64,000 bases of DNA from an uncultured virus (IMG/VR IMGVR_UViG_3300045004_000209) (IMGVR_UViG_3300045004_000209), one strand, 5' to 3'. Counted from the first letter of the stretch, positions 1 to 64,000 are shown. The notes: generated by a model from the sequence alone, not told the origin. Translations and numbers: made by a program.

Positions 1-143
1 CTGAAGACACTGAAGACACTGAAGACACTGAAGACACTGAAGACACTGAAGACACTGAAGACACTGAAGACACTGAAGACACTGAAGACACCGAAGACAC
101 TGAAGACACTGAAGACACTGAAGACACCGAAGACACTGAAGAC
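1..143 (+). repeat. 9-bp coding tandem repeat (CTGAAGACA)n, about 16 copies, encoding (Glu-Asp-Thr)n
   Basis: Directly visible. Two units read CCGAAGACA (at 91 and 127), a synonymous ACT>ACC change in the frame of the downstream ORF. Array is cut by the window start. Confidence 0.97.
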
Positions 144-1295
144 ATGGATGCAGAAGAGCCTGCCGAGGTTTCACACATGGTTGGAGCCGAAGGCCGTGAT
201 TATTCTGATGGAGAAAAAGAAGAGAAAGAGGCAGTCATGAAAAAGACTGCTCCAAATGAGGCTAGTTCGAAGTCAGACAAATCCTATGAGATTGAGAAGG
301 AGGCTATGGCTCTACGTCGTGGCAGGGTCGTTGGCGTAGGCAAGTTGGAACTTGACATATCCCGCCTTGCATCTGCCCTTACCAAGGAGGCGGGAGAGAA
401 GGCTGTGGAGATAGGTCATGCACAGAAGCAGCCAGAACTTGGCACCGTCATGACTGGCAAGGCTGGTCTGAAGTCGCTAAAGGTCGTTGAGAATGGCGGC
501 AAGCCGCTCAGCAGCGAGCACGGCGACGGCTTCGATGCAGACATGCCCAAGGTTCCCGTTGACGGCCCTAGCTTCAAGGGTGACAAGATCAAGGGTGAGA
601 AGGGCAACATGGCCACAGGCGGCGTTCAGGGATCAGGAAAGTCTGCCTCTAGCAAACTTGATAATCGGAAGGCAGCATTCTCCGACTCCTTGGCCAAACT
701 CGCATCTGAACTTGGTCTCAAGACTGAACTGGTGCAGAACCAGGCAGATCTTGGCGACGTGGGCACCTCTGAGGGTCTTGAGGGCATGGAAGAACTTGAA
801 GTTCCAGAGGGCAACGAGTCTGCAGGTCTGAGCCTGCCTTCCATTCCGGTTGGCGGTCAGAACGGTGCAGAGAAGCAGAATCTCATGACAGGCGGCCAAG
901 TTGGCTCCGGCAAATCCGGTCCAGTTGGCGGCTATGCAAAAAAGAAGGCTGGTGAAGATTCCAGCGAGTTGGCTCTCAAGGTTGCTGGCAAGATGGTGGC
1001 TGCGGGGATGATCTCTGCAGACAATCTTCCTGCAAAAGCCAAGGAGTTGATGGGCTACAAGGTGGCTCAGCTCATGGACCTTGAGAAGGCAATGTTCGCA
1101 GAGGGTGTCGTCGCCAAGGGCCTGAAGACGGCTTCGGCAGGGTCAGAAACGGCTTTTGTGATCCCCGAGCAGAAGAGTGAGCGTAATGCGTATGGAGATC
1201 TCAAGTCCAAGATCGCGTCCATGTTCCGCCTGCAGCAGCAGGTGGAGTTGGCGGATCAGACTGAGAGCAACGTACTGCGTCGGGTCTTCAAGTGA
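3..1295 (+). CDS. 5'-truncated acidic low-complexity protein, probable capsid scaffold or C-terminal part of a prohead protease-scaffold
   Basis: Frame is open from the window edge through the EDT repeat into ORF 144..1295. Charged, G/E/K-rich, helical C-terminus. Lies directly upstream of decoration and major capsid genes. Confidence 0.6.
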   Translation, partial: EDTEDTEDTEDTEDTEDTEDTEDTEDTEDTEDTEDTEDTEDTEDTEDMDAEEPAEVSHMVGAEGRDYSDGEKEEKEAVMKKTAPNEASSKSDKSYEIEKEAMALRRGRVVGVGKLELDISRLASALTKEAGEKAVEIGHAQKQPELGTVMTGKAGLKSLKVVENGGKPLSSEHGDGFDADMPKVPVDGPSFKGDKIKGEKGNMATGGVQGSGKSASSKLDNRKAAFSDSLAKLASELGLKTELVQNQADLGDVGTSEGLEGMEELEVPEGNESAGLSLPSIPVGGQNGAEKQNLMTGGQVGSGKSGPVGGYAKKKAGEDSSELALKVAGKMVAAGMISADNLPAKAKELMGYKVAQLMDLEKAMFAEGVVAKGLKTASAGSETAFVIPEQKSERNAYGDLKSKIASMFRLQQQVELADQTESNVLRRVFK

Positions 1296-1347
1296 AGACC
1301 GACGGTTTGAGAGTATTTTTCACCAAAAAAGGGTAAAGGAACCCAAC

Positions 1348-1932
1348 ATGGCACTGATTCCAGTTCATCACACAATCGCAACCCAGTTTGCCGTCGCTAG
1401 TGGCAGCGGCAACATCACAGAGGGCATGGGTGTGGCACTTGCAGCCGACACCGCAACTGACTTGAGGCCCTATGTCAAGCTGCCCGACACCAACGATGGT
1501 TTCACCATCGGTTTGGCCGGCGACAGCAAACTCTCCAGTTCCAGCGGCAGCGCATACTCTGCGTCTGTTGTTGTCAATGGCTCTGGCAGCACCCGCACCA
1601 CCACCAATCGCGCGAGCGACATGTTCGACGAGACCCTTGCTTCTGGCAAGATCACCGTCTACATGGGCGTGGGTGAGTTCTTGACTGACCAGTATGTAAC
1701 CGCCGATTTTGACGCACATACTGACAATGATGCAGGAAGTGCGCTCTATATTGTTCAGAGCAGCACGAATGCTGGCAAATTCACCAAAATTGCCACAAAC
1801 AACGGTAACAAGGTTGGCTATCTCATCGCTGCACAGAACTCCTATCCAAGTGGCGTTCCTGGCACCGATATTGACGGAGCTACCTCGCTGGGCAATTTCA
1901 TTCGAATTGCCCTGAACATTCAATCCGCCTAA
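1348..1932 (+). CDS. Capsid decoration/cement (minor capsid) protein, 194 aa
   Basis: ATG 1348 follows an AAGGA Shine-Dalgarno. Small-residue, beta-rich sequence (GMGVAL..., IGLAGD..., GKITVYMGVGEFLTDQY). Canonical position between scaffold and MCP. Confidence 0.7.
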   Translation: MALIPVHHTIATQFAVASGSGNITEGMGVALAADTATDLRPYVKLPDTNDGFTIGLAGDSKLSSSSGSAYSASVVVNGSGSTRTTTNRASDMFDETLASGKITVYMGVGEFLTDQYVTADFDAHTDNDAGSALYIVQSSTNAGKFTKIATNNGNKVGYLIAAQNSYPSGVPGTDIDGATSLGNFIRIALNIQSA

Positions 1933-1939
1933 TGAATCT

Positions 1940-1980
1940 TCCGACCTACCACCCTGATGCGTGAATCAGGGGGTGTCGGA
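1940..1980 (+). promoter_or_regulatory. Intergenic stem-loop immediately 5' of the MCP ribosome-binding site
   Basis: TCCGAC(1940-45)/GTCGGA(1975-80) and CCCTGAT(1952-58)/ATCAGGG(1965-71) pair. GAAAGGA SD follows directly. Confidence 0.6.
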
Positions 1981-1995
1981 GAAAGGAAAAACACA

Positions 1996-2865
1996 ATGAG
2001 CATCAACAAAGATGGTTTGACTTACGACGAGAAAGAGGCCGTGATTGCACAGGCCTTGTCGACCGAGGAGGGGCGTGTTGCCCTTGCTCAAGCGATGGTG
2101 GAGCCGATTCGGCGTTCCCTGGAGTACCAGGCCGTCGGTCGCAAGCTCCTGATGGTGGACGAGCTCCCCCAAGGCGCTCTTCCCCGCTACGAGCGCGATG
2201 TTGCCTCCGTGGCCACAATCGTTGCCCGTCAGGGTGCAGTGCCTGATCAGATCACCGAGGGAGAGGAAGTTCTTGTCCCCACCTTCGAGATTGCAGCACA
2301 CCCCACCATCCGTCTGTCCGAGATCAAAGCACGTCGCTTCTACATCGTTGACCGTGCACAGATCAAGGCAAAGGAGGCAATCCAGAAGGAAGAGGATCGC
2401 AACATCTTCAACGCTCTGATTGCTGCTGCTCCAGCAGCTCAGGAGATCACCAATGTGGGCACTTTGGAGACTGCGTCTTTGAACACTGCCTACAAGTATA
2501 TTGAGACCCACGATCTGGTGGCCTCAAAGGTGGTCATGCATCCTGAGTCTTACTCAGCAGTCCGCAGCTTTGGAAAGGACTTCTATGATGAGGCCACCAC
2601 CCGTGAGATCCTCACCACTGGTCTTTACGGTCACCTGTGGACGGCTGACATCCATGTGTCAAGCCAGCTCGATGACACCAAGATTATCGTCACTGCTAGC
2701 CCAGACACCGTTGGCGCATTCCCCATCCGCCAGGACATCACTGTCCTTCCCGCCGATGATCCAAAGAAGCTGCGTCTTGGCTGGGTGATCTATGAGGAGG
2801 TCGGCATCGTGGTCATGAACGACTATGCCGTGTCCGTCATCACCGTGGATCCCACCACCACCTGA
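1996..2865 (+). CDS. Major capsid protein, HK97 fold (compact, encapsulin-like type), 289 aa
   Basis: Motifs AQAMVEPIRRSLEYQAVGRKLLMVDELPQG, PTFEIAAHPTI, AIQKEEDRNIF, VVMHP, GLYGHLWTADIHVS, GWVIYEEVGIVV match the capsid family I recall from large phages such as Bxz1/Myrna-like mycobacteriophages. SD GAAAGGA, strongly biased codons, followed by a terminator. Confidence 0.92.
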   Translation: MSINKDGLTYDEKEAVIAQALSTEEGRVALAQAMVEPIRRSLEYQAVGRKLLMVDELPQGALPRYERDVASVATIVARQGAVPDQITEGEEVLVPTFEIAAHPTIRLSEIKARRFYIVDRAQIKAKEAIQKEEDRNIFNALIAAAPAAQEITNVGTLETASLNTAYKYIETHDLVASKVVMHPESYSAVRSFGKDFYDEATTREILTTGLYGHLWTADIHVSSQLDDTKIIVTASPDTVGAFPIRQDITVLPADDPKKLRLGWVIYEEVGIVVMNDYAVSVITVDPTTT

Positions 2866-2890
2866 TAAGTTTGGGTGAATCTTGAAGCAC

Positions 2891-2926
2891 GACTACCCAC
2901 CCCGAAAGGGGTGGGTAGTTATTTTT
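2891..2926 (+). terminator. Rho-independent terminator after MCP
   Basis: Perfect 12-bp stem ACTACCCACCCC/GGGGTGGGTAGT with GAAA tetraloop, followed by TATTTTT. Confidence 0.92.
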
Positions 2927-3015
2927 CACGATTTTTGATATGAAAGTTGTTTATTTTTTTGTTGTTGAATATGGCAAGTTAATCAAGTAAAATATAAATA
3001 ATTCCTGTTTCCCCA

Positions 3016-3612
3016 TCAACCCTCCTTAAAAGGAGGATCTTCCGGATTAGCGTCAGGCGGATCCGAGTCATGACCGCTGCTAGAAGATGAACTTTGCGGA
3101 AAAACAGAATAGAGCGATATCGCCCACATGTTGTCAAATCTTCCGAGTGTTATTAGCCTAGAGCCTATGATGGCTTCTTTTTCATCTTCTGGAAATCCTT
3201 TATCTACACACAAAATTTTTCCCGATACATCAAGAGATATACTGCCTCCTCCTAGTCTGATCATATTGTTAGAATTTGGGATCTCTGAGTTGTAGACGAT
3301 ATTGTATGAGCAGAAAGATTTATGATTAGTGTCTGCTGCAACCTCAAATTCTACACCTTTCCATATTGTTACATATACATCATCTAGAGTCATATTTGCA
3401 GGACGGTACACCCACAATGCTCTTCCCTGCCCGTAGGTTGATGTTCCTATTCTGAACCCCCCCAAAGATATGTAAGAATATCCGTCAGCTATAGCATCAG
3501 TGCATATTGGCTCAAGTCTACATGTTTTTGAAAATCCGACACTTAATTTTACATTTCCAAATCCGCCAAATATTATATTCTCGTCTGAATATCCTGATTG
3601 ATCAATAGGCAT
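3016..3612 (-). CDS. Hypothetical protein, 198 aa; only credible minus-strand gene in the window
   Basis: Fills an otherwise non-coding gap with no competing + ORF. AT-rich. C-terminal Ser/Pro/Asp-rich tail. Confidence 0.65.
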   Translation of the reverse strand: MPIDQSGYSDENIIFGGFGNVKLSVGFSKTCRLEPICTDAIADGYSYISLGGFRIGTSTYGQGRALWVYRPANMTLDDVYVTIWKGVEFEVAADTNHKSFCSYNIVYNSEIPNSNNMIRLGGGSISLDVSGKILCVDKGFPEDEKEAIIGSRLITLGRFDNMWAISLYSVFPQSSSSSSGHDSDPPDANPEDPPFKEG

Positions 3613-3636
3613 AATTTATTTTCCGATAAATATACC

Positions 3637-4983
3637 ATGATAGTAAGAAATGTCCTTGGCATACCTGTATATGTTCCCGAATGGGATGATCGCATCCCTG
3701 CTGGTGATAGTGGTGATAAATTTGAGATATCATCAGATCGTGTTAGATCAGCGCCATCTCTTCGTTCGGCTGTTGCAAAGGGTTATGTGGTTGTGTTGGA
3801 TCATGACCAAGCCGATGGGATACAGGCAGCATTGGCAAAAATGTCAGCGAAAGCAAAGAAGCCATCTGGTGATGCCATGCTTGATGATGTCGTAATCAGA
3901 GGCCAGTTTTTAGACTATTCAGGATATGGAAAGGTCAATAGAGGTTTGGTCAAAGCACTTACTACAAAAAACATTTCAGTAAGTGTTGACCCAGTAGACC
4001 TTGGGAAACCACAGCTTTTGTACGAAGATGCAAGATGCGGACTGCCCATAAGGCCAAGATGCCAAGGCATGCTTGATATAAATAGTGTGGTACCCACATT
4101 TGGCTCTCCAGGTCCATCTGGCATGAGGGTGCTCTACACTACTATCGAGTCAGAAACTCTGCCTGTTGCTGTTGCAGCTTCTGCAAAGAAATATGAAATG
4201 GTTTGGTGTGTAAGTAGATTCTGCTGTGACACTTTTGGGAAGTATGATATTGACGCGGGAGTTTTGAGTCCACACATTAATAATGACATTTTTTGTGCAA
4301 AAGGAGCAGAATATCAATTCTCATCTCCATTGCCAAGTTTCAAGTTTTTAACTATATTTGGAATTAGCTCTAGAAAGGTTGGCACCAATGTAATTGAGTC
4401 ATTTCTTAAGGAATTTGATCCATCAGATGATGTATGTCTCATCGTGGCGCATAGAGACAAGCGCGGAGAAGAAGCTCAAAAAAAATTCGCAGATGTGGTT
4501 TCTGATTTGGTGTCAAGTTGTGGCAAAAAGCATCCTCCACTCGTGGTCAGAATGTCTAAAAACATTACTGAAGCAGATCTTGCCAAGTTGTACAGGTCTG
4601 TAGATGCATGCGTTCTAGCTGCAAGGGGAGAAGGATTTTGTCTTCCGTATGCAGAAGCAGCCATGTGCGGGATACCTTCAGTTGCTCCAAGGTTTGGTGG
4701 TCAACTTGATTTCCTTGATGATTCTTCAGCATTTTTGGTCGATGTTGACAGGACAACTATTAAAAATGGTACAACTGGTACAATTTTATGGGATGGCACC
4801 GTCATGGCGGATACGGTGAGTGTAGAATTTATTCAAAGACTTGGTGCGTCCATGAGAATATGTTGGTCTACATCCCCTAAAAAGAGAAACTTGATGGCTT
4901 CAAGAGCAGCGTCAAAATTGGCTGACATGTGCTCTGCGGACGCCGTTGTTTCGCAATTCAAAGGCTTGGTAACAAAATTATGA
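3637..4983 (+). CDS. Glycosyltransferase family 4 (GT-B) with extra N-terminal module
   Basis: DYSGYGKVNRGL, YTTIESE, LYRSVDACVLAARGEGFCLPYAEAAMCGIPSVAPRFGGQLDFL (EX7E GT4 signature). ATG 3637 preferred over the TTG at 3598. Confidence 0.88.
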   Translation: MIVRNVLGIPVYVPEWDDRIPAGDSGDKFEISSDRVRSAPSLRSAVAKGYVVVLDHDQADGIQAALAKMSAKAKKPSGDAMLDDVVIRGQFLDYSGYGKVNRGLVKALTTKNISVSVDPVDLGKPQLLYEDARCGLPIRPRCQGMLDINSVVPTFGSPGPSGMRVLYTTIESETLPVAVAASAKKYEMVWCVSRFCCDTFGKYDIDAGVLSPHINNDIFCAKGAEYQFSSPLPSFKFLTIFGISSRKVGTNVIESFLKEFDPSDDVCLIVAHRDKRGEEAQKKFADVVSDLVSSCGKKHPPLVVRMSKNITEADLAKLYRSVDACVLAARGEGFCLPYAEAAMCGIPSVAPRFGGQLDFLDDSSAFLVDVDRTTIKNGTTGTILWDGTVMADTVSVEFIQRLGASMRICWSTSPKKRNLMASRAASKLADMCSADAVVSQFKGLVTKL

Positions 4984-5567
4984 AAGCATTTTACGACAGA
5001 GATTTTGGCAGGGTTGTGTTTATGGGAGAAAAAGTCTATTCTCTCCCAATCGATAGGGTAATGGTTCATCCAGAGTTGATGAACGTGCCTGCCGTAGTTG
5101 ATGGCGGCCTGATTACTCTCAAAGAGTTAGTTCTTGGAACCGTATCTGTCCCGCAGTCTAATCCTGCTATTTCTAGAGTTGTCTCTCTTGATACTCAGGT
5201 GTCGCAAGAAAAAGACTTTATAGCTCCTGCCAAAGATGGATGTTTGATATTGAGCAAGTTGCAGCCTCCTTTAAAGTTTGATGGCAAAATAGACGGAAAA
5301 TCTGCATCATTCATCAAAAAAGAATATGGTGATATTCCTGCTCAGATTCTGTCTCTGATATCTTCGGGTCATCTCGTTAGGTTGTCTGGGCAAGAATTGT
5401 CAGTTATGCGTCAGGCGCACAGTGAGCAATTAAAACTCAAGAAAGAGGCTCAAAAAGCAAGTAGGAAATCTCGAGGCTCCATACGAAGGAAAGATGATGT
5501 TGACACAGGAACAGATGATGATATTTTACCTAGCGGGATCAGAAACGCAGCCGAAATAAGGCTATGA
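4980..5567 (+). CDS. Hypothetical protein
   Basis: ATGA overlap with the upstream stop. Basic then acidic C-terminal tail. Confidence 0.75.
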   Translation: MKAFYDRDFGRVVFMGEKVYSLPIDRVMVHPELMNVPAVVDGGLITLKELVLGTVSVPQSNPAISRVVSLDTQVSQEKDFIAPAKDGCLILSKLQPPLKFDGKIDGKSASFIKKEYGDIPAQILSLISSGHLVRLSGQELSVMRQAHSEQLKLKKEAQKASRKSRGSIRRKDDVDTGTDDDILPSGIRNAAEIRL

Positions 5568-5568
5568 C

Positions 5569-6294
5569 ATGAAAAAAATATGCCTGATTCCATCTCCATC
5601 TGAATGGGGGATACTTGTAACTTCTTCATTGCTTCAAATCATGAAGCGCATCTATGGTGGACAGTGTGAATTCACAATTTCATCCTCAGCTGGATGGGAG
5701 GACGGACTTCAAAAAATTCTTCCCGGTAAGCCATATTTTGCTCATCTGCACACTATTTCTAGGGATCAGTTTGATGAGATTGTGTGCGTTTCTGACTCCG
5801 TGGTTGACTGTCGTCATGCGTTAAGTCTTGGCGCCTATGGCTTGGTTCTTGATGGTGCATCTATAGTGGCAACAGAGGCAAGGTTTTCTCATATACTTTC
5901 TGCATATCTTGAGGGGCAACCTATTCTGTATTCTTTGTCTAAGGCATTTCATATTGATGATGTTGTCCTGCCAAGTTTCCACACCAAGTTTTCTACAAAA
6001 ATGCATGACAGGCAGGGTGTTTCAATCTCCAATGACTCCCTTCGCATGGCTGTAAAGTCAAAATTTTTTGAGACAGGCAGACTTTGGCATGTGCCTGTTC
6101 GCAAGAGTTTAGTGAAGAGAATTGAAGAGAGCAGAACCGTCTCTGCTTTGGTTACAGATGATCCTGTGTGTGCATGGGGCTGTGCTTCGGGTGGTGGAAG
6201 AGCCCTTCTGCTCAGGTCTTCAAGATCTTGTAGCCCTGTTTTTAGTTTTGTAGAAATGGTTGAAGAGGAGATTGTGTCCGATGGTGTTGGGTGA
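5569..6294 (+). CDS. Divergent glycosyltransferase family 9-like (heptosyltransferase fold) protein
   Basis: N-terminus MKKICLIPSPSEWGILVTSSLLQIMKRIY resembles GT9 'KILII...GD....PLL..LK..YP'. C-terminal ALVTDDPVCAWGCASGGGRALLL resembles GT9 'FVGNDSG.MH.AAA.G.P.V.L'. Confidence 0.5.
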   Translation: MKKICLIPSPSEWGILVTSSLLQIMKRIYGGQCEFTISSSAGWEDGLQKILPGKPYFAHLHTISRDQFDEIVCVSDSVVDCRHALSLGAYGLVLDGASIVATEARFSHILSAYLEGQPILYSLSKAFHIDDVVLPSFHTKFSTKMHDRQGVSISNDSLRMAVKSKFFETGRLWHVPVRKSLVKRIEESRTVSALVTDDPVCAWGCASGGGRALLLRSSRSCSPVFSFVEMVEEEIVSDGVG

Positions 6295-7042
6295 TTCCCC
6301 TCCAGATGGAAGACTTAGGATATCACCTAGAGTCAGACAGGTTGTGCTGCCAGCACATGGAGGATTTAGGGTGGAAAGAACTGACTGTTCAGGTCTCAAA
6401 ATCGGAATAGTAGACACGGGTGCTCCCACACATAGAGATATCAAGTTAAACAATCAGAGTAGGCAGGTTAGTATGGTTAATGGCGAAGAGCCATATGACC
6501 GAGATGGTCACGGCACTTCTGTATCGGGCATTTTATCTTCATCTCATGCCTCAGGTATTCCTGGTCTTTGTCATGAAGCCACTTTCTTTCACGCCAAGTG
6601 TGCAAAGTCTGACAGGTCGGGAGATATATCTGCTCTTGTCGGAGGACTTTTGTGGTGCATGGCTTCAAGGTGCGATATTGTGGTTTGCAGCCTAACATCT
6701 TCTGAAGAAGAGCATCTCGCTTCAGAAGTGATTAAAAAATTGCTTGCAAAAGAAATATTGATATTTTCTGCGGTTTCTGATACGCGTTCTTATGCCTTCC
6801 CGTCTTCGGCTTCTGGAGTTATTTCAGTCGCAGTAGGCGAAGTTAAATCCCCATCTGCTGACGGGATCAAGATAACCATGCCTAATTGGACATATGATAC
6901 CATGACCGTTGGAGACAGATTTATGGATTCTATAGGCTCTAGTTTTGCCAATGCTTTTGTTGCTGGTGTTGCTGCAAATATTATTGCTGCTAGTTCCGAT
7001 ATGGATTCAAGAGGCATAGTCAATAAAATGATGGAAATATAA
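6281..7042 (+). CDS. Subtilisin-like serine protease (peptidase S8)
   Basis: Catalytic triad motifs in D-H-S order: KIGIVDTG, DRDGHGTSVSGIL, GSSFANAFVAGVAA. GAGGAG SD before ATG 6281. Confidence 0.88.
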   Translation: MVLGDSPPDGRLRISPRVRQVVLPAHGGFRVERTDCSGLKIGIVDTGAPTHRDIKLNNQSRQVSMVNGEEPYDRDGHGTSVSGILSSSHASGIPGLCHEATFFHAKCAKSDRSGDISALVGGLLWCMASRCDIVVCSLTSSEEEHLASEVIKKLLAKEILIFSAVSDTRSYAFPSSASGVISVAVGEVKSPSADGIKITMPNWTYDTMTVGDRFMDSIGSSFANAFVAGVAANIIAASSDMDSRGIVNKMMEI

Positions 7043-7045
7043 GTC

Positions 7046-7819
7046 ATGCCATCATTTCCGGTGAGATTTATTGCACCAAGACAATCTGTTTTTTACTGTA
7101 TCTGCACATCAGAAGATGGTCTAAAGCTCAATCCATCTTCAGGTATTTTTTCATCTACCATAACGCATGCTTCTGCAGTTATCTCTTTAGAATTGCTTCG
7201 TTTCCCGATGTACGGTGCTTCAATAAAGGCTGACGGAATTAAAAATGACAGGGTAAATGTTTGCATCTATGAAAGGATGGGAGTTTCGCCAGCAGTTGAT
7301 GATCTGCTTTTGTCTCACGAAGAGTTGTTGTGGGATCCAATTCTTGGCGTGGCTCTTCGCGGTGATGATCCTTCGCAGGTTGCTTTGCGAGCCTTTCTAT
7401 CTGAAGAGAGCAGTAGGCTTGACAACTTTTTCATGTCTGGAGCTAGGGTCGGATCTGCATCTGTGTTCTATCCTTTCAATGAAAAAGTTGTATACGCAAA
7501 GGTTTCTGCAGGAGCATCAACTGCACAGGTTAGCAGGGTGTCATTGCGTATGGTAGATGCGGCTCTCAGAACTACTCAAGAACTCAAGCGGGTTTCCTAC
7601 AATCCTCCATACGGATCTTTGAGGTTTAATGAATTGAATGATGCTATGGCGGTGGCAGTAAAATCCGGAATGTATGCCTTGTGTTTTGAAGCTCCCTCTG
7701 GAGCAGTTGTTGGGTTTGGCTCTCCGATGCCGGGTGTTCAGGTTTCTCGGGCAGGTATTCCTGGCCGTATTGAAGTAACATCAACAGGCAGAACCTCGCA
7801 AGACTTGAGGAAATTCTGA
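7046..7819 (+). CDS. Hypothetical protein (possibly virion structural)
   Basis: 257-aa ORF tightly packed between neighbours. No motif recognised. Confidence 0.7.
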   Translation: MPSFPVRFIAPRQSVFYCICTSEDGLKLNPSSGIFSSTITHASAVISLELLRFPMYGASIKADGIKNDRVNVCIYERMGVSPAVDDLLLSHEELLWDPILGVALRGDDPSQVALRAFLSEESSRLDNFFMSGARVGSASVFYPFNEKVVYAKVSAGASTAQVSRVSLRMVDAALRTTQELKRVSYNPPYGSLRFNELNDAMAVAVKSGMYALCFEAPSGAVVGFGSPMPGVQVSRAGIPGRIEVTSTGRTSQDLRKF

Positions 7820-8817
7820 TGGCACTAAGTCAATCGACAGAGTCTCAAGGAACATTTACCCAAGGCACTTCAAACAGTTTGTTTCTGAGATTGACATCTC
7901 TCAATTCTCAGCCTGTCGCAGCCACCGATGTGTCTGTCACTCTGACCAGTCCGTCTGGAGAGGTTGATGTCGATGGAGATGTTGCAATCACCATATCTGA
8001 TGGTTATTATGCATACATATGGTCGGTTGCATCTGATGCAGAAGTGGGTCGATGGGATTTAACCTGGTCATATGATGATGGTGTTGGAATAAACACGATT
8101 ACTCAAGAGGTTGTCATAAATGAGAGGCCCGATCCAGAAAGTGTTTATTTTGGGCAGATTAGGGATCTTATAGTTGCTCTTGAATATCACATAAGACCAA
8201 CCATGAACATACCTGTGTATTTTGAGCAGGGTCGTCCGTCAAAAGACAACGCCACTTTTGCGTTTTCTTTTCCGAGGTGGAATCAGTCAGCAGGCGTCAG
8301 AATCTATAGGAACAACAACATCGTAGACGATGGCTTTTCTACGAATTATTTTCGTGGTACAGTTACTTTTAACACGCCATTTACATCATATGACATTGTG
8401 AATGCCGACTACAATTTCAGATGGTTTTCCGATGATCAACTGTACAGATTTTTGGCGAATGCTCTTGGCAGGTTTAATTTTTACCCGCCTAGAAGCAATT
8501 ACAGTCTTGCTTCAGTGCCATGCGAGATTGTCCCGGCTGTTCTTTACGGCGCTGCAGCAGATGCAATGAGAGAAATTATGCTGTCTTTAACTTTTCAGGA
8601 GCCGCAACTTGTTTTTGGTAGTGCTGAGCGTGCTTCAAATCTTTCGAGCAGCCTAGACACTTTGAAAAAGAATTATGAAGAGAGCGTTAAAGGCTTCTTG
8701 GATGGCAAGAAACTTGGTCCATATCCCAAGACTAGAAATATTGTCACTCCTGAATACGCTCTACCTGGCGGCAGGAGCAGATGGTTCAGATACATATTTA
8801 CAGGTGGTGGTGTATGA
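7819..8817 (+). CDS. Neck/head-tail adaptor-like protein with N-terminal Ig-like domain
   Basis: N-terminal beta-sandwich (DGYYAYIWSVASDAEVGRWDLTWSY). C-terminal helical FSDDQLYRFLANALGRFNFYPP...VLYGAA pattern typical of head-tail adaptors. Confidence 0.6.
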   Translation: MALSQSTESQGTFTQGTSNSLFLRLTSLNSQPVAATDVSVTLTSPSGEVDVDGDVAITISDGYYAYIWSVASDAEVGRWDLTWSYDDGVGINTITQEVVINERPDPESVYFGQIRDLIVALEYHIRPTMNIPVYFEQGRPSKDNATFAFSFPRWNQSAGVRIYRNNNIVDDGFSTNYFRGTVTFNTPFTSYDIVNADYNFRWFSDDQLYRFLANALGRFNFYPPRSNYSLASVPCEIVPAVLYGAAADAMREIMLSLTFQEPQLVFGSAERASNLSSSLDTLKKNYEESVKGFLDGKKLGPYPKTRNIVTPEYALPGGRSRWFRYIFTGGGV

Positions 8818-9110
8818 TCGTAAACAAGAAAGTTTTGCGAGAGTTGCTTGACAAGGTTGCAGGGGATGGTGATTGTTTCTTCTACGCCCTTGCTACTGAA
8901 GAGATGAAGAATTATATCATCAATGGTGATGATCCTGCAGTGAATAGGATGCCCAAAAATTTCAGAAACACTTTGCTTTCAGGGAGGGGTATTGCTCTTG
9001 AAAACGGGTTGTTGGTTAAGTTCGCTGCTGGTGAAGCAGACGCGGATACCACCCATGTGTTGAACATGTGCCATATCATGCTCAACGCTCCCATAAACAT
9101 CCAAGCATGA
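8814..9110 (+). CDS. Hypothetical protein
   Basis: ATGA overlaps at both ends. Confidence 0.65.
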   Translation: MIVNKKVLRELLDKVAGDGDCFFYALATEEMKNYIINGDDPAVNRMPKNFRNTLLSGRGIALENGLLVKFAAGEADADTTHVLNMCHIMLNAPINIQA

Positions 9111-9532
9111 AAAGAAAAAAAGCTAAAGACGAACCTATTTTTGAATCATATCCAGAATTTTGCAGATTGACTCGTCTGCTTAATGCAGATCAGTTGGCCT
9201 ATCTACGAGAGTGTATGGGAGACGAGCAGATAAACCAGTTGAGACGATCAAGAGACGAATCTGGTTTTTGGCAGTTGGAATTGGCTAATGAATTTGACAA
9301 CTTTTTGGTGCAGGTTGAGTCTTTGACAAACTTCAATCCAATAAAAATAAGACTACAGTTGCTTGAAGGGAGGCGTATCCGCCTCCCTTCGCCCGTTTGG
9401 GACGAAATCGTATCGCGTATGGAGGATGTGGACTCTTTATATGTTGCGATGCTCACGGATGGTGTTGTGTGCCGCCGTGATTCTCGTTCGTCTGATTTTG
9501 TCATCTTAACATTGGGAGGAAAAGCGACATGA
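9107..9532 (+). CDS. Hypothetical protein
   Basis: ATG 9107 overlaps the upstream stop. Its stop overlaps the phoH start. Confidence 0.7.
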   Translation: MKRKKAKDEPIFESYPEFCRLTRLLNADQLAYLRECMGDEQINQLRRSRDESGFWQLELANEFDNFLVQVESLTNFNPIKIRLQLLEGRRIRLPSPVWDEIVSRMEDVDSLYVAMLTDGVVCRRDSRSSDFVILTLGGKAT

Positions 9533-10218
9533 GCAACAAGTCCAAGCGCAAGCAGTTGATTGAGAGCAGTCGTCCTGGGTCCCATATAGCATTCAAGCCA
9601 CTTGATGAACATCAGAGGCAAGCTGTGAAAATAATTGAGGACAGCGCAGTGACCATGTTATATGGAATGGCGGGTACAGGAAAAACAACAATTGCCACTG
9701 GCATGGCTTTGCGGATGTTGAGTGAAAAACGAATAAGCAAAATTATTCTTACACGTCCTTACGTGAGCGCTGGCGAAAGACTAGGATACCTTCCTGGATC
9801 TCTTGAGCAAAAGTTCGATCCTTTTGTTGCTCCAATCAGGATGATTATGGAGAAAATTCTTGGGAAGAGCACGGCTAGCAGAATGATGGCATCTGATGAA
9901 ATTCAAATACTCCCTCTTGCCTTCATGCGTGGCGTCACTTTTGAAAACACTTTCATGATCATGGACGAGGCGCAAAACAGCACTCCTGAGCAGATGCACC
10001 TTTTCCTCACTAGGCTTGGTAAATCATCTAAAGCAGTTGTCGCAGGTGACGAATTCCAGTGCGATCTAGATTGCAGGTCGTCTAGGAATGGCTTGACAGA
10101 TGCTCTTAGAAGGCTCAAGAGCGTGGATGGGATTAGTCGTTTCCAATTCCCCCCAGAATCTTGCCAGCGACATGGTCTTGTTTCTAAGATAGACCTCAAA
10201 TACAAGGAAAAAAACTGA
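9529..10218 (+). CDS. phoH: PhoH-family ATPase
   Basis: Walker A GMAGTGKT, IILTRP, ERLGYLPGSLEQKFDP, PLAFMRGVTF, DEAQN, LTRLG, GDEFQCDL, RHGLV. Confidence 0.96.
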   Translation: MSNKSKRKQLIESSRPGSHIAFKPLDEHQRQAVKIIEDSAVTMLYGMAGTGKTTIATGMALRMLSEKRISKIILTRPYVSAGERLGYLPGSLEQKFDPFVAPIRMIMEKILGKSTASRMMASDEIQILPLAFMRGVTFENTFMIMDEAQNSTPEQMHLFLTRLGKSSKAVVAGDEFQCDLDCRSSRNGLTDALRRLKSVDGISRFQFPPESCQRHGLVSKIDLKYKEKN

Positions 10219-10224
10219 CATCAC

Positions 10225-10270
10225 TGCGGCGGTGTGGGGCGGGGTTCGTTTTCTGCCCCACACCTCCGCA
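10225..10270 (+). other. GC-rich intergenic stem-loop after phoH
   Basis: TGCGG/CCGCA and GGTGTGGGGC/GCCCCACACC perfect pairings. No 3' U-tract. Confidence 0.7.
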
Positions 10271-10320
10271 CAAGGATAGGTCGCAACAAGTCAGAAATAC
10301 TATTTATGGAAAAGTATATC

Positions 10321-12564
10321 ATGTTTTCACAGAAATTGCAAAAAACCGCATTTGGTGCTTGCGAATCGGTGACCCAGAAGCTTAATTTGATCAAGAATCG
10401 CAACGATAAATTGTACAAATACCTGACTGAAGTGGTCGACGCCATGCAGCGGGCTTCCGATGATCATACTAAGCATGTTGATGTTCGGAGTCAGGAGTTG
10501 AATAGCCTGATTGAGGATGCTTTTGAAAGAATTCATGGTCTCGAGAATCAGGAACATGTTCTCGAAGCGGCACGAGATGTTTTAACTGACAATCTTACAT
10601 GTTTAAAAGAGTTGTTGCAGACCCCCGAGGTGTCCATACAGGGTGATCGTGGTTCCCAACCTATTCGGGGCGGAGCCGCGCCCTTAAGGCACATGAGAGA
10701 GGTGCCGAATGTAAATCACGACGAGTCTCCATGTTCAACATTTCCTGAAGGACAAGATGACCTGCAAAGCATCATCGCACATCTGAATGATGTGGTATCT
10801 AAAGGCGATTTGCCAGAATTCGGCAGGCAAGCTCTTGCCAACCATCAAAGCGCTGCTCGTGCAGTATGTGTTAGGAATGGCTTGGGAACTGACTGGTTTA
10901 AAAGAAGATCAGATCCTCAATATCTTGAATATTTAAATGATATTGAAAGAGGGAGAGCAGTCATAGATGTTTCTGATTTTCATAGATCTAAGGGAAACTT
11001 TGTATATAGTTTTTTTGATGGGCATCGTGAAAAGATGCCTCGGCGTGTCCAAGATGAATTAAATCGTTCTAAAAAGAAAAATGTTCATGCAATATCTAAT
11101 AAAACTATTGATCAGATGCAAGGAATATCAACTAGTTTTGATGTTGTTGGCATCACGCTTCTATGCAGGCTTGTAAATCTCCTGCAGGGTGGCGACGAAG
11201 ATGTGGTTGCACATATGTTCGCATATGTGATTGACAAGCGTCGGAGTGAAATTGGAGTCAATCGATTCGAGCGGGATGAGTACGACTCTACTCTTGCAAT
11301 GGGAGTAGACGCAAATGAGCAGCGAGGTCTTGACATGATCGCGGACAGGCAAGGCGGAGATAGAGATCTTGATGTCTACATTCAGAGTGAAATTCAAAAT
11401 CTTGAGCGTCAGCCTCTTTCTGAATACAACGATAAAGCTATCAAAATTCTTGAAGAATTTAAAAATCAACTCGCCATCAAACTTGACACCCATATTAGCT
11501 CTTTGAAGGGCATACTTGATAGACTTTCCGTTGATACGATTGGTGCTGAACAGATGAAGGATAGGCAGGCGGCCGTAAATCCTATGAAAAATATTTTTAA
11601 GGAGTCTCTCGGAGATGCAAAGATAGCACGTGACAGGCTCATCGGAAGGTTTGATACGCTTATGAATGTTGCTAATCGTGGCTATTCAATTCCTGCACTG
11701 ACCATGCTAAAGTCGCTGTTTGACAAAAAGAAGACAGCGTATGTCAACCACAATCACGGTCAAATTGTAATCACCACACAAAGTGGTGATGTTAATGGGG
11801 GCATTAAGGTTTTGAATGCCATTGTTAGGGTAAATAGGGCTGATCCTCCGAGAGATTGGATGAAATTCGCACCTGATAATTACGACAAATCTGACCTTCA
11901 CAGTCTTCAGCAGAGTCGACCGAAAACTCCTTCCAAAAAAGAACAGGCTAAGCGTCGTTGCAAACAATTACTGGTGCACGAATTGGCTCCAAGAATTTCT
12001 AGTCTTCCTTTTGAGGAGAAGGTGCAGCAGATCAAAGATGCCATCAGCAGTAAAGAAATGGCTGAGTGTATGGCGCAGTTGTTGAAAGACAACACGAACA
12101 GAACCGTTGAGCGCATTCCAAAAAGTGGGCCGAATGCCTATAATTTGATATACGAAAAACTGCAGCAGGTTGTTAATGCATTCAGTATTGAGGCATGGCG
12201 AGAATCGTTGACAAATGCTGATCCTCAAGAGCAGAATAAGTTAGATAATGCTCTTGTGGAAGCATTCAATAAGGCGACTAGCAGAAACAATGATAGCCGA
12301 GATGCTGCAAGAGTGATTGCTAGCTTGGCTTTTAGCTTAAGACCGCATTTCATTAGTGATGCAGAAACTGTCGCACTGATAAATTTCATTGGGGAAGAGC
12401 CAGACAGCAAGGCTTGGCGGCTATCTGGTCTAGGCAGTGCAAATCGAGCTCGAGACCGAATGGCATTTATAGATGAAGAGTTCTTAGTCAAAGAGGCAGA
12501 ATGCAATCACGAAGATGTAAGGGGTTGCATGTTAAAATTGGCAAGGAGTTTGTTCCTTGCCTAA
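10321..12564 (+). CDS. Hypothetical large helical protein (about 747 aa), possibly an internal head protein
   Basis: Long charged alpha-helical ORF. Start at 10306 or 10321, since the 10234 start lies inside the hairpin. Confidence 0.75.
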   Translation: MFSQKLQKTAFGACESVTQKLNLIKNRNDKLYKYLTEVVDAMQRASDDHTKHVDVRSQELNSLIEDAFERIHGLENQEHVLEAARDVLTDNLTCLKELLQTPEVSIQGDRGSQPIRGGAAPLRHMREVPNVNHDESPCSTFPEGQDDLQSIIAHLNDVVSKGDLPEFGRQALANHQSAARAVCVRNGLGTDWFKRRSDPQYLEYLNDIERGRAVIDVSDFHRSKGNFVYSFFDGHREKMPRRVQDELNRSKKKNVHAISNKTIDQMQGISTSFDVVGITLLCRLVNLLQGGDEDVVAHMFAYVIDKRRSEIGVNRFERDEYDSTLAMGVDANEQRGLDMIADRQGGDRDLDVYIQSEIQNLERQPLSEYNDKAIKILEEFKNQLAIKLDTHISSLKGILDRLSVDTIGAEQMKDRQAAVNPMKNIFKESLGDAKIARDRLIGRFDTLMNVANRGYSIPALTMLKSLFDKKKTAYVNHNHGQIVITTQSGDVNGGIKVLNAIVRVNRADPPRDWMKFAPDNYDKSDLHSLQQSRPKTPSKKEQAKRRCKQLLVHELAPRISSLPFEEKVQQIKDAISSKEMAECMAQLLKDNTNRTVERIPKSGPNAYNLIYEKLQQVVNAFSIEAWRESLTNADPQEQNKLDNALVEAFNKATSRNNDSRDAARVIASLAFSLRPHFISDAETVALINFIGEEPDSKAWRLSGLGSANRARDRMAFIDEEFLVKEAECNHEDVRGCMLKLARSLFLA

Positions 12565-12772
12565 ACCAGAGGAGGTGGTCCATGAGTCTGAGGAGTTCAG
12601 GGTGGTGTGTCCTGCGTGTTTCTCTAGTACGGCGGCTCGTGGCAACGTGGAGATCAACTTCTCACAGGGCACGATTCACATGGTTTGTCCATCGTGCAAA
12701 AAGAGTTCGACGATGATTGTAGATCCATCAAAAAATTTCAAACCTTTACCGCGAACCAGATTGCAGGGCTGA
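12557..12772 (+). CDS. Small zinc-ribbon protein
   Basis: CPAC-x19-CPSC. TTG start with AAGGAG SD. Stop overlaps the next ATG. Confidence 0.75.
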   Translation: MPKPEEVVHESEEFRVVCPACFSSTAARGNVEINFSQGTIHMVCPSCKKSSTMIVDPSKNFKPLPRTRLQG

Positions 12773-13299
12773 TGTTTTTGGTAGTAAATACAACTAGGCA
12801 GCATTTGTCGCTTGGAGACCTAAAGGTCATTTTGTCTCCAAGTCAGTCTATAGATCTTGACATTGTTGCTGACAGGAGAATTGTCGAGGCAAGTCCTTCA
12901 GTCAAGAAAGCCGTGGTCGCCGGGTATCTGAGAGTGGTGGCAAAAGATTCTAGCCGTGGGCGCCAGAATACCATAGACATGGACGTATTGAGAAAAATAG
13001 TCAGAGAAGAAAATGACGGCAAGGCCATATCTGCCATAGCAGAATCATTAGCAGAGCTAAAAAATATGTTATCTTCCATGCCTGCCCCTCAAGTTGTTCA
13101 TGTTTCATCTCGGGTTGAAAAGATTGATGTTGTAGAATCAATATCTGAGCCGCAAGCCGAAAACCTTATAGCTATACATGAAAAAGTTGTTTCACGAATG
13201 GCGTCTAATCTTTCCACCAATATGGAACCTCAAAAAGGCAAATCTAAGGACGCGTCCGATATGAAGAAAAAATTAGATGAATTGGAGGGTCTTCTCTGA
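12772..13299 (+). CDS. Hypothetical protein with small N-terminal module and coiled-coil C-terminus (candidate actin partner)
   Basis: TGATG coupling on both sides. Ends DMKKKLDELEGLL. Confidence 0.75.
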   Translation: MFLVVNTTRQHLSLGDLKVILSPSQSIDLDIVADRRIVEASPSVKKAVVAGYLRVVAKDSSRGRQNTIDMDVLRKIVREENDGKAISAIAESLAELKNMLSSMPAPQVVHVSSRVEKIDVVESISEPQAENLIAIHEKVVSRMASNLSTNMEPQKGKSKDASDMKKKLDELEGLL

Positions 13300-14471
13300 T
13301 GAGTGCCAAGGAAAAAGCCATGCAGAATTTTGCCTCCCTAAAGCTTCGGTCGTCAGTGAATCCGAATACCCCTGTGCAAACTGCCAACAAGGCTGAATCG
13401 GTACAGGCGCAAGAGTCACACGCCCGAGCAGTGGGAGTTGATGTGGGAACTATGTTTTTTCAGACAGCAGAGCTCATTGATGACAAGATAAGCGTCTCTG
13501 CGGTCAGGAACGCATTTGTAGAAATCCCATATTCATCAGAATTGGAAGAGATCTTGACTAGAAATGGCTGGAGATATGTAAACGACGGAATGCAGTATTT
13601 TGTCGTTGGAGATGACTCCATGCAGGTTGCCAAGTTATTTCCTGGTTCGGTGGAGATTCGTCGTCCTCTTCAAGATGGAGTGCTCAATAGAGATGAACCA
13701 AAGAAGAGTTTGGTTCTTTCTGGCATTATAGAATCTTCTCTTGGTAAGGCCCCTGACGAAAATTCCGTTGTTTGCACATGCGTGTCGAGTCCGTGCGCTG
13801 ACGGTGGGCAGGACAGTACTTTCCATGCAGCTCGCCTCAAGGCCATGTTTACCCGCCTTGGCTGGAATGTAAAGGTCATAGAAGAAGGTCTTGCTGTCAT
13901 CCTCAGCGAGAGGCCGTCTGTTGTTCTTGATGACGGTACAGAAGTGCCGTTCAGTGGAATAGGAATGTCATTTGGTGCTGGTAGGGCAAACTGCGTTTTG
14001 GCATACAAGGGCATGCAGGTTCTTGGTATGTCTGTCAGCAGGAGCGGAGATTGGGTAGATAAACAGGTTTCAGAGCAGACTGCAGTACCTATGTCTCAGG
14101 TGATTGACTTCAAAGAGCGAGTTCTTGATTTTAAAAATATAGACGAAGACAATGACACAGCTTTTGCCCTTGACGCATATTACGATGCTATGCTCCGTCA
14201 TGTCGTGGGTTTGTTTGCTAAGAAGTTTACAGAAGTTAAGAGTCAGTTTGATAAGCCTCTTGATGTGGTGATCGCCGGAGGCACTTCTATGCCAAACGGT
14301 TTCGATAAGAAATTGGAAAGAATCATGTCTTCAATAAATTTGCCGTTCAAAATTGGCGATGTTCGCAAGGCTGCAGACCCGCGAAACGCGGTTTGCTCTG
14401 GGCTTTTAACATCTGCTCAGATTGTGAAGAATAGACTTGTCAAGGGAATTATAACTAGGGATCAGGTCTGA
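13299..14471 (+). CDS. Actin-superfamily ATPase, volactin-like
   Basis: Phosphate-1 VGVDVGTM, connect-1 IEEGLAVI, phosphate-2 variant GMSFGAG, GDWVD, adenosine VVIAGGTS, C-terminal DPRNAVCSGL. RNAF, VVGDD, RRPL.DGVL and SFGAG motifs match my recollection of the haloarchaeal volactin family. Confidence 0.88.
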   Translation: MSAKEKAMQNFASLKLRSSVNPNTPVQTANKAESVQAQESHARAVGVDVGTMFFQTAELIDDKISVSAVRNAFVEIPYSSELEEILTRNGWRYVNDGMQYFVVGDDSMQVAKLFPGSVEIRRPLQDGVLNRDEPKKSLVLSGIIESSLGKAPDENSVVCTCVSSPCADGGQDSTFHAARLKAMFTRLGWNVKVIEEGLAVILSERPSVVLDDGTEVPFSGIGMSFGAGRANCVLAYKGMQVLGMSVSRSGDWVDKQVSEQTAVPMSQVIDFKERVLDFKNIDEDNDTAFALDAYYDAMLRHVVGLFAKKFTEVKSQFDKPLDVVIAGGTSMPNGFDKKLERIMSSINLPFKIGDVRKAADPRNAVCSGLLTSAQIVKNRLVKGIITRDQV

Positions 14472-15196
14472 TGGGATATGCAACGCGAGACCTTTGCAAG
14501 CGTGTTTTTGCCCAGTCTTTTACGACTGCAACAGATCCAACGCTCACTCAGAAAGGCGATCTCGTCAACTTTGGTAACATGCTCAAGGGGAATGTGATAA
14601 CCGACGAGATTCTTGATCAGCACATTGTTCTCGCCGACCAGTACATAAACTCTATTTTGAGCTCCATGTACAGCACTCCACTGAGAGAGATAAGTGATGT
14701 GGAATTTGAACTTGTGGTAGACATTGATCCCTACAACACAGATGTTGTCATCATGAGTCCAAATGCAAATGTATTCGTTCCTGGTGATGTGATTGTGTTG
14801 ACAAATGGATTTATTAATGAGAGAAGAACAGTCGCTGATGTTGCGAACGGAACAAACCTCATCGTCAATGAACCTTTCTTGGTGGATTTTTCAGCCGCAG
14901 AATCACGATTGCTGCGCGTGAAATTCCCCGATCCTGTCCCGGGGACATCAGCACGTCTCTGTGTCGCCAGTCTATTTGACAGGTACTTCTCTTACATGAG
15001 CGCGACTGGAAACAGCGAATATGGCAAAGGGTTGAGAAATCAGGCACGCATCATGTTGAGCAATATATTGAATGGGAGAACTGTTCTTCATGGTCAGAAT
15101 AGAATCTCAAGCAGATTTGCCAACCCCACGCTTCTGAGTAGATATGCACTACCCAATACTGATCAGGATTCGACTAGAGACATTCCTGAGATGTGA
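14471..15196 (+). CDS. Head-tail joining protein (Mu gp36/DUF1320-like) with inserted beta domain
   Basis: MGYAT...ILDQHIVLADQYINSILSSMYSTPL...PDPV...SARL...ARIMLSNILNGRTVL fits the gp36-like pattern, interrupted by a ~70-aa beta-rich insert. Confidence 0.65.
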   Translation: MGYATRDLCKRVFAQSFTTATDPTLTQKGDLVNFGNMLKGNVITDEILDQHIVLADQYINSILSSMYSTPLREISDVEFELVVDIDPYNTDVVIMSPNANVFVPGDVIVLTNGFINERRTVADVANGTNLIVNEPFLVDFSAAESRLLRVKFPDPVPGTSARLCVASLFDRYFSYMSATGNSEYGKGLRNQARIMLSNILNGRTVLHGQNRISSRFANPTLLSRYALPNTDQDSTRDIPEM

Positions 15197-15198
15197 TC

Positions 15199-15456
15199 AT
15201 GGCAGAAATGAGAGATATTGTCAGCTCGGCTCTAGCGCAGATCAATGCCATAAAAGATGGGTCTGCCGAGTCTTCTAGTGCTCCATCTCGCATATATGCT
15301 AGCACAAGAATATTTTCCTCTAGAGAAGAGGCAACTCAAGACGCTGCAGTAAGAAGCGCTTCGCCCGAAGATGCTGCCAAGATGGACAAGATAAATGCGA
15401 TTGTGGAAGATATGCTTGATAGGGTTGTTGAAAAAATAATGAAATACCCACTTTGA
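15199..15456 (+). CDS. Hypothetical protein
   Basis: Short ORF filling the gap and coupled to the next gene. Confidence 0.6.
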   Translation: MAEMRDIVSSALAQINAIKDGSAESSSAPSRIYASTRIFSSREEATQDAAVRSASPEDAAKMDKINAIVEDMLDRVVEKIMKYPL

Positions 15457-16361
15457 TGTATAAGGTTCTCACTAGTCTCCGACAGATTATACACAGATGG
15501 GTTAACTTTCAATCTCCCATAACGGAGCCCATAGCTGTTGGTGACAATGTTTTGACGCTGAGAACTTCTCATCGCTTCAAGGTTGGCGATGATGTGCTGA
15601 TCACCGATGGTGAAGAATTTGAATATCCTCATATTGTTGTTGAGATTCCTGATGATACGCATGTAGTTCTTCAAGATGGTGTCAGATTTTCTGATTGGAA
15701 TGTTGGGAGCTGCAATTTGCGCAAGGCTGTGAAGGGGCAATTTATTCAGGGTATATATCTTGGGGATCCAAACACTATCATAAAATACCCTGCAATAACG
15801 ATAAATGGCAAGAGCAAGAACTCTGAATGGATTGGTTTGGAGGTAAGCAACGAAACATACGAGGTTGACATCGTCTGCTATGTTGCGGATGCCGCCCAAG
15901 AGGAGGGCTATGAGTATCTTTTACATCTTACCAACATTATAGAAACAGGTCTAAAGAAAAATCCTGTTGCTATTGCTGGCGATAAGGGATATGTGTCAAT
16001 CATAGCTGATATTGAGCAGGGTGATGTTTTTGTGAGGCTTGCAGATACAGACGGCATTACTGCAGGTCAGTTCATTTTGTTGGACAGTGTATTCATATCT
16101 GAAGATTGCCATGTGGCTGAGATCGTCGACGGTCAGGTGATCAGGCTGTCTGAGCCTGCAAAAAACGAGTATCTTGTAGTAAATGACCCCAAGGCCATAC
16201 TTGTTGAAAGATTTTTGTACAAATGTTGGCCAAGAAATATTGAGTATGGATTCGTCCATAAGGACACATTGCTGAAGGCTGCTAAAATAAGTTGGAGTGC
16301 AACCGAAGCCCAGATGCACCCTCCATACGGATTTGGCGATTCTTGGAGGCAGCCTCCGTGA
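15456..16361 (+). CDS. Tail terminator/tail completion-like protein with two inserted beta domains
   Basis: IYLGDP...YPAITI...YEVDIVCYV...LTNIIETGL...IEYG...AAKISW pattern of tail-terminator proteins. Located upstream of the tail tube. Confidence 0.55.
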   Translation: MYKVLTSLRQIIHRWVNFQSPITEPIAVGDNVLTLRTSHRFKVGDDVLITDGEEFEYPHIVVEIPDDTHVVLQDGVRFSDWNVGSCNLRKAVKGQFIQGIYLGDPNTIIKYPAITINGKSKNSEWIGLEVSNETYEVDIVCYVADAAQEEGYEYLLHLTNIIETGLKKNPVAIAGDKGYVSIIADIEQGDVFVRLADTDGITAGQFILLDSVFISEDCHVAEIVDGQVIRLSEPAKNEYLVVNDPKAILVERFLYKCWPRNIEYGFVHKDTLLKAAKISWSATEAQMHPPYGFGDSWRQPP

Positions 16362-17446
16362 TGATTGTTGCCGTGACAGGTTGCAGCCCTCATCTGTTGA
16401 CCGCCAACTCAAGAATTGGCGATGTCATATGGCGACATGTTCAAAAATCTTTTCCCGAACATGTTGGGGTGTTTTTTGATCTATCTGCTGATTTAGACAT
16501 CCCAAGGTGCTTGCCGTTGCCAAGAGGGGTTGCGGCAGCGGTCAACTTTGGCGCATTTTGCGAATCAGCGAAACCAGATCTGGTGATATCTTTTGGGGAT
16601 GACGCAGATGCCGCCCATGTCGCAGCCTGTAGGGTGGTCGGGATTGGCGATTTTGGATGGTTGCACATATTGAACGACTGCGAAAGACATGTTGACAGAC
16701 CCTACGATTCATGTCCTCTAGCTGATGCGGTCATAGCCTGCAGCAGGATGGCAGCAAACCAAGCTACCAGATCTGGTGCAAAAAATGTTCAAGTTTCTAT
16801 ACCGTCAACCGCCATGCTTTCGCAGGATGTGCACGGGATCAAGAGGGGGAAGTATTTTTTTGCACCCATGAGAAACTTTGAGTCTAATAATTTTTCATAC
16901 CTTCTGTCGGAATGGGAGAAGTCTGGTCTGTCTAGCGGTGGATGGGAGCTTGTGATCGGAACAAATGGGGCTGATCCTGGAGATTTTGACCTTGGTCGTG
17001 GGAGACTACCAGCAGGCTCTAGGCAGGCTTGGGCGGCCTCTTCTGTGGAGTACGGGGTGGACGACCTCCTGTACGCGCAGACGCTTGCTGGCGCTTGGGC
17101 GGCGATTTTCCCTGTCCTATGCCCGTCTTCTGCGGTTTCTGTGGTTGAAGCCGCCAAATTTGGGGTTGATTCGGTGGTGACCGACTGCCCAGTCTTCCGG
17201 GCCCTTGGATGCAGCCATCTCCTTCCATCTGTCCCGTTCATGTCTGCGCCAGGCAAGTTGCTGCATATACCGATTCCAGGGGCTCTTTCAGAGACATTGG
17301 TGGCCTTATCGTCCCTATCAGAACCCTCGCGACCTTGCGATCTTTCGGCTATTCCCAACCATCTTGATATTTTTATCAAATTGCTGCCATTAATCTCAAG
17401 AAGGGAAGCAGGGAAACTTGATGTAGAAAGTGTAACATCATTATGA
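16361..17446 (+). CDS. Divergent GT-B glycosyltransferase (GT4-like)
   Basis: KPDLVISFGD, ADAVIACSRMA, AAIFP...SVVEAAKFGVDSVVTDCP (degenerate EX7E region). Confidence 0.7.
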   Translation: MIVAVTGCSPHLLTANSRIGDVIWRHVQKSFPEHVGVFFDLSADLDIPRCLPLPRGVAAAVNFGAFCESAKPDLVISFGDDADAAHVAACRVVGIGDFGWLHILNDCERHVDRPYDSCPLADAVIACSRMAANQATRSGAKNVQVSIPSTAMLSQDVHGIKRGKYFFAPMRNFESNNFSYLLSEWEKSGLSSGGWELVIGTNGADPGDFDLGRGRLPAGSRQAWAASSVEYGVDDLLYAQTLAGAWAAIFPVLCPSSAVSVVEAAKFGVDSVVTDCPVFRALGCSHLLPSVPFMSAPGKLLHIPIPGALSETLVALSSLSEPSRPCDLSAIPNHLDIFIKLLPLISRREAGKLDVESVTSL

Positions 17447-17462
17447 ACCATCGGAGGAGCAA

Positions 17463-17831
17463 ATGGCAGTAATTTCAGCAGCAGAATACAAGAATCTTTC
17501 GGATTATATTGCAGAGTGTAAGGCGACCTTGTTGCTGGCTAAGGATTCTGTGTATAGCGCTGTGTACGAAATTGCGCTATTTGACACGGTCCAGCCTTCA
17601 ATTGACCTCTTGTCACCTTTTTTCAGCAGTTATGAAGCAGTGACCGCGAACACACAGGCAACCACGACCCTGAATTCTGCCGTGGCAGCCCTAAACAACC
17701 ATGTGTTGCGCAGGACAAATGCTTCTCTTGACAGTTTCTTGCAGGCAGGCGACATTCAAGTTGACCCAGTTTTTGCGGAGTTGAGTTCAAATTTAGGCTT
17801 CACCATCAGTGCAGACAACATTGAATCCTGA
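17463..17831 (+). CDS. Hypothetical helical protein, likely structural
   Basis: Strong GGAGGAG SD. Directly upstream of the tail tube gene. Confidence 0.75.
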   Translation: MAVISAAEYKNLSDYIAECKATLLLAKDSVYSAVYEIALFDTVQPSIDLLSPFFSSYEAVTANTQATTTLNSAVAALNNHVLRRTNASLDSFLQAGDIQVDPVFAELSSNLGFTISADNIES

Positions 17832-17872
17832 TGAGTCTGTTCTCACGATCATCGACGAGATGAGGTAAAATA

Positions 17873-18877
17873 ATGCCATCATTTGAGGAACCTATTAGTA
17901 ACCAAAATTTTCCCGTGCGTGCTGGATTCCCTGGCGTGGTGGCCATCAACGGGAGTATCCTGCGTGTAACGACTTGCAACATCAAGGGTGAACAGTCAAT
18001 TGAACCAGTTGAGGATATCGACGGCAGCATTGACATGACCAGATACAAGATGGGCAATTTTAAGGCATCAGGCCAAGTAAAGTTCACCCTAGATAAGGCA
18101 CAGGATGGCGGAAACCTCGACACCTTCGCGGAGTTGTGGACTGCTGCAGGCAGGAGAACGGCAGATGGCAAATTCGCGAAAACTGTTGATGTGGTGGTTC
18201 ATTACCACTCTGGTTTCACATTTGTATACGAAGACATGGTCGTTGACAAAATAACACTGGATATATCTGCCAATGGTACCTTGGATTGCACTGCTGAATT
18301 CCGAGGCAGGGGTCGTCGGGCAGCAACAGCAGCGGATGCTCTTCCCAACTTAACAACTGCAGATGCGGAATCTCCTCTCCGTGTTATCTCTTACAACGAT
18401 GTAACCATCGGCATGGAGAACATGAACAATGGTGGTGTCAATCAAAATGAGTTCAAATTAATTAAGCAATTCAATGTAACAATTGACAACCAGTCGGAAG
18501 AGGTGTATGTCATCGCGGGGCAGTTGGCTCCATACGACATCCTGCCAAAGAAGCGTAAGATAACTGGTAGTATAACATTTTTTGGTCGCCCATCAACCTT
18601 GGCCGATCAGGCAAAAAATCGGGAAGATGATCCGGGCGAAAATATCCCGCATGTCAATCTTATGTTGCAGGCCAAAATCGGACCAACCCCGACAACTCTT
18701 GTGAAGTTCTTCGGCTGCGTCTTCCAGTTGGACAGCACAGAACTCACCAACGGAATCATCGAGACACCCATGGCATTTGTTTCTTTAGGTACCGACGCCG
18801 GCAGGTATCTTGCGATATCTGATTATGGTGGTGAACCGTGGAGTATGGGAGATCAGCCACACCCATTCCCTCTATAA
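17873..18877 (+). CDS. Major tail (tube) protein
   Basis: GAGGT SD. Beta-rich with two Hcp/tube-like halves (ASGQVKFTL...VVDKITLDISANGTLDCTAEFRG; FNVTIDN...RKITGSITF). Immediately precedes the frameshifting chaperone and tape measure. Confidence 0.75.
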   Translation: MPSFEEPISNQNFPVRAGFPGVVAINGSILRVTTCNIKGEQSIEPVEDIDGSIDMTRYKMGNFKASGQVKFTLDKAQDGGNLDTFAELWTAAGRRTADGKFAKTVDVVVHYHSGFTFVYEDMVVDKITLDISANGTLDCTAEFRGRGRRAATAADALPNLTTADAESPLRVISYNDVTIGMENMNNGGVNQNEFKLIKQFNVTIDNQSEEVYVIAGQLAPYDILPKKRKITGSITFFGRPSTLADQAKNREDDPGENIPHVNLMLQAKIGPTPTTLVKFFGCVFQLDSTELTNGIIETPMAFVSLGTDAGRYLAISDYGGEPWSMGDQPHPFPL

Positions 18878-18897
18878 TCATCCGATAAAATAGGTTC

Positions 18898-19314
18898 ATG
18901 ACTGGACCCTTTGGCGCAGAATTCACCACATGTACTGGTTTTGTCCGCAGTGAAAAGCAGGGCAGGCGGTGGTCGCTTGTCGGCTCTTGGAACGGACAGG
19001 CTCCAGGAGCGCTTGTGCACATGTATGTGACTTGTAAATGGAAAACCGTAACTTGGGGTCAGCGTGCTCAGGTTGTTTCGGGCGCCAGGCGCTTCGATCC
19101 AATACAGGGGGACTATGTTATTGACCCTATGGCTTACAGGTCTCTCATGGCACAGACTGGCTTGGTTTGTGGCTCTTGGCACGAAGGGGAAAAGTCAGGG
19201 TCATTTGACAATGGCGACATTACAAAGATGGATTCTGATGTATTCGATTCCTTGGTGTCTGCATACGAAAAATTAATGTTTACAGATGAGGACCCCGACC
19301 CGGGAAAACCATAG
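18898..19314 (+). CDS. Tail assembly chaperone (gpG-like), 138 aa
   Basis: Between tube and tape measure. Ends ...DPDPGKP* over a slippery heptamer. Confidence 0.85.
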   Translation: MTGPFGAEFTTCTGFVRSEKQGRRWSLVGSWNGQAPGALVHMYVTCKWKTVTWGQRAQVVSGARRFDPIQGDYVIDPMAYRSLMAQTGLVCGSWHEGEKSGSFDNGDITKMDSDVFDSLVSAYEKLMFTDEDPDPGKP

Positions 19315-19535
19315 AGGCGGTCGGTCACCTGTGGCGGGACGAAGACATCCCGCTCGTGACTGATCGCCTGAGAGAATACATAATGGCCCACCACTACGGA
19401 TGGACAATAGAAGACATAAGAAATCTGAGGGTTTCAGATTTTTATGCCTTTTCCAACATGGCAATGTTGGGGTCAAGATTAAAAAATGCCGATATAGTAA
19501 AAGTGTTCAGTATGATGATGGGAGCAAGGATCTAA
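18898..19535 (+). CDS. Tail assembly chaperone, -1 frameshift product (gpGT-like), about 212 aa
   Basis: The -1 frame after G GGA AAA (19302-08) reads TIEAVGHLWRDEDIPLVTDRLREYIMAHHYGWTIEDIRNL...MMMGARI* to TAA 19533-35, one base before the next ATG. The 'AHHYGWTIEDIRNL' motif is typical of gpT domains. Not in the ORF track. Confidence 0.85.
19299..19368 (+). promoter_or_regulatory. Programmed -1 ribosomal frameshift signal (slippery site plus stimulatory hairpin)
   Basis: C CCG GGA AAA (two overlapping X XXY YYZ heptamers), 7-nt spacer, then stem GGCGGTCGGTCAC/GTGACTGATCGCC (13 bp, 2 G-U) with inner GCGGGA/TCCCGC. Confidence 0.85.
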
Positions 19536-19536
19536 C

Positions 19537-19917
19537 ATGTCGATATTCATCTCAAAATCGGACGAGTTCAAGATTGATTTCTGGGTTGGTTTCCAGGCAG
19601 GTAAAGCAGTGTTCTTCAAAACCAAGGAAGAGGCATTGGCAGCCTTGGGCGAAGGTAATTTTCAGCAGCACCACGTCATGTGTCGACCAATTTCATACGC
19701 CGCTTCTCTGAAGATTCAGGAGTCCTCTATGAGAAACGATGGATCAAGGCTTGTTTTTGATCCCATCACATTCCGATCGGCTAGGTTCAAAAAGATGATG
19801 ATAGGCTGGTCGTTCACAGACTCAGAGGGTAACGCAATACCCTGCAACGAGGAAAAGATAGGCAGCCTTTCCGAAGACGCCGCCATATTCCTCACCTCTC
19901 TCGTCTCGGAGAGGTGA
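19537..19917 (+). CDS. Second tail assembly chaperone-like protein (paralog of 18898..19314)
   Basis: Shares pattern: CRPISYAASLKI..VFDPITFRS..GWSF..EKIGSLSEDAA vs WKTVTWGQRAQV..VIDPMAYRS..GSWH..GDITKMDSDVF. Confidence 0.65.
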   Translation: MSIFISKSDEFKIDFWVGFQAGKAVFFKTKEEALAALGEGNFQQHHVMCRPISYAASLKIQESSMRNDGSRLVFDPITFRSARFKKMMIGWSFTDSEGNAIPCNEEKIGSLSEDAAIFLTSLVSER

Positions 19918-19960
19918 GTATGCATTGTGTTAGAAAATAGACAGAGAGGCGGACTCTGTC

Positions 19961-22900
19961 TTGACTGATATTGCAGGCAAAATCGAAGCAATTTCTGGCA
20001 CTTTAGCCAACATGGGCGTGGCAGCAAATAATGCCATTCAAAGCATGGGGGGTCTCGGGCTTTCCATGTCTAATTTATTGGAGTTCGGCAACAAGATAAA
20101 TGTTAGCCTTGTGGGAGCTGAGCGCACTCTTGCACTGTATGGTAAAACTGCCGACGGAATTGCCGCGAGTACTGCCAATCTTTCTCGTCAATTCTCTCTT
20201 CCATACGAAGACCTGTTGAAGATACAGCAGGATCTTGCCATGAATATGCCTGTGGCAATCACTGGGCAGGAAAAGATAGCTGCTGTGGTGCAGTTTGCTG
20301 GTGATCGCTTTGGCATGACTTCAGAGGCGATTAAGGCATATATGACTAGGCTTGAGGATTTTAGTCAGAAAACGCGCTTAGCATACGAAGATCAGTTGTT
20401 GATGATTGATGCTGCTGACAAGCTTAAGGCTGCTCAACGTGCTGGTGCTGCCGATGTTGACAAACTTAGTGATTCGCTCATGAGGCAAGGTCAAATCACA
20501 AAAGCAAATGCCGAAATGATGTATGCGATGAATGAGATCAACAGAGATCAACTTGCCAGCATAATGAGAACCACTGAAGGATTGAGCGAGCAGGCCAAGA
20601 AGCGTCTTGGTCTTGCGGAAACTGCGACAATGGCTAGTAATGTTCTTGCAAATGAGAGCAAGATCATGTATTCTATGATAGGGAATATTCCTGCTGTTCA
20701 AGAGTTTGTAAAGGGTCTTACCCTAGCCCCTGGTGCGGCCACTGCTGAAATGATGAAAAAGATGACGTCTGGAGGGTATAAGGGTGTTTCAGACTTGGAC
20801 GTCGACACCGAAGGTGCATCCGCATTGAAGAAAGAATTGAGCGCTGATACGATTGCTTCTTTTGAACAATTGTTTGCCAAGGGTATGGATCTATCTCAGG
20901 CTAAGTCTGAAATGATGAAGGCTGCATCGGAAGGCGGGGAAGATGCTAAGGCTATGTTGGAATACATGCTTGATCAAAAAGATGTGACTGATGCCCTCGA
21001 TAAAATGGAAAGGGGCAGAATAAATACTAAACTAGCTCAACAAAAAATGGAGAATGCAATTAACAAGGCGATGAAAGCTGGCGTTACAGCCGAATTGGCT
21101 AGCATGGTTACTGGTTCATTACGGCTTCAGACCCTGGATCGTCTGAGGCTTGCGCAGGAGCAACTTACGGACCAAGCAAAGGTGCACGGCGATGTTGTGA
21201 CGGCTATCAACGAAGCGTACACCATACAGGCAGAGATGCTCGGAAAAATTAGTGGAATAGGTGGATACATAGGAGATCAGTCCGCTAATGATTCTGAGTA
21301 CTCCTCGCAAATGAAAGAAAGCATGGAAAGGCAGGTGAAGGCAAAGGCGGCGATCGCTGAAATAGAAGCAACCAGACTAGGATTTATTCAGAGAGGGCAA
21401 ATTGCCCTCCAGAATCCTGAAGATCGAATGAATGCCGCACAAGAACTTCAGTACGGGTTTAAAGAAACGGTCAAGCAAGCCCAAGAGCTGATTGACGCTG
21501 AGCAAGACCCGAAAAAAAAGGAAGCAGCACAGCAAGAGTTAAAAAAGGCAATACTTGACGCCGAAGCGGTTGTAGAGGCCGTCAAAAAAGGTAATGCTGA
21601 TCAGGTTTTGACAATGCTTGAGAAGCAGCGTCAAAAGGCAATAAGCGCATCTAATGATGTCACCAAGACTATTAGAGACAATAACAAAACAATCTTGGAT
21701 GCTAGCGTTGCTAGGTTTAATAAAGAATCCGAATACAGGAAGTCAGAAGTTTCTCAGATTGAGGCTCAACTATCCCTGATGGACAGTGTGGCGAGTGGAA
21801 TTGGGGCCAGTGCTGAGATGCGCGCCGCTGCCGTTCAGACGATTGGTGAGCAGATATCAACTACTGAAAATGAAATGGCAGCACTCACTAAAACCCAGCA
21901 AGATTTTCTCAACAAAGCCGCAGAGGCCGAGCAGAAGCTTGTCAAGGCTCAAGCCGATGGTAAATCGGGAGAAATAGAAGCTGCAAATAGGGAGATTATG
22001 GCATTCAAGGAAGCAGCTGCTGATGCTCAAAAGAAGCTTAACGAAGCTGACACCACGCGTCTCGGTCTGATCAAGCAGCAACTTGAGATGACAAAGCAGA
22101 TCAGGGAGGGCTATCTCGATGCCCTGAGCTCCATGATGGAAGGAGCTGGAGTATTTGCGGAAATCGTTGTTGACCAAGAGAAAAACCTAGGGACTCTTCT
22201 CAGGACTGCAAAAGACATGCCCACCAGTTTGCGAACAGGCGCAGCCGACGGACGGGGGGCAGAGATGTCCACATTTGGAGTTGGTGGGATACAGGCTGGC
22301 GAGTGGTCTAGGGACATGGCTAGTTACACCAACGAGTTGGTTAGCAGTCAAATGCCTGAAATCACTGATTATCTCAAACAGATAGCTGGCAGGGCAACTG
22401 GCGATGTTGCAAGCCTAAATGCAGACAGAATGGGAGCCGCTATGGATCAGACTGCAGCAGCGGGGGGTGCTGCAGGGTCTGTGGTGGGCACGCCTTCTGC
22501 GGCAACTCCTGCTGCTGCAGCGACATCGTCTACGGCTGGTGCATCTGCATCGACTGGTCAACTTCGTCTTGATAATAGTGCAGAAGCTGCAACAGCAGCA
22601 GGCATAGTTTCTGACTCGATTGTTGACAGCATATCTAGCCAAGTTGCCGCCATAGCTAAGGAACAGATAGCTATCACTGATTATCTCAAACAGTTGGTTC
22701 CAGCCATTTTGACAATTGACAGAAGACAGGCGCGGGAACATCACATTTGGCTTGACAGGGACACTGAAATGTCTACTGACGGTGTTGCAAGCATAGAATA
22801 CAGAATGGATCAGACTGCAATCGCAGCCGCTGCAGCGGGGGGTGCTGCAGGGTCTGTGGTGGGCACGCCTCCTGCGGCAACTCCTGCTGCTGCAGCGACA

Positions 22901-23062
22901 TCGTCTACGGCTGGTGCATCTGCATCGACTGGTCAACTTCGTCTTGATGATAGTGTTTTTGGCAGCATATCTAGCCAAGTTGCCGCCATGGCTAAGGACC
23001 AGGTGGTTCCAGCCATAATTGACGGATTTGCCATGGCCATTAGGACCTTGGCAAGGGCATAG
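19961..23062 (+). CDS. Tail tape measure protein, 1033 aa
   Basis: Long A/Q/E/K/M-rich helical protein directly after the chaperones. TTG start. Confidence 0.85.
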   Translation: MTDIAGKIEAISGTLANMGVAANNAIQSMGGLGLSMSNLLEFGNKINVSLVGAERTLALYGKTADGIAASTANLSRQFSLPYEDLLKIQQDLAMNMPVAITGQEKIAAVVQFAGDRFGMTSEAIKAYMTRLEDFSQKTRLAYEDQLLMIDAADKLKAAQRAGAADVDKLSDSLMRQGQITKANAEMMYAMNEINRDQLASIMRTTEGLSEQAKKRLGLAETATMASNVLANESKIMYSMIGNIPAVQEFVKGLTLAPGAATAEMMKKMTSGGYKGVSDLDVDTEGASALKKELSADTIASFEQLFAKGMDLSQAKSEMMKAASEGGEDAKAMLEYMLDQKDVTDALDKMERGRINTKLAQQKMENAINKAMKAGVTAELASMVTGSLRLQTLDRLRLAQEQLTDQAKVHGDVVTAINEAYTIQAEMLGKISGIGGYIGDQSANDSEYSSQMKESMERQVKAKAAIAEIEATRLGFIQRGQIALQNPEDRMNAAQELQYGFKETVKQAQELIDAEQDPKKKEAAQQELKKAILDAEAVVEAVKKGNADQVLTMLEKQRQKAISASNDVTKTIRDNNKTILDASVARFNKESEYRKSEVSQIEAQLSLMDSVASGIGASAEMRAAAVQTIGEQISTTENEMAALTKTQQDFLNKAAEAEQKLVKAQADGKSGEIEAANREIMAFKEAAADAQKKLNEADTTRLGLIKQQLEMTKQIREGYLDALSSMMEGAGVFAEIVVDQEKNLGTLLRTAKDMPTSLRTGAADGRGAEMSTFGVGGIQAGEWSRDMASYTNELVSSQMPEITDYLKQIAGRATGDVASLNADRMGAAMDQTAAAGGAAGSVVGTPSAATPAAAATSSTAGASASTGQLRLDNSAEAATAAGIVSDSIVDSISSQVAAIAKEQIAITDYLKQLVPAILTIDRRQAREHHIWLDRDTEMSTDGVASIEYRMDQTAIAAAAAGGAAGSVVGTPPAATPAAAATSSTAGASASTGQLRLDDSVFGSISSQVAAMAKDQVVPAIIDGFAMAIRTLARA
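22442..23016 (+). repeat. Near-identical internal direct duplication in the tape measure 3' end
   Basis: About 120 bp GCAGCGGGGGGTGCTGCAGGG...CAACTTCGTCTTGAT at about 22457-22573 and 22832-22948 (one T/C difference). CAGCATATCTAGCCAAGTTGCCGCCAT occurs twice, and ATCACTGATTATCTCAAACAG occurs at 22361 and 22673. Confidence 0.92.
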
Positions 23063-23087
23063 TTGACATGAAGGCTGCGGTGGGTGC

Positions 23088-26000
23088 ATGAGTACTGGCG
23101 GCTTGCCTAATGGCATACTCGCTCTTGACAACTCTCAAGTTTTGGCCAAGGGCAGCATCCCCACGGTGGTCACGCGTCCGCTTAGACCTTCAGAGATGCC
23201 TGCATTTTCGCCATCGATTGAAATTTCTTCAGAGGCATCTAAAAAAGTGGTATCTTCATCTGGAGCAGAGCGTACATTCGATGGTTTTAAAATCAAATTG
23301 CAGACGAGTGTAGAAGATCTCACGGATGCCATGATCTCTGGCGGAACTGAATCTCGTGTTATAAAAATTTATTTAGAATATGGATGGTATTATAATAGAA
23401 ATGGAGTTCTAGATCTTCTTCAGGGCACTTTGCGCAGAGTTGGTCTTTCAGTGAAAATTATGAGTGAAGCACCGACAGAGGAAGAAGAAGGCTCACAATT
23501 TTCAACTAGCAAAGCAGTGCAAAGAGGGAGTACTGTAGTTTTTTATATTATTCCAGAATATGGTGGGCCGTCTGATGATTTGACGATTAATTCTCTATTT
23601 GGTCCTGCATATGATGTCCCATATTTTGTTGGTGCCCGTATCAGAATGCTTCCATCAAGTTCGATAAGTATAGAAATACAGTCGTTCGTAAAATTGACTT
23701 TACAGAGTCTTAGTTTGTTAGATTCACTTCAGTCAATCGGGTCAAATGTGCTATCCGCTCTTTCTGCTTTAGATTCCGCAAGCTCTCAACAAAACACGGC
23801 AATGAAATTACTTTCGTATAAATACGGATATTTTATACACGATGGCAAAACTGAGGTTAATAGAAAAGTTGGCATAAATACTATTTTTGATTTTGCTTCA
23901 CTAGAAAGTGATATAAGTCGTGGTAACGCAATACGCAGGGGAGAAGAAGAATTTGCTGATGGAAGTGCCAACTGGCCCATTTTCCCGCAAGGACAAGGAA
24001 GGGCACTCATAATCAAAGTTCCAGATGGCTATGCTTCTGTGCTGTGTGTAACATGGAAACCGGTAAACTTTGGAGCTTCAATTCAATACCTTGGCAAGGG
24101 CATAGTTGATGGTGTTAATGCTGAAGACCCGAGAAACGGAGTTCCTTCTTCAGTAGTTGAAGAAGCGATACCTCTAAATTTTGCTTATATATCCGGAGCA
24201 AAATTAAAAAAATATATCATGGCTGGTGGTAATGCGCAGACTCCAGGTATCTCAATGACGGGAACCAGTTTTGATTCTGGTCATACACCTGTTTTTTCAG
24301 TAAATGAGGATGTAGATCCAACCAAGCGTTATCTTGTTGTTTTCTTCCCTGCAATAACAGCATCTATGAGTTCAACTGGTGGCGGAGATGAAAACACACC
24401 GACTAGAACATTCATATCAACTGATAAGTACTATAACTCAATATATATCACCTATCAAGCTGCGGAAAAAGTTCTTGCAAGAAGGATTAATTTGGACAGA
24501 TCAATGATACTGCAATTACCTGGGGCTCTATTGATAGGTTCTACGAAAAGTGGAGTATATCATTTCTCTCCATGTAAAACAATTGTTCGCGAAGCGGAAG
24601 CATTTGGAGAATTGTGCTCATGGAGATCTTTACAAGGAGATTTTACTTCCAATTATTATGGCAGGCTGCCTAGTTTATCTAGCGCCGGAGTTGAATTGAG
24701 GTCTTTTTCTTATCTTGCTTATCTTAAGTGTGTTGAAATTGGATCAAGTTCATATGAATCTTATATTTCATCAGATGAAAAATTTAAAGAGATTTGCGAC
24801 AGGGTGAGACAATCGATAAATATTGGCATAGGTCGTCCTAACTTTGGAAATCCGCTTGACCCCCCCGGTGGTTCAACTGATTCAGCAGACCTTAACATTG
24901 ACATTGTGGGATCTCCAATATCTGTTGAATTGCCGCGTATATCACGGATATATACAAGACTACCAACACTAAGAAAATTTAATTTTCCAAAAGGCTTTTT
25001 TTTTGGAGATAAGACTGGTATATATATTATGTCTCCGTGGGATGAGCCATTTAAACTTTTTTCCCCAGGCTCTTTGAATACTGATTGGTACAGTAAAAAT
25101 CTTGCAAACATAAGTGAATTTGTGATTGATGAAATGTATTTAGGAGACATGTATTTTGACATATCTGAAGCATGCAACAGTTGTCTTCCAGACGACCTCA
25201 AGATACCGTACCACAAAGATCTTGCGCTAGCAATACAGAAGTCATCAAAATACGAATCAAATGGCATAAGGGGCGGCATTGGCATACCTAGGCTTGATTT
25301 TTTTGAGCCATACTCTAGCACGCAGATAAGAGTTGGTGGGACGATTCCTTCATATGGAGATGCGGACTTTCCAGATTTGTCGCTAGCAGAGTTTGACACT
25401 CGGATAATCTTAACAATGCCAAACGTGAATCAGGGAAGTGCTGCTATTGATATAACAACTGGTAATGCATCAATAAATTTTCTCAGATCTGCTGGAAGTA
25501 TTAAAAACATTAATCTTTCTAGGACTAGTAGGATAACCATAGAGAATCTAAACAGCCAACAAGAGACAAATGGTGCGGTTTTTGTATTTACAACGGGAAC
25601 ATTATTTGAAGGCATGCGTTCTGCGATGAATTATAATAACAGTTTCGGTGTTTTGACCGTTAGGGATGATCAGAACTTTGCGCTTATGCCCATCAACTCG
25701 ATACAAACTCAAAAGATTACTTCGGCATGTTCATTTATCAATGAGCGTATTGATGATGAATCTGTCATATGGCGAGATAAAAAAATCACTGACCTTGCCA
25801 ACCCAATAAGATCGAAAGCCGCTTTCGGTTTTCCTTTTGACATGGTGCCAGTCGTTTATCCAGGCTTCAAGGCAGTTGTCAATGAAGCCGATGCATTCCG
25901 TGAGCAGCCGAGTAATTTGCCAAATTTTGTTGAAAATGATTATAATATATTATTTTCAGTCAGTGGCGATGGAGCATCAGCATCAATTCCGTCCAACCCA

Positions 26001-27635
26001 AATTATTATATAGCCGGGATTGATATTTATTTAAAAAATCAATCTAAAGAACAATTGAAGAAAATGTTCATTTCTGCATGCATAGATGGTTCATTTTTGT
26101 CAGATTCGGTTTCTTTCTATCCGCCAAGCGGCAGCAAGATGATGCTTTGGTATAAGGTTGACGATTTAGGTACAGTAAAAATACGTGGTCCGCATTACGG
26201 ATCATCTATGAATTTAATCATATCTTCTTCGTCTCCCATTTCTGGATCAATTACTGCAAATGTAAAGGTGAGATGGATAGAAAAGTCTAAGGCCGACATT
26301 TGGTATCCCGAAATGACGAGTGCATCCCCATTCATAGACTCATATGGCTGTTATGGTATGTATTTCGCATCGCAGAATGAAGATATGGGATTGAGTTGCT
26401 ATATGTCTTGTGATGGCGATTTGCGTTGGAATCTAATGACGCATGTGATGCAGGGCTTTAGTGGCGAATCATTCAGCGACATTGTAGTAAAATCAGATCA
26501 TAATTTATCCTGCACATACTGTATGTTTAAAAAAGACGGCATGCTACTGTGTAAGAGAATAGATGACTCTGATATGAGTACTGATTTATGCCGATTGCCG
26601 AAGTCGATGCCTAAAGAAAAGTTTAGGGTTGGATATGCAGACGGCTTAGATGTTTACTCAATTTCAGAAGAGCCATACAAGACTAATGGATTTTCTCAGA
26701 ATCAAAATAATGTTAATATAAATCTTGGAATGATGAAAGTTAGACTAGCACCTTGCCATGTGGTTTATGCTGATTTTGCAGAAAACCCGGCATACAAGGA
26801 AGAGGCAGCCAATTTTAGAATCTTGACAAGCAGGAAATTCACAAGTTCTTCTGGCATTTCGTCGAGCGAATTGTCCAAAAAAACTTTCTATCCAAGAATA
26901 TCCACATCGTTCGTAGAAAACCCCAAACTTTGTGTTGGCACATCGGGTAGATTTGATTTTGATCCAATGGGACCATACGCGTTTGAGGTTATGCCCAACG
27001 GAAGTCTTTTCTGCATGATGACACATGAGGGTTCTGCATATGCATTCGTAAGTTCTGATTGTGGAAAAACATGGAATCCGGCCTTCAGAGACTATTCATT
27101 TCCAATCAGGCCAATAAAGTATAAAATCTCTGACGCAGATAGCATTTACAATTTTGAGAATGTTTCTGCGAGTTTGGGAGATACACTCCCCTTAGACAAT
27201 CTGACGATGTGCGTGGACAAATTTGGAGAATTTGTTTTGATAGCATACAATATCGAAGGATGTATTTTTGGTCAACGTGTTCCTTGTGTTTCCATAATGA
27301 ACAGGTCTGCTGAGGCATCAAAAATATTCACAACTGCTTGGCTTTCCGCAGAAGACCATAGATTCATGAGACCATTTTACATTTTAGGGCCTTTGCCATC
27401 TGAAATATCAGAAGAACTTCTCACGGAGAGGTCGTTTGTAAGATTGGACAAAACATATTTGGGAGATCCAAGTAAACTTGAACAGAATTTAGGTGTTGAC
27501 CTTGGTGGATCTATGCCAACAATCGTTCCCCTTCAAAATGGTATATTTAGACTATACTATTCTGCTAAAGAATCTGTGCGTGCTGGATTCCTAATTGGAG
27601 ATAGGTTTATCCTCGATGCCCAACTTTCGCAGTAA
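23088..27635 (+). CDS. Large tail-tip/baseplate structural protein, 1515 aa
   Basis: Follows the tape measure. Beta-rich. Asp-box-like motifs SCDGDLRW and SSDCGKTW suggest a C-terminal propeller. Confidence 0.65.
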   Translation: MSTGGLPNGILALDNSQVLAKGSIPTVVTRPLRPSEMPAFSPSIEISSEASKKVVSSSGAERTFDGFKIKLQTSVEDLTDAMISGGTESRVIKIYLEYGWYYNRNGVLDLLQGTLRRVGLSVKIMSEAPTEEEEGSQFSTSKAVQRGSTVVFYIIPEYGGPSDDLTINSLFGPAYDVPYFVGARIRMLPSSSISIEIQSFVKLTLQSLSLLDSLQSIGSNVLSALSALDSASSQQNTAMKLLSYKYGYFIHDGKTEVNRKVGINTIFDFASLESDISRGNAIRRGEEEFADGSANWPIFPQGQGRALIIKVPDGYASVLCVTWKPVNFGASIQYLGKGIVDGVNAEDPRNGVPSSVVEEAIPLNFAYISGAKLKKYIMAGGNAQTPGISMTGTSFDSGHTPVFSVNEDVDPTKRYLVVFFPAITASMSSTGGGDENTPTRTFISTDKYYNSIYITYQAAEKVLARRINLDRSMILQLPGALLIGSTKSGVYHFSPCKTIVREAEAFGELCSWRSLQGDFTSNYYGRLPSLSSAGVELRSFSYLAYLKCVEIGSSSYESYISSDEKFKEICDRVRQSINIGIGRPNFGNPLDPPGGSTDSADLNIDIVGSPISVELPRISRIYTRLPTLRKFNFPKGFFFGDKTGIYIMSPWDEPFKLFSPGSLNTDWYSKNLANISEFVIDEMYLGDMYFDISEACNSCLPDDLKIPYHKDLALAIQKSSKYESNGIRGGIGIPRLDFFEPYSSTQIRVGGTIPSYGDADFPDLSLAEFDTRIILTMPNVNQGSAAIDITTGNASINFLRSAGSIKNINLSRTSRITIENLNSQQETNGAVFVFTTGTLFEGMRSAMNYNNSFGVLTVRDDQNFALMPINSIQTQKITSACSFINERIDDESVIWRDKKITDLANPIRSKAAFGFPFDMVPVVYPGFKAVVNEADAFREQPSNLPNFVENDYNILFSVSGDGASASIPSNPNYYIAGIDIYLKNQSKEQLKKMFISACIDGSFLSDSVSFYPPSGSKMMLWYKVDDLGTVKIRGPHYGSSMNLIISSSSPISGSITANVKVRWIEKSKADIWYPEMTSASPFIDSYGCYGMYFASQNEDMGLSCYMSCDGDLRWNLMTHVMQGFSGESFSDIVVKSDHNLSCTYCMFKKDGMLLCKRIDDSDMSTDLCRLPKSMPKEKFRVGYADGLDVYSISEEPYKTNGFSQNQNNVNINLGMMKVRLAPCHVVYADFAENPAYKEEAANFRILTSRKFTSSSGISSSELSKKTFYPRISTSFVENPKLCVGTSGRFDFDPMGPYAFEVMPNGSLFCMMTHEGSAYAFVSSDCGKTWNPAFRDYSFPIRPIKYKISDADSIYNFENVSASLGDTLPLDNLTMCVDKFGEFVLIAYNIEGCIFGQRVPCVSIMNRSAEASKIFTTAWLSAEDHRFMRPFYILGPLPSEISEELLTERSFVRLDKTYLGDPSKLEQNLGVDLGGSMPTIVPLQNGIFRLYYSAKESVRAGFLIGDRFILDAQLSQ

Positions 27636-30600
27636 TCTTGGCGAAGACACAACTCTAAAAAGCGCTACATTTGCTGATGGCGCGCATGGTAGTGGCCATG
27701 GCTCTATAGGGGTCTTGGGTACTGTCAAAATGCAGGTGGTGCTATTTGAGGCTGGCAGATGTCCATTTTCAAAGCGCGTCAGGCAAGTACACGAATTTTT
27801 ATTTACAAAAAACAACCTTCAGTTCTTAAACGCTAGCAAGAAAGATGATGTTGAAGCTATAGATGTGGGTTCGTCTGTCGGCATTACATTGAAAAGAGCT
27901 CAATATGGTCGCTTGCCAACTTGTTTTGCTGAGAAGGTGTTTGTTTCTCGATCGGGTGCATCACTTTTTGATACAGCCACTTCTGAAGTGGTTTCTAATA
28001 GCCCACTAGAGTTTACTTCAAATTCGAATCAAACATCTCTTGGTATAGATGTCGAGGGCATTGATGAAATAGCAGATAGTGTAAGATCAGAAAATGAGAG
28101 TTTTTTCATACATCAATTGTTTAGACATGTTCCTGGGTTATTCACTGATCTTATTGATAGGGACAAGATAAAAGGACTAGTCAATTCATCTGGTCAGCAA
28201 AGAGAAAACGCAAAATCTCCCTTGGAAGACTTGGTGCCTGTGAGCAGAACGAGAAATATATCTGAGCCCAAAAAAAAGGGTCAAAAACGCATGCCCGGTC
28301 AAGAGGTTACTGTCAGTGCAGATCAGCAATTTGGTTCTGAATTGCCATATGTCCAACTTACGACAAGTTTTGTAGGTAATTTATTTGAGAAACTAGGCGA
28401 AGAGATATCAGATTCTCAACTTTTTAATGGCGGTCGTGCGCAGACAATTGGAGAGCCCATAGGAACTACAGTGCCTAGAAAAAATTCATATAAAAATTTG
28501 AACCCTGGCATGCATGTGAGTTATGAAAAGGTCACTGATCTTTTCGCTGGTCTAGATTTTTCTTTCAGGTTTCACAACACGACTGGGCAATTTCCGAAGG
28601 TCAACTTGGACAAGGTAAATTCTCAAGCTCCTGAAGATGGCAGAAAGGTGGCTACAGCCGCTTTTTTAATGAGAGATGATTATTGCTACCTTGATCCTCT
28701 TTATATAGACTCTGATGACACAGATGGGAATATCGTATATAGCGCATCTTCGTCTCCTAGTGTTGTTCCAGACAACACAATATCTGATGCTGCTAGAGTT
28801 GAGAAAAATTTCGGAGTGGCTCGTCCTGTCTGCAGGACTGCTGTGGAAAATGGAGAGAATACTACTCCGGGTTTCGTTATACCGTCTGATGCAGAAAAAA
28901 ACTATCTTGCTGAACAGCCGTACATTATTATTGAAGTAGACGGTGGCGAAGAAAACAGATTTTTTATATGCATAACTAATGAATCAGACGTTTCTGTATA
29001 TGAGGTGACTAGAGATCCTGAATGGGTTTCTGCTCTGACTGGAAACAGCGCTCAGCAAACTACGGTTTTACGTGGAGATAGAAATCATTCTCGATTGCTT
29101 GCAACTATGAAAAAAAGCGGTGCGTCTATTCTCAAAATGGATGCATTCGAAATAAGTGTGCAGCATTATTTTGGTCGTTTACAGATATCAATCGATGGCA
29201 GTGAGCCTCTAGTAATAGAAAGAAACAGATGGCCAGAAAGCATACGAGAAATGGCAAGAAAGCAAATGTTAACAGAGAGTCAGCTTCAAGCTCTAGATTC
29301 AGAAAACAAGTCTGGAAACAATCAGTATTTTTCTCCCATCAAGTTGTCTGGCAAGATTAGGGTTCATATGGGAAATTACCGTGGTGCATTCAACTTTAGC
29401 CCACTGCAGTATGTACCTTCTGTAAGCGTGACTACCCAGTTTCCCGTAACTGTTCTTGACATAGCCATCCCGCCACGTGAAAAGCCTAGCGCGCAGTCAT
29501 CGTCAGTTGCATTGTTAAATCCGCAATATGACAAGCTGGCTTTGAGCATCCTGCTTAGGGCAAAGGGTTCTCGAGACGCCACAAAGAACGCTGAAGATAT
29601 TGAGAATGGTACTGCTGTGGGATTCTCTGGAGAGGAGCCCGCTTATTGGTTTCAGTCCTGTTTAGAAATCGAAGAGATTATAGGTGGTAATTCCCAAAAG
29701 TTTTCTTCTGACAAGTTTTCTTTAGATGTTCGCAAGACCATTTCCGGAGACACCTATGGAGCAGCATCCTCTGACGCATCTTCATACGCAGGCTTTAAGG
29801 TTGATAGACCTTCAGTCATAAAAGCTAGCTATAAAGATTCTGCAAACCCAAATAATCCAAGTTCAATAAACATCACGCCGTCAATAACATTAAATGCTGG
29901 ATCTTTGGCATTGTTAGGTGGCTCCGAGCCATATATTTTAGAAAACTGTTTCAGACCATTGTGTACAAGTTTTACTGTATTCATTAAAGAAGATGAATCA
30001 GACAGGTGGATTTCAGAGCCTGTTGATATAACAAATCATGTTATCGATTTTCAAGAGAATTGGACACGAAATGAACGATATCGCATTAACCACCAAGGAA
30101 CCATGAAGCTGTATCTTACAAAGGGTGAGGCTCAGGGCAACTTCGAAACAATAAAGCCAGTTTCTGTCACTGGTGAGCAGTATCCTGTTGATAGTAGCGT
30201 TGGAGGACAGGACACAAACAGCAGCCAAGCAGACAAGAGTGATTACTTGGCTTCTTTGCAAGATCGCTATTTCTACATCACTGTTTATGCGTGGCGTGAA
30301 GGGGCGGGGTATTTTGATGGATCAATGTACACCACTCTTGCATCTAGTGCAGGTAAAAAGTCAAGAAGAGCCATGTTTACAGGTATATGTAATGATGTAA
30401 GTTTTCAGACTGAGGCAACCAAGATTATAATGACCTGTAATTTGCGAGATTACTTCATGGTTCTTGAGCACATGCGGTGGTTGAATGCTCCATACTATGA
30501 TGCTATGCGAGATTACAACGCAGTTCTTGATGTAATATGCCAAGCGGGATTTAAACTTGGTGGAGGTAATTCTTCATCTGAAAACGGTAACGATAGCGCA

Positions 30601-31668
30601 AGTGGTGGCTCACGCGCTGGGTCTAGTGCATCTCTAACAGACCCAGGAAGGCTAATAAAAGAGTTGGCATCCATCAAGCCACAAAGTGATTATTTGGTTG
30701 TGCAGTTTGGAGATGAGCAAATAATATGGAACGATAATGTCCTTCCAGGTAAATATGCAACTCTCAATTCTCCGATGTTTAAACCCAAGGTGTCAGACGC
30801 CTATATAGGTATATTAGAAACTTGGGCAAAAATGATGGGAAAAACAATGTTTTTTGATGCCAACGGCGTATTTCACTTTGACATACCTGTTGATGAGGCT
30901 GAGATGCAGCAGATTGACAGATCTACTCAACAAACTCAGGGGTTTCCACAGTTGAAGCCAGTTGACTACTTTAGTTGGTCTCCTCGTGACTCAAGGTTGA
31001 GATTGGGAGCATCGGGGGGCTCGGGTTCCCCTGCTCAAGCGTCTGCAGAGACTCCGTCAGATATTTCTGGAGCAAGCGGTGAATCGACCGCAAATGCTAA
31101 TTCTCCGATTGCCGGATCTAATTATAAATGGTGGAATGTTGTCAGTGGGGGCAGTTATTCTTTCAAGCGCATGACCAAGGATGTTGTTAATGAAATACGC
31201 TTGATATCTTCTACTCCCAATATGTCTAAGATGATTGCTGGTCATCTAAATAAAAGTTCTATAGTTGATCCAGCTAGTCCAAGCTTCATAGGTTATAAAA
31301 AGATGTTCTTCCAAGCTCAAGCTGTTTTTGGTTCCAAAGATACCCTGGAAGGACAGTTATCAAGATATTCAAAGATGTTTAATGCTCCAGTAGAGATTAC
31401 ATTTACTGTTCCAGGAAGGACTGGGCTGCGTCCTATGCAGATAATCGAATTCAATGGGTTCGGTTCCGCTGGGCCAACCAAATTATTAATTGGTGAGATT
31501 AAAAATGATATTGTTGCTGCTGATAACAAGTGGGAAACAACGGTAACCGGCCTCTACTTCATACCTGGAGAGACAGTCAAATTGAATGGCTCTGCCCTTT
31601 GGACGGTTAATACTGACGGATCTGTTAGTAATTCGACAGGTAACCAAGTTGGTGGTACTACAACTTAA
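27616..31668 (+). CDS. Baseplate hub/Tal-like tail-tip protein, about 1350 aa
   Basis: C-terminal hub-like pattern: MFTG...CNLRDY, WAKMMGKTMFFDANGVFHF, NEIRLI, ITFTVPGRTGLRPMQII...IGEIKNDI...WETTVTG. Confidence 0.65.
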   Translation: MPNFRSNLGEDTTLKSATFADGAHGSGHGSIGVLGTVKMQVVLFEAGRCPFSKRVRQVHEFLFTKNNLQFLNASKKDDVEAIDVGSSVGITLKRAQYGRLPTCFAEKVFVSRSGASLFDTATSEVVSNSPLEFTSNSNQTSLGIDVEGIDEIADSVRSENESFFIHQLFRHVPGLFTDLIDRDKIKGLVNSSGQQRENAKSPLEDLVPVSRTRNISEPKKKGQKRMPGQEVTVSADQQFGSELPYVQLTTSFVGNLFEKLGEEISDSQLFNGGRAQTIGEPIGTTVPRKNSYKNLNPGMHVSYEKVTDLFAGLDFSFRFHNTTGQFPKVNLDKVNSQAPEDGRKVATAAFLMRDDYCYLDPLYIDSDDTDGNIVYSASSSPSVVPDNTISDAARVEKNFGVARPVCRTAVENGENTTPGFVIPSDAEKNYLAEQPYIIIEVDGGEENRFFICITNESDVSVYEVTRDPEWVSALTGNSAQQTTVLRGDRNHSRLLATMKKSGASILKMDAFEISVQHYFGRLQISIDGSEPLVIERNRWPESIREMARKQMLTESQLQALDSENKSGNNQYFSPIKLSGKIRVHMGNYRGAFNFSPLQYVPSVSVTTQFPVTVLDIAIPPREKPSAQSSSVALLNPQYDKLALSILLRAKGSRDATKNAEDIENGTAVGFSGEEPAYWFQSCLEIEEIIGGNSQKFSSDKFSLDVRKTISGDTYGAASSDASSYAGFKVDRPSVIKASYKDSANPNNPSSINITPSITLNAGSLALLGGSEPYILENCFRPLCTSFTVFIKEDESDRWISEPVDITNHVIDFQENWTRNERYRINHQGTMKLYLTKGEAQGNFETIKPVSVTGEQYPVDSSVGGQDTNSSQADKSDYLASLQDRYFYITVYAWREGAGYFDGSMYTTLASSAGKKSRRAMFTGICNDVSFQTEATKIIMTCNLRDYFMVLEHMRWLNAPYYDAMRDYNAVLDVICQAGFKLGGGNSSSENGNDSASGGSRAGSSASLTDPGRLIKELASIKPQSDYLVVQFGDEQIIWNDNVLPGKYATLNSPMFKPKVSDAYIGILETWAKMMGKTMFFDANGVFHFDIPVDEAEMQQIDRSTQQTQGFPQLKPVDYFSWSPRDSRLRLGASGGSGSPAQASAETPSDISGASGESTANANSPIAGSNYKWWNVVSGGSYSFKRMTKDVVNEIRLISSTPNMSKMIAGHLNKSSIVDPASPSFIGYKKMFFQAQAVFGSKDTLEGQLSRYSKMFNAPVEITFTVPGRTGLRPMQIIEFNGFGSAGPTKLLIGEIKNDIVAADNKWETTVTGLYFIPGETVKLNGSALWTVNTDGSVSNSTGNQVGGTTT

Positions 31669-31719
31669 AAACTTTGTAGGTTATAGTCTAAAAAAAGTGA
31701 AACAATCGAGGAGACAATC

Positions 31720-31926
31720 ATGAATGAAAAAATTAATGACGCAGGCAGGTATATGATGCAGACTATACGTGCTGTAATTCTAGAAGAATTGGGGAAGACT
31801 CAAGGAAATGATGCTGCTCAGAGAGAGTTAGAAGGAACGCTAGGAACTAGCCTGACTCCGCTGTCTTCCATAAATTCGGCAGGCGAGGCAAGGATTGGAG
31901 TTAGAAACGGCACCGTGTCGAGGTAA
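31720..31926 (+). CDS. Small hypothetical protein
   Basis: GAGGAG SD. Fills the gap between two large genes. Confidence 0.65.
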   Translation: MNEKINDAGRYMMQTIRAVILEELGKTQGNDAAQRELEGTLGTSLTPLSSINSAGEARIGVRNGTVSR

Positions 31927-31928
31927 AA

Positions 31929-34900
31929 GTGGCAGGTCGGACGCCCTATTACGGTTTGGGATACTTTGACTTCCGCGACAGGCTAGACGCGGCTGTAAGC
32001 GTGCGTTTGGAGCAGGAAAGATTCCTAACGATTGATAGACAAATCTTTGGCATGTACTCCCTTTTTGGGAACGGTGTGGTTTCAGGAATGTCTGTTACCA
32101 CAGCAATCAGTTCTCAGGGTGGTACGAATGTGTATGTGTCTCCTGGTGTGGCTTTTGCCCAAGGTAGAGCCTTATACATAGACAGCCCTGCCCAACTTTC
32201 TGGATTGCCTTCAGATGACACTGTTTATGTTTTCCTCCGAGTTGTTCCAGGCTTTGGTCCAAGCAATGGTTCAATATTTTGGTCTCCCATATACAGTCTG
32301 CCAAATGCCATCAGGCTTGCTAAGGTCACATCTGGGGCAGGCGTCATCAATCAGATTGATAATTCCGTCAAGCAGCAAATATCATTTCGATCTCTCGTGC
32401 TTTCTGAAATAGCCAAGCATAAGCATCGCGGCTCACCTTCAAGAATAGATCTCCTCAGAGAGGTTAAGAATTTTCTTCCAGGGGCTAGGGTGGGTGACTT
32501 AGATGCTGAGCAGATAGCGTCTGGTCAGATAGCATATGAGCGCATGCCAAGGATGAAACATTCTGAATTAAAGAATGCAGGAACACTCAGTCATGCTGGG
32601 CTTGAATCTCTGGCTAGGTCTCTACAAACTTCAGACAGAGTGTTGCTTGGTGAGGTCACTGCTGTCAATCAACTCCATCAGAATATTGCTTTCAGAAAAT
32701 CTCATCCCAATCATGCTGATTACCATGTCAACACGATAACTTATGTTCCTGGCACATCCACTGACAGTATTGTGGATTTCGGAGCCACAACCGCAGTTTA
32801 TTCACCTAATAGCGGATGTATAGCAGGCAAAAAGCAGACCGCAGGTACCATAAGCATCATCAGATTTGACACTGAAGATGAATTGAAGTCTCACTACGCC
32901 CACCAAAACATATTTGTCCTATCTGGCGAAAATACGGGGATCACGCTTGCATCAACAATAAATGAAGAGACTGTTTTGTTTGCTGATAGTTTTGAAAATG
33001 GCGCTGATTCTGGAGTTCCTGGTTTTTCTTTTGCGGTTGATAATATCGGAAGCACTGTTGGTATCAGTGGTGATGTTTCTGTGCAAACCGATGGAGTTAA
33101 GTCAGTTAAATTGCGATCTGGGGTGAAAAACAAAGTCATATTCCGTAAAATAATATCAAGCAATAGCAACTGGAGTAATTTTAACAAGTTGTTCATGTAC
33201 ATCAGGTGCATAGCAGATGTTCACCCTGTAGTTTCTTTTTACCTGATCAACCAAGGCACGACAGATACCACTGCTACCACTACTGCAAAAGCAATAGTTC
33301 TCACTGCAAATGAGATCACCACCAATTCAGACCCCGCTATGGATAACTTCAAGTTGATTGAATACAATCTCACGCCATTTGAGCGCGAATCAATAACTTC
33401 CATGGTATTTGAGGTAGAAGATGGATCGGTTGATTTTTCTTTCAACATAGACGATGTGCGAACATCCACTGCGAGTGCTACTGAGGTTATTTTTAAAGCA
33501 GCAGGCTTTGCACGCTACAGATATGTGGCAAACTCCCCATTTATTATTCAGGCAATAGAATGGAATTCTAGTAATATACCCCCAACTTCTGCTATTGAAT
33601 TGCGATACAGATACGGGAATTCATTTGCAGATGTGGATGCTGCGCTTTTCGAAGGGCCTCTTCCGCCAACGGGAGAATTATTGAATGTTTCTGCAACGAT
33701 AGTGGATATTGAGGTGTCTTTGAGGGCAAATAGTGATCGATCTGAAGCCCCATTATTCAAAGATTTTTCTATATTGATCAAAACTACTGGGAATGAATCT
33801 GGATTTGTTTTTTCTCGCAGAGATCAATGGTCTTTATGCACATTGAGTAATGCAGAAATTGTTGATTCCAATTCTGGTCTTGCTAGCGTGCGAATTAAGC
33901 CTCCGCTAGAAATTAAAAAGATTTTTTATGCTTCAAACGACTCTATACAGCAACTTGATGATAGTCTTTTCTCAGAATTTGGATATATGGGTGCTGATCT
34001 TCCCATATCTCCTTCTCAGTCTTCAAGACCATCTAGCGTCTTGTCTGCAAATGGATTGCCTACTATTGGATTCGACCAAGTCAGTTCAATATCACGAGTT
34101 TCAGATAAGAGTTATTTAGTTTCTGATACATACAATAACAGAGTTCTTCAGATATCTAGAGACGCAAAATTCGTTAGGGGCGTCGGCAATGCAGAGCCTC
34201 TTCCAACTGGAGGCCAGTTTGTTCCATTGTGTGCTGTTCTGAATCCCTTCACTAGAATTTTACAAATGGTTTTTTCTGACGATGTAATTTTTGCAGCAAA
34301 TGCAGACAAGAGTAAGTTCACACTTGTGATTGGATCAACCTCGGTTAAAGGAAATGCTCTTGATGAGGTGATAACTGATGGTAGACCACCTAATGTGTTT
34401 CAGATAAAATTGTCCACCGACAAAGTGCTCCTTGCCACCCAGGGAAGAGACGCAGGTTTGCAAATTTTCTGCAGATTGGAACCTTCTGTAGTTGGTAGAA
34501 CATCGTATACTAATTCTAGTCTGCTTGCCGCAAATTACACACTCAATGGTCTTAGGTTGTTTGTGGGTGATTTCACCTACCTAAATTCAGTGTACCATCC
34601 TGTATCTGCTGAGGATGCTGGAGATTATTGGTTAGTTTGCAACAGTACAATTAATTTTGACAGGATACGTGCTGGTTTGCGTCCAGACTCAGACGAATAT
34701 TTTCTCAACATAGCTGCCGAAGGTGATGGTCTCGAATTTAGAGTTTTATATCGATTCCCAGATGATCAATCAATAGACCCTAATGGAAATCCATACGTAG
34801 TTTCTTTCATCAATGATCCAGAAAAACCCGGACACATCCCCCCTGTGCTCCAGGGCACTCCGGCTTTTTCTGGGACTGTCAAAGTAAAACAAGATCGTGC

Positions 34901-35597
34901 TTTTAGTTCCATATTGACCATAACCTCAGGTGCGAACGCCCAAGCGATGGTCGGAACGACCTATCTTCTAAATTTGCGGGTTCGTATTGAGCAGGAGGAC
35001 AATGGCACTCTTGTTGAGACTAATTTTTCTCCTTCTGATATACAATTGAGAATTACGGTTATTGAAGAGGAGGTAGATGATGAAGAAGAAGGTCAGCAGC
35101 CTACTGTACCTACCGTTGTCAAATTGAGAAAGTCAGATTGGGCTGGAGTTTTTGCGTTTGGTGGAGCCACAAGTTTTGCTGTTTCTGATTTTACTCTTGG
35201 CAGTGCTGTTATATTTGACGATGGCAGACTTTTGCTTTCTGGTGTGGATTTTGAGTCAGGAACGGAACCTCCGATAAACTTTTGGGAGGTTGATGCATTC
35301 GTCGGTCAGGCACTTGCCAAGCACGCGAGTTACAGGGGTAGGGTAGTCGTGGTGAACGAGTCTGATGGAACTAGGGCATTTCAGTACACATGTCCTGATG
35401 GACTGTACGCCTCTGATGTTTCCGTGACTGCTGATGGTCTTTTTCTTGTGGCTGAAAGCGCTATAGGTTCAAGTGCTGGTAGGATTGTTAGGGTGGATTC
35501 TTTTGGACAGGTTGTGGAAAATCTTTCTAATGGAACTCTTGGGATTATCCATGACGCTCGAGAAACCCTCCCTGGACTGACGATGATCAGCACATGA
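31929..35597 (+). CDS. Tail fibre/appendage protein with CBM-like and NHL-like propeller segments, 1222 aa
   Basis: GTG start after GAGGT. N-terminal GNGVVSGMSV...VSPGVAFAQG attachment-type domain. NWSNFNKLFMYI...FNIDDVR (galactose-binding/CBM-like). YLVSDTYNNRVLQI (NHL-like). Confidence 0.7.
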   Translation: MAGRTPYYGLGYFDFRDRLDAAVSVRLEQERFLTIDRQIFGMYSLFGNGVVSGMSVTTAISSQGGTNVYVSPGVAFAQGRALYIDSPAQLSGLPSDDTVYVFLRVVPGFGPSNGSIFWSPIYSLPNAIRLAKVTSGAGVINQIDNSVKQQISFRSLVLSEIAKHKHRGSPSRIDLLREVKNFLPGARVGDLDAEQIASGQIAYERMPRMKHSELKNAGTLSHAGLESLARSLQTSDRVLLGEVTAVNQLHQNIAFRKSHPNHADYHVNTITYVPGTSTDSIVDFGATTAVYSPNSGCIAGKKQTAGTISIIRFDTEDELKSHYAHQNIFVLSGENTGITLASTINEETVLFADSFENGADSGVPGFSFAVDNIGSTVGISGDVSVQTDGVKSVKLRSGVKNKVIFRKIISSNSNWSNFNKLFMYIRCIADVHPVVSFYLINQGTTDTTATTTAKAIVLTANEITTNSDPAMDNFKLIEYNLTPFERESITSMVFEVEDGSVDFSFNIDDVRTSTASATEVIFKAAGFARYRYVANSPFIIQAIEWNSSNIPPTSAIELRYRYGNSFADVDAALFEGPLPPTGELLNVSATIVDIEVSLRANSDRSEAPLFKDFSILIKTTGNESGFVFSRRDQWSLCTLSNAEIVDSNSGLASVRIKPPLEIKKIFYASNDSIQQLDDSLFSEFGYMGADLPISPSQSSRPSSVLSANGLPTIGFDQVSSISRVSDKSYLVSDTYNNRVLQISRDAKFVRGVGNAEPLPTGGQFVPLCAVLNPFTRILQMVFSDDVIFAANADKSKFTLVIGSTSVKGNALDEVITDGRPPNVFQIKLSTDKVLLATQGRDAGLQIFCRLEPSVVGRTSYTNSSLLAANYTLNGLRLFVGDFTYLNSVYHPVSAEDAGDYWLVCNSTINFDRIRAGLRPDSDEYFLNIAAEGDGLEFRVLYRFPDDQSIDPNGNPYVVSFINDPEKPGHIPPVLQGTPAFSGTVKVKQDRAFSSILTITSGANAQAMVGTTYLLNLRVRIEQEDNGTLVETNFSPSDIQLRITVIEEEVDDEEEGQQPTVPTVVKLRKSDWAGVFAFGGATSFAVSDFTLGSAVIFDDGRLLLSGVDFESGTEPPINFWEVDAFVGQALAKHASYRGRVVVVNESDGTRAFQYTCPDGLYASDVSVTADGLFLVAESAIGSSAGRIVRVDSFGQVVENLSNGTLGIIHDARETLPGLTMIST

Positions 35598-35598
35598 A

Positions 35599-36657
35599 AT
35601 GCTTAAAGTAGAATATGCCTGTTTCATAAACAACACGGGGTTCGGGCATGCCGCCCTTGGCTATTTACATGTGCTCAGGTCTTGTGGGCATAAGGTTAGG
35701 GTCAAAAGTATGCATCCAATGATAAATCAGCCATGGATGTCGCATGAAGACACCCAAGCATTGCAGCATGACTTTTCAGGAGTCGCCCAAGTGAGCATAT
35801 GGCACTCTATACCGCCAAGATGGAATGGTCTCTCTCAGGGCTCGGAAATGACGGTGGGAATATGCACATTTGAATGCGAAAATCCTCCTGCAGATTGGAT
35901 AAAAACTATAAACTCAAAATGTTCCAACATTTGGTATCCAAGCAAGTTTTGTAAGTCAGTATTTGAAAAAGCGGGGGTAGAAAAACCATCTTCTGTGATA
36001 AATCACATGGTCGGAGATCTATATTTTCGTTCCTATCCCAAGGGTTATGATGGAGGCGATTTTGTCATATTGTCAGTGGGTGCTTGGAAAGCTAGAAAAA
36101 ATTGGTCTTCACTAATTCTTGGATGTTCTATCGCTATGTCTGCCGGGCATCCGGTTTGTCTTGTCTTAAAGACAGACAGACCCCATGCCGCACGTGCGGA
36201 GGTGGTCAGGATCGTGCCTGAATCGCTTAGGAACCGTTTTATGATTGTTGAGGGTGAGTTGACGGAGAAAAGCATGGCAGGGCTGTATTCGTCTTGCCAC
36301 GCCTTTCTATGCGCTTCAAGGGGTGAGGGATTTTGTCTACCCGTTGCTCAGGCCATGGCGGCTGGTGTTCCCGTGTTGAGCACACGGTCGGGTGGAATTT
36401 CTGATTTTTTTGACGATTCTTGCGGTCTAGTAATAGAACCATCAGGTTTGGAGCAGGCTTCTATGGATGGATACCCGCAATTTTCTTCAAAATATTGGCC
36501 AGTTATTACATCGGAGTCGGTGGGGAGGGCAGTCGCTGAAGCTGTTGAAAAATACTATGACATTGCATCCCAAAAGGCAAAAAATGCAAAAAAAAGGGCC
36601 GAAGAAATGTTTTCGCTTGCTGCGGTTAGAAAGCGAATGTCGGAGGCTTTGAACTGA
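35599..36657 (+). CDS. Glycosyltransferase family 4, paralog of 3637..4983
   Basis: NTGFGHAALGY, CTFECE, SVGAWKARKN, LYSSCHAFLCASRGEGFCLPVAQAMAAGVPVLSTRSGG. Confidence 0.9.
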   Translation: MLKVEYACFINNTGFGHAALGYLHVLRSCGHKVRVKSMHPMINQPWMSHEDTQALQHDFSGVAQVSIWHSIPPRWNGLSQGSEMTVGICTFECENPPADWIKTINSKCSNIWYPSKFCKSVFEKAGVEKPSSVINHMVGDLYFRSYPKGYDGGDFVILSVGAWKARKNWSSLILGCSIAMSAGHPVCLVLKTDRPHAARAEVVRIVPESLRNRFMIVEGELTEKSMAGLYSSCHAFLCASRGEGFCLPVAQAMAAGVPVLSTRSGGISDFFDDSCGLVIEPSGLEQASMDGYPQFSSKYWPVITSESVGRAVAEAVEKYYDIASQKAKNAKKRAEEMFSLAAVRKRMSEALN

Positions 36658-36659
36658 CC

Positions 36660-39600
36660 ATGGAACAGCCAAAACTCTACATTACTGATGTGAAATCTTA
36701 CCAAGGTGGCAGGGAGGTTCATTTCAATTTAGATCTTGATGGCGCAGTGGGTTGCAAATTCTCTATAGAGGATGCCTCTCGTGGTGGTTCTTTGCCAGTC
36801 TCAACCGATGGCGGTAAGACATGGCTACATAAATCAACTGCTGAGTCAGCGTCTATTGTTGGAGTTGTAAAGGTTCGTCCGACTAGCGATGATTTCGCAA
36901 TATTTTGCCATGTGGAAGATGGATTTGGATCCGAGGCTATATGTGCAACCCTTGTTAATAGGCCCAAAACGGGTAAGAGCAAAAATTTTTATGTGCGCGC
37001 TTCTCCAGAATTTGTGGCTCATGGCGACAAGTGCAATATCGTTGTGGACGGGCCTGCCTCGTCAGTTTTCAGAATAGGAATCGGAGAAAAGAAATATGCA
37101 GGTCGCACCAACAAGAAAGGCAGGTCTGTATTTAAGTTCACCGCCAACCAAATTTTCTCACAAGATCAGATGTCGGCATATTCATTGGTTCGTGTTCCGA
37201 TCAACATATCTGACAATGAAGAAAACTGGTTTTACGGTGGATCTGATGTGCACTTTGTACCTTCTGTGCTGAGGACACTTGCCGCCACAAATGATCCAGC
37301 AAGACCTGGTTGTGTGGTTCTAGATCCAACATCATCTCCAGACCAAGGTCTCAGGTTTGTATCTCAAGAGGCACCTTGCTCTGATTTGGCTATTGTTGGT
37401 CGGCTGTATGACCCCTATGGGTCTGAAACCGAGCAAGAACTTACACATTTAGACTCGCAATATATAAGTGTCGGTGAAGGTTTCAGCAGCAAGTTTGCAT
37501 CCATATCTGGTGGGTGTAATCTCATCGACCATGTGTCGGTTGCTGCAAAATTCTTCGATCCTAAGTCTCAGTCTTATTCATCTCTTTTTCCTGCACATGA
37601 TTCGGATGACAGGGGTTTGAATATCTTCAATCATGGTGCTTGGGTTTCATACTGCAAGCCATACATAGAAGAATCTTCGCAGGCTAGCGATTGCGATGTC
37701 TCGGTGAGGCAGTCTATGCCTGTGACACAGGTTTTTGTGGCAAGTTCATCTTCTGCAGCCAAGGTGATGCCGGCGGCAATTGGACGTGGACTGATTATTA
37801 AGCCTCCCGCCTTCACGCATTCCGTGCGTCCAAACCAAAATCCATCTGGAGTCGCCGCTATAGTTATAAGGTTGCGTGAAAGTCAGGAGATATCTCTCAG
37901 TGCAATATGGTCTCCTTCTGCCTTGCAATCACTTGCTGACCAGATAAACGAAGACATCGTCTTGAAGTCTTCAGGGATTTATGCAGAAATTATTAATGAT
38001 AGAATAGATGTATATTCTGAGTCTAGGTTCTCTCTTCTTGCTGGGCAGGTTCTCAGTAGTTTGGGTGGCAACGCCATAACTGTTCAGCAATTCAGTGGAG
38101 CATCGGCAACTTTCAGGTGTACCACGATAAAAGATTTATCTGAACATGGCGTCAGCGACATGGGTACGCTCGCATTCTTGAGTGGTCCCTTCAGGGGTAC
38201 TGTATTTTCTTACGTCAAATCTAGCTCAGACTCAGTGAGGCTTCAGGCTTGCCCTGGCATAAACAGACCGGGCGGCATAGTCATTTCCGATGACATCCCG
38301 TGCGTTCATGTTGCGTTCTTGTCTGGCTTGGAAAGTGAAGCAGCCTCCGTGTCAGAAATTTCTTTGAATGTTCGTGAGGATAATCTTGGACAACCCGCAT
38401 CCTGTGTTTATCCGGCCATATCGTCATCTTGTCGCGTGTTGTGTCAGAGTCAAGTCGATAGCTTTAACCAATTGTTTATGTACTCTGAGCTTCCAATAGA
38501 TAAGGAACGGGCATCCAACGGATCTTGGCTGCAACTGACTTATAATGGAGATAATAGGCGCCCACGCGTGTTTGATGATAGATATGGGAACATGCATATA
38601 GCTTGGGAGCGAGATGTCGGAGATGGCACTTTTGTTGCGTATGCCGTCATAGGTCCAGATTCTCCTATATTTTCATCTAAAGCGCTTGTTGCCGATTTCT
38701 GTAGATCATCATCTGAAGACACAAGCCCTATTGTTGCGCCAGAAAAACGCGTGTCATCCGTGCTGTCGCTCGAGTCTTCAAGTGGAATTTTAGAGTTGCC
38801 GTTCAACTCTTCAAACTTTTTGCGTAATGTGATACCGTCTTCTTCCGCATATATAAAAAGAGAGTTTTTGGGAGCCTGTCCATTTAATATTATGTTTGAT
38901 GGAGATAACCCAAGTTCTTTTATTTCCAATGTGCTCGACACGGATGGGAATATAGCACAATTTCAACAAGTCTCAAATGGAGACCTAGTCGAGACTGTTA
39001 TCCTCCATATAGACCCATCTGCCAATACTTCAAATCAGCAATACAGTGGCAGAATATCTTTCAATGGAGTTATATTGTCAATAGCAGGGCAGAAGTCTGA
39101 GATGTCTTTCACTGACAAAATATTTAGTCCTACAGGTATAACATTCCCAAGCAGAGCAGGTAGTGCAAGTTTTTCAAATGGCGAATTCACACTCTCTTCG
39201 GATAAGAAGAGTTTTGATTTCTCCTTAATGCTTCATCCTGTTGACGACATTTTCCAGGTGAGGTTGATTGTTGCCGCATCCTCGACTCCAATATCAATTA
39301 GGACGGGGTGGATAAAGGTTGCAGATGCAGGGGCATCCGTGGCAATGCCAAGGTCAGACTCGGTGTGCCTAGATTACAGTCCGCTTCAATCAAAATGTTG
39401 CGCAATTATTCCATACTACACTGATGATTCAGGAAGGCAGTTTGATGGAACACATAAGTCGATAGGCTACATGGTTGATGCAGACATTGATATACAGCCA
39501 TCGTTTTCATTTGATGCCCACATACTGCCTGGCTCTGCAATAATAATCAATCCAGTCATATCCGATGTTTTTTCTGCTAGCGATGGAGTGCAAATCAGAA

Positions 39601-42600
39601 CTGATTTCTATGGGACATCTCCGTTCTTCAGGGGCGAGCAAGATAGAATCTTTGTAAATACGGAATTGGCTGATGACACTAACAAACTTTCGGGTTTCAG
39701 GGTCGGTGATTACATAGCGGCCCATCTAGTTGCAATACCTCCAGATTATAGACCAACTACATGTTCTATATCATTTACAACAGACATATTAGGTGTTGAA
39801 ACAGATCGCGGTACTGTTTTGGGCCGTCATGCATCTCTGTCAAGTAGGACTTTAGATAATGCATCTACATTTTATTCTTCAATACTCGTCAAGCATGCAG
39901 CAAGAAGTGCTGTAATTACTATTGCTCAATCAGAATACTGGCAATACGCGCTTGTGTACACAAAGATGCCTAGCACAGGCGCATTCTTGAGAAATTCTTC
40001 TGAAGATGCAGTGGACGATGAATTTAAGAATTTCTTGAGAGGCTTCAGTGTTCGAGATGATGGTTTGTTTAATTTTGATAACAACGTCATGTCAGTAGGA
40101 AAGAGCGCAAGAGAATTTTCAGACTTCATTCCGCTGATTTCTAGTTTGCGACTGAACGACATACACTACAACCCTAGTGGGGTTGTTCAGACTTCAGGAC
40201 TAGGATACCTAGAAAGTGGCGGTTCAAGTTCCTTCAATCTTCAGTGTTCTGATATGGTTGGATCGTATTGGAGAACTCCATCTTTATCGACATTTACAAG
40301 ACCTGCCGCTGATGGTGTCGACGGGGTGGTTTGTCATTACACTGTTGGCGTAATGCTTGAGACAGTCAGATTCTTTGCAAGGAATACGCAAACTTGGGAT
40401 GACTTGTGTAATGAAGTTATGTCTGCTGGCGGGTCTTGTGATAGATATTATGAGGGGTTGGTGAGAACAGCATATACTGGTCGTGCAAAGGTTGTTGCAT
40501 ATTGTGTGTCTAGCGAATCTTCATCTGGGAATGGCGGCGTTCCATATGCGTTTGAAATTCATGAGTCAAGCCACATCATAGATGTTTCCAAACAGTTTAG
40601 GTTGACTGTTGGATCCATGCTAATAAAAGACCACGAACATGCCATACGCACATCTAGAGCACACCTTGATCCCCTCAGGTTTGAAGGGCCAGAGAAAGCT
40701 GAAGATCTTGTCCCGTTAGCACACAGAAACATGATTTTTTGCATGGCGAACGGAGACCCGCAAATCTCTCACGATTGGCGTGTGGATGTTTCTGATGGTC
40801 GCAGACAATTTGACCTGTGTTTCGGGTCTTTCATATCTTCGATATCTTGGTTCCGCCATCACGACGTTGGCTACAGAAATGGTTTGGCAGCAGGCAGATT
40901 TGCTGTGAGAATAAGTTCCATAGACATATCGGATAATAAGTTGTCTATGGCGAATGGTTCTCAATTAAGTGCTTTTGACATGAGCATGCCAAGCGGATTT
41001 GTTCAGCAGACCAATTCTTTTGAACAGGCTCGCAACATAGACTATTTGAGCGCGACTTCAGATCCCGGTGACTGGATCAATATGGCTTTCAATTTTTCTG
41101 CAGTTGATGACTGGTTGGCGTCACCAACAGGTTTTATGTATTCTGGTCTGTCGTTTGCAAGGCAGGGAGGTCAATCGAGAGCAGTAGTTCTTCAGCCGAA
41201 TGCGTCTTCTGACTTCCAATTTTCTCCTTCGATTTATCAATCTGATAGTTACAATTTTCAATGGATGCATCAAGTACGCAGAGGCAAAATTGGTCACGGA
41301 GGAATTGGGTCTATAAGTCAAAGCGCAGTGTTTGCTGACTCTACTGAATATTCTATATTTTTGCGTGCCAAGCGGATAGAGCCATATAGGGGTGACGGTT
41401 CGCTAGTTTGTCCAGTCGATATGGTCAGTCCGTTCTTGTTTTTTGGCGGAGATCAGGGCGCCAAGATAGTCAGGGTAAGCACAAATGATTTTATGGGAAT
41501 AACAGCCAAATTGACTCCCGGTGTCGGCAGTCTTCGTCTTTCTGCTCTCCACCCACTATATCAGAAGCGTGCCGCGAATATTAAAATATCAGAAACAGAC
41601 AATGGCTGTGCTTATGTTAATTCCGAAGGCAAATTGCAAACCGATGGATCTTCGGATGACTTGAAACAATTCTTTAGTGATGCTTTGGATAGTGGCTGTC
41701 TTGCCTTGGTGACCAATGCCGCTCATAGCAGTTATGATGGTTTAAATTATTTGCTGATCATGTTGATGATTTCAGATTCAGGTATATTAAGGGGGTTTGT
41801 TAGGATTGAGGAAGTTTATTCTCCTGACGTCGAATTACAGGACGCAGTGGTTGAGGCTTTTACATCGGATCTTACATCACGAGGATCTTCGTGGAGAGAC
41901 ATTTCCGTGGGTTCTACTTTTGCCGTATGTGTGGATGGCACAGGCAATCTTGTATTCATCGGAGTTGAGCCCCCTGGTGGGCATGATCTTTCTTCGCTGC
42001 CTTCTGGTAGATTTGTCGCGGTGAGTTGCGGCAGCAACTATTGCGTCGCCTTAAGGGAAGACGGACAACTTGTCAGTTGGGGCGCCTCATTGTCGCTGCC
42101 ATCAGGTACATTCTTGTCGCTAGGCTCTGAATTGTATCTGCGGTCAGATCACCATGCAGTAAACGGTGACGGCTTTGATGTACCAGACGCAAAATCTCTT
42201 GCCACATCTTTAGTTGATCCGACTGAAAGCCCCAAAGTTGTTAACGCTGATGGTTATTTAATTCAAGGTGGCGAAGCTGAGCAAGATGTTGCAGGTTCTA
42301 CCCCAATAGTTTGCTTCCAAGGGCCCTTCCGTGTTTATCTTTCAGCACCTAACTTGTCAAGAAGAGTATTGAAATATCAGAAGAACTCCAATATTACTGT
42401 AGAAATTAATGACCTTATTGTGGATACATACAAAGATCCATTCAGAAGCAATATAGCTATAGAACATGTATCTGCCGTTGCATCCGAGTATGCGAATGAC
42501 GAATTCACTCTACAGAGTGTTGATGAAATGTATGTGTTCGCGCTCCCTGCTGTGTGTCAGTTTGGTAGTCCTTTCACTACAGGTGGGCTGTCGGTGTCAA

Positions 42601-44642
42601 GGATTGGGCAAGGAGAAGGCATTCAGCGGAGTCCAGCCATAGTTGTTGATAAATTGGCAAAGTTGCATGTCGCCTATGAAAGTAATGAAACAGGCACATG
42701 GCAGATAAATGTATGTTCGATGAGAGACTGGGATGAGGCTATGAAGGTTTCACAGGCTATATCTAGGCCCAATCATGTTTCGAATGTTCCGTCTATTTCC
42801 GCTGATGGCGATGGGCGCCTGCTTGTTGCATGGCAGGAAAGGAACGGCAATAATTCAAGAATAGCAGCATCAGTAAGCAGTAGTAAAGATCCAGACATAT
42901 CCGACGGCTGCCTGCTAGACAGGGCGGTCGGTTTCATAAGAACTTTTGATGCTGATCCTTATGATCCATATTTGCCCACTAGATTTTTTAGGTGTGGAGT
43001 ATTTGCTACGGTTAGACCAACACAGACATCAACATTCAAGTTTGTTGTCAATTTCTATCTTGAGGACGGCTCACAACTTTTATATCAAGCATCATCAACG
43101 CAAAATCCTAATGGCTGGCTTCTGAATGGAAACACATTAAGTTCTGAGGGTCAGGCACTCGATGCATCTAACGATTATGAAATCCAGTTTGATTCAATAC
43201 CGCAAGATATAAAAAATCAGGGCGTAATTAGATGGGAGCTTGAGTTGCAGCCCATGGTTTCTGCAACTCAACAGGAGTCTGTTGGCATCATAAGTCAAAA
43301 ATCAGGACCAAATGTGGAGCAACTAGATTCGTCAAATGAAAGCACATGGCAATCTATAATAGGAGTTCTCACAGGAACGAATCCAACAGTGACAACTGCA
43401 AGTATCAGGCTTGTTGTTGTGCAGGAAAGTGCCGGTTCTGCTCCTGTGTCTTTCCCAAGCAGGCAACCTTCAGACTATGTAAGTCTCATCAACGGGGAGA
43501 TAACCTCTAACCTCTCCCTGCCATCTGGTGTTACTTCTATCGCAGGGTTTGCATTTGGTTCTCAATATAGATCTTTTATAATACATGCACCTACACAGGT
43601 CATACATTCTGGAAACACGATAGATGTGGAAGAATTTGTTCAGTCGACAATAACATTTTCTGCGCCAATAGTTGCAATAGTCGCCACTCCTTCGGATTTG
43701 GCTGTTACTGATGGGATTCTTGGCCTGCCTGGTACGCAATGGGAGTCTGCTGGATCAAGGGCCATAAGATTTGCTGATGGCGAATACATTACTCTCAGCG
43801 CAAATCTTCGCACCATAGATTTCAGAGTAAAAAAGAAATCTGAATCTATGTACACCCAAATAAGAGTTGTAACTGCTGCAGGTCAAGCTCAGTCTATAAA
43901 AAAGAAAGGTTACATATTCTGTCCTTTTGTCAAGCAGCAAAGATGTTCTGTTCCAGCCTCTTACACAAATAGGGGTTCTGAAAATAAATTGGTTCATTTC
44001 ACGGCAAAAATATTCACTGATGCTGAAAAGAAAAATCCAATTGCTGTGTTTGATTCGTTAAATTATCCCACCTATTGGGACGCGGGCAGGGGATCGTTCC
44101 CCTCTGGTGGCGTTGTGTGCTATCCAGGCAACACCATATCAGCTAGTTTCATACCTAGATTTTCCCCACCTTCGAGTGTTCAATCTGCTTTTGCTGACAT
44201 GTCTTCAATTTCTTCAGAAATAATAGAACCAAGTTTAAGAGTTTCTGAATTGCAGAGACTTTCTATATTGCCTCACACTAGGTACTATGTGTCTGTTGAA
44301 GCCAAAATCTCAAATTCTATTGAACAACTTGATTCAGGTGATACCGAGATAATGTGCGATCCATCTTCTTATTTTTTAAGATCTATCAGTTGGTCAGGGG
44401 TTGACGGAAGAATATCATACCTGTCTTCCCTGCAATCTGATGCAAAAAACCCGAGTGTAGCGGGTTCTGATTTAGGCTTGTTCTATATATCTTGGCAGGA
44501 TGGGAGGGCAGGAAGTTCATATAGTGTAGATAACCCTTCGGGTTTCCGTTCGGAGTGCAGATTTTCGACCTACGATTCGTCTTCTGGAAGGTGGTCTTCT
44601 GTTGACGGCGAAGGTGGTTCTAGGCCTTTGTATGATTCTTGA
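36660..44642 (+). CDS. Giant modular virion protein, 2660 aa (RCC1-like repeats, propeller blades, repeated beta domains)
   Basis: WRDISVGSTFAVCVDGTGNL and FVAVSCGSNYCVALREDGQLVSWG (RCC1-like). MHIAWE, LHVAYES, LLVAWQE, FYISWQD propeller blades. Confidence 0.75.
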   Translation: MEQPKLYITDVKSYQGGREVHFNLDLDGAVGCKFSIEDASRGGSLPVSTDGGKTWLHKSTAESASIVGVVKVRPTSDDFAIFCHVEDGFGSEAICATLVNRPKTGKSKNFYVRASPEFVAHGDKCNIVVDGPASSVFRIGIGEKKYAGRTNKKGRSVFKFTANQIFSQDQMSAYSLVRVPINISDNEENWFYGGSDVHFVPSVLRTLAATNDPARPGCVVLDPTSSPDQGLRFVSQEAPCSDLAIVGRLYDPYGSETEQELTHLDSQYISVGEGFSSKFASISGGCNLIDHVSVAAKFFDPKSQSYSSLFPAHDSDDRGLNIFNHGAWVSYCKPYIEESSQASDCDVSVRQSMPVTQVFVASSSSAAKVMPAAIGRGLIIKPPAFTHSVRPNQNPSGVAAIVIRLRESQEISLSAIWSPSALQSLADQINEDIVLKSSGIYAEIINDRIDVYSESRFSLLAGQVLSSLGGNAITVQQFSGASATFRCTTIKDLSEHGVSDMGTLAFLSGPFRGTVFSYVKSSSDSVRLQACPGINRPGGIVISDDIPCVHVAFLSGLESEAASVSEISLNVREDNLGQPASCVYPAISSSCRVLCQSQVDSFNQLFMYSELPIDKERASNGSWLQLTYNGDNRRPRVFDDRYGNMHIAWERDVGDGTFVAYAVIGPDSPIFSSKALVADFCRSSSEDTSPIVAPEKRVSSVLSLESSSGILELPFNSSNFLRNVIPSSSAYIKREFLGACPFNIMFDGDNPSSFISNVLDTDGNIAQFQQVSNGDLVETVILHIDPSANTSNQQYSGRISFNGVILSIAGQKSEMSFTDKIFSPTGITFPSRAGSASFSNGEFTLSSDKKSFDFSLMLHPVDDIFQVRLIVAASSTPISIRTGWIKVADAGASVAMPRSDSVCLDYSPLQSKCCAIIPYYTDDSGRQFDGTHKSIGYMVDADIDIQPSFSFDAHILPGSAIIINPVISDVFSASDGVQIRTDFYGTSPFFRGEQDRIFVNTELADDTNKLSGFRVGDYIAAHLVAIPPDYRPTTCSISFTTDILGVETDRGTVLGRHASLSSRTLDNASTFYSSILVKHAARSAVITIAQSEYWQYALVYTKMPSTGAFLRNSSEDAVDDEFKNFLRGFSVRDDGLFNFDNNVMSVGKSAREFSDFIPLISSLRLNDIHYNPSGVVQTSGLGYLESGGSSSFNLQCSDMVGSYWRTPSLSTFTRPAADGVDGVVCHYTVGVMLETVRFFARNTQTWDDLCNEVMSAGGSCDRYYEGLVRTAYTGRAKVVAYCVSSESSSGNGGVPYAFEIHESSHIIDVSKQFRLTVGSMLIKDHEHAIRTSRAHLDPLRFEGPEKAEDLVPLAHRNMIFCMANGDPQISHDWRVDVSDGRRQFDLCFGSFISSISWFRHHDVGYRNGLAAGRFAVRISSIDISDNKLSMANGSQLSAFDMSMPSGFVQQTNSFEQARNIDYLSATSDPGDWINMAFNFSAVDDWLASPTGFMYSGLSFARQGGQSRAVVLQPNASSDFQFSPSIYQSDSYNFQWMHQVRRGKIGHGGIGSISQSAVFADSTEYSIFLRAKRIEPYRGDGSLVCPVDMVSPFLFFGGDQGAKIVRVSTNDFMGITAKLTPGVGSLRLSALHPLYQKRAANIKISETDNGCAYVNSEGKLQTDGSSDDLKQFFSDALDSGCLALVTNAAHSSYDGLNYLLIMLMISDSGILRGFVRIEEVYSPDVELQDAVVEAFTSDLTSRGSSWRDISVGSTFAVCVDGTGNLVFIGVEPPGGHDLSSLPSGRFVAVSCGSNYCVALREDGQLVSWGASLSLPSGTFLSLGSELYLRSDHHAVNGDGFDVPDAKSLATSLVDPTESPKVVNADGYLIQGGEAEQDVAGSTPIVCFQGPFRVYLSAPNLSRRVLKYQKNSNITVEINDLIVDTYKDPFRSNIAIEHVSAVASEYANDEFTLQSVDEMYVFALPAVCQFGSPFTTGGLSVSRIGQGEGIQRSPAIVVDKLAKLHVAYESNETGTWQINVCSMRDWDEAMKVSQAISRPNHVSNVPSISADGDGRLLVAWQERNGNNSRIAASVSSSKDPDISDGCLLDRAVGFIRTFDADPYDPYLPTRFFRCGVFATVRPTQTSTFKFVVNFYLEDGSQLLYQASSTQNPNGWLLNGNTLSSEGQALDASNDYEIQFDSIPQDIKNQGVIRWELELQPMVSATQQESVGIISQKSGPNVEQLDSSNESTWQSIIGVLTGTNPTVTTASIRLVVVQESAGSAPVSFPSRQPSDYVSLINGEITSNLSLPSGVTSIAGFAFGSQYRSFIIHAPTQVIHSGNTIDVEEFVQSTITFSAPIVAIVATPSDLAVTDGILGLPGTQWESAGSRAIRFADGEYITLSANLRTIDFRVKKKSESMYTQIRVVTAAGQAQSIKKKGYIFCPFVKQQRCSVPASYTNRGSENKLVHFTAKIFTDAEKKNPIAVFDSLNYPTYWDAGRGSFPSGGVVCYPGNTISASFIPRFSPPSSVQSAFADMSSISSEIIEPSLRVSELQRLSILPHTRYYVSVEAKISNSIEQLDSGDTEIMCDPSSYFLRSISWSGVDGRISYLSSLQSDAKNPSVAGSDLGLFYISWQDGRAGSSYSVDNPSGFRSECRFSTYDSSSGRWSSVDGEGGSRPLYDS

Positions 44643-45874
44643 CAGCCATGCCAACGCCAATTAGACCAGAATCTTTTTCTCTTGGATCAGTCTCCGACTG
44701 GACTGGGGGATTGACATCGTTCGTTATGAATGGCTCTGGTCTTGATTGTGTTATTGCCTCTTCTGCATGTAAGATAGTTCCAGTGGCGCCTAAATCTAAG
44801 TCTTCCTTTAGTCAGTGTATGATGACGGATGTTCTTAACTCTTCGTTGATTCCAAGTTCTGATTCTGAATTTCTAAAGATGCGTGTTTCTAAGGATTATG
44901 TCTCAAGACTTATAGACACGAGTGGTGAAGGCGGTTTCGTGGCAGAGGTTGAAGATTGCATGGTAATGCTCAGCATCATAGGAACTCCTGGCACATATGC
45001 AGTAAGGCTTAAAAATGAGAATGATGTCGCGTTCTCTGACTGGATAGCGGTTGGTCAAAAATCCGCCATAACAAACAACAATCTTGCTTCTGCATTCAGG
45101 CCTATTTTTTTCGCTAAGGATGAATTTTTGGTTCCTTGGGTGCTCAGTCCATCATCTGGTCAAAAGCAGGTTTTTGCAGAAGTTTTGACTTTTTTTGGGC
45201 GAAGTGAAACCATGAGTCTCGATGTTTTGGCCAATTATCGACCACCTTCATACTCAGCAAGCATTAAAGTAAAGATCGCTAGTGGCGAAGATAATGATGA
45301 AACATTAGAAATAGATCCGCCTAGGTTTAATGGGTACCCCGTTATATCTTCACAAGTTATTGTGATGCCGTCGGGTAGGGCGGCTACTCCAGACGACATA
45401 GATGCTCTTGAGGTTGGTGAGGAAAAAGAAATAGAAAAGTTGGTGGTTAGATTCAAGTTTTTTCAGCCTGAGCGCGTCAAGAGACTTATACAACTTGGCT
45501 CTATAGGAGCCTTGGGTTCAGATAATGACAAGATTATGGCTCATATGGTAACCCGAGGTGTCAAAAAGTTCTCTTCGATTATGTCTGCTGAAGATGCCGA
45601 TGCTGGAGTTTACAAAGCAGAATTCGAACCACTGATATCGGATGGAGTTCTTACTTCTGATGGTATTGCTGCTTTCTATCCGAGTGTACCAAATGAGTGC
45701 ATAGATATGTCTATAACTAGATTTGATCTTGTTGCTGAGGGAATAGATTTTGCAGGTCTTGGAAACAATATAAAGACAGAAGATGATAGCCCCCTGCCTT
45801 CCTACAGAGGATTTTCAGATCCCAAGGATAGGAAGAATGCGTTCGGAGATGCCTCCTACTGGAGGAACTCGTGA
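44639..45874 (+). CDS. Hypothetical structural protein, about 410 aa
   Basis: TTG 44639 or ATG 44648. Ig-like segment FSDWI...VPWVLSPSSGQKQVFAEV. Confidence 0.7.
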   Translation: MTAMPTPIRPESFSLGSVSDWTGGLTSFVMNGSGLDCVIASSACKIVPVAPKSKSSFSQCMMTDVLNSSLIPSSDSEFLKMRVSKDYVSRLIDTSGEGGFVAEVEDCMVMLSIIGTPGTYAVRLKNENDVAFSDWIAVGQKSAITNNNLASAFRPIFFAKDEFLVPWVLSPSSGQKQVFAEVLTFFGRSETMSLDVLANYRPPSYSASIKVKIASGEDNDETLEIDPPRFNGYPVISSQVIVMPSGRAATPDDIDALEVGEEKEIEKLVVRFKFFQPERVKRLIQLGSIGALGSDNDKIMAHMVTRGVKKFSSIMSAEDADAGVYKAEFEPLISDGVLTSDGIAAFYPSVPNECIDMSITRFDLVAEGIDFAGLGNNIKTEDDSPLPSYRGFSDPKDRKNAFGDASYWRNS

Positions 45875-47331
45875 CAGTGCCTCGTCCTTCCATTTTGACG
45901 CCTGTTGGCGGCAGTGTTATTAATTGCACCAATGTTGATATATCTTGGCTTTCACCTTCTTTAACGGCTTCTCAAATTGCCTCTTATACATTTGAAATAT
46001 TAACAACATTAAATCTTGATGCCAAAGATGCACAAAATTCAAAATGGATAGTTATTGCGTCAGTTCCTGCACAATCAACTTCATTTTCATGGTTGCCGCC
46101 AAGTTATTTGAATTCTAATTCAGTGCATATAGGGGTGCGATTGGTTTCTTCAAATGGATTTAGATCTGAAATATCTTTTAACCGTTCAGCAGTTTCAATT
46201 TACGGATTCGAACTTGATCAAATTGAGGTTTTGGAACCGATAGCAGGTCAAGAATTGAACGGATCATTTTTTATTAAACTCAATCTTGGTAGAATGAAAT
46301 CTACACATAAATATGTGAGATTGTTTGTGAATTTTTCAAGTCAGAGTCTAGGCATCTATCAATTCCCAATACTAGATTCCGTAAGGCTTCTAGACAGATA
46401 TTCTATAGACCTAAGCAGGATTGGTAATTGCGATGATGGCATGATATCCCTATATACAAGAGACTCTGCAAATAGAATATCTTCTGCAGTTAATATAGAA
46501 AAATTAAAAATCAGAAACACTGGAACTTTCGTATTGGACACAATAGGCCCAGATTTGAGTATTGAACTTGCTCAAGGTGCTCTGTATGTCAACTCTAAAG
46601 ATATTATTGCCAAACTTTATGCATTTGATGAAACCACTTCAGTTTCTTCATGTAAGTTCAATATTTTCAGATATGATAATGGTCAAATTGTTTTGGATTA
46701 TGAGGGAGAACCAAGACAGCCTTTCTTGGACAATGTAATCACACTGCCAGAAGGCGACGGAGTCAAGAATGTCGCAGTGACAGCCATAGACGTCGGGTGT
46801 AATAAGCCGAGAGAAATCATGAGTACCATAAAAACCGTACAGGTCTTGAGTGATAGTTCTAATTTTTTTGAACTTTCTACGCAATCGTCTATAGTTTCTG
46901 TAGAGCCATACAATACAGGATTCAGGCTTTACAAAATTACAGATTCAAGGGTATTTTTGGGATTTGTTCCATCTAAACCGATTGCAATTTCAGAATTTGA
47001 AGGTTTGTATTATTTTTCTTTGGAAGATATCCAACAAAAGATGCATGTTGCAGCGGTATCACCAGTTGGAGTGACAGATGTCTTCGTCGGTACCACCACC
47101 AATCAGGTTGCGGTTAAATTGGCTGCTAATTCTGGTGGTGTTTTTGTCTTTGATCAGACAGGTAATGCTTTCAGAATATCGACAGGAGTTCTGACATCAA
47201 TTGGATTCATGGGTGGTCCTGTTTCTTCTGTAAGATTTTTGAAATCTGGCAATTTGGCGGTTTCTGTGGGCAATTTCAACAAGATTGTGATTGTAAATAA
47301 TACATCAATTGTACAGGTTGTGACATTATGA
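45871..47331 (+). CDS. Structural protein with Ig/FN3-like domains and C-terminal propeller-like blades
   Basis: ILTPVGG...VDISW...SFSWLPP; LDTIGP...LPEGDGVKNVAVTAIDVGCN. Confidence 0.7.
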   Translation: MTVPRPSILTPVGGSVINCTNVDISWLSPSLTASQIASYTFEILTTLNLDAKDAQNSKWIVIASVPAQSTSFSWLPPSYLNSNSVHIGVRLVSSNGFRSEISFNRSAVSIYGFELDQIEVLEPIAGQELNGSFFIKLNLGRMKSTHKYVRLFVNFSSQSLGIYQFPILDSVRLLDRYSIDLSRIGNCDDGMISLYTRDSANRISSAVNIEKLKIRNTGTFVLDTIGPDLSIELAQGALYVNSKDIIAKLYAFDETTSVSSCKFNIFRYDNGQIVLDYEGEPRQPFLDNVITLPEGDGVKNVAVTAIDVGCNKPREIMSTIKTVQVLSDSSNFFELSTQSSIVSVEPYNTGFRLYKITDSRVFLGFVPSKPIAISEFEGLYYFSLEDIQQKMHVAAVSPVGVTDVFVGTTTNQVAVKLAANSGGVFVFDQTGNAFRISTGVLTSIGFMGGPVSSVRFLKSGNLAVSVGNFNKIVIVNNTSIVQVVTL

Positions 47332-50300
47332 CATCGTTCGTCAGCATCCGTGAAGATGACTCATATGCTGTCTTGCCTGTCAAGTACATGCCTGATGGAA
47401 GATCTATTGCTCATATGCCCATGTGCGACTGGGGCATAAAAGAGTGTGAAGATAATATTGGCAGTTGGTACTTAGGTTCCACTGGAAGTCTTTATTCGCA
47501 TGTTTATGGAATGATGGAGGGTGCGAATTTAGCAGGCTACGGAAGATTTTTTATGGTTGCGCCTATGGGAACTTATGACGGCAACCCCGCTGCCAACTTA
47601 ATAGCTGGATGGGATTCATCAGTGCTCCATTTAGGATCAGCATATCAGCCACCCATGGATGGTGGATCGGGTGCACTTATAGCGGCTCTTCGCGATGGCA
47701 AGTCTGCATTCGGCTTGCAGGTCATTGTGGGTTTGCGATGGTCGCTGCCTGTCACGCTTTCATCTTCTAGCAACTCGTCTTCTAGTAGTAGTTCTTCAAG
47801 TTCATCTTCAAGCAGCAGTTCCCAGACCAACAGGGTTTTGCAACTGAATACATGGGAGGGTTCTGAGTTTCCAAATCTTTTTGATTCTCTAACTAGGGAA
47901 TGGCTTAGGCAAAATCTGCAGCCGTTTGTTGGGGTGGTTGATTGTGTGGCTATTTATGGCGCATTTTCTCCCACTAGGTCTCTTACATATGGTCAGTGTG
48001 TTGAATTATCTAACCATCTGATGATAAATTTTGGCATGAGAGTCATTTGGTTGGATCCAGAATTGGACATTGACAGCGGGGTAAATCTGCCTCAGTGGTT
48101 TTTGAACTCCGCGCCAATAATAATGAGATACAAAGAATCTTCTCCGATGCAATCTATAATTAGGTCAGATTCATCTCTAGCAGTTGGAAGAGAGATTCAT
48201 CTAGCCTCAGACAGTTACGACTCTGGATGGTCTAAGCAGCACATTGTAAACGATGGAGTTCATACAGAAATGTCTCCTGGGGAGACGGTGAATGTAGGAA
48301 AGCCTTTGGAATTTTATCATAATGTCTCTATAATATCAAAACTTGCTTGTGATTCTAGAACATTATCTGGAACCATGTCTTCAAACAATCACTATCTTGC
48401 ATCCTCTGCGAGTGGATGCCCAAAAATTAGACCATGTGTTGCAGTATCATGTCTAGAAAACCCAAATATTAATGCTGATGTCGCTAGGTCGCGCATACCA
48501 GCTTGGTGGTTTTCAGGAAATCCACAAAAATGTGTTGACTCTGCAGCGAAGTCGCTAGTGGCTTCTGGCTGGGTTACGGGTCTTTCGCAGGCAGACTTGA
48601 AGATTGTAAGTCCATACGGTACAGTTGGGGCAGAGAAAGCTGCTGACATCGCGTTCGATTTGTTGCTCACGCTGTCCCCTCTTGCGGCAGGCTCTGCCGA
48701 ATCGTTGTTCGAAAACGGGATACATTTGTCTTTTGAGTATTTTGGCTCTCCACTTCCAGCAGATTATTGTGAGACAGTAGATGAAGGACTGCTTGACATA
48801 TACCCCTTCTTGTTTATGCATCCTGCAGATGCCATATATCAATTCGCAGATCCGTTGTCTTCTGCGTCTGTGCTCTCCAAGTTTCCGCTTATGACTCCGT
48901 TCATGGCAAACGGAATTAAGCAATCTTCTTTATGGATAAGGAAATTTTTGAATAGATTTTCAGCAAGGTCAAACAGAAGATCTATTGCTGCAGGTAATTC
49001 TCCATTTGTGCCGTGGGTAAACCTTATATCTTTTGATAACATATCTCATCCATCTTCTGTGCATGCTGCTTGTGCTGCCGAATTGGGGTCGGAAACTTCA
49101 TGTGCTCCTAACTCTCCATTTGCGGGCGTCTGGCAAGGTATTTCATCTTCAGGAAGATTTTCAACAGAGAAAATTCCTGGTCTTTCATTTGGAACAATGA
49201 AAGAAGAATTTTCTTCATCCGATGTGGTGGTCGATCAAATTTCAAGAAGTGGATCTGTAGTTGGATTGTACTCGGCTTCTGATATTAGATATGACAAAGA
49301 TGCAAAAATGTATCCTCAAAATAGGGCATTCAGCTTGTGGTATGACCTAACGATGAGAAATGTTGCGCTAGCATCATTGCGGCATGCTGTGCTTGATAAC
49401 ATCAAGAATGTTTATCCAAAGTGTAAATTTGCCATACCTGGTATATCTTGCAGCTATACAGATTTTATACCAAACCTTGCTTCAGAGTTTGTTGCGGACA
49501 GGCAGGGAGTGAATAGTATTGCTGATTCTAGATTGATAAATTCTCCTATTTTTTCATACATAAATACTTCTCAATTTGGTTCTGAGTTGATACAAAGCCC
49601 ATTCGTCCCATCTGTGGGGTGCTACAACTCATACGAGGTCTTTGGCAATAGGCAAATTAAAGATGGCAGCAATAGAACTGATTGGGTAATCGGCGGCTCC
49701 AACAGAGAAGTGTTAGTGGGAGTCGTTTCAGCCAGCATCAAATATCGTGATTTTGATACTTTACGAACGAATATGCAAAATTTACACGCTTCATATGTAA
49801 GAAGATGGATTTCAGGATCAGGACTTCCAAATACTAAGATTTGTTATATGCCACTCGTCGGATTGCGCCCCAAGGGTGGTTTTGGAGATATGCGTTCTGG
49901 CTTCAATTCTTCAAATCGGGCCTTGCCAGATGGTTTTGAATCTACAAAATATCACATATCTGCTAGTAAGTTTAGTCAAATAATTGACATGCATAAGGGT
50001 CAAGTATTTTATGATATCGATCAGGTGCGAAGTAGGGCAGAGTGGGAAGAGCTTGTCAAGTCTCTCGTGACACGACCACTTGCTGAAGAATCCTCTGAAG
50101 AGCCGACTTCAGGAGAGTCCTTAAAAATATCTTACACATCTAGCAGTAAAAACAATCAGGCCAAATCAGTAAAAATGTCTTTCACTAATGGTAGTGTCTT
50201 GATAAAGAATATAGATGCTAATGGTGGCGAAATATCTAGAATGAGGATAGTCGCAGATAACTTGACAGAATTTTCCAAAAAATTAGCAACTTTGGGCATC

Positions 50301-51329
50301 GATGTTCAACTCCCACATGCCTTGAGGACGCAGTCGGTTTCTTCTCTTGGAACATTCGAGACATCTTTGGGCTTGGGCTCATCCTATTCAGCATCTGTAA
50401 ATAGGGTTGATGCTCCTGAGCCTTCGTCTGTATTTGAAATGGCTATATATACTACTTCGCCAGATCCGACGCAAGCTTCAAGACTTTCGACTGGCGGTTA
50501 TGTTGGAGATCCCTTACAGGTAGAGATCGGAAAAATAAATCAGGGTTTCGGCTTCTTTCCTAAAAATTCAGCTGATGGTCATGGCATATTTGTAAACAAG
50601 GAGCTTTCTAATCGAGCCATTCGCCTGCCAGTTACATGTCCTGATCTTGTTGATCAGTTTGTTTATGTTGGTCGAGAATTGATGCGCGTTAATGTATTAA
50701 ATAATGTCATGTCAATAGATAAAAGATTTAGGCATTCGGTTCATCGTCAAGGTGAGTCTATTTATTTGCTGAGCAGCAATATATTGGATCACATATATCA
50801 AGATGGTAAATATGCTGTCAGATGCATTGCCATCGTTGACGGTATTTTTGACACAAAGAAGCATAGCGCTACTGTTAATTTGACAGGATTGCCCAGCAAG
50901 TCTCATGCTGTTCTAGAATTGCCTAATAGACAAGGTTTTATGATTAACGTTGGTAGGTCTGATGGTTTTACCCTGTCTGCGATAGACAGGCCATCTGCAA
51001 TTGCCCCTGGCGATGTGCTTGTTGAATTAAAAGGTGGAAAATTTGACAAGCGTCATATAGTTTCAAGTGTAAGTGCTGATAAGGTTAATTTGACCACGCG
51101 GGCCGCTCTTGGTTCTTATCAATTCTGGTGCATGCCTTCACCTTCTAGATTCTCAATGTACGATGTGATTGCAAAAAATATCGGCATCGTAAATAATGTT
51201 TTAGAAGGTTCAGTATCGTTTGATTTGTCAAATTTTGAAACTGGATTTTGCGCGTATGTTTGGCTAGCAATTAATAAGAAGTCTTTTGCAGCCGAAAATA
51301 CAGTATCATTCAGGATTGATCCAAAATGA
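47328..51329 (+). CDS. Large virion-associated protein, 1333 aa, with poly-Ser tract
   Basis: ATGA-coupled. Alpha/beta N-terminal two-thirds, beta-rich C-terminus. 20 Ser in 21 residues at 47760-47822. Confidence 0.7.
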   Translation: MTSFVSIREDDSYAVLPVKYMPDGRSIAHMPMCDWGIKECEDNIGSWYLGSTGSLYSHVYGMMEGANLAGYGRFFMVAPMGTYDGNPAANLIAGWDSSVLHLGSAYQPPMDGGSGALIAALRDGKSAFGLQVIVGLRWSLPVTLSSSSNSSSSSSSSSSSSSSSSQTNRVLQLNTWEGSEFPNLFDSLTREWLRQNLQPFVGVVDCVAIYGAFSPTRSLTYGQCVELSNHLMINFGMRVIWLDPELDIDSGVNLPQWFLNSAPIIMRYKESSPMQSIIRSDSSLAVGREIHLASDSYDSGWSKQHIVNDGVHTEMSPGETVNVGKPLEFYHNVSIISKLACDSRTLSGTMSSNNHYLASSASGCPKIRPCVAVSCLENPNINADVARSRIPAWWFSGNPQKCVDSAAKSLVASGWVTGLSQADLKIVSPYGTVGAEKAADIAFDLLLTLSPLAAGSAESLFENGIHLSFEYFGSPLPADYCETVDEGLLDIYPFLFMHPADAIYQFADPLSSASVLSKFPLMTPFMANGIKQSSLWIRKFLNRFSARSNRRSIAAGNSPFVPWVNLISFDNISHPSSVHAACAAELGSETSCAPNSPFAGVWQGISSSGRFSTEKIPGLSFGTMKEEFSSSDVVVDQISRSGSVVGLYSASDIRYDKDAKMYPQNRAFSLWYDLTMRNVALASLRHAVLDNIKNVYPKCKFAIPGISCSYTDFIPNLASEFVADRQGVNSIADSRLINSPIFSYINTSQFGSELIQSPFVPSVGCYNSYEVFGNRQIKDGSNRTDWVIGGSNREVLVGVVSASIKYRDFDTLRTNMQNLHASYVRRWISGSGLPNTKICYMPLVGLRPKGGFGDMRSGFNSSNRALPDGFESTKYHISASKFSQIIDMHKGQVFYDIDQVRSRAEWEELVKSLVTRPLAEESSEEPTSGESLKISYTSSSKNNQAKSVKMSFTNGSVLIKNIDANGGEISRMRIVADNLTEFSKKLATLGIDVQLPHALRTQSVSSLGTFETSLGLGSSYSASVNRVDAPEPSSVFEMAIYTTSPDPTQASRLSTGGYVGDPLQVEIGKINQGFGFFPKNSADGHGIFVNKELSNRAIRLPVTCPDLVDQFVYVGRELMRVNVLNNVMSIDKRFRHSVHRQGESIYLLSSNILDHIYQDGKYAVRCIAIVDGIFDTKKHSATVNLTGLPSKSHAVLELPNRQGFMINVGRSDGFTLSAIDRPSAIAPGDVLVELKGGKFDKRHIVSSVSADKVNLTTRAALGSYQFWCMPSPSRFSMYDVIAKNIGIVNNVLEGSVSFDLSNFETGFCAYVWLAINKKSFAAENTVSFRIDPK

Positions 51330-52339
51330 TTCGTCCCACGCAAGAAACATCTTTAGGATTTGCCCTTTCAGCGTCCCCAATCGTTGAAGTCTTTTCTAAT
51401 CCTGTTTATGTTTCATCTTCACCAACCATTTCTAGCACGGATTTTGGTGCAGCTTTTGTCATGACTCCTGGATGTGTTGTCTCCTGCCTCATGCCTCAAG
51501 CTGTCAACGAGTATCTAACATTCTGTTTTTGGCTGAGAACCGATACCTTTAGACCTGCCGTAAACTCAGACGGAGTTCCTAGTGAGATTCAAGCCACCCT
51601 TTTGTCTTGCTCTGAATCTTCATCTGGAGATATATTTGAGCAAGGGGGGTGGGCATTTTCTAGGATTCAAAGAACAGACGGAATAAGCGATTACCTATTT
51701 TCTCAAAATGAAGGCGGAGTGACGTCATCATTTAGATTTTCTGGCAATGATACTTTTGTATGGCAATTTGTTGTCTTGCAGTTGAAAACAGGTTCGGATC
51801 AAAAAATGAATGTGCATGTAGACGGTCATATTCTAGAAAAAGATACGGAAGGCATACCGGCGCCTTTCGGTATCAAAAGTAATGCTAGAAATCTAAGAGT
51901 CAATCGTCAATTTGCTAGCTTCATCCCAGGCGTAGTGTCTGTTCCCTCTATGGGTGATTGCATGAAAGATCTTGTTGTAACTACTATGGATATAGAGGAT
52001 GCTAGTTTTATGTATGATTTGGTTTCTGCTGTTGGGGCTTCAGATGCGTTCGTGGCTGCAAAAAGTATCCTTCAGCAGGTTATACCTGGGATTCCAGAAT
52101 ATTTTGTTGGGGTTGCTGGGGTGGCAGAAACTTCTTATGGCACATTTGCGGTGCGTGAAGATGGGAAATTATTTGGCATTACTGGTTCGCAGTTTGATGC
52201 TGTCCGAAATTTGAAATCTGTCAATTTTCCCGTAGATATTAAGCCTTTCAAGGTTGTTGAAAACTCAACTTTTAGCAACTCTCCAACTCAAGGCTTGAAA
52301 CTTACAGGTTCAGGAGCTAAATTCTTTGACGGAGGCTGA
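51326..52339 (+). CDS. Concanavalin A-like lectin/LamG-domain protein
   Basis: LTFCFWLRT...TLLS...GGWAFS...WQFVVLQL...MNVHVDG is the LamG-like pattern. Confidence 0.65.
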   Translation: MIRPTQETSLGFALSASPIVEVFSNPVYVSSSPTISSTDFGAAFVMTPGCVVSCLMPQAVNEYLTFCFWLRTDTFRPAVNSDGVPSEIQATLLSCSESSSGDIFEQGGWAFSRIQRTDGISDYLFSQNEGGVTSSFRFSGNDTFVWQFVVLQLKTGSDQKMNVHVDGHILEKDTEGIPAPFGIKSNARNLRVNRQFASFIPGVVSVPSMGDCMKDLVVTTMDIEDASFMYDLVSAVGASDAFVAAKSILQQVIPGIPEYFVGVAGVAETSYGTFAVREDGKLFGITGSQFDAVRNLKSVNFPVDIKPFKVVENSTFSNSPTQGLKLTGSGAKFFDGG

Positions 52340-52381
52340 TTCTCCGCATGTTTGTAAAATGCTGTATCGGGCTGAAACCAT

Positions 52382-55300
52382 ATGGCTGAACTAGAAAATG
52401 TCCGCATAGACGGTAACCCAATATCGGCAACACCATCCGATGTGCTGCCAAAGGGATTCGTCATTTCGTGGGATTGCACTGCTGAATATGATGGATATCA
52501 AATAAGGATAGGATCTTCAGAAGATGAATGGGGCAGCGACAATTTTGATGGAAACATCGCAAATGTGTTTCAGCCAAGTTTGCCTTCCTCGGAGCATGCT
52601 TTCAATTTCGCAGGAGGGCTCGTGCGTGCCAAAGTGTTTTTTGGCCAATTGAAGCTTTTAAACAATGGATCTTGGCTAAAATTCAAAATACGGATAAAGA
52701 CGGTTCCTCAAGTTTCTGCAAATTACTCTGAAAACTCTTTGGGTATAAATACGATACTTTCTATTGATGTGACTCCTTACTCAAATGATGCGGAATACAG
52801 AATAGAGTGGTACTGTAATGGTACAAGAATTTTCGCTATAGACGATAGACCAAGTCTGCCTTCTTCTTATCTCAGATTCGGCGATGAGTGGTTCGCTAGA
52901 GTTATTCCGTTTGACTCTTTAGAATCTGGGGCTCCAGTAGTGCTGTCAGCTCTGACGGTGGACGCTGTTTCTTCTTTTTCTTCTTATATTACCATCCATC
53001 CGACCAATCCCACTTCAGACGATATTCTGTATGCATCTTACGATGCTTCAACTTTTGCAGATGTAAATCAAAATGCTGTATCTTTTATACATAGATGGTT
53101 CGTTAACAACGAGATGGTTTCGCCACCTACTAACGAATCCGACACAGACGGAGGCAGATGGGCACGACTTAGGGTTGTCCCTGGAGACGAAGTTTTTGTT
53201 CAGGTTCAGTCTTTGGTTGCTGGCGCTGAAGGACAAATTTCAACATCTGAGTCGGTTGAGATAGGCGCTTCATCGAGATCTTTCAGCCCAGTTCTTGTTG
53301 ATGGTAGAGCATCAGACAATACATCCAACAGTTTGTCTCCTACAATAACGTGGCGATATCCCGATGCAGATGATTTGGAAATGCGGGTAAAAATAGGAAG
53401 TCTGCCTAGTGATGGATTCTATTGGGAAGAGACGGTGCCCGCGTCATCGGGAATCGCAGTTGTTCCCGAGGGAGTTTTGCTGCCAGGTTTGACATACTAC
53501 ATCACCTTGTCAATTGACGGGTCGGAGTCAATTTCGGATGTGGTTCGCTTTTCTACCCCGGGAAATCCTTGGCTTTCTAGTGCCTCTAATTCAGATGGTT
53601 GGAGGTTGCAATTTGGGATGTTCTGCGTTAAGAATTCAGATTCTAGTCCAACGGTATTATATCCGTATTCTCTAGATGTTTCAGATGATATTTTGTTAAT
53701 TTCACTAGACATATCCCCATCGGCTTTGCGTTTGAGGAGTGGGAGTAATATTGTATACACTGGCATTTTTGATATGACTGTAGAAAAGCAAGTTGGATTG
53801 TCATGCATCGGGAAGACTGTTGCTGTGCATGTTAATTCAGTACAGGTTTTTAACGGGTCTATATCGGGTCAAGAGATTTTTTCCACCTCCAAGTATGTTC
53901 AGATTTCTCCGCGATCTAGAGATTCCACCTCGTATGACTTGACGATATCAAGCGTTAGTTTTGCAAAAAGTTTTTCTCCAGCACAAGAGATGGGCGCATA
54001 TCCACTAGGGTCTCTACCTTGCAGTTCTGTGTCACATATAAGTCAGTCTAGTAGTGGATTTTCTGTTGTTGGCTCCGATGGTACTGCTTCAAGTGACACG
54101 GTGTATTTTGTTTCTCCATCTGTTTATCCGAGAGTCTATGACTGCAGTGTGATTGGTCAATCAGGATCGGGAATATCTTTGATTTCTGGAGATTCATACG
54201 GTCAACATGTCATTGTTGCTCACCCGTTTGGTGCAACAGTGATTTCTGGATCTGCGGTCGATGAATGGAGCCTGTCCTGCAATTTTACTAGTAAGTCATC
54301 ATTGGACGCGTCGGGATTCTCTTCTGTGTCGTCGCACGGAACTGCCCCATTTGCGTATCAACAAAACGATTACTTAATTATAGACACAACTTTCTCCAAT
54401 GTGGGGGTGGAGGCGTCAAGTCAAAATGCTGTGGTTAATGTGGCAAAAATAGAAAACAGACTTGGCATAGAAGTTTATAAATTTTCATTGAGTTCTGGTG
54501 TGCTCAGTGCCGAAATTGCTAGTAACGAGTTTACAGACACTTTTAAGAATCATTTTTCTATATCTTTAATTGATTCAAATATTGCATCAGTAATACAGCA
54601 ACTTAATCAGGTAGACATCGGTGCAAACGCCGATGTCATCCCCTTCTCTCTGTACTACAACGCCTCTGTAACATCTGGGTATGAGGGCGTTAATGCATCG
54701 TTTATAAATGATTTTGATCTTACTGAGTCGTCACCTTTGCTGCTTCAGGTGCTTTCTAAAACTATTTTTGCTGGACTTGTCCCAATGGGGTCTGCTTCAG
54801 GTAGGAAGGCATATATAGAAACTATGCGTGGTAGCACTATCTGGTCGCAATATGCACTTGATGAAGGCGGATACACCATGGAGTTGTCTTTTGCGTATGA
54901 AAAGATAGAGGAGAGTTTGGCATCTGACTCTGTAGATGAGAGCGGCATAGGTCTCTCTTGGTTTGATGGAAAGACAAAGCATAATATAAATATAGAAACT
55001 GAAAAAGTTATTATCGACGGCAACCAAGTCGCGCTTTCTGAGGCGGGTCAGCAGATAGATGTGTTGATATCCAAAAATTCCACGGGCACATCTGCATTCA
55101 TGAAACTTGGCGGCTCTATGGAGTGGAATGGGCCTTTTGAAATCGCCGAAAGCACTGGCGACATGGTTTCTGGTACATGTTTTGACCCCAAAATAGCATG
55201 TTCTTCTGATGGTGCGAGCATGGTTGCGGTGTGGTGGTCCGACGATGGCGGCAATCAACCTGTTTCGTGGATGTCTTGGTGGTCTCAAGATTCGGGGTGG

Positions 55301-58300
55301 TCATTGCCAACCAGGATGTACGGAGACATGCCTTCTTCGAGACCAGATATACTTTGGAGTTCATCTTTGGGCGTCTATCAGGTGTGCCTAACATCTCTTG
55401 ATGGATCGTCTGCAGCCATCATGCATTCCGCTATATTTATTTCTGGAAAATTGCCGAAGATTCAGCCATACAGTCGTGTTGCTCTTGCAAGGTCAGCCAC
55501 TTGTAGTGGCCAAGTTTCCGTAGACGGTGTGGATGCAGTTCATGTTGTGTGGAATGACAATATTTCAGGGCATGACGAGTTGTATCATGCATATCTTCCA
55601 GATTCCGGTGGGTGGTCTTCTGGCGGTAGCAATGGCTATAAGGTTACATCAACTCTTGGAGGGGTGAAGAATCACAAAATTGTATATTCAAGTAACAATT
55701 TATTTGTTGTTTTTGAAAGTCTTGACGGGGTTGGTGGCTCCAAGATCGCCATGGCTCGCTATTTGGTTAGCAAATCAAGATGGGAAAGCAGTGGTGCAGG
55801 GTTAGTAGACATACAACTGTCTTCAGCCATGGACTCATTTGCTTCTTCTAGACCATCCATTGCATCATCGCAAGACGGTAACTGCCATGTGTGCTGGGAC
55901 GACTTTATAAGAAAAGGAACAACACCATCTTCTCACAGATGCATAATGTACAGATCTTTCAACCCGTCATTGACAACACTAAGCACCATCGTGATGGTTG
56001 CTAATGATGATAGTAGAGATTGTACCCATGCCTCTGTTTCTTGCCCAACAGATCCTGTTCTAGTTGCTTTGGCATACTTGAAAAGATCAGTCTCTGTTTC
56101 AGGATTGTCAGGCGTACGTCAAGAACAGTTGGGAGATGTTCCGACTATTCATCTAACTCAGCGCATAAGCACTCAAATAACTTCTTCAGGCTGGCCTGGT
56201 ATGGATGAACACAAGCTAGTGGTGGCTTCAACGGCACGCATAGTAAGCTCCGTTAATTTGGCCTCATCAACATTTAAGAATCTCCATTTTGTTTACGGAT
56301 TCAGCTCCATATCTAGGCAGGACAGGTCTCAAAGAGAATTCTTGAACAATGACACGACTGCATACGGTCGCGTATCGTTGGCAGTATTTTTTGCATCAAT
56401 TACACAACAATTCCTAGAACTGGGGTCTGCGTCTGAATCCACAGACGATGTTTACCTGGCCAGAGTCAATGAGCCATATATCAGGTTCGGAGACATGAGT
56501 TCATTCAGGTCTGCAAAATTGGCTCTATACAAATTGCGTGTATTTGTTGGCGGCGGATATGCGCCTAGACAAATTACCTTTATTGGATCTGCTGCCCAAT
56601 CCTTGCCAGCCAAAAACCCATCAGATGTTGACATAGGTGCATCTGGCGATGCTTTTATAGTTTCTGATGGTCATGTTTTCCATTATGACTGGCAATCAGA
56701 ATCGCTATTTGACATGAGCTCTGAAACTGCGAGAGCAATTACTCATTTGCCAGCACCTGCTGCAGAGGCGCAATCTTGTTATTTTGACAGCGATGGCAAC
56801 ATGCTTGTGCTCACACAAGCTGGTGATGTCTATGTCTCATATGATCTTTTCCGATTTGTGCCATTCAATTTCGGCGCTCCCGTGGTCAAGATTGTAAAAT
56901 CTGACGGTCTATACATAGTAAGGTCATCTAAACTTTTCTATATCAAAAACTGGAATAGGTATGTATCTCAAATACCGTCTTCTCAGCCATCTTCAGCAAT
57001 AGCAGTTGCAGAAGATGATATGGAAGAGATTTGCGATTTCAATGGTGGCGATGTTGCACACTCAAATATTCTCGGCGTTTGCCTGATCGGTCAATTTGGA
57101 GTCAGGAGAATCGTGGATGGGTTTTCAGTCGATGTTGGATCACTCGGATCTTTTGGATCTCAGCGCGTTGTGTCGCTGATAGACGGTCATGATGGAAATG
57201 TGTACTGCGCAACTAGTTCTAGAGTTTTCCGCCTTGATGGCTCAAGGTGGACTCCACTATTATTGGCTTCATCTTCAGGATCTCGCACCAATCTTGGGCA
57301 AATATTCAGCATAAGTAAATTGGCTGATAAATTGATGGTTGCCTGCGAATATGGAGTGTTTGAGTCAAGACCATCAGGCGGTTATATGGTGGGATCTATG
57401 ATAGCGAATTCTTCACTATATATTGTGCCTCCTTCGAGGCCGATTGACACATCATCGTATGAGTTCAGTATGCCAGCTAGCGAGACTATAGAGTCCGACT
57501 CTGTGCTTCAGGTGTCTATTAATGGTCGCCTAGTCAATGTTGGTTTTGGAGTGTCTCAAGAAGATGCTAGCCGTCGCGTTGTTAAATTTGCATGCCCCCT
57601 TCTCGCTGAAGATAATGTATCTTTAGTTGTGAGAGACGATCTCCGACTTATCAGAAAACTTAATCCAAACCGTGCAGAGGTTGCGTCTGGCTACTCTTCA
57701 ACGAGAAAATTGAATCATGTGGCTGACGGAGGTTTGGAATTTTATGCCGTGGCAGATGCTGGCGAAAGATCTGTGGTAAAACTGTCTTCTTCTTCTGGCC
57801 TGCCATCGGACGAGGTTGTCTTGGACACCGAGCCACCGCAAGGCAAATTGAATTTTGTGAGCCAAATTAGCGCCAATGTAGTCAGGTTGTCTATAGATAC
57901 TCTCGGCAGCGAAGATGGTCAATTACCGTATGATGCAACTAGCGGGGTGTCCACCTATGAAATCAGTAATTTTTCTAATTTCACCACTAACGGAGTAACT
58001 CCAGTTGAGCCGAAGCCGTTTACAGCGCAGTTCGATCATAGTCTACTCAATTTGAGTGCTCTGAGTGGACTTATTTGGAATGAGACAAGCGGTAGGATAA
58101 GTGGATTCGTATCTTTCCGACCAGCGTCTGCTCTTTCAGCAAGAGATTTTGTCTTCACTAGTGTTCCTGCGGCTTGCAGGTCAAAGACAGGCGACAATTT
58201 TTCGGAAACACAAACCATGATTGGAACTGATCCTGTCAATTCTGAAATTGCAGGTGTTATTGTTTTTCGCAATGAGCTTTATGTTGCTGTTGTTAAAAGT

Positions 58301-60562
58301 GGAGAAAATGTGGCTATTTACAAGTCTTCAGATGGAGCTCAATTTGTTAGTGTGTCACACCTTGAAGCCGAAGGGTTTGCAGGCTTCTTCCTGAGTGATT
58401 ATGACAACTCCCTATATATGCTTACAGACTCTCCAGCAAGAATATATTATTATACAGGTTCAGGCTCCCCATCAGCTAAAGTTAACTTTGTCGCCGACAG
58501 AGGATCTGGAATATCAGGCTTTGATAGGTTTGTGGTGGTAGCCACCGGGCAAGACAAGCGGATATACCGAGCAGATTTGGGATCTGTTCCCATAGTTGTT
58601 GAGAGTCTGCATTACGATTCGGATGCCTTGACAACAGTTGACAGCCTTGGTACAAATATTTATGTCGGTACTGCCTCTTCCGGTCGCATCATGCGGTCAG
58701 TTGACGAAGACGAGCCATTCTTAGCATCTTTCAGATCCACTACTGCTCCAATACATGCAGTCAAGAAGATTGTCCTTGCAGGGCGAGATAATATTTTCGC
58801 GTCAGTAGGTAGACAAATATACAGATATGCCAACGGCTGGGTTGTCATGGGGCAGTCTGATGCAGACATAGTTGGTATCGGTCAGTCTACGGATAATCAG
58901 GTGGTTTTTTGGACAGCGTCTTCTCTCTACGCTGTCAATGTTTCTGGAGCTGTACGTCGTGTCTACCTCAGGCTTGCTGACAAGGCTGGCAACTCAACAG
59001 TCTTGGCTTCTGAGCCAGATGAAAACGGAGACGGGATAAATGACAATTTGGTATTGGACATAAGTTCTAGTTTGCTCAGATCTTCAGCTATATCCGGTCA
59101 AATAATAGAATTTGAAGGCAACGGAGATACAACGGTCGTGATCGGGAATGGTGACGCTCCGTTCTTTTCTGCAGATCGAATTCGTCGTGAATCTGCGGTC
59201 GTAGAAACTGAGATACTAAACGCAAGCGATGGACATGTGGCTTGGGGGACAATGTCTTGGGTTTCTGTCACCCCACCCGACTCTGAAATATGGATATACT
59301 TCAAGGTTGGCAGAACTAGAGACCAGTGTGCTTCTGCAGAGTACGGCACGCCAATTACATCTGTAGTCGAAGAGTTTGACATGAGCGGCCAAGTAGGCCA
59401 GTTCATACAGATAAAAATAGTTCTCATGTCTACTAGTCCTAATAGCAACCCTATCATGCAGCAGATATCAATAGAGTCGCTTACAAATTCAACTAGTCAA
59501 TTTATAACGACTACTTTTGTCTTGCCTTCGCCTGTAAAACGGGGAATTTTGAGCATGGATAAGCTTGTTCCTGTATCTGCTATGATTGTTCCATGTTTGG
59601 ATACTCTTGATCGTGTTTCTATAGCCGACTTCCAAGAACTTCCTGAAAACAGGCTTTTTTCAGTTGATGGATCTCAGTATGGCACCAAATTGCGTGTTGG
59701 ATTCAAGTTCTTGACTCCTGCTTCATTTATAGATGACGGTACTTCATCAGGAAATTCTCAAGATATTTATAGTAACACTGTGCTTTGGAATATAGACAAT
59801 TCACATTCACAAATAGATGATGTTGTGGATTTTTCTGTTTATTTTTATGATGACCAAGAAAGAACATCTCTTCGTGCATCTGCAAACACCATAGATTCTC
59901 CTCAATATTTCTTATTCGACGGTCTTCCATTCCCCAATGCAAACGGTGCCACTATACTTTTGGGGCGTATAGGTTCATTTGCTATGCTACCATATGCATT
60001 TTCTCTTGTGTCAGGCACGACATATTATGTAGATATTGATGTGATACGAAATGGAGTTGAACAAAATCTTTCTGAATTGAGTAGACCGTTTATAAAAGAA
60101 GCATCTGTATCTATGTATAACATAATTGCTTTTGAGTTTGTGCCTAGTGATGGCTTTGCTGGCGCATATGATTTCAGAATACGCATATATGAAGATGAGG
60201 CACTCACCCAGATGGTGGGGTCCTATTTTTCATTAGCAAACAGCTCTGGATGGACAGCTGGCGATTCGGATGATCCTTGGTTGCCAACACAGCCGCCATT
60301 CTTCGGAACTCAAGATCCAACGAGAGTTACCTTCACTCCTCCATCAGGTGATATTGAGGTAAATAATCGTTATTTCATAACAATCGAATCTTTTAACGGA
60401 CATAATTTCAGTTTCGCTTTTGTTGGATTGACATTTATGAATATCATAGAAACAGGCTTTGATTGTGGAGATCAGGTGAATGTACCAATACTAAAAGGAT
60501 TCAGTATGATGTTTGAATTGGAAAACGGATCTTTGGTTAAGTTCAATTCTCTGACACAATGA
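52382..60562 (+). CDS. Giant modular virion protein, 2726 aa (Ig/FN3-like, several beta-propellers)
   Basis: YRIEWYCNG, FIHRWFVNN Ig-like repeats; PTITWRYPDAD...LLPGLTYYI; VHVVWND, CHVCWDD propeller blades; VYLRLADKAGNS. Confidence 0.75.
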   Translation: MAELENVRIDGNPISATPSDVLPKGFVISWDCTAEYDGYQIRIGSSEDEWGSDNFDGNIANVFQPSLPSSEHAFNFAGGLVRAKVFFGQLKLLNNGSWLKFKIRIKTVPQVSANYSENSLGINTILSIDVTPYSNDAEYRIEWYCNGTRIFAIDDRPSLPSSYLRFGDEWFARVIPFDSLESGAPVVLSALTVDAVSSFSSYITIHPTNPTSDDILYASYDASTFADVNQNAVSFIHRWFVNNEMVSPPTNESDTDGGRWARLRVVPGDEVFVQVQSLVAGAEGQISTSESVEIGASSRSFSPVLVDGRASDNTSNSLSPTITWRYPDADDLEMRVKIGSLPSDGFYWEETVPASSGIAVVPEGVLLPGLTYYITLSIDGSESISDVVRFSTPGNPWLSSASNSDGWRLQFGMFCVKNSDSSPTVLYPYSLDVSDDILLISLDISPSALRLRSGSNIVYTGIFDMTVEKQVGLSCIGKTVAVHVNSVQVFNGSISGQEIFSTSKYVQISPRSRDSTSYDLTISSVSFAKSFSPAQEMGAYPLGSLPCSSVSHISQSSSGFSVVGSDGTASSDTVYFVSPSVYPRVYDCSVIGQSGSGISLISGDSYGQHVIVAHPFGATVISGSAVDEWSLSCNFTSKSSLDASGFSSVSSHGTAPFAYQQNDYLIIDTTFSNVGVEASSQNAVVNVAKIENRLGIEVYKFSLSSGVLSAEIASNEFTDTFKNHFSISLIDSNIASVIQQLNQVDIGANADVIPFSLYYNASVTSGYEGVNASFINDFDLTESSPLLLQVLSKTIFAGLVPMGSASGRKAYIETMRGSTIWSQYALDEGGYTMELSFAYEKIEESLASDSVDESGIGLSWFDGKTKHNINIETEKVIIDGNQVALSEAGQQIDVLISKNSTGTSAFMKLGGSMEWNGPFEIAESTGDMVSGTCFDPKIACSSDGASMVAVWWSDDGGNQPVSWMSWWSQDSGWSLPTRMYGDMPSSRPDILWSSSLGVYQVCLTSLDGSSAAIMHSAIFISGKLPKIQPYSRVALARSATCSGQVSVDGVDAVHVVWNDNISGHDELYHAYLPDSGGWSSGGSNGYKVTSTLGGVKNHKIVYSSNNLFVVFESLDGVGGSKIAMARYLVSKSRWESSGAGLVDIQLSSAMDSFASSRPSIASSQDGNCHVCWDDFIRKGTTPSSHRCIMYRSFNPSLTTLSTIVMVANDDSRDCTHASVSCPTDPVLVALAYLKRSVSVSGLSGVRQEQLGDVPTIHLTQRISTQITSSGWPGMDEHKLVVASTARIVSSVNLASSTFKNLHFVYGFSSISRQDRSQREFLNNDTTAYGRVSLAVFFASITQQFLELGSASESTDDVYLARVNEPYIRFGDMSSFRSAKLALYKLRVFVGGGYAPRQITFIGSAAQSLPAKNPSDVDIGASGDAFIVSDGHVFHYDWQSESLFDMSSETARAITHLPAPAAEAQSCYFDSDGNMLVLTQAGDVYVSYDLFRFVPFNFGAPVVKIVKSDGLYIVRSSKLFYIKNWNRYVSQIPSSQPSSAIAVAEDDMEEICDFNGGDVAHSNILGVCLIGQFGVRRIVDGFSVDVGSLGSFGSQRVVSLIDGHDGNVYCATSSRVFRLDGSRWTPLLLASSSGSRTNLGQIFSISKLADKLMVACEYGVFESRPSGGYMVGSMIANSSLYIVPPSRPIDTSSYEFSMPASETIESDSVLQVSINGRLVNVGFGVSQEDASRRVVKFACPLLAEDNVSLVVRDDLRLIRKLNPNRAEVASGYSSTRKLNHVADGGLEFYAVADAGERSVVKLSSSSGLPSDEVVLDTEPPQGKLNFVSQISANVVRLSIDTLGSEDGQLPYDATSGVSTYEISNFSNFTTNGVTPVEPKPFTAQFDHSLLNLSALSGLIWNETSGRISGFVSFRPASALSARDFVFTSVPAACRSKTGDNFSETQTMIGTDPVNSEIAGVIVFRNELYVAVVKSGENVAIYKSSDGAQFVSVSHLEAEGFAGFFLSDYDNSLYMLTDSPARIYYYTGSGSPSAKVNFVADRGSGISGFDRFVVVATGQDKRIYRADLGSVPIVVESLHYDSDALTTVDSLGTNIYVGTASSGRIMRSVDEDEPFLASFRSTTAPIHAVKKIVLAGRDNIFASVGRQIYRYANGWVVMGQSDADIVGIGQSTDNQVVFWTASSLYAVNVSGAVRRVYLRLADKAGNSTVLASEPDENGDGINDNLVLDISSSLLRSSAISGQIIEFEGNGDTTVVIGNGDAPFFSADRIRRESAVVETEILNASDGHVAWGTMSWVSVTPPDSEIWIYFKVGRTRDQCASAEYGTPITSVVEEFDMSGQVGQFIQIKIVLMSTSPNSNPIMQQISIESLTNSTSQFITTTFVLPSPVKRGILSMDKLVPVSAMIVPCLDTLDRVSIADFQELPENRLFSVDGSQYGTKLRVGFKFLTPASFIDDGTSSGNSQDIYSNTVLWNIDNSHSQIDDVVDFSVYFYDDQERTSLRASANTIDSPQYFLFDGLPFPNANGATILLGRIGSFAMLPYAFSLVSGTTYYVDIDVIRNGVEQNLSELSRPFIKEASVSMYNIIAFEFVPSDGFAGAYDFRIRIYEDEALTQMVGSYFSLANSSGWTAGDSDDPWLPTQPPFFGTQDPTRVTFTPPSGDIEVNNRYFITIESFNGHNFSFAFVGLTFMNIIETGFDCGDQVNVPILKGFSMMFELENGSLVKFNSLTQ

Positions 60563-63500
60563 CTAGACCAACTCCATCACTGCAACTTCCATACTTCGAA
60601 AGAGGGGACAGATATTCTGCTACCGTTGATAAGAGCAGGATGATGATGATAGACGAGCAGTTGCACGCATTTTATTCTGCTATTGGTGATGGCGTTGCAT
60701 ACGGTTTGGATTTTAGTTTGATTGGTGAATATGTTTTCATATCTAGCGGTGCGGCTTTCATTAACGGAATCTTTTCGCAGCTCATGCTTGAGCGCTATTG
60801 CCAATATCCAAATGTTGGCGAGGGGGTGTTCTTGAAGAAGCAGACCAATATGATTTCTAAGGTTGGTAATTTTTCTTCAAGCCGAAAAGTTGTTGTTAAC
60901 GATGCATCTCCTGCATCCCCACCAACTTTTAATGCATACGTATCAGACGATTTTGCTTTTATTTATTTTAATTGGAATGAAGCTTCTATAACAACATCAT
61001 ATGCATATCTGATCATTGATAATATTTATGTTGCACAAATATCAAGATCTGATGATATTTTTCAGCACCCGATTAGCGAAGGATCTTCCATATCTCTGAA
61101 GATGCAAGCTTTCGGACGTGATGACACTCCTGGATTGTTTTCGGAAGAAGTATTAGTAAGTAGGCCATTTGCGGATGTGATTCCGCCAATTCCAACTGGT
61201 GTTGCCGCCGTAGAAAACAATGCATCTATTTGTGTTGTTTTTGACAAGTCTGCGTCCGGGTTGATTGATAAAAAAATTGTCTCTTGGAGACGGGTGGATG
61301 TTTTTGGGAATGAAGTTGGTGATGAATTTTCTATTGAAGTGCCTGTCTCTAAATCACATTTTATTATAAGAGATTTGATTAATGGATTTAGATATAGAGT
61401 ATCTATATATAACAGGTCAATCTACGGAAAGACATCAGCTTCGGTAAACAAATATCTTGTTCCAACATCTGCTGCGCAAATTGGAGATGTCGATGATATT
61501 GATGCCATCATTTTGAGAAACCCACTTGGTAGTTTTTATCTTTCAGTATCTGCCATATCTGTTGATGGATATGATCCATATGATCCCATGAATAATCTTT
61601 ATTTAAGGATACACAAGAACGGTAACTTTGGTTTTGTTTGGACATCTAAAGATATCAAGATGCCAAATAGTGGCAATATCGAACTTTATACCGTGCAGGC
61701 TATGCAGGGTTCTTCTTTTACTACTCAGTATTTTGAAGACAAGTCAACTTACACGATTGTTTTGTTCAGAAAAGTCGGTCAGTCTCAGACAAGGGGAAGA
61801 TTTACAAGGGTAATTTCTGGAGATTCTACGCCCCCACCACCCGTTGTTGACATATCAGGATTTTTTTCCGTCGGCGGATCAGTAAGGTTTAATTGGGCTC
61901 ATCAAGACCCTTCTGATGTTTCTTACTATGAACTGTCTGTGGTTTCATATCAGATACAAGAAAGGATAGAAATTTTAAATGAAGATCCATCTGATTCGAT
62001 TTATATAGCAAGGCGTTATTCGGGCAACATGTGTGATTTTAATTTTACCATATCCGGGGTTACATTAAGGATACAGGGAGTTGATGATAGCAACTTTACG
62101 CCTGTAGATGGTTTTTCTGAAGTGTCCTTCGATTTGACTGACAAGAACATAACAGATGTCATTGCGTTTATTAACTATGCCAACATTAGGATGAAATCTA
62201 AAGTTACGGGTATTACTTACAGCATGTTTCAACTTATAGAAGCAAGACCTGCTTTTTCTTTTTGGTTTAATCCTGCTTTAACTCGTGACGGGATAAATAT
62301 ATCTTCGCCATCTCTTCCTGCACAAAAGTTGGCAGCAACGAGTAATGCAAGATTGGCGGATACATCACCTATTCTTTTTAGAATGGGGGAATTTAATTCG
62401 GACATCACCGACGATGGAACTGGAGGCTTTTTTGCTTCTGGCGGCATAATTTTACAGGTTAAAGATTCTTCAGCTTCACCAACAACTTACACATATACGA
62501 CAGGTCAGCAAATCGCACAGGTTTCTCAAAAAACAAAACTGAGGACATATTTGCTCCCCTCAGGACTGACAAAACCAAAAACAAAATATAGTATATCGAT
62601 TGTTGCGGTTGATGAGTATAACAATAAATCCATCGCATCTTCTTTTGATCTTTTTAGCCCCTTCATTGATGACATGCCTGCTCCTGGGGAGTTGGATGGA
62701 GTTTTCTCTGCAGTTGTACAAGATGGCATCATGGTTACGTGGAATGGAAAATCACGACTTCCCGCAAGGAAGTTTTTAGTATACAGAAGTCAAGTTGACT
62801 CATCTGGCTCTCTTGGTCCATATGGGCTGATTGCGGAGATTGATCCAAGTTCTTATGAATATCTAGATCTCATGGTTCTGGACGGGAATTCCTACTCCTA
62901 CCGCATAGGATATGAAAATTTTTGGGGCGCTAGGAGCATGCGTCCAGAAACATACGAATTAGAGGGTAAAATCGGAGTTCTTACCACTTTTGTGAGCAGG
63001 TCAGAAAATCCAGGACCTACTGGTCTTTCTTCACAATTTATAAATGACGACTATGTATTGTCTTGGAATGAATACACAATACCTGTAGATGGATTTGAGT
63101 TGTATGTTTCTGATCCTTCTACAGGTAGATTCTCTAGAGTTGGTTCTTCAGATAGTAAATCAAAAACATACACCTTAAGAAATTTTAAACTAGCCAACGG
63201 AGAATACAGGTTTGCTATCAGGTCTATTGTGTCTGAATGCTCAGTGGTCACGGCTCAAATCACCAACCCTCCAGATAGTAGCATGCTATTGTTCTCAAGA
63301 TCTCAAAATGGATCATTAAAAGACGAGCGTAGATTGCTTTCTAACATGATTGATCCTGTTGTTGAGAATGCTGAAGAATTGATTGCCGAGCACAGACATT
63401 TCAGATTGGATGATAACAACGATTTCAGAATAGATTTGAGTGATCTATATTTGATAGATAAATATGTTTCTGAAGACAGGTTGACATACATCCCTTCATC

Positions 63501-64000
63501 GCCTATTGAGGTTGGAATTGACCCATCTCATGGTGTTGTATTTGTAAACAATTCAGTAACTTCTGTTGGTTATCAAATATTCGGTGATGGATCCATAAAT
63601 TTTGTGGAAGAGCTTCCAGATGATTCTGTAGTTAAATCTGTAGTTTTTGGAACTTCTGAAGTCGAAGGAGTTTTGGACGGGGAGCAGATTGGCATACTTT
63701 CTGCAGGTCAATTAACATCTGGGACTGTCAGTAGGGGTGTTATCCCATCCGTAAATCATGACGAGACATTCATGGACATGCTGCCTATGACATGCATCAT
63801 GCAATCAGCAGACAATTTTAGATGGTTTGCTACTGTAAACGAAAGAAACAAGATTAGATTATATTCTGAATCTGACTCCCAATATTCAGAAGTCGCTATT
63901 GAGTTGGCTGGTGCAGAGGTTGATACCCATCTTGGTTCTGTCCCTAGTTCATTCCCCATATCTAGAGGCAGTGCTCGTGCATTTATACATGACATGGAGT
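60559..64000 (+). CDS. 3'-truncated large tail fibre/appendage protein with FN3 domains (>1147 aa), paralog of 31929..35597
   Basis: Absent from the ORF track because it has no stop in the window. ATG 60559 overlaps the upstream TGA. Reads MTRPTPSLQLPYFERGDRYSA...IDEQLHAFYSAIGDGVAYGL...ISSGAAFING, then FN3-like segments (DLINGFRYRVSI, DSTPPPPVG..VRFNW, LTKPKTKYSISIVAVDEYNNKS). Confidence 0.85.
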   Translation, partial: MTRPTPSLQLPYFERGDRYSATVDKSRMMMIDEQLHAFYSAIGDGVAYGLDFSLIGEYVFISSGAAFINGIFSQLMLERYCQYPNVGEGVFLKKQTNMISKVGNFSSSRKVVVNDASPASPPTFNAYVSDDFAFIYFNWNEASITTSYAYLIIDNIYVAQISRSDDIFQHPISEGSSISLKMQAFGRDDTPGLFSEEVLVSRPFADVIPPIPTGVAAVENNASICVVFDKSASGLIDKKIVSWRRVDVFGNEVGDEFSIEVPVSKSHFIIRDLINGFRYRVSIYNRSIYGKTSASVNKYLVPTSAAQIGDVDDIDAIILRNPLGSFYLSVSAISVDGYDPYDPMNNLYLRIHKNGNFGFVWTSKDIKMPNSGNIELYTVQAMQGSSFTTQYFEDKSTYTIVLFRKVGQSQTRGRFTRVISGDSTPPPPVVDISGFFSVGGSVRFNWAHQDPSDVSYYELSVVSYQIQERIEILNEDPSDSIYIARRYSGNMCDFNFTISGVTLRIQGVDDSNFTPVDGFSEVSFDLTDKNITDVIAFINYANIRMKSKVTGITYSMFQLIEARPAFSFWFNPALTRDGINISSPSLPAQKLAATSNARLADTSPILFRMGEFNSDITDDGTGGFFASGGIILQVKDSSASPTTYTYTTGQQIAQVSQKTKLRTYLLPSGLTKPKTKYSISIVAVDEYNNKSIASSFDLFSPFIDDMPAPGELDGVFSAVVQDGIMVTWNGKSRLPARKFLVYRSQVDSSGSLGPYGLIAEIDPSSYEYLDLMVLDGNSYSYRIGYENFWGARSMRPETYELEGKIGVLTTFVSRSENPGPTGLSSQFINDDYVLSWNEYTIPVDGFELYVSDPSTGRFSRVGSSDSKSKTYTLRNFKLANGEYRFAIRSIVSECSVVTAQITNPPDSSMLLFSRSQNGSLKDERRLLSNMIDPVVENAEELIAEHRHFRLDDNNDFRIDLSDLYLIDKYVSEDRLTYIPSSPIEVGIDPSHGVVFVNNSVTSVGYQIFGDGSINFVEELPDDSVVKSVVFGTSEVEGVLDGEQIGILSAGQLTSGTVSRGVIPSVNHDETFMDMLPMTCIMQSADNFRWFATVNERNKIRLYSESDSQYSEVAIELAGAEVDTHLGSVPSSFPISRGSARAFIHDME

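What the first reader, a model, noticed from the sequence alone, without database searches (positions are those of the whole stretch)
12557..14471. Phage-encoded volactin-like actin module (Zn-ribbon + adaptor + actin) embedded in the head-neck operon
Seen: three translationally coupled genes (TGATG overlaps) whose last member has all five actin-fold motifs, with the unusual phosphate-2 variant SFGAG. It is coupled directly to a head-tail joining gene. Known: phage cytoskeletal proteins are mainly tubulins (PhuZ/TubZ) or ParM/Alp segregation actins linked to DNA functions, and volactin is a haloarchaeal cell-shape actin. Inference: a late-expressed actin filament with a coiled-coil adaptor and a Zn-ribbon partner could position capsids or organise assembly sites. 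That would be an actin-based counterpart of PhuZ capsid trafficking.
Basis: partly seen in the sequence, partly recalled or inferred. Interest (0 to 1): 0.85.

Follow-up and report, generated by a model that had tools for sequence, protein, structure and literature searches.

The report
Core actin gene of huge lake phages
A clade of half-megabase lake-water phages carries one conserved actin gene, with two small partner genes, directly in front of its head-to-tail joining genes, so these phages may build their own actin cytoskeleton during particle assembly.

Summary
ORF 13299-14471 (390 aa) matches Pfam Volactin PF25216 end to end (196 bits, cut-off 35). It folds confidently (pLDDT 91.7), and its best structural matches are filament-forming actins: MamK Z 29, BeeR, Mbl/MreB, actin.

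The window is part of a 164-kb fragment of a huge phage. Complete relatives are 461-548 kb. Each has one copy of this actin and none has a tubulin (0 of 5).

In 39 related phage loci the order Zn-ribbon (37/39), 175-aa protein (39/39), actin (39/39), Mu-gp36-like head-tail adaptor (37/39 directly behind) is kept. The actin is the best-conserved gene of the block. It carries inteins at three sites in some relatives and homing-endonuclease genes beside it in others, which marks a core gene.

The 175-aa protein has a conserved N-domain, a variable helical linker and a conserved C-terminal tail, like a cargo adaptor. A complex prediction with the actin gave only weak support.

SFGAG is the family consensus, not an oddity. 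Polymerisation, timing and cargo remain inferred.

Best reading: a filament-forming phage actin working with two partners at virion assembly (about 0.4). Main rival: a ParM/AlpC-like DNA-positioning system. I found no report of it in the searched papers.

The parts
10234..12564 (+). 776-aa ORF directly upstream. Its stop overlaps the Zn-ribbon start. Its position is conserved but its sequence is hypervariable (context, perhaps a fourth member of the block).
   Evidence: ORF. No Pfam family; one sub-threshold PHROG hit (phrog_32915, E 0.0051). An iterated HMM from it finds only 2 of 39 loci. An ORF of 600 aa or more ends at the Zn-ribbon start in 34 of 37 loci, and these ORFs fall into 17 phmmer clusters at E 1e-5.
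12557..12772 (+). 71-aa zinc-ribbon protein (Zn71): four Cys (18, 21, 44, 47) and a conserved LP+xR tail.
   Evidence: Only sub-threshold Zn-ribbon Pfam hits. Found in 37 of 39 related loci, always just before p175. In alignment A6, C21, C44, C47, F35 and P65 are invariant.
12772..13299 (+). 175-aa adaptor-like protein (p175): conserved N-domain (about 1-60), variable helical linker, conserved IHxRTV helix and a C-terminal DELEGLL tail.
   Evidence: Found in 39 of 39 loci by iterated HMM. Alignment A5. AF2: residues 1-60 at pLDDT >92, the rest low. No Pfam, PHROG, PDB or fold match. ESM Atlas gives only virus-only clusters.
13299..14471 (+). 390-aa Volactin-family actin. The actin core is residues about 44-380. 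The N-terminal 40 residues are disordered and present only in the closest relatives.
   Evidence: PF25216 at 195.9 bits. AF2 pLDDT 91.7, pTM 0.87. VIA: MamK Z 29.1, BeeR 28.1, Mbl 27.8. Found in 39 of 39 loci at 50-86% identity.
14471..15196 (+). 241-aa Mu gp36-like head-tail adaptor, start overlapping the actin stop (TGATG).
   Evidence: An ORF of 180-300 aa starts -1 to 126 nt after the actin stop in 37 of 39 loci.
15453..16361 (+). 302-aa conserved neck/tail-module protein of unknown fold (context).
   Evidence: Found in 39 of 39 loci. No PDB hit with the ortholog profile.
17873..18877 (+). Tail tube protein (context; marks the module as neck/tail).
   Evidence: Pfam Phage_tube_2 at 5.7e-17; PHROG 290 at 3.2e-19. 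Found in 34 of 39 loci.
1957..2865 (+). Major capsid protein, followed by a strong terminator-like hairpin at 2891-2920 (context).
   Evidence: phrog_2522 at 2.4e-66. Terminator scan. 72-78% identical in 5 complete relatives.

Best explanation
ORF 13299-14471 encodes a true actin-fold ATPase of the Volactin family. It is a single-copy core gene of a clade of roughly 0.46-0.55 Mb tailed phages from lake water, and these phages have no tubulin.

Most likely it binds ATP and polymerises into dynamic filaments in the infected cell. It is probably made together with the neck and tail genes whose operon it heads.

The two small proteins encoded just before it probably work with it. p175 looks like a cargo adaptor: a folded N-terminal domain for the cargo, a flexible helical linker, and a conserved C-terminal peptide that would dock on the actin. 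The Zn-ribbon protein would be a second linker or regulator.

The cargo is inferred from gene position only: capsids or neck and tail intermediates, brought together or positioned for head-tail joining.

Shown: family membership, fold, conservation and synteny. Inferred: polymerisation (about 0.7), partnership with p175 and Zn71 (about 0.5), and a role in virion assembly or positioning (about 0.35).
For: Identity:
- PF25216 at 195.9 bits, full length.
- No other actin-like Pfam family at E<=0.01 except sub-threshold MreB.
- AF2 pLDDT 91.7.
- All 50 listed Foldseek PDB matches and all 50 listed VIA matches are MreB/Mbl, MamK, BeeR, crenactin, actin or Arp chains. MamK 5ljv: Z 29.1, rmsd 2.8 over 297 aa.
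- D48, G50, T51, G226, G228, G327, G328 and G368 are invariant in 50 family members.

Core-gene status:
- 39 of 39 related loci carry it.
- Each of 5 complete genomes (98-100% complete, 461-548 kb) has one copy and no tubulin.
- Across 12 related loci it is 55-68% identical, against 37-52% for the adaptor, 23-35% for the tube and 23-42% for p175. MCP is 72-78% identical in the 5 complete genomes.
- Inteins with LAGLIDADG or HNH domains sit at three different sites of the phosphate-2 region in four database orthologs.
- A free-standing LAGLIDADG_2 endonuclease gene lies just upstream of the actin in 6 of 39 loci, and an HNH gene in 1.
- The clade forms one branch of the family tree: 23 rows, SH-like support 100, stem 0.66.

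Module:
- The order Zn71-p175-actin-adaptor is kept, with TGATG or short gaps. Zn71 to p175 is 17 nt or less, or overlapping, in 35 of 37 loci. p175 to actin is 79 nt or less in 28 of 39. Actin to adaptor is 13 nt or less in 28 of 39.
- No strong terminator lies on the + strand between 3.6 and 19 kb.

Partner:
- The p175 architecture is that of an adaptor.
- The complex prediction of actin 40-390 with p175 gave weak support. The median score of three runs was 0.39 and the best of 3 controls was 0.00. That mark was reached by 116 of 157 solved complexes and 2 of 215 mismatched pairs. At 0.60 or under, only 18 of those 157 and both of the mismatches passed, so such a pass is more often wrong than right unless the guess was likely beforehand. 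The runs agree in at least 71% of contacts and the partner pLDDT is at least 57.

Expression (weak):
- In two lake-water RNA-Seq metatranscriptome runs from two studies, contigs 90-97% identical to the window cover parts of Zn71 (12510-12798) and the actin (13354-13838). They also span the actin/adaptor junction (14112-14869), as well as MCP, PhoH and the tube.
- The tool warns that RNA libraries can hold DNA and that contigs show neither levels nor transcript ends.

Precedent: VolA forms dynamic filaments in vivo (PMC10869688, passages read).
Against:
- The family lacks the phosphate-2 Asp found in MreB, ParM and actin (Ser in SFGAG; the comparison residue is recalled). ATPase chemistry may therefore differ.
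- The complex result is only weak, and no interface was given.
- The p175 N-domain has no recognisable fold (best VIA Z 4.2, best Foldseek E 0.52), so its cargo is unknown.
- In 9 of 39 loci, 0.7-2.1 kb of other genes separate p175 from the actin, so translational coupling of these two is not obligatory.
- Gene position is the only link to virion assembly. Timing of expression is not shown.
- Many cellular PF25216 members are fused to DNA-binding domains (HU, ParB-HTH), which fits a DNA cargo at least as well.
- Two other huge phages (LR745208, LR756511) have family members at 27-29% identity whose neighbours show no detectable homology to this module.
Confidence: 0.4

Rival explanations
1. 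A ParMRC/AlpAC-like DNA-positioning system. The actin filament moves or anchors the half-megabase phage genome (replication site, segregation in a carrier state, or delivery to packaging sites). Zn71 and/or p175 would be the DNA-binding adaptor.
For: - The layout of an actin plus small co-oriented adaptor genes resembles AlpC/AlpA of prophage CGP3. There the adaptor is co-transcribed, binds DNA and binds the actin (PMC4446434, abstract).
- Cellular PF25216 members are fused to HU (P0157) and to the ParB HTH domain (P0213 above cut-off; P0173 and P0233 just below it).
- Zinc ribbons often bind nucleic acid (general knowledge).
- One complete relative is classed 'provirus' by IMG/VR.
Against: - There is no centromere-like repeat array in 9000-15500, only two-copy short matches.
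- There is no intergenic space upstream, because the Zn71 start overlaps the preceding ORF.
- No ParM-type, RHH or HTH Pfam hit appears in the actin, p175 or Zn71.
- The module is fixed to the neck and tail genes in 37 of 39 loci, not to replication genes.
- AlpAC are early genes, whereas this block is co-directional and tightly packed with structural genes.
Confidence: 0.25
2. A non-polymerising actin-fold ATPase that acts as an assembly chaperone for neck, tail or giant fibre proteins, in the manner of Hsp70-like virion-assembly factors.
For: - It sits in a morphogenesis block in front of very large tail proteins (1033-2726 aa).
- Viral Hsp70 homologues appear among the BFVD fold matches.
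- The phosphate-2 motif lacks the usual Asp (the comparison is recalled).
Against: - No HSP70 Pfam hit.
- The listed PDB fold matches are filament formers or Arps, with no Hsp70 or sugar kinase among the 50 rows shown. Unlisted rows are not excluded.
- The BFVD Hsp70 matches have high rmsd (5.8-12 A) and cover only the nucleotide-binding domain of much longer proteins.
- The characterised family member VolA polymerises.
Confidence: 0.1
3. A host-takeover factor. The phage actin would remodel host cell shape or displace the host MreB system, for example to enlarge the cell for very large virions, echoing volactin's role in cell shape.
For: - VolA affects the rod-to-disk transition in Haloferax (PMC10869688, passages).
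- The fold is close to MreB/Mbl.
- The window copy has an N-terminal helix at residues 3-15 that could be membrane-targeting (speculative).
Against: - The N-terminal extension is absent from most orthologs, which start at about residue 40.
- No RodZ/MreC/MreD-like neighbour was found.
- A fixed position in front of the head-tail adaptor is not expected for a takeover gene.
- Nothing links p175 or Zn71 to the envelope.
Confidence: 0.1

Closest known systems
Volactin (VolA, HVO_2015) of Haloferax volcanii; Pfam PF25216
   Same: - It is in the same Pfam family, with a full-length match at 196 bits.
- The Haloferax control genome is the only one of 14 controls that passes the cut-off in the same search.
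- It has the same actin fold and the same family motifs, including SFGAG.
- VolA forms dynamic filaments in vivo (PMC10869688, passages).
   Different: - It is phage-encoded and sits on a separate long-stemmed branch of the family tree.
- It scores lower against the family model (196-224 bits) than cellular members do (206-305 bits).
- It lies in a virion-morphogenesis block with two dedicated small partners, not in a cell-shape context.
- The VolA sequence itself could not be fetched, so pairwise identity and orthology were not measured.
AlpC/AlpA of Corynebacterium glutamicum prophage CGP3
   Same: A phage-encoded actin-like protein with a co-transcribed small adaptor that binds the actin and a cargo (PMC4446434, abstract).
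   Different: - AlpAC are early genes, the cargo is phage DNA bound at a site in the operon's promoter, and the phage is an ordinary-sized prophage.
- Here there is no upstream intergenic site or repeats, the genes sit with the neck and tail genes, and the actin belongs to the Volactin family.
- Sequence similarity to AlpC was not tested, because no AlpC sequence was at hand.
ParM/ParR/parC type II partition systems of plasmids and phage-plasmids
   Same: An actin-fold filament former encoded with a small adaptor. ParR docks on ParM through a C-terminal peptide (recalled), and the conserved p175 C-terminal tail could do the same.
   Different: - No ParM-type Pfam match.
- No parC-like repeats.
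- The adaptor genes lie upstream of the actin rather than downstream (the ParMRC order is recalled and is as described in PMC8026635 passages).
- The context is structural genes.
MamK and MreB/Mbl (bacterial actins)
   Same: They are the best structural matches: MamK filament 5ljv at Z 29.1, Mbl at 27.8, MreB 4cze at 26.7.
   Different: - Sequence identity is only 14-19%.
- The MreB Pfam model scores below its cut-off (17.6 vs 27 bits).
- The PDB sequence search finds MamK only at E 0.6.
PhuZ/TubZ tubulin cytoskeleton of nucleus-forming jumbo phages
   Same: The possible role is analogous: a phage-encoded dynamic filament that organises late infection and capsid traffic (function recalled; see also the abstracts listed).
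   Different: - The fold is different (tubulin vs actin).
- Tubulin PF00091 is absent from 5 of 5 complete relatives of this phage.
- No functional data exist for the actin.

Membership tests
Volactin family (Pfam PF25216) | Full-length match to the family HMM above the curated cut-off | tested here: met
   195.9 bits vs cut-off 35, profile positions 2-321 of 321, E 1.5e-57. 196 bits in the six-frame genome search.
Volactin family (Pfam PF25216) | Actin/ASKHA two-lobed fold | tested here: met
   AF2 pLDDT 91.7, pTM 0.87. VIA Z 26-29 to MamK, BeeR, Mbl/MreB, actin and crenactin over about 290-320 residues.
Volactin family (Pfam PF25216) | Conserved nucleotide-binding motifs (phosphate 1, connect 1, phosphate 2, adenosine, connect 2; names recalled) | tested here: met
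   GVDVGT 46-51, IEEGLAV 194-200, SFGAG 224-228, IAGGTS 325-330 and G368. D48, G50, T51, G226, G228, G327, G328 and G368 are invariant in 50 members.
Volactin family (Pfam PF25216) | Dynamic polymerisation into filaments (the property shown for VolA) | not testable with these tools
   It needs biochemistry or imaging.
Volactin family (Pfam PF25216) | Orthology to haloarchaeal VolA (same subclade) | not tested
In a tree of 139 family rows the phage clade is a separate branch.
ParM / type II partition (ParMRC) | ParM-type sequence family | tested here: not met
   The Pfam scan at E<=0.01 returns only Volactin and sub-threshold MreB_Mbl.
ParM / type II partition (ParMRC) | Adjacent centromere of iterated repeats | tested here: not met
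   Only two-copy 14-25 nt matches in 9000-15500. There is no intergenic region upstream of the module.
ParM / type II partition (ParMRC) | DNA-binding ParR-type adaptor (RHH) | tested here: inconclusive
   p175 and Zn71 have no RHH or HTH Pfam hit, and p175 has no fold match. DNA binding by the Zn-ribbon is not excluded.
MreB/Mbl (Pfam PF06723) | Match above the curated cut-off | tested here: not met
   17.6 bits vs cut-off 27.
Hsp70-like ATPases | HSP70 family match with a substrate-binding domain | tested here: not met
   No HSP70 Pfam hit. The protein ends with the actin core at residue 390. Viral Hsp70s match only weakly by fold.
Mu gp36 head-tail adaptor (downstream gene 14471-15196) | Match to Pfam PF07030 | tested here: inconclusive
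   The window copy scores 19.3 bits, below cut-off 24.7. 18 of 32 orthologs match at E<=0.01, best 3.9e-5. PHROG 195 at 5e-5. A PDB DUF1320 chain at E 0.047.

The most novel reading that the evidence does not exclude
Tubulin-less half-megabase phages run an actin-based assembly line. The volactin-type filament is loaded through the C-terminal tail of p175, and the p175 N-domain (with the Zn-ribbon protein) grips DNA-filled capsids or neck complexes. Heads and the very large tails would then be brought together on a phage-built track. This would be an actin counterpart of PhuZ capsid trafficking, arising independently.
Probability: 0.3. Interest if true: 0.85.

Novelty: new variant of a known kind. 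Interest (0 to 1): 0.7.

Why it matters
Phage cytoskeletons are known mainly as tubulins (PhuZ, TubZ) and as ParM/Alp actins tied to DNA maintenance.

This actin is different in three ways:
- It comes from a different family, one so far characterised only in a haloarchaeon.
- It is a single-copy core gene of an abundant, uncultured clade of about 0.5 Mb lake phages.
- It is fixed in front of the head-tail joining genes, with two clade-specific partners.

If it polymerises and carries virion parts, then very large phages would have solved intracellular organisation at least twice, once with tubulin and once with actin.

It also gives a compact system that can be expressed (three small genes) for studying a Volactin-family filament and its adaptors. 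No member of this family has a solved structure: the PDB sequence search found nothing below E 0.3.

The inteins and homing endonucleases that target the gene mark it independently as essential.

Tried and rejected
- Tree rows: 139 rows were used. These were the window, 20 of the 35 distinct clade actins, 2 other huge-phage actins, and 116 of 150 listed representatives. The other 34 were dropped as fragments, intein-split, or covering under 80% of the domain. The method was FastTree and the tree is unrooted.
- Earlier findings of this scan: none for this genome.
- PHROGs: no family for the actin, p175 or Zn71.
- INPHARED phages: only two uncultured huge phages at 27-29% identity. Their neighbours gave no significant match to the module HMMs. 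The best was a 207-aa ORF directly upstream of the LR745208 actin against the p175 HMM at E 0.059, which is not significant.
- p175 fold: VIA-wide best Z 4.2 and Foldseek best E 0.52 (B. subtilis YqbF), which I treat as no match. PDB profile searches for p175, p302 and p122 found nothing below E 0.08.
- Rosetta-stone test: the p175 and Zn71 HMMs found no significant match in 273 stored family proteins.
- Repeats and promoters: no repeat array. Promoter-like sites were not above the shuffled expectation (35 found vs 28.5 +/- 5.3).
- RNA contigs: several stretches of window 1-20000 had no cover in the RNA-library contigs (for example 3336-4002 and 5337-7337). Two of the four runs laid look like the other two filed twice.
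- Literature: searches found no paper describing an actin as a conserved gene of huge or jumbo phages.
  - In PMC7824862 and PMC13282480, 'actin', 'MreB' and 'ParM' gave no relevant passage.
  - In PMC12363816 and PMC4870245 the term occurs only in reference lists.
  - No supplementary files were consulted. Papers outside the held library are not covered.

Full report
OBSERVATION

The three ORFs exist as described on the + strand:
- 12557-12772: 71 aa, four Cys at 18, 21, 44 and 47.
- 12772-13299: 175 aa.
- 13299-14471: 390 aa.

The stop/start overlaps read TGATG at 12769, 13296 and 14468, and again at 15453. The start of the first gene overlaps the stop of a 776-aa ORF upstream.

The 390-aa protein matches Pfam Volactin (PF25216) at E 1.5e-57, 195.9 bits against a cut-off of 35, over profile positions 2-321 of 321. 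The only other family at E<=0.01 is MreB_Mbl, below its cut-off. No PHROG family matches the actin, p175 or Zn71.

The motif stretches are GVDVGT 46-51, IEEGLAV 194-200, SFGAG 224-228, IAGGTS 325-330 and G368. In an alignment of 50 family members (28-87% identical), D48, G50, T51, R122, H176, G226, G228, G250, K272, G327, G328 and G368 are invariant, and the consensus itself reads SFGAG. The 'unusual' phosphate-2 is therefore a family trait.

WHAT THE ELEMENT IS

The window is bases 32722-96721 (minus strand) of a 164,107-bp IMG/VR virus record. CheckV puts it at 39% complete.

The surroundings are those of a tailed phage:
- A Mu-like portal 5-7 kb before the window, then a 1904-aa ORF running into the window.
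- MCP at 1957-2865 (phrog_2522, 2.4e-66), followed by a strong hairpin terminator.
- Glycosyltransferases, an S8 protease, PhoH and the 776-aa ORF.
- The three-gene module.
- A Mu-gp36-like adaptor, conserved unknowns and a tail tube (Phage_tube_2, 5.7e-17).
- A run of giant ORFs of 1033-2726 aa, all co-directional.

The rest of the contig carries RNR, ThyX, dUTPase, SOD, a sigma-70-like protein, a C5 methylase and a Tad3-like protein.

By shared 31-mers the stretch is held in lake-water metagenomes. Of 24 listed runs, 11 hold half or more of the sampled words, and 5 of those may be the source.

FOLD

AlphaFold2 with the 50-row alignment gives pLDDT 91.7 and pTM 0.87. Only residues 1-40 are disordered.

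The listed Foldseek PDB matches are Mbl/MreB, MamK, BeeR and eukaryotic actins, at E 1e-12 to 7e-15. VIA-align gives:
- MamK 5ljv: Z 29.1, rmsd 2.8 over 297 residues.
- BeeR 8r2n: Z 28.1.
- Mbl: Z 27.8.
- Actin: about Z 26.5.
- Crenactin: Z 26.4.

By sequence alone nothing in the PDB passes E 0.3, so the family has no solved member. Among viral models the nearest are an unnamed protein, Bacillus phage G gp506 and viral Hsp70s, all with poor rmsd.

DISTRIBUTION AND CONSERVATION

The word-indexed search found 606 relatives at E<=1e-3. The best 120 are all 57-94% identical and carry PF25216, on contigs up to 465 kb. The only names are 'hypothetical protein' or 'actin-like ATPase involved in cell morphogenesis'. 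The exhaustive representative search found 834 at E<=1e-3 and 172 at E<=1e-30.

Two scans of IMG/VR gave 12 and 39 loci (35 distinct actins) at 50-86% identity, on contigs up to 548 kb.

Five relatives are complete (98-100%, 461-548 kb, three with terminal repeats). Each has one PF25216 gene (200-224 bits) and none has a tubulin domain.

In those five genomes MCP is 72-78% identical to the window's MCP, and the actin is 55-63% identical. Across the first 12 loci the identities are:
- Actin: 55-68%.
- Adaptor: 37-52%.
- p302: 33-45%.
- Tube: 23-35%.
- Zn-ribbon: 32-46%.
- p175: 23-42%.

SYNTENY

Iterated HMMs over the 39 loci find:
- Zn-ribbon in 37.
- p175 in 39.
- Actin in 39.
- p302 in 39.
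- p122 in 37.
- Tube in 34.
- PhoH in 31.
- The 776-aa ORF in only 2.

The order is always the same. An adaptor-sized ORF starts -1 to 126 nt behind the actin in 37 of 39 loci, and within 13 nt in 28. Of 32 adaptor orthologs, 18 hit Phage_Mu_Gp36 at E<=0.01.

MCP lies 10.4 kb upstream here but 23-45 kb upstream in four complete relatives. The actin therefore belongs with the neck/tail block rather than with the capsid gene.

SELFISH ELEMENTS MARK THE GENE AS CORE

Four database orthologs of about 700-730 aa carry inteins (Intein_splicing with LAGLIDADG_3 or HNH_3). They sit at three different sites in the phosphate-2 region:
- Inside S-F-G-A-G.
- After N231.
- Before the invariant G250-D251.

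In 6 of 39 loci a free-standing LAGLIDADG_2 endonuclease gene sits between p175 and the actin. One locus has an HNH gene there, and two others have other ORFs.

THE PARTNERS

Zn71 has a core of about 56 aa with invariant C21, C44, C47, F35 and P65.

The p175 alignment of 32 sequences shows:
- A conserved N-terminal domain of about 58 aa.
- A variable linker.
- A conserved IHxRTV helix.
- A nearly invariant C-terminal tail, DELEGLL.

AF2 gives pLDDT >92 for residues 1-60 (a small alpha/beta domain) and low-confidence helices after it. Neither fold search nor PDB profile search finds a relative. The ESM Atlas knows only virus-only hypothetical clusters.

The complex prediction of actin 40-390 with p175 gave 'weak support'. 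The median score was 0.39 and the best of three controls was 0.00. By the tool's calibration, such a pass at or under 0.60 was reached by 18 of 157 solved complexes and by both of the 2 (of 215) mismatches that passed. The runs agree in at least 71% of contacts, the partner pLDDT is at least 57, and no interface was reported.

FAMILY CONTEXT

In a FastTree of 139 PF25216 rows, the phage clade forms one branch (23 rows, support 100, stem 0.66). The actins of LR745208 and LR756511 fall elsewhere, apart from each other.

Cellular members come from Patescibacteria and Planctomycetota MAGs, among others. They show many fusions:
- HU.
- ParB HTH.
- Receiver domain.
- Ser/Thr kinase.
- Wzz/BY-kinase.

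The DNA-binding fusions keep the DNA-cargo rival alive. No repeat array and no upstream intergenic region are present here.

EXPRESSION

RNA-library contigs from two lake studies, 90-97% identical to the window, cover parts of the Zn-ribbon gene and the actin gene. They also span the actin/adaptor junction, as well as MCP, PhoH and the tube. This is weak evidence, because DNA carry-over is not excluded and contigs give no levels or ends.

VERDICT

Identity as a Volactin-family actin of a huge phage: about 0.95. The conserved three-gene module at the head of the neck/tail block is shown.

Polymerisation (about 0.7), partnership with p175 and Zn71 (about 0.5) and a role in virion assembly or positioning (about 0.35) are inferences.

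The main rival is an AlpAC/ParMRC-like DNA-positioning system (0.25). Lesser rivals are a non-polymerising assembly chaperone (0.1) and host-shape takeover (0.1).

I found no report of such a gene in huge phages in six literature searches. Phage actins as such are known (AlpC; PMC4446434 abstract), so I class this as a new variant of a known kind.

Noticed in passing
window 10234-12564; the ORF ending at the Zn71 start in L022-L060: A large ORF (600-1185 aa in 34 of 37 loci) always ends at the Zn-ribbon start, but its sequence is hypervariable. It falls into 17 phmmer clusters at E 1e-5, and the window's copy is recognisable in only 2 of 39 loci. It is a fast-evolving protein sandwiched between conserved genes.
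   Followed up: partly
database proteins P0121, P0123, P0124, P0132; loci L029, L030, L034, L035, L038, L040, L054: There are inteins at three different sites of the actin's phosphate-2 region. Free-standing LAGLIDADG or HNH homing-endonuclease genes lie just upstream of the actin in 7 of 39 loci.
   Followed up: yes
window 2891-2920: A 13-bp GC-rich hairpin with a T-tail lies directly after the major capsid gene. It is the only strong terminator-like site on the + strand in the first 20 kb.
   Followed up: no
window 3598-4983, 35599-36657, 16292-17446; L014:16373-17530, L014:5935-7551, L014:10887-11726: Several glycosyltransferase genes lie inside and beside the structural module (GT1/GT4, a PLOD-type GT, a GT10 fucosyltransferase). 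This hints at glycosylated virion proteins or host-surface modification.
   Followed up: no
window 6260-7042: An S8 subtilase-family protease (Peptidase_S8, 1.7e-13) lies among the head genes. It may be the prohead maturation protease, which would be an unusual family for that job.
   Followed up: no
window 19961-63999 and beyond (G000 downstream): There is an uninterrupted run of giant co-directional ORFs (1033, 1515, 1357, 1222, 2660, 1333, 2726, 1777 and 4092 aa) after the tail tube. One has an RCC1 repeat and one an fn3 domain. They are presumably tape measure, baseplate and fibre proteins.
   Followed up: no
L014:13977-14471 (contig upstream of the window): A 165-aa protein matches Pfam Tad3 (type I Thoeris inhibitor, 1.5e-13). 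It lies next to thioredoxin and AdoMet decarboxylase genes.
   Followed up: no
database proteins P0157, P0173, P0213, P0215, P0222, P0224, P0233: Cellular Volactin-family proteins occur fused to HU, ParB-HTH, receiver, Ser/Thr kinase and Wzz/BY-kinase domains. The family is architecturally far more diverse than the single characterised haloarchaeal member suggests.
   Followed up: partly
window 1-1295 (ORF continues upstream, 1904 aa in all): A 1904-aa ORF with no Pfam match lies between the Mu-like portal and the capsid gene, where small head-morphogenesis genes are usual.
   Followed up: no
L020:8331-8951 (LR745208.1): In a distantly related 485-kb phage, the ORF directly upstream of its volactin-family gene is the top hit of the p175 HMM. 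The hit is not significant (E 0.059). This is possibly the same adaptor at a greater distance.
   Followed up: partly
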